A DNA stretch of 64,000 nt, from contig NW_027266274.1 of the NCBI RefSeq assembly GCF_022045235.1, positions 3,100,001-3,164,000 of the forward strand, in the 5' to 3' direction. The notes beneath the pieces were generated by a model. That model was not told where the DNA came from. It saw only the letters and a program-made list of their open reading frames with translations, and made no database searches. Both the position numbers and the translations under genes were made by a program. Source of the stretch: Haliotis cracherodii (lineage: Eukaryota). Shown here piece by piece: positions 1 to 64,000 of this stretch; within the stretch, counting starts at the first letter, position 1, and each line of letters starts with the position of its first letter.

Positions 1-283
1 TTAGACTGTGTTGAAACCGAGTACCACCTCCTACTTATTTGTCCATCGTATGTCAAGTTACGGCAACTATATCTCAAAGCAAAGATCTGTTGTCATCCTA
101 ACACTCATAAATTTAATATGCTTCTGTCATCACCAGATACATATATTATTACAAATCTAGCAAAATATCTATATTATGCTAATGAAGTAAGAAATGCGCA
201 ACTGAATGTTTAAAACCTGTCTGTACTCAACTTTTGTACACAAATGCCTGTGGCCTATATGTATTGGAAATAAAATGATTGAT
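1..283 (+). mobile_element. 3' end of a non-LTR retrotransposon (LINE) in a DNAJC25 intron
   Basis: Frame 1 from base 1 reads LDCVETEYHLLLICPSYVKLRQLYLK...NLAKYLYYANEVRNAQLNV* (stop 211-213), resembling the E-x-E-x-H-x4-C-x2-Y-x2-LR zinc-knuckle tail of LINE ORF2. It is followed by AATAAA and a short (TGAT) tail. Confidence 0.6.
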
Positions 284-355
284 AGGGGATATAGATGACT
301 CTGCTTGTTGATGTAAAATGAACTACATTAAAGATTAGTTTCATTTTTATTGCAG

Positions 356-1545
356 GCTTTGGAGGACTATGACAAAGAAAATTTCTTGGATTTAGAGTTA
401 TGGAAATGGGAAAATTTTGAGGTAAAGATTTTTTACTGTATTTTAAATCAAACTAGAAGATACTCACTTCATCAATAAAGTTATAGATAGTTAAACAGCC
501 CAGTTCAGATAGTTTTGTTCTGAGTTTGCTCTTGCCACCACACAGTGCTTGGACATCTGTGTATCTTTTGTGTAAAAGAAGAACTTTGTGGGAAATTTGT
601 GAAATGTGAAATATTATTTGATACATTGATGTGTCATGTCAATGGTCAAGGACACACATATTGAGAAACCAGTCAGGGGCTCTTGCTCACTCAGTTTTGT
701 TCAAAATGTAATGAAGTTTGCTGTATGTTTAGTACTTTTACATTTTGAACTTTTTTTGGTCATGCCCATAAATTCTCTAGAAATATATTTTTTGGCTCTG
801 TAAACATATTCTCCTCTGAAATTATGAGACTGAAGAAGATCCACTTTGGCATCTGTGTTTCTGCCTCTGATTACATCTCATTTTGTTCCAATCCTTAGGA
901 TTTAAGCAGCTTTTTGTAAGTCCTCAGATTTTTTAGGCAGACACTATTTGTATATGCTGATCGCAACTGTTATTAATTGGCTGTCCTTGTTGACATTTAA
1001 ACTGTGGACTACATAAGCAGGTGAGCTACAGTGTCTGTTCATGATTTTTCTCGCCAAGCCAATGCAGTGTTCCTGTTTACCGGTTATTACCATTTTTTTA
1101 CTGGTAAAATTAGGCTTGGACAGGTGTCAGTTTCCAGTGGACTGGCAAATAAAGTACCTAACATCATACAAAGACGTATATATACAAAATATTGGTGATA
1201 ATCAATAAATTATATTTTTCGAATGAAGTCAGCTTGTCTTTTATCATCAGGGTTTCCTGTTGTCTATTTTCAGTGCAACAAACTGCAATGTACCCTGTGT
1301 GTCAGACAGACTTTAAATTTATATTTACTGCCAAGGTTACAAGCCAAAATGTTTGGATGATGCTTGAGAGAAATTGTTATGATTTGTGATATGTGTGTAC
1401 ATTGTGTATATTGTGTGTGCAGGTGTGGAGGGAAGATCAGGAAAATGAGAGGAAGTCGAAGCTGGCAGAGAGTGCCCGCTACAAGAGCTATAGGCGCTAT
1501 ATGAAGAAGGGAGGAGCAGGCCAGATTTCATTCGGGCCAGAGTAG
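356..1545 (+). CDS. DNAJC25: DnaJ homolog subfamily C member 25, last two coding exons (5' part outside window)
   Basis: Exon 356-421 (ttgcag|...|gtaaag) gives ALEDYDKENFLDLELWKWENFE. Exon 1423-1545 (tgcag|) gives VWREDQENERKSKLAESARYKSYRRYMKKGGAGQISFGPE*. The in-phase join resembles the DNAJC25 C-terminus as I recall it (ELWIKENYEVYKQEQEEE...RWKRYRRWMKNEGPGRLTF). Confidence 0.85.
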
Positions 1546-1564
1546 TCAGCAGGTGCTTCACACG

Positions 1565-1577
1565 CCACCGCCACCAC

Positions 1578-1609
<32 letters not shown>

Positions 1610-1610
1610 C
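1565..1610. repeat. (CCA)n/(CAT)n microsatellite just after the DNAJC25 stop codon
   Basis: ccaccgccaccaccat followed by about 10 CAT units. Confidence 0.9.
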
Positions 1611-2201
1611 ATGTCAGAACTATTTTGCCAAATCAGAATGTGTGTGAGAATGTACACAGAAGTGTATGGAGGAGACGAAGCAGACATCACCTGCCGTCCA
1701 TCTTCCAGCCCACAGCTGATGTCAAACACATTTTATTTTTAAGGATAATTAGAAACAGTTATAATAGTTATATATAAACAGTTATAATTCTTGTGTGTAG
1801 CAGATAGCGGATCTAGATACCAAACTGAGATTACTCAGCCACGTTTTTAAGAAACATTTGTAGATCAGCCAGATTTTTTTAGAGACAAATACATTTATTT
1901 ATGTATGATCTCAGGAAATAGGAGATGGATAGCCATGTTCAGCAGTGTTATGTTGTCTCACTTGACGGGAATGTAAATGCAACTAACCATTCAGCTATCT
2001 GATTGAGGTGTATCCTCGGCAGTAGTCAGCATGCCTGTTTCTGCTCCATCCTCTCCAGAAAGGGACTCTCAGTGACAATTACCTGATAATAGTGATAACA
2101 TATTGTAATTCCCATCTTCAGATTCTGGCCGTTAAGCCTCGGTTGTGGATGAGGCAACACATGGTGTCCCAGAGATGTCCATGAGGTGCAATATGTGTTC
2201 A

Positions 2202-2877
2202 GCACACCTTCCCCAGTGTTCCTCTTTCCTCTGCTGAGACTAGTGTATTGCACACCTTCCCCAGTGTTCCTCTTTCCTCTGCTGAGACTAGTGTATTGCA
2301 CACCTTCCCCAGTGTTCCTCTTTCCTCTGCTGAGACTAGTGTATTGCACACCTTCCCCAGTGTTCCTCTGTCCTCTGCTGAGACTAGTGTATTGCACACC
2401 TTCCCCAGTGTTTTTCTTTCCTCTGCTGAGACTAGTGTATTGCACACCTTCCCCAGTGTTCCTCTGTCCTCTGCTGAGACTAGTGTATTGCACACCTTCC
2501 CCAGTGTTCCTCTGTCCTCTGCTGAGACTAGTGTATTGCACACCTTCCCCAGTGTTCCTCTGTCCTCTGCCGAGACTAGTGTATTGCACACCTTCCCCAG
2601 TGTTCCTGTCCTCTGCCGAGACTAGTGTATTGCACACCTTCCCCAGTGTTCCTCTGTCCTCTGCTGAGACTAGTGTATTGCACACCTTCCCCAGTGTTCC
2701 TCTGTCCTCTGCTGAGACTAGTGTATTGCACACCTTCCCCAGTGTTCCTGTCCTCTGCCGAGACTAGTGTATTGCACACCTTCCCCAGTGTTCCTCTGTC
2801 CTCTGCTGAGACTAGTGTATTGCACACCTTCCCCAGTGTTCCTCTGTCCTCTGCTGAGACTAGTGTATTGCACACCT
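2202..2877. repeat. 48-bp minisatellite, about 14 copies
   Basis: Unit cacaccttccccagtgttcctctgtcctctgctgagactagtgtattg; source of the periodic ORFs at 2026-2951. Confidence 0.95.
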
Positions 2878-5800
2878 CATTTCACTGTGTGCACACTGTT
2901 TATATATTTCAAACCTTCAAGATGATTTTTTGTAAACACAAATATATTTAATTTTAAGTGCATGCCTCACTTATCTGGACTCAAAAACTACTTAACCATT
3001 TCTTGGAGAATGCTTTGATGTGATAGGCCAATAGAGCTTTCGAAAAATTTCATGTTTCTCTGATTTTAAATAAACAACAGACGTGCTTCAGTTGAGGCAA
3101 ATGTCCAGGACACCCGAGAGTTTGACATCAGCACACTTCATCCCTGAATGATGTCACAGGTATTATTTCACCATTATAATGTGAAGGCCCACTGTTTGTG
3201 AAAGGTTGCACAAGATAGTGTGTATGACTAAATTAATTTTAGAGCTATTATTTTACTGTATTTGATCTAATATATTGTAAATTCTTCGTGATGAGAGACA
3301 GAGACAGTTTTGTGTGTTTATAAATCACTGCGCTCACTGTAGTTGCCAGATTTAATTTTGCCATTTTAGATGTCAATTGAATTCATCCTTAAAATGATGT
3401 TTTGAACCAAGCAATCATGTTTTGGAAATTTGGGGTTGGGGATTGTCATATGACATTTTAAAATTTGAAAACAGTCATGTCAGTCAGTCAGTTTTTGTGA
3501 ATACATATAATTATTTCTCCTTTGATATGCTTGGCTTGAAGTTTGTAGGGGTCTTTGGCCTGTTATTTTGTTATTGTAATCAATCAGTTATTTATAAACT
3601 ACTCCTCAAGATTGATTACATACTGCTATTTTTCTTTTAGTGTAGGGTCTCACTCAGTCAGTGTATAGATTAGTATGATCATGTCGCCAGCTGTTTAGCT
3701 CTCAGTACAGAACCCGGTCCACAGACCTGTTCTAGCCTAAACCTGACTGTACCCTTACACAGACAATGGAATGAAGGAAATTATCCTGTACAATTCTGTC
3801 ATGCATGAGAATCTCCGGTCCAACATTCACACAACTATAGTTTTGTAACATGTATGAATGGATTAAAAAGGACAATGTTCACTATATATTTTCTATTTCT
3901 CCTCCACTCTTCTTGGTTACATGGAAACAGCAAATGAAACTTGAGTTTTGTGGATCTGAAACAGGACTAAGTGGTTTGAGAGGGGTTTTTTCTCAGAATT
4001 TCCAAATTCTTTTATTTGTGGCTATCAGATAGTCCTCCTCCTTCCCCCTTGTGTTTGTGTGGTGTGGTGATATGCTGCCAGCCCATTGCCTGCCCAGCAT
4101 CCTCCTCCAAGACTAGCTGCTGCGGCACCAGCTGGGTGTCAGTCAGGTATTGATTGCACCACTCACAATTCAACATGTGTAAATGATAACATATGAACAT
4201 GTATTGATCCTGTCCGCTTTGTGAGGAAATTGATGAAATTTGAGGTGAATTGTTGAACAGGTGTCGGGTCCATCAAGGGTGGTCAGTTCACCAAGACTAA
4301 ACTCTCACCAAACATTTCGCCACAGGGCTGCTCAGTATGTTCATGAGCATGAGATGACTAGCCACATTGGAGATTGCCAGTGATCCTTGAGTCTAGTATT
4401 TTCAGTGGGGCTAGGTTGTTCCCTTGTTGGGGTGGTATGTGTGATAAGGAAGACAAGAGTTGACATGGATTTCGGTACAGATGCTAGTACCTTAAGGTAC
4501 TTGACAAAGTTATCAGCATCGGTGCCACATCGCGTTGAAAGAGTAATGAAGTAGAAATCCATATGTACAACAGCTTCTGAAGTGTACTTATTGACAGTTA
4601 ATGAAGGACTATCTACAACCATGCTCCACTAAGTTGTAGGGGGATCTACAGATTAACTTCAAACACAAGTTGTATAGACAGGAAATAGCACAAGTAGCAT
4701 CATTCCATTAAAGTTTGTAGAAAAAGCAATCATGTATTCATGACCCACTACAAATATGCTGTAGAAAACAGTACATTTGAACCGTGTAATTTGAAACCAA
4801 AAGCTAGTTATGCTTTCAGCACCAGGTAGATTTAAATTTGAATTTTGGGCCAATGAAGAGGTTGGAGATAAAGAGTCACTGGTAGACATGCTCCTGTTCC
4901 CCGAGCTGACAGCACAGGCAGTACACACAGCAGATGCTCCATGTTGTTGTACAGAGAAATGTTGTCATGTGTTTAAGACACTACATAAGGATACCACATT
5001 GAGATAGGATTAACAAGAAACATTCGGTGCATTCAAATAAGTACTTACAACCGTTAGAATGTTTATAAGCAATATTTGAGGAACCTTGAAATGTTATTTT
5101 ACTTCATTTCTGCATAATAGGAAGGAATTGCTTACAAAGTACAACATTGGTTCTCAGGTGGTATTCCTGAAACAAAGGTAATTGCCCAAGAACCGAGTGC
5201 TTTTGTCTCTTTGTCAACCTATTTATGATTATACATTCTCTTCAATTGAGTTTGTGGGTTTAAGTTATTGTTAATTCTTTTTTTTAATTTAAACACATTT
5301 GAACACTGTTTTGAAAAGTTTCTCAAAAGAATTTTGAATTATTAATAAAAGAAACGATGAACTGGTATTTTGACCATGATCGTGATGCATGTTAGGGTCA
5401 TATTTGATTCGACTAATCAGGGCATTTTTGTTTGAGACAACTAAAAATTTAACACATCTGCTTCAACTGATCAGAGATCAGATAAAGATAACAATTGAAG
5501 GAATTTGAGTTGAACGATTCTGATTAATAGTTGTATGTCTTGCTTGTGCACTTGTTAACTTGTGCACTTCACTAACCAGAGGAATAACCTTTGTCTAAAT
5601 ATTGACTGTATAGATCACGGAGGTGGGTTAGTCAAGAATATATAATAATGCTCTTGTAGATGTATGAAAGTGAGGTATTTGAGAGGTGAGGGGTTGTTCA
5701 TGGATGCATGTTTGCTTCACATTTGATCATCATGTGTTCAGCATACACCATTGTTGTTTTTGTTGGGTAAGATTTCTTTTTCATGTTGTATTATTCAACA

Positions 5801-5924
5801 CCATTACTGAAATAAAATGTTTTATCCATATTTGTTGTTATAAGCTCACAAGACTGGTGAATATGCACCACAGTAATATTTAAGCTATGTGAATGGGTCT
5901 GTAAATAATAGGGTCTGTGCCATC

Positions 5925-6690
5925 AGGCTCACCGGTGGTTGATATCATGGGCAATGATGTCCCTGGTCGGGTCTGAGCCAGGCACACCGATTGTTCATAT
6001 CATAGGCAATGATGACCCCAGTCAGGTCGGAGCCAGGCACACCGATTGTTCATATCATAGGCAATGATGACCCCAGTCAGGTCGGAGCCAGGCACACCGA
6101 TTGTTGATATCATAGGCAATGATGTCCCTAGTCGGGTCGGAGCCAGGCACACCGATTGTTGATATCATGGGCAACAATGTCCCCAGTCAGGTTGGAGCCA
6201 GGCAAACCGGTGGTTGATATCATCAGCAACAATTCCCGAGTCAGGTCAGAGCCAGGCACTCTGGTGGTTGATATCATGGGCAATGATGTCTCTAGTCGGG
6301 TCGGAACCAGGCACACCGGTGGTTGATATCATCAGCAACAATTCCCCAGTCTGGTCGGAGCCAGGCGCACCAGTGGTTGATATCATGGGTAATGATGTCT
6401 CTAGTCGGGTCGGAGCCAGGCACACCGGTGGTTGATATCATGAGCAATGATATCCCCAGTCAGGTCAGAGCCGGGCACACCGGTGATTGATATCATGGGC
6501 AATGATGCCCCCAGTCAGGTCAGAGCCAGACACACCGGTGGTTGATATCGTGGGCAATGATGCCCCTAGTCAGGTCGGAGCCAGGCACACCGGTGGTTGA
6601 TATCATGGGCAATGATGCCCCCAGTGATGTTCGAGCCAGGCACATCGGAGGTTGATATCATGGGAATTGATGCCCCCATGCAGGCACAAT
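5925..6690. repeat. ~59-60-bp diverged minisatellite, about 13 copies
   Basis: Unit like gagccaggcacaccggtggttgatatcatgggcaatgatgtccccagtcaggtcg. Confidence 0.9.
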
Positions 6691-7359
6691 GACTCGGGTA
6701 AAACATTGTGACTACCAATCCTCATGTTAGTTGATTCTTAGTTGACAAGCATTGGGTGCTGGGCACCTACTCTGATCCATACAACTCAAGGTTGGAAAGG
6801 GAAGAGACACTGTCTCAATGTAGAGAAGGTAGCCAGTAATAGCTAACTTCAGCAAGAATTTGCCTTTATATAAGTTTAACACATAGTTTATGAAGCTGCC
6901 ACCCAGTGGTATAACTTCCTTTGTGACCATGCCCCAAGAGATTAGATTGTCTGATGCACAAACGAACATACTGGTTACACATTGGAAACATCTCTTCTGA
7001 CCATATATACTTCGCTATATGTTTCTACGGTTCATGTTTCTTTTACTGATGAGTATATGTTTCTGATTTTGTACTAAGTACCAGCCATCATGTCATCTCG
7101 TACCGGTAGCAAGACATTCAGTGAATGGTAAACTGTAGGACCCTTCCTCTGGAACAAACTCTCACTTGACAGAAGATCAGCAGAAAAACTTTGCACTTCC
7201 AAATTCAGATTAAAGACACATCTCTTCAATGAAGCCTTCAAGATGTCAATATAAGTATTTTGGAAGTGTTCAAGCAGCTTTGTGTACACTGGATTATAGT
7301 GTTATATAAATATATATAAGTACACACACCTACAACTGGGCGTTCAAAAGGTTCGGTGG

Positions 7360-7850
7360 CCAAATCTTCCCAGTTGAGGTTTGAGTCTTGAACTTGTTAG
7401 GTGCAGAAGGTGTTTGATGATTCAGTTTTGATCGCTGGATCCCCGTGATGAACACACATCTCGTCACACGTTGCCATACATGACAAGGTTCTTGAGTACC
7501 CATCTAGCCTCATACATACCAAGATGCTGATTAAAGATTTAAATGCAACCCACTGAAACCTCAAATTCACCATTCATTATCTTCTTTCCCACAGCAGCTA
7601 TCATTTCAGGAGTTGTAACCTCTGACAGTTTTATTGACAGATATTATTGAGGGACTTTCCACCATGTTTAAACTCTACTCCATCAAGTTACTGTTCTGTA
7701 ATAAGGGTCATAATTCCCCCATCATGTTGATCCTTTGATCGTGTAGACCAATGCTAAAAATCCCTTCATGACTGCCCTTTTCTCTGACATGCTGAAATCT
7801 ATTATGGAGACACCCTTGCTTTATATGGTGAACTATTTCTTCTGTGTTTG
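7360..7850 (-). mobile_element. Highly decayed CR1/L2-like LINE RT fragment (possibly continuing near 4050-4330)
   Basis: Minus-strand remnants IIDFS...IKGST...LDGV and LNWE resemble the LINE RT motifs DFSKAFD / GI.G...WI / LDG, with many stops. Weak evidence. Confidence 0.3.
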
Positions 7851-7884
7851 AAATACTACTTTCATATCTGTCAGCATGTACTCA

Positions 7885-9400
7885 GCATATGACCGACCAT
7901 CACCTGCATATGACTAGCTACTACACTCGTATGACTAGCTACTACATGCATATGACTGACCATCACCTGCTACTGCATGCATATGACTGACCACCACCTG
8001 CATATAACTAGCTACTGCATGTATATGACTGGCTACTACATGCATGACTGACCATCACCTGCATATGACTAGCTACTACACTCGTATGACTAGCTACTTC
8101 ATGCATATGACTGGCTACTACATGCATGACTGACCATCACCTGCATATGACTAGCTACTACACTCGTATGACTAGCTACTTCATGCATATGACTGGCTAC
8201 TACATGCATGACTGACCATCACCTGCATATGACTAGCTACTAAACTTGTATGACTAGCAACCACCTGCATATGACTAGCTACTGCATGCATATGACTGGC
8301 TACTACATGCATGACTGACCATCACCTGCATATGACTAGCTACTGCATGCATATGACTGGCTACTACATGAATATGACTGACCATCACCTGCATATGACT
8401 AGCAACTGCATGCATATGACTAGCTACTACATGCTTATAACTGGCTACTACATGCATGTGACTGACCATCACCTGCATATGACTAGCTACTACACTCGTA
8501 TGACTAGCTACTACATGCATATGACTGACCATCACCTGCTACTGCATGCATATGACTGACTACCACCTGCATATGACTAGCTTCTGCATGCATATGACTG
8601 GCTACTACATGCATATGACTGACCATCACCTGCATATGACTAGCTACTACACTCGTATGACTAGCTACTTCATGCATATGACTGACCACTTCATGCACAT
8701 TCCTGGCTACTACATGTGCATGACTGGCTACTACATGCACATGACTGGCTACTACATGCACATGACTGGCTACTACATGCACATGACTGGCCACTACATG
8801 CACATGACTGGCCACTACATGCACATGACTGGCTACTACATGCGCATGACTGGCTACTACATGCGCATGACTGGCTACTACATGCACATGACTGGCTACT
8901 ACATGCACATGACTGGCTACTACATGCATATGACTGGCCACCACCTGCATAAGACTGGCTACTACATGCATATGACTGACTACTACATGCGCATGACTGG
9001 CTACTACATGCACATGACTGGCTACTACATGCATATGACTGGCTACTACATGCACATGACTGGCTACTACATGCATATGACTGGACACCACCTGCATATG
9101 ACTGGCTACTACATGCACATGACTGGCTACTACATGCATATGACTGGCCACCACCTGCATATGACTGGCTACTAGATGCACATGACTGGCTACTACATGC
9201 ATATGACTGGCCACCACCTGCATATGACTAGCTACTATATGCACATGACTGGCCACCACCTGCATATGACTGGACACCACCTGCATATGACTGGCTACTA
9301 CATGCACATGACTGGCTACTAAATGCACATGACTGACTACTACATGCACATGTGCTACTACATGCACATGACTGGCAACTACATGCAGATGACCGGCTAC
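7885..9400. repeat. 21-bp minisatellite, about 70 units with variants
   Basis: Units atgcacatgactggctactac and ctgcatatgactggccaccac; source of the HVVASHM/MTGYYMH ORFs. Confidence 0.95.
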
Positions 9401-10398
9401 TCGTATAATGAGTGAGTGAATAGTATTTCAGTTAGCCACTATTTTGAGTGCTTTGGACATAGCTTGGAAAATCTTCTTCTTTTTTTTATTCATTAATCAT
9501 GTGACGGTAAATGATCCTTAAATACAAATAATTTGTGCAACCCTCCACTCATGCTTATCCGTTTTATTTATGGACATTTTTGTAACAGCAAAACAAAACA
9601 TCTTCATGACACTGCAGTAGGATGGAACCATATAAATCTCCCAAGAAATCACCACATTCATGTACAAATAGAACTTGTTGTTAAACCACAAATTTATTCA
9701 TTTTGTAAACTGCACTTAACAACAAGTGGTACAAGTGTTTCTTGTGTTCAATAGAAAGGTGTCTGTCTCTTCCACATCACCTCACCATTACAAGGTGACT
9801 GTTTACATTGTGGACTTAATAAGCCAGGAGCATATTTCATGGCACTTACAAGTGATAAAATCCTCTTCTGCAAAGAAGGAGAATGTCCCACTTTACTGCT
9901 CTAAGTGAGTGAGGACACGGTATCTCTTTCCTTGTGTGTAGCATCTGATTTTGGCATTGCTTGGTACTTGATAAACACAGTAATACGACACGTCACGAGC
10001 AGCTTCAGCCAGTCATGACACAACGGGCTAACAAGGAGCCCTCACAAAACAACCATCAGAAATGATGGTCCATGCCTGACAATCTAGTGGGACAGTTTGT
10101 TGGAGTAACAACACTTGGGGTATACTTAACTCAAGACATTTATCTAGGACGTTTTTCAATCACAATGACAAAAACAGGGAATATATGCCTGGTGACTGTG
10201 CTGTCTTAAACATAAAAGTTGTGACATGGCTCTCAGGAACTGGATTTGCTTGGACTTTAGTTTTCTTGGTTGTCACATCCTATTGTCTCATCCTAATATT
10301 TTCAGAACAAAAGTTGTTCAATGCAAAGGGAAATCACAAGAGGACACTGTGCCCCATGAATCACTCTCTGTCCCTGTGAGTGGCCATGCTCAGACAGG

Positions 10399-13300
10399 TC
10401 ACTTTTGTCGCTGGACAATCACTGCATTCAATAGCTTAGCATCCTCTAGTGTCACCGACTCCTCAGTCAGTTCTTTATTTGGGAAGGTTGTCATCAACAC
10501 GAAGTTCACCCCCGCATACTGAGGATGGGATCTTACACGAGTCAAGGAAACACACAACAGCAAACATGTCAAGACTAACACATCGTAGCTCACCTGGCTG
10601 AATCAGAGACATCAGTGGTGGCAGTTACATACTTGTGAAGTGTTTAAAGCTGAATACAGTGATATTGTTAGTCCCTGAAATCATTAAGTGTGATTGTAGA
10701 GGGTAATGAATGCTCTTATCAATTCAAACGCTATCTGTTTCACGGGCCTTTTGACATAAATGCAAACAGTCAGTTCTTTGAACATGAGTTCCAGTGCGAC
10801 CACATGTGATGGTTAGATGGTCCCACATAACAGACAGGACAACATCAAAAGCTATTCTAATTGCTCCAATGTAATGAGTTGGAAGTCACATGGAATGGAA
10901 CAAGTCATGGCTGTCAAGTTTTAAAATGAAATCTCAAACTGACAAAGCACATGCAATATATGTCTTCTCCAAGCATGGAGAGAATGTAGGAGCTGGGACC
11001 CCATCTCTCACAGGCTCATCCATATGTGTTCAGATAATGTTAACAGATCTAGATGGAACTAAATAGCTAAACCAGAGACAGAAAGGATACGATATAATGT
11101 AATTTCTAATATCGCTGATCCTGTGACTGTGATTAAACTTGGCAACCAGTCTGAAAATAAAATACAACAATGAGTAAGACATAACCCTATTAATCTAAAA
11201 CAACTAGCTTCCCACAAAGGGAGTGACATGCAACACAAGCAGAGTGTACAGAGTGTTCAAATACAGGATTACTGCCATCACGTTTCTCGTACAATTACAA
11301 AAATCTTCAAATGGTAAATGTTTGCCTAATATCCTGTTTGGGTAACACAATTCCTAGTGGTTAAAGTTGAACCTTGCCCCATAGAATCCTTACTGGCAGT
11401 ATGGTCTAATGGCCCCACTTCACTTTATGTGTGGACAACACGGTAAATGGATGAGAATGAGGTTTCAACTATACAGTACTGTGGCTCACTTGGTAACACA
11501 TCATCAATACTTTAAGTGGTGTACACACTACGCCCCTCCAGTGAATACATTTAGCTGATATGTCATGTTGTGGAGACGTGTTTATTTTCAGTTTTCTATG
11601 TAAACTGAGCACTCAGTAGTCTGGGCACCTGCTGGATTCCCCCTTGCTGGAACCAGGCTGTCAGTTGATTAGTTGGTGAAAAATAGCAACTACATCCCAA
11701 CAGGGTCACTGAAGACATTATGGTCACTGTAGTCAACATGGTCAATGTGGTCCCCATTGTCAACGAATGTAACATATCACATTGTTATGTTAACATTTTT
11801 GTTTTGACAAACCTTGATCCATCTGCGAGTCGGATCTGTATGCTGGTTGTGGGTTTGGAGGTGTCAACTGCAACGGCTGCCTGCTGCGCTGTGTTGTCAT
11901 TGACTGCGCTCGCCCCTGCTGCTTCAGGTGGCTTTGATGCCAGGTTGGGGACAGGGCTGAAACAGATATCACATGGTACAATATGAAGGGTGTGATATGT
12001 GCTGAGGTGAAATAGGGTTTAACAGGTGAGGTAAGGTGAAATGGGGTTTAACGTCGCATACAAGATAGCGACATGCATGTACGTGTGTGTGTTTGTGTTG
12101 CTGCTTGTACTAGTCCATACTGATGCCGATTTATAGTGCTAGCTAACTGAGATACCATGCCACAGTTTAACATAAATACCCCACTCAGATAATGCATGTG
12201 TCAAGGTGTAGGCAACAGTTCAGTATGATGCATGTGTCAAGGTGTAGGCAACAGTTGAGTGTGATGCATGTGTCAAGGTGTAGGTGACAGTTGAGTGTGA
12301 TGCATGTGTCAAGGTGTAGACAACAGTTCAGTGTGATGTATGTGTCAAGGTGTAGACAACAGTTCAGTGTGATGCATGTGTCAAGGTGTAGACAACAGTT
12401 CAGTGTGATGCATGTGTCAAGGTGTAGGTGACATTTCTGTGTGATGCATGTGTTAAGGTGTAGGCAACAGTTGAGTGTGATGCATGTGTCAAGGTGTAGA
12501 CAACAGTTGAGTGTGATGCATGTGTCAAGATGTAGACAACAGTTGACTGTGATGCATGTGTCAAGGTGTAGGTGACAGTTGAGTGTGATGCATGTGTCAA
12601 GGCGTAGGTGACAGTTGAGTGTGATGCATGTGTCAAGGTGTAGGTGACAGTTCAGTGTGATGCATGTGTCAAGGTGTAGACAACAGTTGACTGTGATGCA
12701 TGTGTCAAGGTGTAGGTGACAGTTGAGTGTGATGCATGTGTCAAGGCGTAGGTGACAGTTGAGTGTGATGCATGTGTCAAGGTGTAGGTGACAGCTGAGT
12801 GTGATGCATGTGACAAGGTGTAGGTGACAGTTCAGTGTGATGCATGTGTCAAGATGTAGGTGACAGTTCAGTGTGATGCATGTGTCAAGGTGTAGACAAT
12901 GTTCAGTGTGATGCATGTGTCAAGGTGTAGGTGACAGTTCAGTGTGATGCATGTGTCAAGGTGTAGGTGACAGTTCAGTGTGATGCATGTGTCAAGGCAT
13001 AGGTGACAGTTGAGTGTGATGCATGTGTCAAGGCGTAGGTGACAGTTGAGTGTGATGCATGTGTCAAGATGTAGACAACAGTTGAGTGTGATGCATGTGT
13101 CAAGGCGTAGGTGACAGTTCAGTGTGATGCATGTGTCAAGGCGTAAGTGACAGTTCCATGTGATGCATGTGTCAAGGCGTAGGCAACAGTTCAGTGTGAT
13201 GCATGTGTCAAGGTGTAGACAACAGTTCAGTGTGATGCATGTGTCAAGATGTAGACAACAGTTCAGTGTGATGCATGTGTAAAGGCGTAGGTGACAGTTC

Positions 13301-16300
13301 AGTATGATGCATGTGTCAAGGTGTAAGTGACAGTTCAGTGTGATGCATGTGTCAAGGTGTAGGTGACAGTTCAGTGTGATGCATGTGTCAAGGCGTAGGT
13401 GACAGTTGAGTGTGATGCATGTGTCAAGGTGTAGGTGACAGTTCAGTGTGATGCATGTGTCAAGGCATAGGTGACAGTTCAGTGTGATGCATGTGTCAAG
13501 GCATAGGTGACAGTTCAGTGTGATGCATGTGTCAAGGTGTAGGTGACAGTTCAGTGTGATGCATGTGTCAAGGCATAGGTGACAGTTCAGTGTGATGCAT
13601 GTGTCAAGATGTAGACAACAGTTCAGTGAGATGCATGTGTAAAGGCGTAGGTGACAGTTGAGTGTGATGCATGTGTCAAGGTGTAGGCAACAGTTGAGTG
13701 TGATGCATGTGTCAAGATGTAGACAACAGTTGAGTGTGATGCATGTGTCAAGGTGTAGGTGACAGTTGAGTGTGATGCATGTGTAAAGGCGTAGGTGACA
13801 GTTGAGTGTGATGCATGTGTCAAGGTGTAGACAACAGTTCAGTGTTATGTAATAGTAGTGAAGCGACTGATGAGAGACATGCGATGACATCTAAATAGTT
13901 TGTCTTGCAAAAAATGTAAAGTTTGCTTTACCTGCCCAGCATCTGCCCTGCTCCTGTGAACGCCCTGACAGGTACTTTAGGCTTGACATACTCTTCATTG
14001 CGATGATCTTCCATGTTGAGATTGACTTCTCCACCCTTGGCCAATCGTATGAGTTCTCTTGGCACCTCACTAAACACATACAAAGAAGTCATCCCTGGCC
14101 TCTGCCATATCTGTAAATATCATGCTTTGATGTGATGTGAGTGAAAGAACAAATGTTAATAAAGACATCTGTTGTCAAAGTTGACTCAAACAGTGTATAG
14201 AATCTCAATCTATTAAACATATTGTCACCAAAATACTTCCTGAATAACTAAAAGAATATTGACTAAACATGCTGAATGATCTGACTGGCAGCTGTGGATG
14301 TTATATAAAAACATAAGGGATGAGGAATTACAGGTATCATGGGTACAACACATACGTTGATATGGACTCGGCTGATCATGTTACTCGTTTTCTGCCAGTC
14401 AGATCTTGCTCAAATAAAAAAAGCTGTTTAAGTTACAAAATAGCTGTGCTGAGCTTTACTTAAATCTATGTTTCAGTAATATTTGTACTTTCAAATATAG
14501 AAATTTAATTGTGATGTTTGGCAAAAACAAAAGTACCCTTTTCCTATTGAATCTAAGAAATCTTTATTTGCAGGGTCGTTGTAATCTCTCCACGGACCGT
14601 CATCCATACTAAATCCATTTTTCCACAGTTTCAATACCATATCAACCTGAAACACAACACAATAACTTTTTTGTCTGCTGGTAGATCAACTGCAAGTACA
14701 AAATTGTACTAAGCATCCCTTACTTGAACCCTATATCTGACAACACACACACGTCAGACATCCTTACTTGAACCCTATATCTGACAACACACATACGTCA
14801 GACATCCTTACTTGAACCCTACATCTGACAACACACATACGTCAGACATCCTTACTTGAACCCTATATCTGACAATACACATACATGAGACATCCTTACT
14901 TGAACCCTACATCTGACAAGACACATACGTCAGACATGCCTCACTTGAACCCTATATCTGACAATACACATACATGAGACATCCTTACTTGAACCCTACA
15001 TCTGACAACACACATACATCAGACATTCCTTACTTGAATCCTATATCTGACAACACACATACATGAGACATCCTTACTTGAACCCTACATCTGACAAGAC
15101 ACATACGTCAGACATGCCTTACTTTGAACCCTACATCTGACAAGACACATACGTCAGACATGCCTTACTTGAACCCTATATCTGACAATACACATACATG
15201 AGACATCCTTACTTGAACCCTACATCTGACAACACACATACATCAGACATTCCTTACTTGAATCCTATATCTGACAACACACATACATGAGACATCCTTA
15301 CTTGAACCCTACATCTGACAACACACATACGTCAGACATCCTTACTTGAACCCTACATCTGACAACACACATACATGAGACATCCTTACTTGAACCCTAC
15401 ATCTGACAATACACATACGTCAGACATCCTTACTTGAACCCTACATCTGACAACACACATACGTCAGACATCCTTACTTGAACCCAACATCTGACAAGAC
15501 ACATACGTCAGACATCCTTACTTGAACCCTACATCTGACAACACACATACGTCAGACATCCTTACTTGAACCCAACATCTGACAAGACACATACATCAGA
15601 CATCCTTACTTGAACCCTACATCTGACAACACACATACCTCAAACATCCTTACTTGAACCCTACATCTGACAACACACATACGTCAGACATCCTTAATTG
15701 AACCCTACATCTGACAACACACATACGTCAGACATCCTTACTTGAATCCTATATCTGACAAGACACATACAACTAATACTTGGACTCAGTCCAGGTTGTC
15801 AATCCAGGTTACCCCGAGACTACTGTGCACCTATTACCTGTCTTGATTCTTTCACTTTTGCACCTTGTACTGTATGAGAGGTCCCCTCTGTGTCCCCAAG
15901 TCTGTATCCAGTACCTCTGAATGATGGACCTGCTTTTTTCCGCTTGTTTTCACTTGCATCAACAACTTCAGCCCCGTGTCTATAAAGCAGATGAAACAGC
16001 ACATACATACATGCTATATATGCCTCCTCTCAACACTAATACCCTGACAGCTGGAGACTAACTTGACTATGTTTCGGTTTCGGCGGCCTGTAAACCATAG
16101 GTCTGGGCAAGGCAAACCAGTAACAGAGGAATGATCCCATGCTGTAAAGGTATAACACACAGCTATCACCCCCGGCAGCTCAACTACCTTCAGTATTCTC
16201 TATGTCTTCCATCACTATGCATAACAGGCCTTACCCATAGTCATCAGGACTCATATACAGTCAAGTCTCGTTAATCCGACACTCGTTATTCCCACAATCG

Positions 16301-19300
16301 GCTTTATCCGACACTAATGATGGGAACCGATTAAATCAGTGCTATTTAGACCCGTTAATCCGACAGTCTAGCACTCCAACTCTGACACACCTTATTTGCA
16401 ACGAATTACCGAAATCACTCATTAATCATTTAATCCGACACAGTGATCTGCGTACTCCACTGTCATCTGCCCTCGAGTACACAGCCCAGTGTTTTGATGT
16501 TAGACGAGTCGGCTGGTAGCTGCATATTACAATGGCTGCAGAGATTAACTTGCTTAAAAATAAACAATTAATGAACAGTTAGTGTTTGTATCGTTATCTA
16601 TTGTGTAGTTGTCTGATTTTCAATCACGAACGTTGATATTACTTAATTTCGTTTATCCAACATACTCGTTAATCCAACATAATCATATGCAACCAACCAT
16701 GTCGGATTAACAAGACTTGACTGTATGCCAGACAACTTATCAACTGTAGACATCACACCCATAAGTATATTTTGTGAATAGGCTTAAGAAACGGATGCTA
16801 ATATAAGAGATAACTTCATATTTAAAATGTATTGCAGTAGTTTCTTTCACACAAAAATATTTGTTGAAGGTAAGTGCATATTAAATGTTTCTTTTCTCAG
16901 AACTGACTCTTTTGCAGACTTGAAAAGTGTATCCACCACCTCATCTGGTTCAGATTTCTTCTTTGGCGGGCCCAGTACCTGCTGTCCACTGAAACATGAC
17001 AGTCAATGACAATCAACCAATCTACTTGTATCAGTAGGACTGAAAAAACATAAGGCTGTTTGAAACATGACATTAATTCAATTGTAGTAGGCACTTTAAA
17101 TTTAACTGACATTTCTATACTAATAAGATATACAATCAACGTTCAGACTGTCCATTCCCCCTTAATATCACCTCATCACCAAGTTTTGTTTGAGACAAGG
17201 AAATCCCCATTTGTGCAGGGTTTCATAGCATGTACACCGTCAGGACCCAGCGAACTCAGCCACATGTCAGACTGTAGATGTCAAGTAGGTCACTGTAGTC
17301 TCCCACTGTGCATGTTGCCAGACTGTAGATGTCAAGTAGGTCACTGTAGTCTCCCACTGTGCATGTTGCCAGACTGTAGATGTCAAGTAGGTCACTGTGG
17401 TCTCCCACTGTGCATGTTGCCAGACTGTAGATGTCAAGTAGGTCACTGTAGTCTCCCACTGTGCATGTTGCCAGACTGTAGATGTCAAGTAGGTCACTGT
17501 AGTCTCCCACTGTGCATGTTGCCAGACTGTAGATGTCAAGTAGGTCACTGTAGTCTCCCACTGTGCATGTTGCCAGACTGTAGATGTCAAGTAGGTCACT
17601 GTGGTCTCCCACTGTGCATGTTGCCAGACTGTAGATGTCAAGTAGGTCACTGTAGTCTCCCACTGTGCATGTTGCCAGACTGTAGATGTCAAGTAGGTCA
17701 CTGTAGTCTCCCACTGTGCATGTTGCCAGACTGTAGATGTCAAGTAGGTCACTGTAGTCTCCCACTGTGCATGTTGCCAGACTGTAGATGTCAAGTAGGT
17801 CACTGTAGTCTCCCACTGTGCATGTTGCCAGACTGTAGATGTCAAGTAGGTCACTGTAGTCTCCCACTGTGCATGTTGCCAGACTGTAGATGTCAAGTAG
17901 GTCACTGTAGTCTCCCACTGTGCATGTTGTCAGACTGTAGATGTCAAGTAGGTCACTGTAGTCTCCCACTGTGCATGTTGCCAGACGGTAGATGTCAAGT
18001 AGGTCACTGTAGTCTCCCACTGTGCATGTTGCCAGACTGTAGATGTCAAGTAGGTCACTGTGGTCTCCCACTGTGCATGTTGCCACACGGTAGATGTCAA
18101 GTAGGTCACTGTAGTCTCCCACTGTGCATGTTGCCAGACTGTGGATGTCAAGTAGGGCACTGTGGTCTCCCACTGTGCATTTTGCCAGACGGTAGATGTC
18201 AAGTAGGTCACTGTGGTCTCCCACTGTGCATGTTGTCAGACTGTGGATGTCAAGTAGGTCACTGTGGTCTCCCACTGTGCATGTTGCCAGACTGTGGATG
18301 TCAAGTAGGTCACTGTGGTCTCCCACTGTGCATGTTGCCAGACTGTGGATGTCAAGTAGGTCACTGTAGTCTCCCACTGTACATGTTTCCAGACTGTGGA
18401 TGTCAAGTAGGTCACTGTGGTCTCCCACTGTGCATGTTGCCAGACTGTGGATGTCAAGCAGGTCACTGTGGTCTCTCACTGTGCATGTTGCCAGACTGTG
18501 GATGTCAAGTAGGGCACTGTGGTCTCCCACTGTGCATGTTGCCAGACTGTGGATGTCAAGTGGGTCACTGTGGTCTCCCACTGTGCATGTTGCCAGACGG
18601 TAGATGTCAAGTAGGTCACTGTGGTCTCCCACTGTGCATGTTGCCAGACTGTGGATGTCAAGTAGGTCACTGTGGTCTCCCACTGTGCATTGTTGCCAGA
18701 CTGTAGATGTCAAGTAGGTCACTGTGGTCTCCCAGTGACCTACTTACCAGACTGTAGATGTCAAGTAGGTCACTGTGGTCTCCCATTTGGCATGTTGCCA
18801 GACTGTAGATGTCAAATAGGTCACTGTGGTCTCCCATTTGGCATGTTGCCAGACTGTAGATGTCAAGTAGGTCACTGTGGTCTCCCATTTGGCATGTTGC
18901 CAGACTGTAGATGTCAAATAGGTCACTGTGGTCTCCCATTTGGCATGTTGCCAGACTGTAGATGTCAAGTAGGTCACTGTGGTCTCCCATTTGGCATGTT
19001 GCAAGACTGCACAGCGATTTGCGGCACCTTGGACTGGGCCGTTGTGCCCCCAGGATAATATGATGGGGAAAGACATTGAACTTCTGTTACTTGTAACCAT
19101 GGTAACAAATGAGAAATGACAATGGGGTAAAAAACTCTTCCTCATCCTCTACACTGAAGCTGACTTTGTGAACATGGAAACCAATCTTACCTGCGTTCTG
19201 AACCTCCAGCATAGAAGGCTTGCCCTTCATCTGAGTCAGAATCTTCCTCCTTGTCCTTCATACTTGAGATTGTAGCAAACCTGAAACATGAGACACTTAT

Positions 19301-22300
19301 CAATGTTTATAGATTCAGATTGTCCTTATAGACTTTCATTACCAATCCTACAGAGGAACTGTGTTACCTCAGGCTGGTACCCATGGTCCTGTAATTAGTG
19401 ACATGTTGAACCTGTGCATATCCAGGCTAGAATAGGTCTTCAGCAACCCATGCTTGTCATAAGAGGCGACTGTGCTTGTTGTAAGAGGGGACTAACAGGA
19501 TTTGGTGGTCACATTGGCTGACTTGGTTGATGCATGTCATCGAATCCCAAATGCATGGATCAATGCTCATGATATCAAACATGGATTGTCTGGTTCAGAC
19601 TCAATTATTTACAGACCGCTGTCATATAGCTTGAATATAGCTGAGTGCAGCGTTAAACAACAAACAAACACAGTTATAAGTAAGTTGAAATTTGAAAAAC
19701 AGTCAGGGGACTAAAAAATATTTTAATCTTTTCACAATCAGTATTTTGCTTAAACAGATACTTCCGTTGCTATCTAGAGACCACTTCCACTAAAAGGCCT
19801 TCTTAAACCTGTCATAATCCCTTCCCTGCTACACTATGGAGCAGTGATTCTATATACTGGTACAAGCTACAAGGTTCACCTTGATCCTCCTCCAGACTGT
19901 CCCGCACTCTGTGACCTGCCACCACCATCACCACTAGAAGGCGCTGCTGTCTCCTGAATATCTTCACCATCATCATCAACCTCCACAACCTGAGGCTCAG
20001 CATCACCATCTTCATAGAAACTTGCCATTGCAAGCTGAAGAACAATTAACTCTCTATGAATTTGTTTGGTGTGTTTGCCAGGGCACAACAATCATGACAA
20101 TAGCATTAGCATTCTATTCTTTCCACAAGTAGAAGTTGTTCCAGAAACACACAACAGAAACATACACATGATGATTGATGAGTTGACTCATGAAGGTACC
20201 TATCTGCTCTTTTCACAAGTTGATATATGCAGAGATCAACATTAAGAATCTACAATAAACAAGATAAAAACATAAAATCATTATCATGCTTATAAACATG
20301 CGAATGTCAGCTTAAATGTGTTTAGATATTTATGAGTAGTATGATATTGCTTTCATGGTTCATGTTGTAACTGACTGACAGTAGAAAAATTATGTTACTT
20401 ATTCACAAAGTGATAATAGGCTCGTTTGCCACTTCACTCGGAGAGAACAGGAGAACAGTTTCATTCAAAGCCAATAATTTCAAATGATGACACTATATTT
20501 CCTGATCAATGTAGATCCATATCAAGTCAGCAGGAATGTGAAAAGATAATGAATAAGTTGAACCTTTCAACAGGAAAACAGTAACACTTCAGTTTCCCTT
20601 CTTCAGCCACGGTTGCTATTTTTAGAATGCACATGAAAAACTTTACTTATTACTGTTTTCAGGTCACATCAAATGAAAGAAAGGTGGATTCAACATTATC
20701 ATGTACTTGACATGCATACTTCTTGGGATGTATTACAAGACTGCATAACCACAGCGAGGCCAGCACATGTATATTTGCATCTGACACACTATGCATAGTG
20801 TTTGTATCAGTTTTAGGTCAGAAAATATAGGAACAATACATTTGCATATCGCAATCCAAGAAGCAATTGGACATGTGGAATTAACAACATGAACAAGCCA
20901 ATCAGCATGGAGCAAAATATTATAAAGCTCAGTGAGAATTATACTAAAAATAATTTCACTTTTATCTATTGCCTATGAGTAATACTTATAACGGTAACAT
21001 TGTTTGTCTTTTCCATGACAAATTCTGAGAAATATGTTAATGCACATGTCGCATAAAAGACTTGAGATATACTGTAGTTAGTTTTTGTATTTTCAGTATC
21101 AAATGGGGTGTTGTCACTTTTCATAGTCCTTGGTCGAAATAAAAATTGTGTACTCTTGGGTAAAATATCCCATCAGAACAGCAAACTTACATTTGTCCAG
21201 GGTTGTGATGATATACAACATGTTTTTTATATCACATTTTGTTACACTTACTCCAACTGCTGTTTGACTTTGAATCGCCTACTATGAACAACTCTGAACA
21301 TGATGTACAGGGACAGCATCGCTAGCAGAAGTTTCAGCTCTGCATATCACCACTGAAATCACATCATCACTCTGACTGTCTTTTACATAACCATGACAAC
21401 TGAACATGCTGAACATCTTTTGTGAAATTGATAATTCATCTGAAAAGCCTATTTTCCATATCATTTGAATCAAGATTTCACTGACATCATACAAAGACAA
21501 AGTAAAATATTTGATAATACTTTTGTGCAGAGTGTATACTTTTTCTTTGTACAGTTTATAACTTGAAAAAATACACTGACAATCCAAATATAGGACTGAA
21601 TTAAAACACATATTGTTTGGGAACTTGGTGGATAACAACCTCCATGATATCATTCAATGTTCACTTTGACTGTGAGCATGTTACAGCCAGTACAAAATCT
21701 GCATCAGCTACTATCTAATCTGAATTTCAGATAGTACTGGGAAGGCCGAACTCATAAATCGAGAGATTCTGATGTTGGTACCAGGAGTGCCAAACCGATG
21801 GATTACTATGAGTGCAGTGAACCATGAATGCATACTGTTTTATGATGTAGACAAGTTATTCACAGTTATTGACTGTTTACAGCTGTAGCTAGTGAGTCTA
21901 CTCATGATGTGGATGTTTTTACAGATAAAGCTTAAGAAGATCAAAAATATTAAAGACTAATTGACTGTGTTTACACTTGCAATGAGTCTACTCATGATTT
22001 AGACATGTTTAGCAGATAAAGCGCTTGTTTGTGAAGATCAAACACACCGAAAAGCTTTCATATGCCAAATTGTAATAATTGAAATAACATAGATATGAAA
22101 CTGAGTAAAACTGCATGCTATATGAGTCTTATCTTCCACAATAATACCACCAAAATGGCGAATGCGAGAGGAGGACAGCTGCTGTACTATGGCAGGTACA
22201 GATTTTGTTGCAAAAGCGTACATAATGAAACAAAGCATTCAAAGTAACAAGACCTTCGGATTGTTAGCCTGACAGCTAACCGACTGAGCTATGTCTATAC

Positions 22301-23813
22301 TGTGAAACACAGTGCAAATTTACCTAGTCATGCCTACGACATTATGGAACTGAACGAAAAGGGTCGAATAGGTGACGGACACTTCCAAAGGTTACGGGTA
22401 GGCATGGCGTCTCGTGACTTTAGTCTACAGACACTTACGATTGATCCCTATGCCACTTGGCACTCTCGTCCCATTCCGTAATCTACAAGATACCCAGTGG
22501 CGAGGAATGATCCGATATGGCGCGAACTGAAAACGGCACCAGGCGTCAGACGTCGAACTCGCGAGTACGCATGAATGACATGGTATTTAATAATTCGTCG
22601 GGTGGATTTTGTGACAGAAAAGTTTGGTAGGGAAAACTGTAAGGATGATGTGGATAATAGTAAAGAACGAGGGAGGCATGAGCATGGCTAATGACGACAC
22701 AACTGTGAGATTTTTAATCAGTACTGAAAAAATGTAGCCGGTGAAAGTGGCTTGTGTGAATGATCTAGGACAGTATCCAGAAGCCAAAGTATTCAACACA
22801 AAACCATTTCATCCTTTTTACTTGACGTTTTTGTGTGAAGAATATTAGGAGCCACAATAGAATCTATAATAGCCACTAAACGGGTAGATCTACCTAACCC
22901 TAATGATTGTAAGGGATGATTGATCGTAAAGGGGATCCAAGGGCTAAGGATAGAGTTCAGGGTAACCTACCCTAACACTGGCGACATTTGGATGTGTTCA
23001 GTGCTAATAAACTGCATTCTTATGCACAACTAATGAACATTAATGAACCGACAAAAAATATATATGTATACTACAAATTACGTCATAGGGTATTGTCACA
23101 TGTTTGAAAAGTTTGTGGTACTGTATGCTAAAGGTAGGCCCAATATACCTGTCTCGAGGGATTCCTCGGAAGTAGTTTTAGAACTCAAGATCACAACTTC
23201 TTGTGAGAAATGTTCTCTCACATGTCACCTCAAATTATGTTGGATTAATTCGTTAAAAGAGATAGCTAACTCAAAACTAACCCTAAGGACCGTAAAGGGG
23301 AGGTTGATGGGGGCCGATTGATGGATATTAAAGTGGTACCTAAACCTCAGGAAGGAAAGAAGATCCAAGGACTAAGGATAAAGTTAGGGGTAACCTGCCC
23401 CAAACCCAAAGAATCGACGAGGCACTCGAGATATATGCAGAGAGGTACAACCGGCAGTCTGAACAATATTAGCTCTATGAGGTGCGCCCGGTAATCTGCA
23501 ATTTTGCTGTCTTTCTCTAATTTTGCTTTTGTCCTACGAAAGGGAGTAAAATACCGTATCAACTCAAGACCTGTCCAGAACTATATCTAGTAGAAAGGGT
23601 TTGCATGTGCCAAGACTCGTGGAGTTGTGCGTGTTTCTACATCGAGGTACAAGAAAAGAAGAACTACATAGAACAGGATGAAAATGCAATTTTATACTGT
23701 TTGCACGTTACCTCTAGATTCCATGCAGCCGATTCAAGGTGGAATCTTGCTCTATCGACATCGATACCAGTTACACCAACGAATTGGTCAATGAGTTCTT
23801 GTTTGTCAGCCAT
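10399..23813 (-). CDS. NSFL1C: NSFL1 cofactor p47 (UBA-SEP-SHP-UBX p97/VCP adaptor), 10 exons, 384 aa
   Basis: Exons (minus): 23813-23712, 20034-19880, 19280-19191, 16988-16908, 15979-15838, 14646-14537, 14069-13932, 11956-11813, 11150-11091, 10531-10399. All introns are GT-AG, phases are consistent, total 1155 nt. Motifs: [16 protein letters not shown]...[19 protein letters not shown] (UBA), [42 protein letters not shown] (SEP), [10 protein letters not shown] (SHP), [27 protein letters not shown]...[10 protein letters not shown]...LLNAVIVQR (UBX). Confidence 0.95.
10532..11090 (-). other. U12-type (minor spliceosome) GT-AG intron 9 of NSFL1C
   Basis: 5' splice site GTATCCTTT at 11090-11082. 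Branch site TTCCTTGAC at 10549-10541, about 10 nt from the AG at 10533-10532, with no polypyrimidine tract in between. Confidence 0.88.
12000..12185 (-). mobile_element. SINE 3' fragment (same family as 36535-36815)
   Basis: Shares gaggtgaaatggggtttaa...gcttgtactag...gtgctagc..tgagataccatgc..cagtttaacat.aatacccc with the copy at 36535-36680. Confidence 0.6.
12185..13845. repeat. 36-bp minisatellite in NSFL1C intron 7, about 46 copies
   Basis: Unit cagttcagtgtgatgcatgtgtcaaggtgtaggtga; source of the [11 protein letters not shown] ORFs. Confidence 0.95.
14715..15770. repeat. 44-bp minisatellite in NSFL1C intron 5, about 24 copies
   Basis: Unit cttacttgaaccctacatctgacaacacacatacgtcagacatc, with an internal inverted pair tctgac/gtcaga. 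Confidence 0.95.
16258..16723. mobile_element. Tc1/mariner-pogo-type MITE with TA target duplication
   Basis: TA|CAGTCAAGTCTCGTTAATCCGAC ... GTCGGATTAACAAGACTTGACTG|TA; a second copy lies at 42771-43154. Confidence 0.88.
17262..19005. repeat. 51-bp minisatellite in NSFL1C intron 3, about 34 copies
   Basis: Unit ccagactgtagatgtcaagtaggtcactgtagtctcccactgtgcatgttg; gives spurious 548-aa (+) and 488-aa (-) ORFs. Confidence 0.95.
19425..19670 (+). mobile_element. SINE body/tail (family also at 33510-33670 +, 35020-35230 +, 29985-30110 -, 48575-48665 -)
   Basis: Shared block ggattgtctggtccagactcgattatttacagaccgc.gtcatatagctggaatattgctgag..cggcgttaaacaacaaacaaac found several times in the window. 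Confidence 0.7.
22252..22975 (+). mobile_element. ~720-bp non-coding interspersed repeat, copy 1 (NSFL1C intron 1)
   Basis: Colinear with the reverse complement of 58675-59465, e.g. gtcatgccta.gac.tta.ggaactgaacgaaaagggtcgaataggtgacggacactt. The terminal module ccctaa/ggatccaagggctaagga also recurs at about 23275-23410. Confidence 0.8.
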
Positions 23814-24014
23814 GTTGGAATGATTGAGCAACAAAAGTAATACTCGATATTCCATTCATGCTCGACATATCTGTGACTGGTTAAATGAAATCCTACAAAC
23901 GTGCCTTCCACAGGAGAGTTCCATTTCAGCATATTTACTTCCCTTGGTTGTGTTTGCACAATTGTTTCCTTTTTAGATCACAGGTTCTTGAAAAAAGTTC
24001 ACATTTCTATATAC

Positions 24015-24190
24015 NNNNNNNNNNNNNNNNNNNNNNNNNNNNNNNNNNNNNNNNNNNNNNNNNNNNNNNNNNNNNNNNNNNNNNNNNNNNNNNNNNNNNN
24101 NNNNNNNNNNNNNNNNNNNNNNNNNNNNNNNNNNNNNNNNNNNNNNNNNNNNNNNNNNNNNNNNNNNNNNNNNNNNNNNNNNNNNNNNNN
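24015..24190. other. Assembly gap (176 N) just upstream of NSFL1C
   Basis: Run of n bases. Confidence 0.99.
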
Positions 24191-24320
24191 GTAGCCTCGT
24201 CATGCCGACGGACTCACATGGTTACACAGTGTGTGACGGCCTTTTCTGGTGTCCCCCGTCGTGTTATTGCTGGAATACTGCTAACAGCGGCGTTAAAAAT
24301 ACTACCTCACTCACACATGC
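24191..24320 (+). mobile_element. tRNA-derived SINE, partial copy next to the gap
   Basis: tttctggtgtcccccgtcgtgttattgctggaatactgctaacagcggcgttaaaa...ctcactcac matches 30231-30352 and 61008-61163. Confidence 0.65.
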
Positions 24321-24324
24321 ATAA

Positions 24325-25100
24325 TGGCAGCCTGAGGCATGACGTTCCAATCTCGGATGAGAGCTCTTTGCAGAGCCCCAAGATCATATGGCACTGGGCG
24401 TCCAAACTCATCCCAGGGGTTTTCAAACGGGCTTGAGGCATGAGGACATCATTGTCGTGAAGGAGGCATAGTCCTCGTGAATGGTAACACAACTGCGACC
24501 AATATCTCATTTTCGGAACACTGAGCTCTTTGTTGCCTACAAAAAACTTGCAATGTCCTTGTACACTAGCACCCAATACCATCATGGAGCCGCCAGGAAA
24601 TCAATGATGCGCTGCCACAGCAGCATCCTCAAAACAACACTAAATTTACTCCCATCTGATAACAAAACCAGTGATCACTGACGTTGATTCAACCGCTGCT
24701 GACATCGTCATCACAGCAAACATACTTAATAAAATGCCACTGACGTGGTATCGGTGGTGAACAAATTAATGGACATCGACAACAGTGACCAGCAGAAAGA
24801 CCCTGCTTCTAATGAAGGCCGTGCCGTCATTCCCTTAAAATGACGTGACGCCAGAAACATGCTACGCAGGAGACGATTATCAAGGTACCAATGCAGCCTG
24901 TGTTGTGGTCTTTGAGCACATGCAGCAGCATCAGTACCGGTGGTGTGTGGACTTTGAGTGACGTTAAAGCCTCTTGCCACCTGACGTTGACTGTATCACC
25001 CGTTTGGAGCATCTCAATAGTTGAGTCACATTTGTCATTACTCAGGAATCGACACATCGTTTCAGTTTTCATCTGCAACTGTTAATGAGGTTGGGAAGAT
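24325..25100 (-). mobile_element. Decayed Tc1-like transposase
   Basis: Minus-strand fragments RFLSNDKCDSTIEMLQTGDTVNV/ARGFNV (Tc1 N-terminal HTH), LHDN (second catalytic D) and SSPFENPWDEFGR (like SPDLNPIEHLWDEL), broken by frameshifts. Confidence 0.55.
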
Positions 25101-25162
25101 TGGGTCCACAACTCGAGGTGCACGTATAGATATTTAATGACGCTTTGTTGTGTTTGGGTGTT

Positions 25163-28100
25163 GTGTTTCAGCAGCAACCTTAATAACCTACTAAAGTAAG
25201 TACCTAAACCAAGCCTAAACCAAACATAAATCCACCCAGTTTCCCAATGGAAGGCCTAAACATTTTTCAATGGAATGCCAATGGCCTCGCCGGCCATGGT
25301 TCTGAACTCAAAGCTAAATTCAAAATAGATAAAGGTCCCCATGTAGCTTGTATTCAAGAAACCAAATTCTCACATAAAACTAAATTCAACCTACCAAATT
25401 ATAACGCAGTGAGAACCGACAGGTCCAAAACCATGCCAGGCAGAACAGGAGGAGGTCTAATCATCTACGTTAGAGAGGATATTAACTACGAGGAAGTTAA
25501 AGTAAACACTCCTAATCTAGAAGCTAATGGAATCCAAGTCACCATCAATAACCAAAAAATAAAAATCATTAACATCTATCACTCAACACTAAAACCAATT
25601 AAAGATACAGACCTAGATGTCCTTTACCAATTAGGAAATAAATCAACCATCTTCCTAGGAGACTTCAATGCACATCATCCTACCTGGGGCATTGCAGATA
25701 AACTAGACAACCATGGACAACTAATATCAGAGTGGATCGAAAAAAATGACCTAATACTATTAAACAATAACCAACCAACTAGATACGACAAAACCCACCA
25801 CACCATGTCGGCTATCGACTTAACAATATGTACGCCAGACTTAGCACAAAGTCTGATGTGGGACGTCCACCCAGTACCTCTAGGCAGCGACCACTTTCCC
25901 ATAAATATAACCCTAGGAAATATAAAAATACCAAATCAAACCCCTAAACAGGAACCTAAATTTCAGTACAAAAACGCCAACTGGGACCAATTCCAAGAAT
26001 TATGCAACGAAGCTAATCTAAACGATTTAGAAACAACAGACCCCGAAACATTCTGTCAAAACCTAACTAACTTCATAATCAACGCAGCCAAATCCGCAAT
26101 CCCCTTCAAATCATCCAACCCAGGAAAACCCACTGTCCCTTGGTGGAATGAGGAAATAGAGCTAACTAGACTAAACGCAAATCAGCTTTCAACAGAGCTA
26201 AACGAGACCCCTCTCATCTCAAAACAGCTCATGAACTTAACCACCAAGTGCAAAACCTAGTTAAAACTGCTAAAACCAAAAACTGGAAAAAATTCTGTGA
26301 GGAGCTAAATCACCACACCGACGCTAGGAAGGTGTGGCGCAAAATTCACGCCATCCGAGGCATCAAACGGCACAAAAAAAGCCCCAATATAAACAACTCA
26401 ACTAACCCCACCCAAAAGGCCAACAACCTAGCCAAACACTTCTCTAAAGTTAGCAGCAACAGTAACTTCAGTAAGAAATTCCAAGATAAACTAAATAAAG
26501 AAACCAAATTCTCCAAAGAAAACAGACAAGACAACCTAGAAATAAATCAACCTTACACCATAGAAGAACTAAATCACGTACTAAACAATAGAAAAAAAGG
26601 AACAGCCCCTGGCCTAGACCTCACCTCTTACCAAATAATCAAACACTTACCTACCAAACTACTCCAAACTTTACTTAAACTATACAACCTAGTCTACCTA
26701 AACGGACAGGTCCCATCCTCATGGAAGGAAGCTCTAGTAATCCCAATACCTAAACCAAATAAACCAGCAGATCAGGCAAACTCCTATAGGCCCATCTCCT
26801 TAACCTCAAATCTCTGCAAAATAATGGAACTTATGACTAAAAATAGGCTACAGCACTACCTAGACCAAAACAACATCATAAATCCTGACCAAAGCGGCTT
26901 CACTCCTGGCCGATCAACTCTCGATAACCTTGCCCGACTAGAACAGGATATAAAAACAGGACAGCTAAACAAGCAATACACCATAGGCATATTCCTCGAC
27001 TTCTCTAAAGCTTTCGATATGGTATGGCACCACGGGCTAATACAAAAACTAAAAAAAATAGGACTAAAAGGTCAAATAATAAACTTCATCCAAGATTTCC
27101 TAAACAATCGCAAAATTACCGTGGGTATAGACCATACACTATCGGACCAGTGTCCCCTAGAAAATGGCACTCCCCAGGGCAGCATCCTCAGCCCAACCCT
27201 CTTCAATATAATGATAAATGATCTATTCGAGGGCTTATCCCCTAAACTAAACACTTCAAAATTCGCGGATGACGGAGCCCTATGGATCCGCACTAAAAGC
27301 ATTAAAATGGCAGAAAACTTAATCCAAAAATCTCTAAATAAAATACAACAATGGGCAGACAAATGGGGCTTCTCCCTTAACTCAGATAAAACAACAGGAG
27401 TAGTATTCAAACATAAAAACATGAAACCTGCCTACCCAATCCTCCAGCTAAACAACCAAACAATCAAATTCCAAAAACAAACAAAATTCTTAGGACTTAT
27501 TTTCGATCAACACCTCACCTGGGAGGCTCACGTCCAAAACCTAAAAACTAGATGCAGCAAAGACCTTAACACATTAAGATGTCTCACCGGCTCTAACTGG
27601 GGAGCCTCCAAAGATACCCTCCTCTCACTATATACAACACTAATTAGATCAAAACTAGACTACGGCTGTGCCATATACAATACCCTAAACAACTCTCTTT
27701 CTAAAAAACTTGACTCAATACAATATCAGGCTCTCAAACTAATTACACGCACCCAACATGGCACCTCCTACACCTCACTTCAGGCCCTTACAGGAGAAAT
27801 GCCACTAAATCTACGCAGGGAACATCTAAGCCTTAATTTCTGGGCCGCGTCCCAAACAAACCCTCTCATCCAAAACCTAATTAATCAAAACATTAGCCCA
27901 AGAAACCAAGCTCTAGCTCGCAAACACCCCTTACTCACCCCAATATCCCAAAGAATAACTAACTACCTCAATGAACACCAAACTCAAAATCTTAAACAAA
28001 ACTGCAAAAAATCAAATATCTTCACCCCTAAACTCAAAATACCCCAAATAGACACAACGCTAGCTAACCAAATAAATAAACAAACCGACCCAAACATAGC

Positions 28101-29274
28101 TAAAACCACCACACTTGCATACATACACGAAAATTGGCCAAATTGGTGTCACATATACACTGACGGATCTTCAGACCCGATCTCCAACCACACAGGCTTC
28201 GGAGTCCATACCACACAACCAGTTATATCCACACAATCTTACCGACTCCCTAACAACCAATCTATATTCACGGCCGAACTTATGGGCATGGCCTCAGCCC
28301 TGCATAACCAACAATCTAAAAACAACAAAAAAATCCTAATTCTCACTGACTCCCTGAGTGGACTACAAGCCCTCCAAAACAAAAATACCAAAAAACGACC
28401 TAAATTAATAAACCAAATACTTAAAAGCTCCAACGACCTAACAAAAGCAGGCAAACAAATAACCTTCTTGTGGATCCCCGCCCACGTAGGAATTTACGGC
28501 AACGAAAGCGCCGATAAAGCAGCTAAATTATCTCTCAAAATACCAGAAATAAGCCTAAACCTACCCATCTCAAAATCAGAAATTAAAAGTGTAAACAAAC
28601 AAAAAATAACCAAAAAATGGCATAATCAATATCAAAACTCAAATAGCCAAATCAAAAAAGTGCTCAGAAAACCACTAGCCAAACCTAAAATCCTACACCC
28701 CTCTAAAAAAATTGACAGATTAATTACAAAACTCCAAACAGGACACACTAACCTAAATAACCACCTAAAACAACTTAAAAGACACACCACAGGCAACTGC
28801 CCCCACTGCAAACAACCCGAAACCACAGAACACGCACTCATTCACTGCTCCCACTATCAAACACACAGAACCACACTACAAACCACCCTCAATCTAAATA
28901 AGGTTCCTACTCTAGATGAAATACTAAACCCGCAAAATAAACTAGAAAACTTCAAGGCCCTAGGCGTATTCCTAATCAAAACAGACCTAATTAAGCGCAT
29001 CTAAAAATTAATTAATCTACCAATCCAAAATCCAATAAACATACAAACACCTACCTCAACCGGCTCCCTTAGTTCCCTCCTCCACCCACCTCGGCATTTA
29101 GTCCAAATTTCAAAATTTCAAAAAATCAATATAAGCAACCCCTAAAAGCCCCCTCTTGGGTTGCACACACCACTTTCACCCTTCTCGGAATACACTAAAT
29201 GGTCCGGCCAGGCCCGTGTGCGAAATACGCTGTAGTCGGAAAGCACACGTTAAATCTTCTATATCAGTCAGTCA
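25163..29274 (+). mobile_element. I-group (I/Nimb-like) LINE, 5'-truncated to ORF2: AP endonuclease, RT, RNase H, CCHC
   Basis: ORFs 25247-26260 (QWNANG, CIQET, GDFNAH, SDHFPI) and 26248-29004 (YRPISL, DFSKAFD, GTPQGS, FADD, YTDGS, WIPAHVGIYGNESAD, CPHC..ETTEH..IHC). (TCAG)n tail. 11-bp target-site duplication GTTTGGGTGTT at 25152-25162 and 29275-29285. Confidence 0.93.
25247..29004 (+). pseudogene. LINE ORF2 polyprotein with one frameshift at about 26172-26175
   Basis: Adding one A at ctaaacgc joins PWWNEEIELTRL to KRKSAFNRAKRDP...QNLVKTAK, giving a single ~1250-aa frame. Confidence 0.85.
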
Positions 29275-30230
29275 GTTTGGGTGTTTAACATTTGTGGTAA
29301 TATTTGGCCTGTTTACCTGCTCATGTGTCATATATCCTTGATCGCATATTGTTGCCATTAATAATGTCGAAAACATTCACCGTCAATTCATTTCTAGTTT
29401 TGGAGCATGTATATCCATATGGAAGACCCTTTGATACTTGCGTTGAGAATAGTTTGGATCGGCAAATGTTTAATAGTATATGGCGATCCAAAAACATAAA
29501 CTGAACCTTATTGGCATTCATGAAATAAAAATGAAAATTTGGTTCATAGTACAAGGTGCCCATTTCTAAACTATGGTTTTAAACGTTTGAATGTGTGTCA
29601 AGTGTGACAATGCACCACAAACTGATAGATTGATATGATGTATAATAAAATATGAGTGTGTGTTGGAAAGACCTACAAATAGCACTAAATTGGCTGAATA
29701 AATCTCACACCTGGGGAAAAACGGAATAGCATAATTGCTAAAATTATTCCTAATCATGCACGTGTTAGTGATTATGAATCATTACATACGTATTGCATAG
29801 TATAAATGTATATACATGTATCTTTAAATAGGTTTTGCAATCAACCCACTACTCCGGGGCGTGGCAGCGAGACTCATGGAGACGTTTGCTCAACGGGTGT
29901 ATTCCAGCTTACAGTATGTATAGCAATCACAGTGGCTGTATGATTTATTTATTAAATTAACAACATATTGATCAACTACTGACGCTGGTCGTGTAAGAAT
30001 ATTTGTTTGCTGTTTGACGCCGCAGTCATAAAAATTCCATCGGCCTGATGACACAGAGTCAAACAAATCACCGAGCCCCACCACCCGATCAAATTAATCG
30101 TGTCATAAACGGACAGGTTGTAGGGGATCTTCTCTAGTCTGTTAATAAAACGTAAGTGTTTGAATCGGCATGAAATTTAAGTATTGTGTGCATGTTCATG
30201 TGAATAATGTATTTCCTTCATTGTCTAATA

Positions 30231-30352
30231 GGGCGATGGGGTAGCCTAGTGGTTAAAGCTCGTCACGCCGAAGGCCCGGGTTCGATTCCCCACATGAATA
30301 CAATGTGTGAAGCCCATTTCTGGTGTCCCCCCGACGTGATATTGCTGGAATA
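30231..30352 (+). mobile_element. tRNA-derived SINE
   Basis: A-box-like ggtagcctagtggttaaag and B-box gggttcgattcc, followed by the family body gaagcccatttctggtgtcccc...tattgctggaata. Confidence 0.8.
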
Positions 30353-31399
30353 TAATTTAACCAATTTGACGATGGCCTGGGAACTTTCCGTGGAAATCCG
30401 GTTTAGGCCAGGTTTATTAATTACAGGCCGGAATAGCTGTATTGGTGCACTCGTGTTTATAATTCATTAACTCGTTGTTTGTTGCCGAGTTCGGCGTAAA
30501 ACGCATTTACTCACTAATGCAGTATGGGAACAGTATGGTACAATGTATTTCGTTGAAACTTTATGAAACATTGCACCCTGTGGTCTCTTAAGGGAGCGGA
30601 CCTGGCTCAGTCTGGATTCCGCTGCCTAACACTCACCCTCAGCTACCGTGATTGATTTGCCGGCCGGCGCAACCGAGCGTGACAAGAGACTGGGCTACCG
30701 TTAAGGACAGCGGCAATAAACTTTGAGGCAATATCTGAAGATTTCGATATTACAAAGGGCACAATGTTAATTAATAATAGTGTGAATGAAAGAAGTATTC
30801 CCGCAGTGAAAGTGTTCAGATTTCTGATTGTATTTGTGACAAGCCGACTGAGATTGATTTGGATCACATTTCTATATTTCATAGGTCAGAATTTACTGAT
30901 TTCATTTAAAAACTAGAAAGTTTTTTGAAAGTAATTATTACTAATAACATTATGAAGACGTAATGTATTAATGTCGCAGAGGCTTATGCAGGGTAATGGA
31001 GAGACACAAAAGCATGCTGTTTTTACAACCGGATTTATTCCAATGATGCTCCACATGCAATCAGTGGTTATGATGATGATATTACCATAAAACACAATAT
31101 TTACAAAATGTAGGCAAATCATCATAACCAATAGATCATTAAAAGAATACTGCCATTATAACTTTTATTATGCTTGCACTAAAGGAAACATGGACTGCAC
31201 ATTATCCACAATAGAAACACTTAGATTAATCAAATGTACGTAACGATGTAACACGGGGGAAAGGGTGTTATTAATTCTTTATCGGATACGAAATAACCAA
31301 GAGTTCGTACACGAAAATGAATTTTACAACAGAGCCACTGCGACCCAGCAAACGCGATGGTTCAAGTATCACTACTCGAACACAAAAACGTGTGCCAAA

Positions 31400-31420
31400 A
31401 CGCAACCGGAAGTGGATGAA
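31400..31420 (+). promoter_or_regulatory. ETS/GABP-like site upstream of UTP18
   Basis: accggaagtg about 90 bp before the ATG, a common housekeeping-promoter motif. Confidence 0.4.
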
Positions 31421-31495
31421 CCACATGGACAAGTGTTGCCATATCTGAATGTGGACATTTCTAACGAGTAAATAGTTTTGTCAAAGTTGTTTGTC

Positions 31496-32878
31496 ATGTT
31501 GCGAAGAGCGTTTAAGCGGTCGGGGATCGAGTCCCACTCTCAGGCAGAAGACAAACATGCTAAGCGAAAAAGAGAAGATGCTTCTCTCGGTATGAACAAT
31601 CGTGAGACAATTGGAAATGAAACTACAGATAGAGAACTTGAAGGGATCGTCTTTGGTGGTGATTTGCTGAGCGAAATTGATCATGGATTGTTAAAAAACG
31701 AAAGGAAAACCCAAATGAAAAAATGCGTTTTTAGTATGGATGAGCAGAAACCTGCATGGGATGATGAGTTTGAGGAAACCGAAACGAAAATTGGGCAACC
31801 GCCAGTGCCTAACTGGGCCAAGCTGGAACGCGATGATCTTGATCGTGACGTTGAAAAGTTGCTCCATCGCACAGGAGACTTCCTAGTTGAATCTACTTCC
31901 CTCCCTTCAGGCCTGCTGCAAATCAAGAAACTAGCAGATGCTAATGCAGATGACACGAGAGGAAGCAAGATCCAGAATGTGGAGTTCCACCCTACAGCCA
32001 AGGTGATTTTAACAGCAGGATCATCACACAGACTCAACCTCTTTCAGATTGATGGAAAACACAACCCCAAAATCCAGAGTGTATTTTTTGATGACTTCCC
32101 AATACATTCAGCTCACTTCACCAAAAATGGTGACGAGATCATTGTTGGGTCGGATCGCAAGAATTTTATGTTTTATGATATGATAGGAGGTAAAGTGGGT
32201 AACGTACCCAAGATGAAAAGACTGGAAGGTAGTAATTTGGCCAGGTTCGAAGTGTCACCTGACGGCAGATATCTAGTCTTTCTTGGCAAATACGGGTCAA
32301 TGCATGTTCTTAGTGCGAAAACAAAGGAATGGATTACATCTTTGAAAATGAATGGGGATGTCTATTGTGTATCTTTCACAAGAGATGGTACAAGGATGTT
32401 TTCTTTTGGAGACACTGGCACTGTGTTTGTGTGGGACATGAATACTCTAAGTTGTGTGCACACTTTCATAGATGAAGGGTGTGTCCAGGGTACGTCCATT
32501 GCAGTCTCACCAAATAATCAATATGTTGCATGTGGCTCCCAAAGCGGCATTGTCAACATATATGATGCCGATATTTGCCAGAAAAGCCGCTCACCAAAAC
32601 CTCTGAAGGCCATCATGAATCTTACAACTGTTTGCAACAAAGCCAAGTTCAATTGCACATCAGAGATCCTAGCAATTCTATCCAATGAAAACGTAAAATC
32701 GGTTAAGTTGGTTCATTTTCCATCACTACAAGTATTTTCAAACTTTCCTGAGCAGACAGACAGACAACTGCAGGTCCCCAAGTGTATTGACTTTTCACCA
32801 AACGGAGGCTATATGGCTGTTGGCAATCAGAAAGGGCAGGCCTTGCTCTATAGATTAAAACATTACAGTGAATACTAA
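31496..32878 (+). CDS. UTP18: U3 snoRNA-associated protein 18 homolog (WD40, SSU processome UtpB), single exon, ~460 aa
   Basis: Uninterrupted ORF (first ATG 31496) with ELEGIVFGGD, KPAWDD, VPNWA, LADAN, VEFHP, LFQIDGKHNPKIQSVFFDDFPI, FIDEGCVQGTSIAVSPNNQYVACGSQSGIVNIY, LVHFPSLQVFSNFP, FSPNGGYMAVGNQKGQALLYRLKHYSEY*. ATTAAA at about 32976. Confidence 0.93.
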   Translation: MLRRAFKRSGIESHSQAEDKHAKRKREDASLGMNNRETIGNETTDRELEGIVFGGDLLSEIDHGLLKNERKTQMKKCVFSMDEQKPAWDDEFEETETKIGQPPVPNWAKLERDDLDRDVEKLLHRTGDFLVESTSLPSGLLQIKKLADANADDTRGSKIQNVEFHPTAKVILTAGSSHRLNLFQIDGKHNPKIQSVFFDDFPIHSAHFTKNGDEIIVGSDRKNFMFYDMIGGKVGNVPKMKRLEGSNLARFEVSPDGRYLVFLGKYGSMHVLSAKTKEWITSLKMNGDVYCVSFTRDGTRMFSFGDTGTVFVWDMNTLSCVHTFIDEGCVQGTSIAVSPNNQYVACGSQSGIVNIYDADICQKSRSPKPLKAIMNLTTVCNKAKFNCTSEILAILSNENVKSVKLVHFPSLQVFSNFPEQTDRQLQVPKCIDFSPNGGYMAVGNQKGQALLYRLKHYSEY

Positions 32879-35800
32879 TGGAAATAATGCTATTTTGAAC
32901 AACTCACATATTTGTATTGTTTAGACTGTTTAACTTTGTTGAGCCTCAAAGAAAGGATGTTACATGGTTATCATTATTAAACTGTTCGATATGTTCGAGT
33001 ATGTGTTTGTGAATCTCTGCCTTTTGATACAAATACTAATCAATACCGATGTTTGTTCTTTTCTGCCAAGAGAAACAAAAAAATTCCCTATAAAGAAATG
33101 GCAACCATATCTGAAGCACTGGTTGAGTCACATGCAGTAATACCTGTACTGTTCTAACTTTCAGGTTAAAATAAGAACCAACACTGAAGATCGACAGTGG
33201 GCTTGAACTGTCTTCCACCATTATATCAATTGATACAACTGCACTGTTTTCACATTTCAAAACTTTAATTCATGTTCCTGTTGGTAGGTGATGCCTATAA
33301 CATTAACAATAGAATCCAACTAAATTTGATAGAAAAAGAAATCCTTGATAGATCCTTGATCTTCATTGCCACGTCTGTAAATCTTGGGTGACATCACCTG
33401 TTTTCGTGAAAATGATTGGTTGGAAATTGTGGGGATTCCATTAAAGGAACAGCCGTGCATTACATTACCATGTCTTACACCAAGTTGCCACCCATCATTC
33501 ACTCACTCACTCATTCACTTGGTTGATGCATGTCATCGTATCTGAAATGTGTAGATATTGCTCGATATCAATCACTGGATTGTCTGGTCAAGACTTTATT
33601 ATTTACAGACCGCAGTTATGTAGCTGGAATATTGCTGAGTACGGCGTTAAAAAAACAACAAGCAAACAAGCTGGTTAGAATCGATCCAAAGCAATCCATG
33701 CCTGTACAATCCTGTGACTAAATGGATCAGGTGGTCAGGATCACTGGTTTATCTGGTCCTGACTTATATTTACATCTCATGGTCATGTAGCTTGAATGAT
33801 GCTCAGTGGTGTTGAACAAACACTATCCATGAGCTCTCAGATCCTGATATGTTTAGCTCCTTGAAAACTAGAATAAGGTGGTAAGAGGCTATGTGCATGA
33901 TGTGTGAAACTCGATCCCATGCAGGTTTGACACTTGTTTGCCAGTAGCTTGTTACTACAAATATGTTGATTTGGTAACCAGACTTTACATACATCATTTG
34001 AATAGGCTTAGGTTTTGTTGGGTCATCTTTAAAAAAAAAAAGGTAGTTCAGCACATGCTGGTGAACAGGAAAGGTGTTCGCATTACATTATAAAACATAA
34101 GATGCCCCATCTTCTGAATGCCCCCAAACTTCCCATCAGAAACATGTACCATATGAACCATTTGGACATCACTATGTCAAGTGACAGTTGGCCTCACACA
34201 TCCCGATCCACTACAACCTTGAAACAGAAAAGCCTATCCCTCTAGCAAACTTAATAACAAAGTTATGAACACTTCTGGTACAATAACATCACTTCGGTTG
34301 GAGAAAGCATGGTCAATGCAGTACAACTTTGAAATGGGAAAGAGTCTACAACGCGTACACTTGAGCAGACTCATGAATAATAATTAGACCGTTCACAACG
34401 TTGACAGATCGTTATTATAACAGAAACAAACGTATGTTTTCCATATATATCTAAAATGATATTATTTGTTATTAATTGTCCGGTGAATTAAACAATTTAA
34501 ATTGAAACAATTCATAATTCATCATATTATGAATACGTAACAACTTGTAATTTATTTGTAAAAAGTCGTACTAAAACACACTGTTTGAAGGGGGCGTGGC
34601 ATAAATGTAAATGTCCGATTGGGATTTTAAATTTTCCGGACCCCTGGGAAAGACTATGTCAATGAAATTGGAAGTGACCTTGCCATTTGACACAATAATG
34701 ACATGATAGGTGTTTAGTTAAATACTTTGAATTCATCACAATAGCATGAATTAATTATGAAATTTTAACCATGTTTAATAATTTGACTCGCGGTGACCCT
34801 GACCTTATATGGAGTTGATGCGATGAAGAAACCACCTTGGAGATCATGGTTTCTAAGTCTCCTATTATTCCATCCAACTCGCGCACAAGCTTTTATTATG
34901 CTTAGTTTATACTGAGTGACCTTGATCTTAAAAGGTCATCCAATCGTGTCGGAAACGTTCCCCACATGTTTATAATAGTTATATCAGGAATGTACAATCT
35001 GTCATATGTTTGTAACCCTTTAAGATCCAGGTTAGAAATGATTGTTGCAAGAAGCAATTAAAGGGATTGGGTGGTCAGGCTCTCTGAATTTGTTTGATGC
35101 ATGTCATTGTATCCCAACTGCATGGATGATATCAATCACTGGATTGTCTGGTCCAGACTCGATTATTTACAGACCGCCATCATATAGCTGGAATATTGCT
35201 GAGGGCACTGTTAAACAACAAACAAACAAGTCTGTGGTTGAGAAAACCAATTGTGTCAGAGAAGCTCAATTTCGAGATCTGCTTTATATAGGTGAACTTA
35301 TAACCCAATGTTCTCTGGTTATGTCTTGGACATTTTCCCCCACAATTTCCAGTATGTAATGGTAAGTTTCTTCGGGAGTTGATGTGTGCTCATTACACTC
35401 AAGCAGTGAGTTGAGATGAGGATTACACATAGCAACTCTTGGCAACCCTGACAGGACCGTGATCAATGTATCAACAACAAAACAAGTATATTTTTTGCAA
35501 ATCATATTTTATAAAGTCTTTGAGACCATAGTCAAACATTACGACATACTTCATCCTTCTTTCGCCCTCATCTATATACACCATAGTACACTATATACAT
35601 ACTGCCCCAAGTAGCACACAGAGGAGTAGGGCAACAACATAAATTATGATTGTGAGTCTCTGTATGTCAAGTCAATACATATACACAAGCAGAATAAACA
35701 TTGGGACTATGTAATTCTAAACTAGCTTCAATTAAGCTCACTCCTCTATGGAGAATACTGCACACATAGTCAGCACTTCACATCCAGCCTTCCCACATCA

Positions 35801-36534
35801 CCTGGTGTGTTCTATATACCAAAGACAGCCTGACACTACACAGAAAGCTAACCCTGTTATAGCATAGCATTAACTAAAGATGATTATCATGATACCATAG
35901 TTATGCACCAAAGCAGCCTTTCGCCACCAGCACCCTCCTCCCAAGACAAACATCACCTGGAGATCCTTTGACACACTTGTTCATACTTCTGCCTTTCACC
36001 ATTTTTCACAACTTCCTTTATTTTATACAGCAACTGATATGAACAGATAATAAATCACATAATCTTACAAAATGGTGCAATAATTCTAGATTGAACAATC
36101 AAGGTGTTGTCTTGAGATTTTCTATGTTTATCACATGCTTATGACAGAAGATTGAAATATGCTGCCACAAAGTTCCCTTCATCCAGCGATGAAGGCATTA
36201 ACATTTATAGATATTACAAATGGTCATACACTCAGAGATACCGAGAAATTACATAACACAGGTATACTGAGATGTTAATACTAAATATACATGTAATGTT
36301 AACTTATACAAATCTTAAAAAAGATATAACGTGAAATATGATAAATAGGAAAAAACAAAAACAAAAGACAGCGCCAAGGCACTGTTGCTCACCAGGTACA
36401 TTGTGAGAGATTGTCAGCTAGTGAAAGGATTAACAGCCTGCACAAACCTGCACCATTCTCTGGACCCGTGTATCTATTAAATGGCTGTGTAATATAGTCT
36501 GATGTGAGACAATTTGGCTTCTTACATGTCATAG

Positions 36535-36815
36535 AGGTGAGGTGAAATGGGGTTTAAATGTTCTGTGTGTGTGTGTGTATGTGTGTGTGTGTGTGTGTGT
36601 GTCTCTCTCTGCTTGTACTAGTTTGTATAGTGCTAGCCCAATGAGATACCATGCTGCAGTTTAACATGAATACCCCAGCCTACCAGTCCTTGTTATTGCT
36701 GAGCACCAGGCAAGGTAACAAAAAGTACCATCTCTTAACATCTTTAAGAGGTGGACGGGAATTGAACCCCAACCTTCCCCTCTCTTGGCAGATGCTCTAC
36801 CGCTAGACCATGGAG
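36535..36815 (-). mobile_element. tRNA-derived SINE with internal (CA)n
   Basis: Minus-strand head cctccatggtctagcggtagagcatctgcc...ggggttcaattccc (A/B boxes); tail ttaaaccccatttcacctcacctc. Confidence 0.7.
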
Positions 36816-37735
36816 GCATTCTATATTTCATAGAACAGTAACAAAAACATTCAGGTAGTGTATTCGACAATTTAAATGCTATGTTTTTACATGTATTCCA
36901 TAGTAGTGCTATATAATACATTAATTATCTTCTTCCAATATCAGGAGTGTGCTTTCTGAAAAGACAATGCTTAAGCATCTCTCACTAATTTGATGAATAT
37001 ATTTCTATATTTTAACCAAAAATAAATCATTAATTCCAATGCACAAAACATTATAGTTATTAATATTCTCATAAAGTTTTGGTTTCTAAGAAATATATTT
37101 CAACATTTTCAGAATACATATTTACTGATTTATTAGAAAAGAAAGGGAATATTTTCATTTTACTGACACAAACAAAACTATGTTGCTACATATTCACAGG
37201 CTCAGCTTCCTAGAACTTGAGGTTTCTGAGATGATTATTTTCTCTTGGAGTTACAAAGAAATAAACAAGAATGGTTGACTTCAACGTGAAGAACTGCCCT
37301 GGTGCTGGACAACCTCCTCCACGTTCAGCAGGGGCATACCTCCACCCAGACGGCGGTACGGAGTTGACAGACCAACAACACAACACATAATGCAGCATAG
37401 CATGAGCTCACTTGGACCTTCCGTCTTGGTCAGCGATATGATGAATTTCAGTGGCACAGAAGAAGGATTTGTATCTGAACAAAGAATACAAAATTACCAG
37501 TACTTTTATAAGTAAAATAAATATGATATATACGATCAGACATCAGAACAGTTGACCGTGTTGTGACAAATCAACTCTGGACAGCAAGACTTGTTGTTAT
37601 GAAAGACAACTCAAATGGTGACCAGGTGGTCACAATGGCTGAATGAATAGTAGCAGGGTAAGTGGTCTATGTAACTAAAACAACTTCCTGGTGGACTGAA
37701 TGACGCACCACAGCAGCAGGGAGTGTTACTGTCAG

Positions 37736-38064
37736 TAGGGGTGTGCCATATAACAGGTACACCAATTTACTACAATATGTCAATAAGGCTGTCCTAGATA
37801 CACCTATTGCAATAAAACCCTTGTATGTTGATATGTTGGGTTCCATCTAAACCATGTAAACAGGACACGAATCACGCTTAGTCTTGTTTATCCATACTAC
37901 CAATCTAGCAATCCGAAGTCTGGATTATTGAAATAAGATGTAACATTTGAACAGAGCAAGTATATATAATTTGGACCCCAATACGTACTGTATTATGTAT
38001 TGCAATACAGCTCTCCATATTGCGATATATTCAATACGCTTTATGTGCCAAGACGCCACCCCTA
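37736..38064. mobile_element. hAT-like MITE
   Basis: Termini TAGGGGTG...CACCCCTA flanked by a near-identical 8-bp duplication, actgtcag / acagtcag. Confidence 0.65.
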
Positions 38065-38581
38065 ACAGTCAGTCTCTGGCTGCTTGTTCCAGGCCTGATT
38101 CAATGCAGGTTGCTGTGATTCAGCTGTCATGTTGTTTACTCTGGTGTAAAACTCGCCCTCTATATAATGCTATCTGACATATAGATAATGCTGCCACAAG
38201 ATAGTGGTGAATCAGTATCTTCTCCCTATTCATACAATCTACCCCGCATAAACACAACCACAATGATCACAGTAGGTCCTGGCTTTGTAAATACAGTCCA
38301 TGCAAGACATCACAAACAGTCAACACCATCTGGAATGTAGCTGTGCGCATCTTGTTTACAGTCGTCTCATGACAAGTGCACTGTACACATCTCTTGCTTA
38401 AAAGACTAACACACTGTGTTTTGAATATTATGATGCTTATGAAGGTGAAGGTGTGAGCTTTTAACTATTATCAAAACATACCTCTAAACATAGTGTGTTA
38501 ATCTTCATTCTACCATGACCATGAATATATGCTTAATATTGTGAACTCTTTTGAGATTGCAAAGAAAAATAGCGTGGCTTT

Positions 38582-39548
38582 GGTGTGGTCACATGACATG
38601 CTACAGGCAAGCCTCCGTATCACTGAAGTACAGACAGTACAGCAATACAGACAGTCAGACAGGGCCTCCGGTGTGGTCACATGACATGCTACAGGCAAGC
38701 CTCCGTATCACTGAAGTACAGACAGTACAGCAATACAGACAGTCAGACAGGGCCTCCGGTGTGGTCACATGACATGCTACAGGCAAGCCTCCGTATCACT
38801 GAAGTACAGACAGTAAGGCAATACAGAGTCAGACAGGGCCTGCGGTGTGGTCACATGACATGCTACAGGCAAGCCTCCGTATCACTGAAGTACAGACAGT
38901 ACAGCAATACAGACAGTCAGACAGGGCCTCCGGTGTGGTCACATGACATGCTACAGGCAAGCCTCCGTATCACTGAAGTACAGACAGTACAGCAATACAG
39001 ACAGTCAGACAGGGCCTCCGGTGTGGTCACATGACATGCTACAGGCAAGCCTCCGTATCACTGAAGTACAGACAGTACAGCAATACAGACAGTCAGACAG
39101 GGCCTCCGGTGTGGTCACATGACATGCTACAGGCAAGCCTCCGTATAACTGAAGTACAGACAGTACAGCAATACAGACAGTCAGACAGGGCCTCCGGTGT
39201 GGTCACATGACATGCTACAGGCAAGCCTCCGTATCACTGAAGTACAGACAGTACAGCAATACAGACAGTCAGACAGGGCATCCGGTGTGGTCACATGACA
39301 TGCTACAGGCAAGCCTCCGTATCACTGAAGTACAGACAGTACAGCAATACACACAGTCAGACAGGGTCTCCGGTGTGGTCACATGACATGCTACAGGCAA
39401 GCCTCCGTATCACTGAAGTACAGACAGTACAGCAATACAGACAGTCAGACAGGGCATCCGGTGTGGTCACATGACATGCTACAGGCAAGCCTCCGTATCA
39501 CTGAAGTACAGACAGTACAGCAATACAGACAGTCAGACAGGGCCTCTG
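38582..39548. repeat. 88-bp tandem repeat, about 11 near-identical copies
   Basis: Unit starts ggtgtggtcacatgacatgctacaggcaagcctccgtatcactgaagtacagacag; unit starts at 38582, 38670, 38758. Confidence 0.95.
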
Positions 39549-39865
39549 GCTATCACATATTCATTAAACCCAATACGTAGGACAGATATGTCAACATGGT
39601 AAAACAAGGTTTTCCACACACACTCTTCCTTCATCTATACTTGTGAATGAGGCATGATGTCACTGTGGAATGCAATGACACCGTAAAACAATGACTAACA
39701 TCAACAACTGAACAGCCCCACGAGCAGATCGCCCAGAAAATCAACTGTTACTAAAGGCATTTTTTCAGTCAATTATTATCAAATAGAATACATAATAAAA
39801 ACAGTCTTGATGTAACCACATGAAATGGCAAAGACCAGAAGATATCTGGGCTGAGAGTTCCATGT

Positions 39866-39986
39866 AACAATAGAGTTCAACCAATCAGACGGCAGCTCAT
39901 ACATCCAACAATAGAGTTCAACCAATCAGACTGCAGCTCATACATCCAACAATAGAGTTCAACCAATCAGACTGCAGCTCATACAT
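39866..39986. repeat. 41-bp tandem repeat, 3 copies
   Basis: aacaatagagttcaaccaatcagactgcagctcatacatcc repeated three times. Confidence 0.85.
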
Positions 39987-40397
39987 CTATCATTTCACAA
40001 TCATAGTTAATTGCTGCCAAAAAAACAGGTTTTCAAGACATTCCTAACTGGCATTTCTTAAGTTGAAATCATTTAGTCTGGTAGTAATAATCATCGAAGT
40101 ATAATTTCCTACATGTCTGAGTTTGCACTTCCTTCACATACTGAAGTTAGGTTAACATGGGTTTTATCCTTTTACTGCCCAGTCACAATGTCATCTGTCT
40201 TATGACAAGTACACAATACACTGACGTTGACAAACTGCAAGATGCATCCAGCCAATGAGACACTGAGCACATGAGCAGTGATTGTAGCACATGTTTTACA
40301 TGGACAGTATTGTAGCAGCTGGTGTTTGCATAATGTGTCATATATTAACATGATATATACATGATGATGTGTGGAGCCCGCCGCCGGGGAGCAGGTG

Positions 40398-43300
40398 CTA
40401 TAAGTTGTACTTTGAGCGAGCGTATCTATCTTGTCCCTGGCAGTATTCATTGTAGATGAGCTTGAACAGGAACAGGTGGAAGATGATGATGAGGAAGGCA
40501 ATGGAAACCCAGAAGAGAGTGGGCAGTCCACCGAAGTGATGGCCGTGCCGATGTAAGGCAATCACATGGTGCTCGTGAGCAGGTGCTGAAACAGGGTTAG
40601 TTACAATGACACACACTTGATCAGATGTTCAAAAGAACTGGCATAAAAAACTAGCGAAAATGAATAGATTAATATGCATCCTGACATTGTTTGTTTATCT
40701 TAGAAAGTTAGCCTTTGGGGATATTTATGTGAATAAAAGTTTTTAAAAATATGATAATGTTCGGTTTCCACAAATTCATCAGATGAATTGAAACTGTCCC
40801 ATCCAGACTGACTGTGTGGGGCTGAGTGTTGTGGCTGTCCATGAGCCAAAGTACCAGAAGAACAACAGGCAACAGTCACAGCTTTACCTTCCTCTATGGC
40901 CTTGACATGTATAGCATGCTTCAGTTCCTCCACGTGAATCTTGTCCGCTGTGATGTACAGGATGGATGTCAACGGGTCGGTTAACTTCACAGGGAAGCGT
41001 TGCCACTCTTTGCTGTCAACATACAATCCATTAACATGGAAAACATGTAACAGTGTGATTTATACTCATCCAATTCGCACACTCACCCCAGTGACACCGG
41101 GGCATCCAGACAGTGTTATCAGGTCTATACTCACCCCAGTGGCACCGGGGCATCCAGACAGTGTTATCAGGTCTATACTCACCCCAGTGGCACCGGGGCA
41201 TCCAGACAGTGTTATCAGGTCTATACTCACCCCAGTGGCAACGGGGCATCCAGACACAGTGTTATCATGTATATACTCACCCCAGTGGCACCGGGGCATC
41301 CCGACATGTGTTATCAGGTATATACTCATCCCAGTGGCACCGGGGCATCCAGACACAGTGTTATCAGGTATATACTCACCCCAAGGGGCACCGGGGCATC
41401 CCGACATGTGTTATCAGGCATATACTCACCCCAGTGGCACCGGGGCATCCAGACACAGTGTTATCAGGTATATACTCACCCCAAGGGGCACCGGGGCATC
41501 CCGACATGTGTTATCAGGTATATACTCACCCCAGTGGCACCGGGGCATCCAGACACAGTGTTATCAGGTCTATAATCACCCCAGTGGCACCGGGGCATCC
41601 AGACACAGTGTTATCAGGTCTATACTCACCCCCGTGGCCTCGGGGCATCTAGAGATGTGTTATCAGGTCTATACTCACCCCAGTGGCACCGGGGCATCCA
41701 GACGTGTGTTATCAGGTATATACTCACCCCAGTGGCACCGGGGCATCTAGAGATGTGTTATCAGGTATATACTCACCCCAGTGGCACCGGGGCATCCAGA
41801 CACAGTGTTATCAGGTATATACTCACCCCAGTGGCACCGGGGCATCTAGAGATGTGTTATCAGGTATATACTCACCCCAGTGGCACCGGGGCATCCAGAC
41901 AACCAGCATCACAGGCATAGTAGGGCTTGTCATTCCTGTCCAGGGCCACATACAGGTTGGCCTTATTGTCCTCCCCAACGGTGACACTGATGTTGACATG
42001 GGTGTTGTTGCCGTAGTTGATGCGACGAAAGAAGAAATCTCTATGTAAATCTTTCGGGTGTATAGCCATCTCCAGATGAGAGTTGTGGAAACGAAGTGCT
42101 CCAAAGCTAAGCATCATGGCCTGGAGGACCCCTTCAGCTCCTGCCGAGAAAGCAGATCTCTTGTTCTGAGTAGCTTCATAATATTCCTCCATATACAGGT
42201 CATATATTAGCCACTCGTTACTTCCTCATATTCTTTGCTTAAGTGATTAAGTAAGGTTCTATGCTGCCGCAAGCAATGTTCCAGCAATATTACAACAAGG
42301 GACGAGAACAATGGGACTCATAGATTGTACCTGAGTGGGTATTCAAACCAAAGACTTCAGTGTGCCGAGTGAATACTTTTATCTCTAGGTTATCTAGGCC
42401 CATCTTGTCAGAAACAAACAACCGATTAAAAGTAACTTTCCCACATCTGCATTATTTTTTCACATGGCTACATAAGTAATGTTTAAACATAATCAATTGC
42501 AACAATGGTCAATTCAGGTATATTGTTGTATATTGAGTTGAAATTGCCACCTGACTGCACCATGACCGCACAACCCTGCTTTTCCAGGGTGATCATCCAC
42601 GTTGTCACCACACGCGCTATCTGGTCTTCATCTTCGACATCAATCCACAGTTTGTCTGCTTGCCTGCAACAACATCACTTGATATACACTTGTATACTTG
42701 ATGTACACATTAGGTCAACTTACACATACAGAAGGTCAACACCACATACACAGGAGGTCAACTTAATATACAGTCAAGTCTTGTTAATCCGACAATCGTC
42801 TTTATCCGACACAAATGATAGGAACCGATTAAATCAGTGCTATTTAGACCCCTTAATCTGACAGTCTCGCACTCTGACTCCGACACACTGATTCTGCAAC
42901 AGATTGCTGAAACCACTCATTAAAATGTGAAAATTAGTTGTATTTTTGCAATGTCATTAATCAAAGATGAATGAATGAACAACAAAACAATATGAATATT
43001 TCGTATTTAATGATCTTACTACAAGGTACACATGCTTCTTATCTATCGTGAAGATGTCGGATTTTCGATGGCAAACGTTGATACTACTAAATTTCGCTTA
43101 TCCAACATACATGTTAATCCGACATAATCATGTCGGATTAACGGAACTTGACTGTATACATGTGGTCAACTTAATATACACCAGGGTCAACTTAATATAC
43201 ACCAGGGTCAACTTAATATATACAGTGGGTCAACTTAATATACACCTGGGTCAACTTAATATACACCAGGGTCAACTTAATATATACAGTGGGTCAACTT

Positions 43301-46300
43301 AATATACACCAGGGTCAACTTAATATACACCAGGGTCAACTTAATATATACAGTGGGTCAACTTAATATACACCAGGGTCAACTTAATATACACCAGGGT
43401 CAACTTAATATATACAGTGGGTCAACTTAATATACACAGTGGGTCAACTTAATATACACAGTGGATCAACTTAATATAATACAAGAGTTGGCCAGAAGGT
43501 CAACTTCATGCACACAGAGGGTGAACTTAATCCACACAGGGGGTCAGCTTCAAATAAATAGGGTCAACTTGTGGCTGAAGCTGCCTTATACATGAAGTCT
43601 CAGTCATGTGTACAGTCTCAGTTGTGATAGAGGAGAGAGTCATGTACAACTTACAGTGTTGAGTGTTCTCCATAGCATCTATCGGGGTAGTATAGAACCT
43701 TCTGTATGTTGATGCGCTGGGCTTTAGTGGTAGACGGGTCGTGTAGAGGAGCAGGCACATTACTCAGGACAAAGTATATTGTAGAGTTAATCTTGTCGCC
43801 ATTCAGAGCCCCACCTGCCTTGGAGTAGCTGATGCCGAAACCACTCTGCCACAACTGATGACAAAAGCATGGAATTAACTGCATATTTGTTTGTAATAAT
43901 AATCTGTCTCCTGAAAAAATGAAAATATAATGCTTAATATTTTCTTGTGAAGTGTAAAAGAACAAGCGTATAGTCGACGAAGTCATCTATATCCCCCGCC
44001 ATTTTATTACGTTATGGTCCCAAACCAGGTAACTGACCCAACATTTCTCTTAGGCCATGTCAAAATAGCTGCAATGGAAATTCTAAAATAAACATTTATA
44101 AAACTCCTTAATATCACATGGCACCAGTTCAGTATGTCCCTAGTAGACGTGCAAAGTTTTGTAAGAAAGTATTTAACGAACACCACCCTTATAGAACCTA
44201 AGTCCAACTTGTTGCCATGGAAACGAAAAACATAAAAATTTATAAAATTCCTTAATAGCAAAAGGCACCAGTACAGCATGAGTCTGATAGACATGCAAAG
44301 TTTCTTAGAGAAATATTTGACGGTTTCTGAGTTATGCTCCGGAAATGATTTCGGGACGCACACACGCACGCATGCACGCACACACACACGCACGCACACA
44401 CGCACACATGGACAGAACCCATTTCTATATTCCCCGCCAACTTCGTTGGGGCGGGGGATAATTAGCAAGTTGGGTTTAATGCTGCATTGAACAGTATTTT
44501 CAATACTGTTACTCTCTGTGCCAGTGTAAGTGTGGTATCACAGGGTACTGAAGTACACTCTGTACCAGTGTAAGTATGGTATCATAAGGTACTGAAGTAC
44601 TCTCTGTACCAGTGTAAGTGTGGTATCATAAGGTACTGAAGTACTCTCTGTACCAGTGTAAGTGTGGTATCATAAGGTACTGAAGTACTCTCTGTACCAG
44701 TGTAAGTGTGGTATCATAAGCTACTGAAGTACTCTCTGTACCAGTGTAAGTGTGGTATCATAAGCTACTGAAGTACTCTCTGTACCAGTGTAAGTGTGGT
44801 ATCATAAGCTACTGAAGTACTCTCTGTACCAGTGTAAGTGTGGTATCATAAGCTACTGAAGTACTCTCTGTACCAGTGTAAGTGTGGTATCATAGGGTAC
44901 TGAAGTACTCTCTGTACCAGTGTAAGTGTGGTATCATAAGGTACTGAAGTACTCTCTGTACCAGTGTAAGTGTGGTATCATAAGGTACTGAAGTACTCTC
45001 TGTACCAGTGTAAGTGTGGTATCATAAGCTACTGAAGTACTCTCTGTACCAGTGTAAGTGTGGTATCATAGGGTACTGAAGTACTCTCTGTACCAGTGTA
45101 AGTGTGGTATCATAAGCTACTGAAGTACTCTCTGTACCAGTGTAAGTGTGGTATCATAAGCTACTGAAGTACTCTCTGTACCAGTGTAAGTGTGGTATCA
45201 TAAGCTACTGAAGTACTCTCTGTACCAGTGTGTTTTCAGCAACATCTGAGAGTAAGGTACGAGGGGTGGCTGAAGTTTTGAGCCTAAATAAGATGGACTG
45301 CATTGATGGAATTGGGTGCTGTACATTTGTCTACATAATCCCCACCGGGCTCCACACACTTCTATCAGTCATGCCGGAGTGGCTTCCTCCTCATGGTGAA
45401 AAAAGTTCTCCACAAGGGAAATAACTTCATCATCATTTGCATAATGCTTGCCAGACAGTTTTTCTTCAAACTTTGGAAGAGGTGGAAATCTGATGGTGTC
45501 AAATCTGGTGTATGCGGAGGTTGTTTAATGATTTCAAAACAAGTCGTATATTGAAGCCATGGCAACAACACACTTGGGCACAGGTGCATTGTTCTTGTGA
45601 AACAACACATCTTTAGCAAGTTTTCCACGATGTCTAAGATTGATATTCCCAAGCAGTTTGCTGAAGCAGATTAGAACTATAGTGGCCATTATTGGTCTGA
45701 CTTTTGGAGGGATAGTCAACCATTACGAGCCCTTGGAATCACAGAAAATCAAAACATCATCTTGCCAGCTGATGGCAGAAACTTTGCCTTATTCATCGGA
45801 GGAGATGTTACATCTTTCCACTGCTTTGACTGTTGTTCAGTCCAAGGCTGATTGTGGTGAACCCAAGACTCATCCATGGTGACACCTCGCTGAACACAAT
45901 CAGCTGGGTCTACTTCAAAATGACAAGGGATGATGGTCTTGTCTTGTTCATGTCTTGGACCATCGTCGGCACTCTCCCTTCTCCCATGCCCACCTCCTAA
46001 CAGTGGCAACGAAAGGAGCATCATCCCCTAAAGGTTGACACCATGTCTGCATGGTTAGCTGTTGTAATTAGCCCTTTCAGTTGGGAGATACTTGATTACA
46101 GCATAGTAGCCAAATTTGTCTGCATATAATGTGGGAGGATATAGTCATCATCTGATCAGTCTGTCTGTCTGTCTGTTCGTATTTTGTTTCCGGAACATAA
46201 CATGAAAACTGTGAAAAAAAAATCATCCAAACTTGGTCCATGTATTAACCAGGGCCTGAAGTGGTGTCTTTTGCGATTTTCATCTTTTGTTAACTCTTGT

Positions 46301-49300
46301 TCATCAAGAGAGAATACCTTGTCACTTTGATATCTGTTGTGTATTTGGTTCTAACTACTTTACTGAACACATGCAAGCAGTTACGGGTGTACCATACATG
46401 GTAGTGAGGCTCAGAATGTTTCTGCCATCCTTTGTATGTAGACAGTAAGGTAGGTGTACTCACGGATGCCCACACTCTGGTGTGCTCCTGAAGCAAATGC
46501 TTCCCATCAATATTTAATGCTTTTTCCATATCCTGAAACAAATACATGCATGTTTACACCAACATGAAGAAACCAGAAGCTTATAAGGTTTCTAAATTGT
46601 GTTTTAAGATATTTCCTACATTAATCTGGATAATCTATCTGTAGGTTGTAGCGACAAGTGACTTGACTTCAAACATGTCATAGATCTGTCACATCCTCTA
46701 TAGACTTAAGATATCATTGTTTGAAAAAAACATAAGTAGTCCCATTCACTGTGCTCCTAAGTACATGGTTAATTTAGACTTACTATCTTGACTTGGGAGA
46801 GGAGGTCAGGGACTAAATGTGGCACCTCATGCTTGTCTGCAGGCTTGGTGTAATGTACCACAGTCAGGATGTGATACAGCTTTGTTCTGGAACAGAGTAA
46901 CAAGTAACACTTGAAATGCTATCAGTCAAAATACATGTACTAATATATCAGTGTCTGGCTGCACTGTCCATCAACCAGTGACTGAGTACCTGTCTAGCTG
47001 CACTGTTTATCTACCAGTGACTGAGTACCTGTCAGGCTGCACTGTTTATCTACCAGTGACTGAGTACCTGTCCATCTACCAGTGACTGAGTACCTGTCAG
47101 GCTGCACTGTCCATCTACCAGTGACTGAGTACCTGTCTGGCTGCACTGTCCATCTACCAGTGACTGAGTACCTGTCTATCTACCAGTGACTGAGTACCTG
47201 TCCATCTACCAGTGACTGAGTACCTGTCCATCTACCAGTGACTGAGTACCTGTCAGGCTGCACTGTCCATCTACCAGTGACTGAGTACCTGTCTGGCTGC
47301 ACTGTCCATCTACCAGTGACTGAGTACCTGTCCATCTACCAGTGACTGAGTACCTGTCCATCTACCAGTGACTGAGTACCTGTCTGGCTGCACTGTCCAT
47401 CTACCAGTGACTGAGTACCTGTCTATCTACCAGTGACTGAGTACCTGTCCATCTACCAGTGACTGAGTACCTGTCCATCTACCAGTGACTGAGTACCTGT
47501 CTATCTACCAGTGACTGAGTACCTGTCCATCTACCAGTGACTGAGTACCTGTCCATCTACTAGTGACTGAGTACCTGTCCATCTACCAGTGACTGAGTAC
47601 CTGTCTGGCTGCACTGTCCATCTACCAGTGACTGAGTACCTGTCCATCTACCAGTGACTGAGTACCTGTCCATCTACCAGTGACTGAGTACCTGTCCATC
47701 TACCAGTGACTGAGTACCTGTCCATCTACCAGTGACTGAGTACCTGTCCATCTACCAGTGACTGAGTAGCTGTCCATCTACCAGTGACTGAGTACCTGTC
47801 CATCTACCAGTGACTGAGTACCTGTCCATCTACCAGTGACTGAGTACCTGTCTGGCTGCACTGTCCATCTACCAGTGACTGAGTACCTGTCTATCTACCA
47901 GTGACTGAGTACCTGTCCATCTACCAGTGACTGAGTACCTGTCCATCTACCAGTGACTGAGTACCTGTCCATCTACCAGTGACTGAGTACCTGTCCATCT
48001 ACCAGTGACTGAGTACCTGTCTGGCTGCACTGTGACCGTGCTGGAGTCCAGGTAGACCATGCCTATAGCGGCTGCCACTACTGATGTGGATTCAGGGATC
48101 TGCACAATGCCAGTTGTCACTTTGTATGAGACATTTTCACCTGTAGATGTCTTGCTCCTGCAGAACAGAAAGTAACTCAATTCCATCTTAAGACACTTCT
48201 CACAAAGATATTACAAAATTACTTAAGAAATATTGCCAGGACATTACCATGTTCATTTAAAATTGTTATACGTTGTTAAATATTTAGGAGAGAGGGCTGC
48301 ATGATCCCAATGGAACATTCTGGAAACTGTAAAGAATCTTGTGAAGGTAAAAAGTATCCATGTAAAGCATGAAGATTTCATTAAAATTAATATATTTGTA
48401 CGTGTCAGGAAAATTATATAGAACCCAGCAGTGGTTTACAAAGTCAGCTTACAGAAATTGCTGTGTCTTGGAGTCCGTCCATCCCGAGGGCCCAATCTGA
48501 TCCAGCTCAACAGTAACGGCAGATTGCTTAAATGAAATGTTGGCATACAATAAACAGATTCAGTTAACTTGTAACTTTGTTTGGTTGCTGTTTTACACCT
48601 CTCTCAAAAATATTCCAGTGATATAATGGCAGCCTGTAAATAATCCAGTCTGGACCAGACAATGCAAGTTGCAAGCAGCAGTCGCTGGCTGAAAGTGTGT
48701 TTGCAAAGTGTGACATCAGGACAATAACTTATGAAAACCCAAAACATCCAGTGAGCATATGTCCATGTGGTTTTCTCCCTAAGTTTCCAACACTACCTTC
48801 TTCCTCACTTCTATCCTCCAAAGTAATTTTTGGTTGGGCATAATCTGATTAATGGGGTATTTTGTAATTTTCTTTGATACGATTTATCTACGATAACCAT
48901 GAGAAAAAATATGCCTTCTAACCATGCTAATAGTTGGAGAATAAACCTGTTTTGGTACCCGATTGAAATAATTAACTGCTAGATCTCTCAAACATTTCAT
49001 CAAATAAATTAATTGCTGGTCACTTAAAGGAGACGATTTTCTTGGCCTTTCACCTCTCAGTCATTTTTCCAATAATTCGCACTGCCAAAAACATTTGGAA
49101 GGTTTTTGAATAGTTCTAGGGTTTACACCGGTTAAGTATGAAACCTTCTGATCGGGGATCATAAAACTTCTCTGGTCAGCATGGGCAGAAGTCAATTTGT
49201 TGGGCTCAGGAGGCCTGATAACAAAATATTCTGAGGGACACAACTCAGACTAGCCGGGGTCTAGACAAACAACATACACATATAATTTGTTCACATAATT

Positions 49301-52300
49301 CATAAATCAATTTGAGTACATCTACCCGGCACGAGACAGGTAAACACAAGCACTTGCCACAAAACTCTTATTACATCATGCGACATACTTTTTGGCCAGC
49401 GACTGTATCCCAGATTCCCTATTGTATTTGGAACATATTTTCAGCACATTGTGAGTAGGGCCACTTGATACTTACAGTTGGGTTCTGTATACGGATGTCC
49501 TGCACAAGGACAGATGGATGTGATCGATGAGCGTATAGTTTGGAGCCAATGCTGACACAGTTCCAACCCTGTTGGAAACAGAAACATGATCAGTCATATG
49601 TGGCACCCTTGCTTTACATGATCAGTCACTGGTGGCACCCCTGTGTTACATGATCAGTCACTGGTGGCACCCCTGTGTTACATGATCAGTCACTTGTAGC
49701 ACCCCTGCTATACATGATCAGACACTTGTAGCACCCCTGCTATAAATGATCAGACACTTGTAGCACCCCTGCTATACATGATCAGACACTTGTAGCACCC
49801 TTGCTTTACATGATCAGTCACTGGTGCCACCCCTGTGTTACATGATCAGTCACTGGTGGCACCCCTGTGTTACATGATCAGTCACTTGTAGCACCCCTGC
49901 TATACATGATCAGACACTTGTAGCACCCCTGCTATACATGATCAGACACTTGTAGCACCCCTGCTATACATGATCAGACACTTGTAGCACCCTTGCTTTA
50001 CATGATCAGTCACTTGTAGCACCCCTGCTATACATGATCAGACACTTGTAGCACCCCTGCTATACATGATCAGACACTTGTAGCACCCCTGCTATACATG
50101 ATCAGACACTTGTAGCACCCCTGTGTTACATGATCAGTCACTTGTAACACCCCTGTGTTACATGATCAGTCACTTGTAGCACCCCTGTGTTACATGATCA
50201 GTCACTTGTAGCACCCCTGCTATACATGATCAGACACTTGTAGCACCCCTGTGTTACATGATCAGTCACTGGTAGCACCCCTGCTATACATGATCAGTCA
50301 CTTGTAGCACCCCTGCTTTACATGATCAGTCACTGGTAGCACCCCTGTGTTACATGATCAGTCACTTGTAGCACCCCTGCTTTACATGATCAGTCACTTG
50401 TAGCACCCCTGCTATACATGATCAGTCACTTGTAGCACCCCTGCTTTACATGATCAGTCACTTGTAGCACCCCTGCTATACATGATCAGACACTTGTAGC
50501 ACCCCTGTGTTACATGATTAGTCACTTGTAGCACCCCTGCTTTACATGATCAGTCACTTGTAGCACCCCTGCTATACATGATCAGACACTTGTAGCACCC
50601 CTGTGTTACATGATCAGTCACTTGTAGCACCCCTGCTTTACATGATCAGTCACTTGTAGCACCCCTGCTATACATGATCAGACACTTGTAGCACCCCTGT
50701 GTTACATGATCAGTCACTTGTAGCACCCCTGTGTTACATGATCAGTCACTTGTAGCACCCCTGCTTTACATGATCAGTCACTTGTAGCATCCCCGTTTTA
50801 CATGATCAGTCACTTGTAGCACCCCTGCTTTACATGATCAGTCACTTGTAGTACCCCTGTGTTACATGATCAGTCACTTGTAGCACCCTTGCTTTACATG
50901 ATCAGTCACTTGTAGCACCCCTGTGTTACATGATCAGTCACAAGTGGCTGCCTTAGCTTTTAATAGACAGGTTAACATGGAGTAACCTTACATCCCCGCC
51001 TAAAGTTTCTTGTACAACTGATTTAAAATAAAGTGAAGTGTTTTCAGCTTCCTGACAGATGGACCTTTGTCAGATGTTAGATAGTGTGTACTCTCTCACC
51101 CTCTTCACTGTCTGCATCCGGAAGGCCACCCCTGCCTTCATATCCACAGCGAATGCCTCTGTAACAGAGTGTTATATGTTCTTGTGACATACCACTAATA
51201 ACATTTCCATTGGAATTTAATCTTTGCATTGGATGTGATGGATATGATGAGGAGGATGATGATGGTAGTGGCTACATTATACATGTTCATGTCATCATGG
51301 AGATATCTCTACAACAGGGGGAATCAATACAAGTTACATAACTCACCTCTCGATGGTTCTCCATCAACCTGAGTTTGAACAACTGGGTAGAACTTGACCG
51401 GCAGAGACAGAGCTCTGTTCAAACGGATAAAGAGTCCATTCTGTGAGTCAAATGCTGCCGCTACCTTACCATTGCCTGTTTTGAAGAAAGTACTGAAAAA
51501 TTACTGTCCATCTGACATCAACCAGTATTTGACTTCACTGCGTTGTTAAACTAAAATATTGGTAGAAATTGTGAATGTATGACATAACTTTCTGTGGCAA
51601 GAGAGATGACATAAATGTTGCTGATTCTCAGTTAGGTGGCCTAGCTTTGATTGCTGTCAGTGACACATAATATACAGTAGAATGCCTCTACCAGGAACTT
51701 GAAGGGACAAACCCTCCAGGTTGAAGATATCAAGTGATTCGAGATACAGATACAAAACATGTTACCAATATTCATTTTAATTCTTTCTTTTCACTGCACA
51801 CTACGATGACTGAGCACCAATTTACATGTTACATGATACCATACATTTATTTAAAACTGGAACAAATTCACTGACACCTGATGAAGCATGTCTACATAAC
51901 ATGACATAGTTGGCAACGTCACTACAGATGTTACAAATAACAATGTCGTAGCAGCGTTCCTTCACTCAGTTTACCTAATCCATGTCTTCTCTTAGAATCT
52001 GCCCTTTAGTTAAACCCACACACCACAATTACTAACTGTGAAAACACTGTGGTAACATCTCACAAGACAAGACGATGTTGTGATCCTTGTTAAAACTGAT
52101 CATTACAGTTGAACCACAGTTTACCAAATCATCAAAGACAAATGTTTAGGAAGAATTAATTTTTCATGTGCTTTCAGTAATTGTTGTTGTATACAATGTA
52201 TCAAAGTACAAAAGTAACCATGATAACTGGCAACCACAATAACCTAATGCTGACCACAACATTTGACAGGCATTTCCACCATGAAAGGACAGTGGGAAGA

Positions 52301-55300
52301 ATCCACCACTGTCAACTGCCTTCTTACCAACATAGATGGGATACGCCGTCTCCCCCGGCAGCAGGGGCCTGTGGTTAATCACTACATCCAAGGACTCAGA
52401 GGACTTGAAAAAGGATTTGTGGATTTTCTCTTCTAAACAGTCCTCCAGAGCTGAAACCAAGAGAAGTGTGGTGAAGGAGATCCCAAGATGGTTTATCCCC
52501 AATATTGATCCTAGGTGGGGTGAGGTGGAACAGTGTTGGTACGTACCTAGCTGTATCTTGGGAGGGCTGGGGTGAGGTGGAAGAGTGTTGGTACGTACCT
52601 AGCTGTATCTTGGGAGGGGTGAGGTGGAAGAGTGTTGGTACGTACCTAGCTGTATCTTGGGAGGGGTGAGGTGGAAGAGTGTTGGTACATACCTAGATAG
52701 ATATTGAGTGGGGTAAAATGGAAGAGTGTTGGTACGTACCTAGCTGTATCTTGGGTGGGGTGAGATGGAAGAGTGTTAGTACGTACCTAGCTGTATCTTG
52801 GGTGGGGTGAGATGGAAGAGTGTTAGTACGTACCTAGCTGTATCTTGGGTGGGGTGAGGTGGAAGAGTGTTGGTACATACCTAGCTGTATCTTGGGTGGG
52901 GTGAGATGGAAGAGTGTTGGTACATACCTAGCTGTATCTTGGGTGGGGTGAGATGGAAGAGTGTTGGTACATACCTAGCTGTATCTTGGGTGGGGTGAGA
53001 TGGAAGAGTGTTGGTACGTACCTAGTTGTATCTTGGGTGGGGTGAGATGGAAGAGTGTTGGTACATACCTAGCTGTATCTTGGGAGGGGTGAGGTGGAAG
53101 AGTGTTAGTACGTACCTAGCTGTATCTTGGGAGGGGTGAGAAGTAGAAGAGTGTTAGTACGTACCTAGATGGATCTTGGGTGAGGTTGAGTAGAAGAGTG
53201 TTGGTACGTTCCTAGATGGATCTTGGGTGAGGTTGAGTAGAAGAGTGTTGGTATGTACCTAGATGGATCTTGGGTGGGATTGAGTAGAAGAGTGTTGGTA
53301 CGTTCCTAGATGGATCTTGGGTGAGGTTGAGTAGAAGAGTGTTGGTACGTACCTAGATGGATCTTGGGTGGGGTTGAGTAAAAGAGTGTTGGTATGTACC
53401 TAGATGGATCTTGGGTGAGGTTGAGTAGAAGAGTGTTGGTATGTACCTAGATGGATCTTGGGTGGGGTTGAGTAGAAGAGTGTTGGTACGTTCCTAGATG
53501 GATCTTGGGTGGGGTTAAGTAGAAGAGTGTTGGTACGTACCTAGATGGATCTTGGGTGGGGTTAAGTAGAAGAGTGTTGGTACGTACCTAGATGGATCTT
53601 GGGTGAAGTTAAGTTGAAGAGTGTTGGTACCAGATAGTAGACTAGCAGCAATAACACCAGAACAAGTAGGATTATCTTCCGAGATCTGCAGTGAGAAAAC
53701 AATCACTATATGTTGTTTATTCATTTAAGTAATTTTAAAACTACAGTTATTCTGCTTTACCATCTGGATGAAGATAACTCATTCTGAAAGTTAAATCTAA
53801 ATGATTAGCTTTTTCCTGGTAGAATATCACTTTTAAAAAACTGTAATCCTTGTGGATATTACCTTCATAACCCAATATTTGCATTATTTGTTTTGTTTAA
53901 CTGTAAACCTTTTAATGCTCTTAATGCTGTATGTTCCATGTTAGGTCGATGTTTTAAATGTCTAGTTGTATTTGTTTAATCCCCTTTTTATATGTATTAT
54001 GTTTGGGATAAATACAGCTGTATAACACATTGTGTAACACCGAAGTGTGCGCTTATGTACTGCGGGAACAAGTTTCACTAACAGTAACAAATATTGAAAA
54101 CTCCCAACATCCCTGGGCTTTTTCAATGACAATGCATGTAGAGATGATAGATCACTGAGAGGAGCTTATGCACACTCGATGACCCCAGCAACTCTGCAGC
54201 TAGGCTGACATCACATGGCTGGTGGCTCTTGCAACAAATTTCACAAATCACATCATAGGGCATTGTGACATGATTGTAAACCTTGTGGCGCAGGGCCCCA
54301 TTCCACATGGTGAACGTAGTGCAATGGCAGCCATAAGTCTATGTTAAAGTATGGGAGTCATGATAAAGTTAGTGCTATGAATACATAAAAATAAAATTAG
54401 ATATAAATAAATTATCCCAAATATAACATTTGTTACATAAAGTTAGTGCTACGATAGCTTTGTGGAACGGACCACTGAATTCTAAAGGTTGGCCATTGTA
54501 TGATATTAAATTAGCAAGTATCATCTTTTGACGTGTCTGAAGTATTATTCTGTTAAACTCAATTGGAGTACACTGTGAATTGAGTAGATGTCTGCATATT
54601 CAAACACGACAGTGAAATAATTTAATTTTTTATAAAAGGCAAGTAATCAGTATAATAGTAAACCTGCTCCTGTGTAACACCAATTTCATGAAACATTTGA
54701 ATAGTTCTGGTATCCATGGTATCTGACTTGCTTTCACTCGCCAGATACTAGAACTATCCATTCGTTTCCTAAAATTGGTATTACACAGGAGCTGGTTTAG
54801 TATTCTATATATCTTTATCGTATCTTAATTGTACTACCATTGCCACAAACAAAATATCAGTATTACCTTTAGTCAGTTACCAAATATTGCATAGCTTTAC
54901 ACGTATCTCTCAGGTCTGTTTATGTCTCAATATCATGTAAGTATACTCTCACGCAGGGTTGTACCCATGCTTATGAAACTGGCGGTCCAGAGGGATCCAA
55001 ATATTCAGATGAGTATTTCAAGGGTCCTGTGAGTGTCAAGCCATATTGCACAGTGACATGTCCAACGTCTTATACATGACATCAGTAATAAACCTTCCAA
55101 TAACCTTTATGTTTGTTAAGAGACTGGATGTTTCTATTCTTGCCTGGGGTGACTCATTGCATTTCAAATCTTATTTTCTTTCCTTATGACAAAAGACTTA
55201 AAACACACAACTTAGTGACATTATCATCAAACACCTGTGTGTGTACTTCCCTCTTTCAAGTTTCATTGTAGGTACCATGTGATCCTGTGCAGACAATATT

Positions 55301-58300
55301 CAATTAACTTCTGGTACTTATCCAATAGTAAACATTGGTTGTTCCTCAAGACATAGTAGGTGGGGTAGGGGGGTATTTGGTGGGATAAGGGTGTATGGTG
55401 GGGTAGGGGGGTATTTGGTGGGATAAGGGTGTATGGTGGGGTAGGGGGGTATTTGGTGGGATAAGGGTGTATGGAGGGATAGGGGGGGTATGGTGGGATA
55501 GGGGGGTATGGTGGGATAGGGGTGTATGGTGGGGTAGGGGGGTATTTGGTGGGATAGGGGTGTATGGTGGGGTAGGGGGGTATTTGGTGGGATAAGGGTG
55601 TATGGTGGGATGGGGGGTGTATGGTGGGATAGGGGTGTATGGTGGGGTAGGGGGGTATTTGGTGGGATAGGGGTGTATGGTGGGGTAGGGGGGTATTTGG
55701 TGGGATAAGGGTGTATGGTGGGATAGGGGGGTGTATTGTGGGATAGGGGTGTCTGGTGGGGTAGGGGGGTATTTGGTGGGATAAGGGTGTATGGTGGGGT
55801 AGGGGGGTATTTGGTGGGATAAGGGTGTATGGTGGGATAGGGGGGTTTATGGTGGGATAGGGGTGTATGGTGGGGTAGGGGGATATTTGGTGGGATAGGG
55901 GTGTATGGTGGGGTAGGGGGGTATTTGGTGGGATAGGGGTATATGGTGGGGTAGGGGGGTATTTGGTTGGATAGGGGTGTATGGTGGGCTAGGGGGGTGT
56001 ATGGTGGGATAGGGGTGTATGGTGGGGTAGGGGGTGTATGGTGGGGTAGGGGGGTGTATGGTGGGATAGGGGTGTATGGTGGGGTAGGGGGGTGTATGGT
56101 GGGGTAGGGGGGTGTATGGTGGGGTAGGGGGGTATTTGGTGGGATAAGGGTGTATGGTGGGATGGGGGGTGTATGGTGGGATAGGGGTGTATGGTGGGGT
56201 AGGGGGGTATTTGGTGGGATAGGGGTGTATGGTGGGGTAGGGGGGTATTTGGTGGGATAAGGGTGTATGGTGGGATAGGGGGGTGTATGGTGGGATAGGG
56301 GTGTCTGGTGGGGTAGGGGGGTATTTGGTGGGATAAGGGTGTATGGTGGGGTAGGGGGGTATTTGGTGGGATAAGGGTGTATGGTGGGATAGGGGGGTTT
56401 ATGGTGGGATAGGGGTGTATGGTGGGGTAGGGGGGTATTTGGTGGGATAGGGGTGTATGGTGGGGTAGGGGGGTATTTGGTGGGATAGGGGTATATGGTG
56501 GGGTAGGGGGGTATTTGGTGGGATAGGGGTGTATGGTGGGCTAGGGGGGTGTATGGTGGGATAGGGGTGTATGGTGGGGTAGGGGGTGTATGGTGGGGTA
56601 GGGGGGTGTATGATGGGAAAGGGGTGTATGGTGGGGTAGGGGGGTGTATGGTGGGGTAGGGGGGTGTATGGTGGGGTAGGGGGGTGTATGGTGGGGTAGG
56701 GGGTGTATGGTGGGGTAAGGGGTATTTGATGGGATAGGGGTGTATGGTGGGGTAGGGGGTGTATGGTGGGGTAGGGGGTGTATGGTGGGGTAGGGGGGTG
56801 TATGGTGGGATAGGGGTGTATGGTGGGTAGGGGGGTGTATGGTGGGGTAAGGGTGTATGGTGGGGTAGGGGGTGTATGGTGGGGTAGGGGGTCTGTATTG
56901 TGGGGTAGGGGGGTATTTGGTGGGATAGGGGGGTGTATGGTGGGGTTAGGGTGTATGGTGGGGTAGGGGGGTATTTGGTGGGATAGGGGTGTATGGTGGG
57001 GTAGGGGGGTGTATGGTGGGGTAGGGGAGTGTATGGTGGGGTAGGGGGGTGTATGGTGGGGTAGGGGGGTATTTGGTGGGATAGGGGTGTATGGTGGGGT
57101 AGGGGGGTGTATGGTGGGGTAGGGGAGTGTATGGTGGGGTAGGGGGGTGTATGGTGGGGTAGGGGAGTGTATGGTGGGGTAGGGGAGTGTATGGTGGGGT
57201 AGGGGGGTATTTGGTGGGATAGGGGTGTATGGTGGGGTAGGGGGGTGTATGGTGGGGTAAGGGTGTATGATGAGAGAGGAGCTCACCCAGACCCAAAGAA
57301 AGCTGAAGACATAAAGTCAATCAAGACACCACAGACCCCAAAAGAATTACAAGAATTCCTTGGCATAGTAAATTACATGGGACCATTTGTACCAAAATTG
57401 TCACAACACACCGCTTCACTTCGTGACTTAATCAAATAACAAAGACTTTGAGAGAATCAAATCTCTCATATGCGAAGAAGGCACACTGAGCAACTTTGAT
57501 CCAAGCATCCTTACGGGGACTTGGAGCAGCATTAACACAAGACGGAAAACCAATAGCAATCACATCAAAGTGTCTGACTGACACTGAACAACGGCATGCC
57601 AACATTGAAAGGGAATTATTGGCAGTTGTATTTGGCTGCGAAAGATTACATACATATGTGTATGGAAACCATTTATTATAGAGACAGAAAACAAACCCTT
57701 AGAAAAGATCAAGCTGAAGAACTTGACTGCAGCCCAACCAATATTACAGAGAATGCTTCTACGTCTCCAAAACTATGATGTCAAAATCAGATACAGACCA
57801 GGAAAAGAAATGACCCTGGCTGATGGGCTATCAAGACTACCAAACAATAAGAATACAAGAGAAATTCACTTGGACGTCAAGGTTAGCCCAGTACAGTTTT
57901 CATCAGACAAGCTAACAACGCTAAAGTCATGCACAAGTCAAGACCAAACGCTCAGCGAACTATGTGACATGATTGTTGAAGGATGGCCTAGCACATTCAA
58001 AGAAATACCAGGACCAATCCGCCCGTACTGGTGTTACAGAGATGAATTATCAGTTGAAGATGGCCTCATCCTTAAAGGAGAGAGAGTCATAATTCCCCAA
58101 GACATGCAACATGAAGTACTACAGAAAATACATGCAGGTCACCAAGGTGCAACCAAGTGCAAGTTGAGAGCCAGATCATGTGTATTCTGGGATGGAATAA
58201 ACAAAGATATTGAACAAGCTGTAAAATCATGCCTTACATGCCAAAGCCATCAAGACTCACAAGCTAAAGAAACCCTGATGCCTCATGAGATCCCAACAAG

Positions 58301-60149
58301 ACCATGGCAGACAGTAGGTACAGACCTATTTCATCATGATAACAACAAGTTTCTTACCGTCGCAGACTACTACTCAAAGTGTCAGGTCATAAGAAAGTTA
58401 CCAAAGCCCTGCACAAGTATTCAGGGGTCAGGGGTCATCGAGTGTGCAGAAGCTCCTCCCAGTGAGCTATCATCTCTACACGTAATGTCATTGAATACGC
58501 CCTGTGGTGTTGAGAGTTTTGTTTACTAATTATAGACTGCGGCGGCGCATTTTAGAGCAAGCGCTAGTTTATGAAAGCACTTTAATTTTTAAAATATTTT
58601 TTATTTCGTTTTTCTCGTAATTCAAGTGGCTAAAATGGTTATAAATGGGAACTAATAAAAATATATTATTTTTTCCTTAGCCCTTGGATCCCCTTTAGGA
58701 TAAATCACCCCTTTACGATCATTAGGGTTAGGTACCCGTTTAGTGGCTATTAGATTACCCGAAGTATATCCTTAGCCCTTGAATCCCCTTTATGATCATT
58801 AGGGTTAGCAGTGGTTAGGTACTCGTTTAGTGGCTATTATAGATTATATAACGGCTCCTAATATTCTTCACACAAAAACGTCGAGTAAAAAGGATGAAAT
58901 GGTTTTGTGTCGAATATTTTGGCAACTGGAAACTGTCCTGGAACATTCACACAAGCCACTTTCACCGGCTACATATTTTCAGTACTGATTCAAAAGCAAA
59001 CTCACCGTTGCGTCGTCACTAGCCATGCTTTTCCTTTCTTGTTCCTTACTGTTATCCACATCATCCTTACAGTGTTCCCTACCACACTTTTCTGTCACAA
59101 AAATCACTCGACGAATTATTAAATATCATATCATTCATGCGTACTCGCGAGTTCGACGTCTGACGTCTGAGGCCTGGAGACGTTTTCAGTTCGCTGCATA
59201 TCGGCTCATTCCTCTCCACTCGGTATCTTGTACATTACGGAATGGGACGAGTGTACCAAATGGCATCGGGATCATTCGTACATGTCTGTAGACTAAAGTC
59301 ACGAGATACCATGCCTACCCGTAACCTTCGTAAGTGTCCGTCACCTATTCGACCCTTTTCGTTCAGTTCCGTAACGTCATAGGCATGACTAGGTAAATTT
59401 GCACCAAGTTTAACAGTGTGGACGTAGCTCAGTCGGTTAGCTGTCGGGCTAACGATCCGAAGGTTGCGAGTTCGCGTCCGACGGATTCTCACTAAAACTG
59501 GTTGCTTGTCTTGAGACATGTGACCTACGGCAGAGATCATTCTCACGAGAAGTTGTGGTACTGTATTCTAAAGGTGCTCCCATTTGGCAAACAAATGCTA
59601 ATTATTGTTGATAGCGCACATGGTCCAATGGTAAAGTGTTGGTTACTTAGAGTAACTCATTATCTTAGCTTCAGCCAAGCTGGCAACCCAAGCTCGATTC
59701 TCTAAGCTTTGTTAAACATGTTAAATGAAATCCGAAAAAAAGTGTGGCAGGTAAAGTGCGGGATTTCTCATTTTTAGCCACAGCGAAACCTTATGATTTT
59801 GAGTGCACATATTGGGTCCTAAACTAAAAGTGATTTAACTCCGCATCTAAAGAAAATGACTTAGGGCTGGATCTGTTCCTGTTAACCTCAATACATTACA
59901 GCAACGAAGCAGTGTAACGTTTTCTGCAATTACCATTTATGAAAGACGGGTGCATTGCAAATGGGCGAAGAAGCAAATATCACCTGACAATGACAACAGG
60001 CATCACTATCCACGTTGCAACTTCGACACAACTTGCAACTCCGTCCACTACGACAACAATTCTTGTCGGTGTCGCCTGTTGACAGCTGCTTACCTGCTCA
60101 AGGAGGATAGAGCATTCAGTGAACTCTGGATCCTGTTTTGCAGCCACAT
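40398..60149 (-). CDS. KIAA2013: KIAA2013 homolog (DUF2152 membrane protein), 15 exons, 611 aa
   Basis: Exons (minus): 60149-60094, 53685-53588, 52450-52328, 51475-51347, 51158-51100, 49568-49476, 48526-48453, 48157-48017, 46886-46784, 46532-46464, 43854-43655, 42663-42551, 42140-41876, 41012-40888, 40585-40398. All introns GT-AG, phases consistent, 1836 nt. Motifs matching KIAA2013 as I recall it: [88 protein letters not shown]. Confidence 0.93.
41081..41900 (-). repeat. ~48-50-bp array of duplicated exon-13 end plus GTGAGT donor, about 16 copies
   Basis: Minus-strand unit ...tctggatgccccggtgccactggg|gtgagtatatacctgataacactgtg; the first 24 nt are the coding end of exon 13 (LDAPVPLG). Confidence 0.93.
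42715..43480. repeat. 21/25-bp minisatellite interrupted by a MITE
   Basis: Units gggtcaacttaatatacacca and gggtcaacttaatatatacagt occur on both sides of the MITE. Confidence 0.85.
42771..43154. mobile_element. Tc1/mariner-pogo-type MITE, copy 2
   Basis: TA|CAGTCAAGTCTTGTTAATCCGAC...GTCGGATTAACGGAACTTGACTG|TA; homologous to 16258-16723. Confidence 0.85.
43961..44461 (+). mobile_element. HINE/Pearl-like (non-autonomous Helentron-type) element
   Basis: AACAAG start, subterminal inverted pair atcccccgcc / ggcgggggat, two core-like repeats, an (ACGC/ACAC)n microsatellite, and a 3' hairpin ccccgccaacttcgttggggcgggg. A related inverted fragment lies at about 46130-46290. Confidence 0.65.
44511..45230. 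repeat. 44-bp minisatellite, about 16 copies
   Basis: Unit tactctctgtaccagtgtaagtgtggtatcataaggtactgaag. Confidence 0.95.
45258..46120 (-). mobile_element. Decayed mariner transposon
   Basis: TACGAGGG TIR-like end at 45258. Minus-strand fragments [25 protein letters not shown] and [20 protein letters not shown] (like YSPDLAPSDFHLF). Confidence 0.8.
46955..48033 (-). repeat. Mixed 26/39-bp array of duplicated exon-8 end plus donor, about 35 donor copies
   Basis: Minus-strand units gtactcagtcactggtagatggacag (26) and gtactcagtcactggtagatggacagtgcagccagacag (39); acagtgcagccagacag is the coding end of exon 8. Confidence 0.93.
49585..50940. repeat. 32-bp minisatellite filling KIAA2013 intron 5, about 42 copies
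   Basis: Unit catgatcagtcacttgtagcacccctgctata (variants gtgtta, gcttta); ends about 15 nt from the exon-6 acceptor. Confidence 0.95.
52510..53630 (-). repeat. ~47-bp array of duplicated exon-2 end plus GTACGT donor, about 24 copies
   Basis: Minus-strand unit gtacgtaccaacactcttctacttaaccccacccaagatccatctag versus exon-2 end gtaccaacactcttcaacttaacttcacccaagatccatctag. Confidence 0.93.
54651..54809. mobile_element. Fold-back (palindromic) MITE-like element
   Basis: ~65-bp inverted arms: taaacctgctcctgtgtaacaccaattt...atagttctggtatc and gatactagaactat...aaattggtattacacaggagctggtttag. Confidence 0.7.
55355..57268. repeat. G-rich ~20-bp minisatellite in KIAA2013 intron 1
   Basis: Units gtgtatggtggggtaggggg and gtatttggtgggatagggg; source of the Pro-rich minus-strand ORFs. 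Confidence 0.95.
57262..58420 (+). mobile_element. Ty3/Gypsy pol remnant (RT end, RNase H, integrase start)
   Basis: HPDPKK...[10 protein letters not shown]; [12 protein letters not shown]...[23 protein letters not shown]; [27 protein letters not shown]; H-x5-K-C...C-x2-C zinc finger; [11 protein letters not shown]...ADYYSK. Stops and frameshifts; no LTR seen. Confidence 0.88.
58675..59465 (-). mobile_element. Interspersed repeat, copy 2 (KIAA2013 intron 1), inverted relative to 22252-22975
   Basis: Its reverse complement aligns along its length with 22252-22975. Confidence 0.8.
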
Positions 60150-60900
60150 TTGCCGTATTGATATGGATACAGGGAATCTACGAGAAAATATTCTATTTAA
60201 CACAGCTGATCCATTCCTCATAGTCAACACCCTGAGTGACACACCGCCATATTTTCATACCGCAGTTAATAATGTTTTGACACATTCGACGCTATAAATA
60301 TTCCAGATATGACCTGTTTATGATATATTTTACTCAAAATGTGACAGTGATGGTACTTTTAATTATCAGCGGAGCGATATGGATTATATTAATATGTTTC
60401 ACCAATCGCCAAACTATAAATATTCTTTTCGAAGTTCACATCCGGTTAGAATGTTTTGGTTGGAGATGAACAGAACGTACACCATAAGCTTGTGATTGAT
60501 ACTATGCACATCGATTAGCCGATTATTAAGGTGTGTTTTTGTAATTTAGAAAAAATAAGCATTTTATCCTAACTCCATTATCGATGACGACATGACATAA
60601 GAATATATGTCAGAATATATAGCTTGGTATCGTCGCCCCAGATCTGCTTGTACCGGTAACAAATGCAGCTTGGTTGTGGCTGTGTCACTGTCAGTGTGTA
60701 GCATAAGCTTGATCGGCAAGAGAAGAACACCGGGGGTAGCTGCCTGTAATCTCGGTAATTCACTCACATTTCACGCATGTTGATTGCCAGCAGGTCAACC
60801 AAAGGTCAATATCTACTAGCCTACGGACTAGTAGTGGCCAAAGTAAAACATCAACAATGATCAATCAGTGGTGAATTTAGAGTGCTACTGCTGGTTTGTT
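60150..60900. promoter_or_regulatory. Probable bidirectional promoter region for KIAA2013 (-) and BBS2 (+)
   Basis: Head-to-head genes. YY1-like aaaatATGGCGG on the minus strand at about 60255-60244. The BBS2 ATG exon is preceded by an acceptor, implying an upstream non-coding exon. Confidence 0.45.
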
Positions 60901-61007
60901 CTGTTTTTATAAATTCCGCTTGATCAATTGGTCAATTTCTCTCTGAGAAGACAGCTGCGTTAGAGCAGTGAAGTAAAGCAGAGCTTTCAGCAACTATCAG
61001 TGTGTGA

Positions 61008-61163
61008 AAGAGTATGGTTTTACGTCGCTTTTAGCAATATTCCTGCAATATCATGGTGGGGACACCAGAAATGGGCTCCACACCTTGTACCCATGTCGGG
61101 AATTGAACCCGGGTCATTGGTGTGACGAGCAAACGCTTTAACCACTGGGCTATCAGACCACCC
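61008..61163 (-). mobile_element. tRNA-derived SINE, near full length
   Basis: Minus-strand gatagcccagtggttaaagcgtttgctcgtcacacc...cccgggttcaattccc head plus the same body as 30231-30352. Confidence 0.8.
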
Positions 61164-61303
61164 TTCAGTAACTGTCAAACAATACATCCAGTCTTTGTTA
61201 AGTGTAAAAATAAAAAAGGTAGATTATTTGGAAATGACACTCAATGATGATCAGTCTGCTAGCAATGCAGAACCATGTAATCAATAGAAATGGGGAAAAA
61301 AAT

Positions 61304-61958
61304 GGGTGCAGGCTATAATGGCACCTCATTTGGCGAAAGCCGTAACTAATTGTCGGGCACAAACAGCACGTCTATTTTTAATAATGATAAGAATGATTTA
61401 TATAGTAGTATATATGCTTGATTTACATACTTTGTTATGTTATGTTGTAGTATATATGTTTAAGTTATGTTTATGTATATTTTATGTTTATGTTAATTAA
61501 AACTTCAAAGCATGTGATGTTTTCACTATAAGTTTAGTTGCGCTTCCCAATCAGAGTTGGCGAGTAAATTGGAATAGAGGCTAATTTCTAATGTAAACTT
61601 GTTTTAAGGCGATTAACATTTCACAATTATTTGTGTTTGCATGTGACCATGTGAGTTTAATTTAATTTATTTTACATTAAAGCATGTAAGGTTTTCACAA
61701 TAAGTTTAGTTGCGCCTCCCAGTCAAGAGTTGGCAAGTAAATTGGAATAGAGGCTAATTTCTAATGTAAACTTATTTTAAGATTTCACAATTATTTTTGT
61801 TTGCAAGTGACCATGTTAGTTTGATTTCATGTATTTAAGTACCTACGTAAAAAAAAATATGAGGTGCCAGTTTTGTTTTAGGCAAGGTGACATTTTCACC
61901 AATCAGTGCTGTTTTCGCTCAGTGACATTTTGCCAAGGTGCTGTTTAAGCTATGACCC
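61304..61958. mobile_element. Non-autonomous TIR element with an internal ~170-bp direct duplication
   Basis: Imperfect TIRs gggtgcaggctataatggcacc..ttggcgaaa / tttgccaaggtgctgtttaagctatgaccc flanked by aaaat on both sides; internal duplicates start at about 61508 and 61678. Confidence 0.6.
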
Positions 61959-62117
61959 AAAATAACATGCTGAAACATTTCCCTTGGATTAGCTGTACCT
62001 GCCCTATTCACTCACGGTGTCCTCAATTGCATGTAGTGTGATGCTTTTGTAGAATCTAAAATTGTTTTGTTGCTTTTGTTTCAGGACTTGTCAAGGTTTA
62101 CTGTGTAGTCATCCAAG

Positions 62118-62234
62118 ATGCTGGTTCCTATTTTTACCCTTAAACTGAACCACAAGGTGAACCCCCACATGGTGACAATAGGGAAGTATGACGGCACTCA
62201 CCCCTCTCTCACCTGTGCAACCACAGCAGGGAAG
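62118..62234 (+). CDS. BBS2: Bardet-Biedl syndrome 2 protein, first coding exon (rest outside window)
   Basis: [39 protein letters not shown]|gtagga resembles the BBS2 N-terminus as I recall it ([31 protein letters not shown]...TGK). Acceptor tttcag at 62079-62084. Confidence 0.9.
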
Positions 62235-63022
62235 GTAGGATACCTGTACAACATGTAGCCATAGTATAATTTCACAAACTGAGCATTCATCAGTAGTGTT
62301 TCTTAGTGATATCATGTCTATATGGCTTAGTTATTTGTAAACGGAATTGAAAAAGGGTAATGAATTTGAGAATCCACCTGGCAAATTCAAGTCTCCAGTT
62401 TCGAGTTTCCTGTGTATAACGAAGCTTGCATGAGGAAAGTTTTTGCAAGGAAAAGACAGTATGTGTAATTTGCATTTAGCATGTTTAGATTGGCTGAATT
62501 AACAGTTCTAAACATACCAGTTGTATGCATGTCTGACTGTGTGTGAACTAAGTCAACTGACAATATTGTAAGACTCTAAGTTCATTAGTCGAAGTTGTGT
62601 TGATATAATTGAAGTTTATTACTTTATGGAAGTTGAGTACTATCCCAAGTCTTTAGCTTAAATATAGTTTTACTTTCTTGAAAGTGTGAAAACAATTTAC
62701 CATGTTTATAGAACCAAGTTTAAGTTCATTAACATGTTGAAAGGTACAGTTAGATATAAACTGTGCAGTGGGAGCATTTAAGTTTTGACAGATAATTGAG
62801 TGAAACAGGAACTGTGTGTTTGTTTATGTTTAACTGGACAGATTATTAAAAACAAGAAGCTGAACATGTTTGTTTTTCATTATTTTCTTATGCAGAATTG
62901 TGGACTTGACTGCGTGTCATGTTGATGGATATTAATTCGTCAGTTGTCCTTCTTTACCTTTATGGGCGAGTCTGTGGACTCTTTTCTGTCTACTGACTGG
63001 GTTTTCCACACAAAATGTTGTA

Positions 63023-63889
63023 CAGTCATGCCCCGCTTATATGGACTTCAGATATCCGGAAGCCTCGGTTCCCGGACGATTTTCATTCAAAACAAAATAA
63101 TTACTATATAAATTTACCCATATATACGGAAATTCAGTTTCCGGAAATGGATGGTCATTTTCATACACAAAACACTGAACTGCACACAAAATTGTCTCAC
63201 TTACCCGGACAATATACTTCCACTGGTGGTAATCATTTGATTCGTGAGAAGTCAATTAACCAAGTGACACTGAGTTACGTTTGAGACGAGTTTATTTATC
63301 GTACATCTAATCCCATTCGATAAATATGGCGTCTGTGCAGGTCAGAGGTCAAAGTTGTGTAAGTATGGCCTGTCAACCAGCGAAACGTAAGCGACACACA
63401 GTTACAGCACGCGAAAAAAGGGAAATTTGTTTGTTTAAGGAAAAACACATGCAGCAAGTTTGGAAACCATCAGTAAGCATTATGGCACTGAATTTGGACA
63501 TACCATAGGAAAATCGACAATTGGTGACATTTTAAAAGACAAACAGAAGTGGCTAAATCTCCCAGAAAATTCAAATGACTTATCACGATCCCGAGACCAT
63601 GATTACATATTACGAGAACACAGGCGATCTGGACAATTTGGAATTATTGTTTAAAATTCAAACCTCAAAATGTGGTAAAGTTCAAACTCCCATGAGAGAT
63701 TTTTTGAAACGTGTATGTCTTGAATACAGATTGAGTGGATGTATCTGTTTGCTCTGTCATCTGTCATGAGTTGCATAACTGAAGGGAAGTAACTCTTCCA
63801 GTAAGAAGCTGGTTTCAGTTATACGGAAATTGGTTTATACGGACGAATTGTGAAATGATGCAAGTGTCCGTATAAACGAGGCACGACTG
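63023..63889 (+). mobile_element. Internally deleted pogo/Tigger transposon in a BBS2 intron
   Basis: TA|CAGTCATGCCCCGCTTATATGGAC...GTCCGTATAAACGAGGCACGACTG|TA. Internal CENP-B-type HTH fragments KRKRHTVTAREKREIC and IGKSTIGDILKDKQKW. Confidence 0.85.
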
Positions 63890-64000
63890 TATATACAGTG
63901 TTGAGATATGTATCATATTCTGCATGATTTGTCTAGGCTTCTGTATCAAGACGTATCGTATTGTGTGACACCTGTATCATGATGTCCCAATGTTTAATTA

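Follow-up and report, generated by a model that had tools for sequence, protein, structure and literature searches.

The window, the 64,000-nucleotide stretch of DNA that was analyzed, includes a gene homologous to KIAA2013. The gene model is based on exon-by-exon tblastn searches with the Haliotis rufescens KIAA2013 protein (P0154) as query, wherein the exon borders at introns 2, 8, and 13 were placed by a contig joint, by a contig end, and by protein alignment, respectively. A Pfam profile search yielded matches to PF10222 on exons 11 to 14. Exon 13 aligns with profile positions 405 to 499 at 90.4 bits, relative to a gathering cut-off of 29.4, and exons 11 and 14 likewise exceed this cut-off, which assigns the gene to the KIAA2013/DUF2152 family. 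The exons are approximately 99% identical to the Haliotis KIAA2013 homologues in RefSeq, and all five residues that separate the window from H. rufescens match isoform X1 of H. cracherodii (P0213). A lancelet origin, at first suggested by the abundance of minisatellites and a GC content of approximately 41%, was rejected on the basis of these matches to Haliotis. The gene and the exons pertinent to this report are as follows.

40401-60221, minus strand: KIAA2013 homologue (DUF2152), 15 coding exons
60093-60221, minus strand: exon 1
53588-53689, minus strand: exon 2, signal-anchor/transmembrane segment (contig pieces in X15, X16, and X18; sequence; unit table)
48017-48156, minus strand: exon 8 (contig pieces; sequence)
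41876-42159, minus strand, 5′ end approximate: exon 13 (Pfam, tblastn, sequence, unit table)
40401-40586, minus strand: exon 15

Tandem arrays that span 5′ splice sites

The window carries 19 tandem arrays that total 16.0 kb, or 25% of its length. Inspection of the sequence reveals that three of these, located in introns 2, 8, and 13 of the KIAA2013 homologue, begin within a coding exon.

53587 to 52451, minus strand: intron 2, 1137 nt (joint 52450/53588 in contigs; TRF; unit table); TRF array at 52514-53630, 47 nt x 23.6
48016 to 46887, minus strand: intron 8, 1130 nt (contig end; TRF; sequence); TRF array at 46952-48021, interleaved 26- and 39-nt units, approximately 35 copies
41875 to 41013, minus strand: intron 13, 863 nt (TRF; sequence; unit table; RefSeq protein junction PVPLG/KEWQ); TRF array at 41081-41901, 50 nt x 16.7

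Exon 2 ends in GTACCAACACTCTTCAACTTAACTTCACCCAAGATCCATCTAG/GTAC (here and below, a slash marks the splice junction), and the 47-nt unit, of which 22 copies are intronic, consists of the last 43 exon nucleotides plus GTAC. Exon 8 ends in ACAGTGCAGCCAGACAG/GTACTC. Its 39-nt unit combines 22 intron nucleotides with 17 exon nucleotides, and the 26-nt unit is an abridged version of the same sequence that retains ACAG/GTACTC. Exon 13 ends in TGTCTGGATGCCCCGGTGCCACTGGG/GTGAGTAT, and its 50-nt unit (48-50 nt among copies) comprises approximately 26 exon and 24 intron nucleotides. According to the unit tables, the intron 2 copies retain 34 to 40 of the 43 exon positions, two frame-shifted units aside, and the intron 13 copies mostly retain 24 to 26 of 28 positions. 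Judging from these sequences, the likeness of the copies to the exon ends is evidently not due to chance.

When a donor copy is defined by at least seven of nine positions identical to the authentic 9-mer, introns 2, 8, and 13 contain 20, 35, and 16 copies, respectively, including the authentic site. The corresponding motifs are TAG/GTAYRT, CAG/GTACTC, and a GGG/GTGAGT-type sequence, and the 9-mer is identical to that of the authentic donor in 12 of the 20, all 35, and 15 of the 16 copies. Three of the 23 intron 2 units lack GT and carry GAACGT instead. The final donor copy is located 96 nt from the acceptor in intron 2 (copy at 52546), 103 nt in intron 8 (46989), and 74 nt in intron 13 (41086), and the arrays account for 91.6%, 90.9%, and 91.4% of the three introns. 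These analyses reproduce the counts and distances given in the original prediction, which had described the arrays as repeats of an exon end plus its GT donor.

All three arrays are head-to-tail tandem repeats with units within approximately 10 to 160 nt. In each case the first unit spans the exon-intron boundary, comprising the exon end and its donor, and the splice signal is reiterated downstream. Thus, as had been proposed, each array is a tandem duplication of its exon/intron junction. The non-repeated remainder is only 74 to 103 nt and, if one follows the logic of this kind of duplication, represents the ancestral intron; the minimal introns have therefore been expanded approximately tenfold. 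Because the three units are mutually unrelated, this occurred through three independent events in one gene.

A 201-nt probe of each array, searched against the 1.18-Gb genome from which it derives, matches its own locus alone, except that the 26-nt array gives a 70 to 73% match to another array on C6. The units are absent elsewhere in the genome, and therefore the arrays arose locally, from flanking gene sequence. Units of the arrays in introns 2, 5, and 8 also occur, at a depth exceeding single copy, in a DNA run from organism B, whose contigs give no copy number and which is approximately 4% diverged from the window in unique intron sequence. The repeat units are thus shared with a sibling species, and the arrays are genuine features that extend beyond a single assembly.

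Seven further intronic arrays, all internal, are distributed between the KIAA2013 homologue (four) and a neighboring p47-like gene, named by eye (three). Those of the KIAA2013 homologue are listed below.

55359-57269, minus strand: intron 1 array, 20/38 nt, G-rich on the plus strand, internal (TRF, tblastn)
49584-50941, minus strand: intron 5 array, 32 nt x 42 (TRF; contig joint 49567/51099)
44510-45231, minus strand: intron 10 array, 44 nt x 16, internal (TRF, tblastn)
43155-43483, minus strand: intron 11 array, 21/64 nt, internal (TRF, tblastn)

The intron 5 array begins approximately 160 nt past the donor and is not derived from it, and each of its units includes ACTGATC. It was considered as an acceptor-side analogue and rejected, since it ends 15 nt short of the acceptor AG. 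An exon context was sought for the arrays at 2202-2877 and 5924-6678 and was not found. Among 52 orthologous loci from metagenomes, which are too distant to inform on the Haliotis ancestor, exon 13 is 60 to 81% identical and the position of intron 13 is conserved with lengths of 175 to 1685 nt, and none of these loci has a donor-spanning array in this intron.

Splicing from the first donor

Contigs assembled from runs presumed to be RNA, representing three organisms (A, B, and C), cover introns 2 to 7 and the exon 8 donor. In three runs, the first donor is the one that links exon 2 with exon 3 (joint 53588/52450, CT..AC), such that 1137 nt are skipped. The spliced contigs carrying this joint are 1630, 2382, and 1290 nt long for organisms A, B, and C, respectively, and in these same contigs all other introns of the covered stretch are removed at CT..AC borders. 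The exon 8 pieces of these contigs stop exactly at the first CAG/GTACTC (48017) while the contigs run on. Furthermore, RefSeq proteins of H. cracherodii, H. rufescens, H. rubra, and H. asinina cross the array junctions uninterrupted, reading ...PKIH[L or Q]/[A or V]LEDC, ...R/TKLYH, and PVPLG/KEWQ.

The first donor is the site used, as seen in contigs for introns 2 and 8 and in RefSeq protein annotation for intron 13, and splicing proceeds undisturbed from the most upstream site. The expectation that the spliceosome picks the first of many similar donors is thereby borne out by contigs from three organisms and by the proteins of four Haliotis species, in data where the contigs do not reveal rare isoforms and low-level use of later donors would escape detection.

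Only the first donor leaves the reading frame open. In introns 2 and 13, splicing from any later donor leads to a stop codon, and an in-frame TGA directly follows exon 13. Later donors in intron 8 cause a frameshift or a stop, with stops being the outcome for most. This frame analysis agrees with the earlier claim that use of the extra donors would mostly frameshift the message or encounter stops.

Origin and persistence of the arrays

We consider it probable that the three arrays are boundary-spanning, locally born minisatellites of the same kind as the amphioxus mirages and the VNTRs of F7, IFI6, and CBS, and that they are nearly neutral passengers. We infer the duplication mechanism, the neutrality, and the basis of first-donor choice as follows. 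Three short ancestral introns of approximately 74 to 103 nt would each have undergone tandem duplication of a 39- to 50-nt segment that reached from the exon end across the 5′ splice site, and this segment could then have been amplified to 16 to 35 copies through slippage or unequal exchange. All added copies lie downstream of the authentic donor and are intronic as long as the first donor is used, as indeed it is, so that mRNA and protein are unchanged. The arrays may therefore persist as nearly neutral passengers in a region that is one-quarter minisatellite. Because the copies are identical, the choice of the first donor would not be sequence-based. Most likely it is positional, in that the first donor adjoins the real exon and sites may be selected 5′ to 3′ on a first-come, first-served basis, as in F7.

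The original prediction went further and suggested that the duplication process is biased toward junctions, or that such a process is selected for. Exon/intron boundaries might be favored starting points for duplication, for instance because DNA breaks are coupled to transcription or splicing or because the splice-site consensus offers microhomology, and the genome as a whole would then hold an excess of donor-spanning arrays. If seeding is taken to be uniform across every intron-overlapping position in the two annotated genes, the expected number of such arrays is 0.56, versus the 3 observed (P(≥3) = 0.015), and for the KIAA2013 homologue alone P = 0.003; the window was chosen for this very pattern, and these P values are consequently subject to ascertainment bias. 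The excess vanishes when ancestral intron lengths are counted. Given the intron in which each array resides, with short ancestral introns allowed for, 1.55 such arrays are expected (P(≥3) = 0.18), and thus the counts do not exceed a geometric null.

Other observations point toward a bias. Among 12 arrays with known donors, four have their proximal edge within 50 nt upstream of the donor, and none has it within the first 50 intron nucleotides. Short microhomology exists at the unit borders, GTAC in intron 2 and ACAG in intron 8, and no acceptor-spanning arrays were seen among those in the window. An exon sample from the same genome, wherein 60 loci selected by Pfam searches for Pkinase and Myosin_head were examined with TRF, yielded an independent donor-spanning array in a myosin gene (exon L048). 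However, this unbiased sample is tiny, consisting mostly of intronless kinases and one myosin paralogue cluster, and the array is one of approximately five near myosin exons. Moreover, the three arrays of the p47-like gene and the other four of the KIAA2013 homologue are internal, and no mechanism for such a bias is known. The excess under uniform seeding, the clustering of edges, the lack of acceptor arrays, and the myosin example leave room for a real junction bias, although on balance we regard one as rather unlikely.

Recursive splice sites are AG/GT ratchet points in long Drosophila and vertebrate introns. An analogous process could remove the abalone arrays stepwise, wherein the exon is spliced to the end of a unit, the same donor is regenerated, and the cycle repeats without leaving a trace in the mRNA. 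Every unit border in introns 2 and 8 juxtaposes AG and GT (CTAG/GTACGT and ACAG/GTACTC, respectively) and would regenerate a donor, which makes such removal conceivable, and the intron 2 units are pyrimidine-rich, with some carrying TACTAAC. Yet the AG/GT motif merely follows from an exon that ends in AG, and it is absent from the intron 13 borders, which read GGG/GT. The spacing is also far shorter than that of known recursive sites: units of 26 to 47 nt leave too little room for a normally spaced branch point and tract if units are removed singly, making these features doubtful. No intermediates occur among the contigs, which could not show them. Any recursive use in abalone is putative, and we judge it improbable.

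A further reading is a selected regulatory device, in which decoy donors would occasionally be used to direct transcripts to nonsense-mediated decay (NMD) and array length would tune KIAA2013 output. The stops that follow from later donors are consistent with such a device, as is the fact that most copies are still identical 9-mers. Identical copies, however, are expected regardless from recent amplification and homogenization, and the loss of GT from some intron 2 units indicates that the donor sequences are not kept intact. In three organisms, spliced contigs contain the first-donor product only, many arrays in the abalone genome lack splice signals, and human pseudo-sites of this kind are silent or nearly so (PMC1557585). 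We find a role of this type very improbable. Finally, long minisatellites are difficult to assemble and the copy numbers were read from an assembly, but the notion that the arrays are assembly errors, or dispersed repeat or transposon copies that happen to adjoin exons, can be dismissed almost entirely, as the units hold the gene's own coding sequence and are found only at the KIAA2013 locus, an independent DNA run from another organism carries them at multi-copy depth, and spliced contigs skip exactly the length of intron 2.

Relationship to known minisatellites and implications

The preferred reading, that of nearly neutral minisatellites born at splice junctions, has clear precedents, and the assertion that such arrays had not been described before does not stand. 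Donor-spanning minisatellites are known from human genes, where up to 25 pseudo-donors remain silent (PMC1557585). Examples are found in F7 (IVS7, 37 bp x 5-9), IFI6, also called 6-16 (intron 2, 25 pseudo-sites), CBS (IVS13, 15-20 repeats), LMNB2 (100 bp x 10-15), and PDGF (intron 4, 81 bp x 16-18). The most upstream site is used in these genes, exclusively so in F7, LMNB2, and PDGF, and 5′-to-3′, first-come, first-served donor selection was demonstrated experimentally for F7 (PMC1557585). The human and abalone arrays are alike in that the first unit joins an exon end to a 5′ splice site, an authentic donor precedes many identical pseudo-donors, splicing uses the site farthest upstream, and unit sizes and copy numbers are in a similar range. 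In contrast to the human examples, the abalone units include more exon sequence (17-43 nt versus 4 nt in F7), and three such arrays, in a mollusc host, occupy approximately 91% of formerly minimal introns within one gene.

As described in two reports (PMC3087553, PMC3902484), amphioxus mirages are boundary-spanning minisatellites that turn up repeatedly, in many unrelated genes of a single minisatellite-rich genome, and are discussed as raw material for intron gain. Like the abalone arrays, they are locus-specific tandem repeats that duplicate splice sites and leave normal splicing undisturbed. Mirages are reported from both 5′ and 3′ boundaries in a cephalochordate, whereas only donor-side arrays were seen in the gastropod; the reported mirages mostly have fewer copies (3-6 in globins), and somatic instability was shown for amphioxus Adh3. 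A related concept is Rogers' model, wherein introns are gained when a tandem duplication spans an AGGT proto-splice site (Hellsten et al. 2011, PMC3265369). In both settings, an AG/GT-containing tandem duplication yields additional usable splice signals, but Rogers' model creates a new intron inside an exon, whereas in abalone an existing intron is lengthened with no new intron or exon.

The arrays reported here are apparently the first record of boundary-spanning minisatellites in a mollusc. Such elements are thus not confined to lancelets and a few human genes, and several can reside in a single gene. It is possible, though doubtful, that abalone genomes harbor a genome-wide class of donor-anchored minisatellites that derives from truly junction-favoring duplication and is convergent with the mirages. 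If so, they would offer a natural setting in which as many as 35 identical 5′ splice sites lie in tandem and the choice of the first site prevails over the pairing across short introns that is expected in an invertebrate. A genome-wide donor excess, if demonstrated, would imply a junction-targeted duplication mechanism, so far unexplained in amphioxus as well. In abalone, both gene prediction and variant calling should allow for decoy donors and for introns whose lengths vary approximately tenfold. The KIAA2013 introns also constitute a natural experiment on 5′ splice-site choice, wherein 16 to 35 sequence-identical donors are available, the last would restore a compact intron of 74 to 103 nt, and three related organisms use the first.

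Structure of the KIAA2013 gene and its donor-spanning arrays

Pfam assigns the minus-strand open frames at 40.4-53.7 kb to DUF2152 (PF10222), the domain of the KIAA2013 family. For exon 13 the score is 90.4 bits (profile positions 405-499), and positions 504-541 are matched by the next exon. A representative search with exon 13 retrieved molluscan homologues named KIAA2013, as did a subsequent search with a full-length protein found among its matches. The H. rufescens protein (P0154) aligns with the window at nearly 100%, exon by exon, and, among cluster members from four Haliotis species, the window agrees with H. cracherodii isoform X1 at all five residues that separate X1 from H. rufescens. 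These protein comparisons were made by reference with individual exons. The gene includes 15 coding exons, running from position 60221 to 40401 on the minus strand, and against this structure the original numbering of introns 2, 8, and 13 is correct. Isoform X2 of H. cracherodii (P0212, 599 aa) carries an alternative 5′ end in place of exon 1, which is unrelated to the arrays.

The arrays of introns 2, 8, and 13 start within exons 2, 8, and 13, and each fills 91-92% of its intron. The intron-2 unit (47 nt) consists of the final 43 coding nucleotides followed by GTAC. The intron-8 unit (39 nt) joins 22 intron nucleotides to the final 17 coding nucleotides, and a 26-nt derivative of this unit retains ACAG/GTACTC. 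The intron-13 unit (48-50 nt) is formed by ~26 coding nucleotides and GTGAGTATATACCTGATAACAC. When a donor copy is counted wherever at least seven of nine positions are identical to the authentic donor, introns 2, 8, and 13 hold 20, 35, and 16 donors; exact matches to the authentic site account for 12, 35, and 15 of these. The last copies lie 96, 103, and 74 nt from the respective acceptors.

The GT is lost in three units of intron 2. In this same intron, 37-40 of the 43 exon positions survive in the nine exon-proximal units, whereas the thirteen distal units mostly keep 34-36. This difference indicates either two amplification phases or block homogenization. For introns 2 and 13, read-through or the use of any later donor leads to a stop in every case, and for intron 8 the outcome is a frameshift or a stop, which bears out the expectation that the extra donors would be unproductive in this way. 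With units, donors, and reading outcomes recounted, the original description of the arrays proves accurate to the base.

Use of the first splice donor

The region spanning 47900-53750 was compared with the contigs of four sequencing runs, one of DNA and three that share only exon words with the window. The latter three are guessed to be RNA, a guess supported by the absence of introns from their contigs. Three related organisms (A, B, and C) each supply one contig (1630, 2382, and 1290 nt, respectively) in which every intron of this region is spliced, with CT..AC borders on the plus strand. Intron 2 is removed whole in all three (1137 nt, from the first donor at 53587 to 52451). In each contig the exon-8 piece ends at 48017, immediately ahead of the first GTACTC, and the contig extends hundreds of bases beyond. 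No joint from a later donor is listed for the contigs of organisms A, B, and C over 47900-53750, although rare forms drop out of contigs. Intron 13 lies outside the compared stretch, and there the use of the first donor is indicated by the PVPLG/KEWQ junction in RefSeq proteins of four species. The first donor is chosen among up to 35 identical sites, and minor use of later ones is compatible with the contigs.

Two RefSeq isoforms of H. rubra KIAA2013, X1 (P0210) and X2 (P0214), are each 635 aa long and differ solely at residues 280-281 (AE versus PD). These residues are encoded by the final codons of exon 8, which is the exon end reiterated in the intron-8 array of the window. In H. rubra, duplicated copies of the exon end may therefore be used alternatively.

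Origin of the arrays and the question of junction bias

In a whole-genome search with a 201-nt probe for each array, the only match was the array's own locus, except that the 26-nt array bears a weak resemblance (70-73%) to an array on contig C6. These locus-only matches, together with the gene's own coding sequence within the units, exclude a transposon or dispersed satellite as the source. A duplication straddling the donor would insert each new copy downstream of the authentic donor and upstream of what was left of the old intron, so that the remainders of 74-103 nt are the ancestral introns. Ancestral intron 2 was possibly shorter than 96 nt, because a degenerate partial unit lies after the last donor. 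Most likely, the arrays formed in the way usual for this class: a tandem duplication would have arisen locally across a minimal intron's donor, been amplified, and been tolerated because splicing uses the first copy. The remainders and the local origin of the units fit the original prediction that minimal introns were enlarged by junction duplication. The DNA run of organism B, which is ~4% diverged in unique intron sequence, holds array units of introns 2, 5, and 8 well above single-copy depth. Therefore, the arrays are real and predate the split from organism B, or are at least shared with it.

Tandem Repeats Finder, followed by merging, yields 19 arrays that occupy 16.0 kb, or 25% of the 64-kb window. 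Arrays and elements other than the three donor-spanning arrays include the following.

Other arrays and elements in the window
~11813-20034, minus strand: p47/NSFL1C-like gene, recognized by eye (motifs such as ASFYEDG, SEP-like segment)
12192-13849: large minisatellite internal to an intron of the p47/NSFL1C-like gene
14718-15770: as above, same gene
17268-19009: as above, same gene
24015-24190: run of 176 N, gap or masked
25208-29001, plus strand: LINE-like long ORF of 944 aa, transposon remains, by eye
45368-45670, minus strand: mariner-like transposase fragment in KIAA2013 intron 10, by eye
49584-50941, minus strand: KIAA2013 intron-5 array, 32 nt x 42, ACTGATC in every unit, ending 15 nt before the acceptor AG
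55359-57269: KIAA2013 intron-1 array, 1.9 kb, GGTGGGGTAGGGGGGTAT-type units
57203-58526, plus strand: gypsy-type RT/RNase H fragment in KIAA2013 intron 1, by eye

The ACTGATC of the intron-5 units includes a branch-site-like CTRAY motif. Given where this array ends, the working branch point probably resides in the last unit and hence is present in ~42 copies. The intron-1 array is strongly G-rich on the plus strand (GC skew up to 0.69), which makes the transcript C-rich, and its non-template strand could fold into G-quadruplexes. In intron 6, a core of ~35-50 nt (48610-48665) reaches a depth of 20,000-280,000 in each of the four runs and is flanked on either side by loose ends. This core is a fragment of a dispersed element of very high copy number, abundant also in the guessed-RNA runs.

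The original prediction also proposed that duplication is biased toward splice junctions. The KIAA2013 arrays in introns 1, 5, 10, and 11 make no contact with a donor, and the three in the neighboring p47/NSFL1C-like gene all keep a distance of 67 nt or more from both splice sites. Over the two genes, three arrays span a donor, none spans an acceptor, and seven are internal. If a unit-length seed is placed uniformly over all intron-overlapping positions, 0.56 donor-spanning arrays are expected versus the three observed (P(≥3)=0.015; P=0.003 for KIAA2013 alone). When the null is conditioned on the host intron, 1.55 such arrays are expected (P=0.18), because the ancestral introns were short enough to give each array a donor-overlap probability of 0.27-0.40, and the absence of acceptor-spanning arrays has P=0.16. 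Among the 12 arrays with a known donor, four proximal edges fall in the 50 nt upstream of the donor versus none in the first 50 nt downstream, with two at 50-100 nt and four at 150-200 nt. This distribution is a suggestive but weak sign of junction bias. Any test made within the window is inflated, since the window was picked for its donor-spanning pattern.

A Pfam-selected exon sample of the same genome, intended to be free of this bias, revealed one clear further donor-spanning array, on a contig other than that of the window.

Donor-spanning array in a myosin-head exon
L048:1707-2273 (G000:C12, ~62.024 Mb): 79 nt x 7, exon at Pfam positions 377-458

This array begins 18 nt within the exon, and its unit consists of the final ~18 nt of the exon (GAGTGCAACTTCCCCCAG), GTCAGTAG, and subsequent bases. 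With this independent case, recurrence of donor-spanning arrays in the H. cracherodii genome is likely, and a process specific to junctions is no more than possible. In the same sample, at least 15 myosin-head paralogues (L033-L060) are clustered at G000:C12:64.59-64.96 Mb almost without minisatellites. Six tandem intronless protein-kinase genes (L001-L006, G000:C12:28404865-28416566) are spaced at ~1.6 kb, and some of the spacers contain 55-nt arrays.

Relation to known boundary-spanning minisatellites

Distant orthologues of exon 13 are present on 52 metagenome contigs, which are too distant to reveal the ancestral intron state of Haliotis. The position of intron 13 is conserved among them, with lengths of 175-1685 nt. 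Tandem repeats make up only 0.3% of these loci, a figure against which the repeat load at the abalone locus stands out as unusual. One locus among them, a marine metagenome contig (L105:861-1164), has an internal array in the orthologous intron (43 nt x 7) that starts ~60 nt past the donor, clear of the exon-intron boundary.

The pattern was originally thought to be undescribed, but its class is known from human genes and from amphioxus. In their introduction, Borensztajn et al. 2006 (PMC1557585) list human genes in which the first monomer of a minisatellite lies across an exon-intron boundary. They include F7 IVS7 (37 bp, 5-9 copies; the first donor alone is used), IFI6/6-16 (25 pseudo-sites; the first three sites are used), CBS IVS13 (15-20 repeats), and LMNB2 and PDGF (the authentic site alone is used) (PMC1557585). 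Mutagenesis established that pseudo-sites are functional and are outcompeted by the most upstream site, a 5′-to-3′ scanning-type choice (PMC1557585). In amphioxus, tandem repeats across exon-intron boundaries, termed “mirages,” are reported in Adh3, globins, troponin C, PGBD5, and other loci, where they leave splicing undisturbed, and new introns have been proposed to arise through them (PMC3087553; PMC3902484). The abalone arrays share every tested structural feature of this class. Literature searches on abalone and molluscs yielded nothing beyond an ordinary, polymorphic intronic minisatellite of 27 bp in a TSSK1-like gene of H. discus hannai (PMC6905558). The observation is confirmed, and its novelty as a kind fails. 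The abalone gene adds multiple boundary-spanning arrays from a new phylum to this class, with direct contig evidence for choice of the first donor among up to 35 identical sites.
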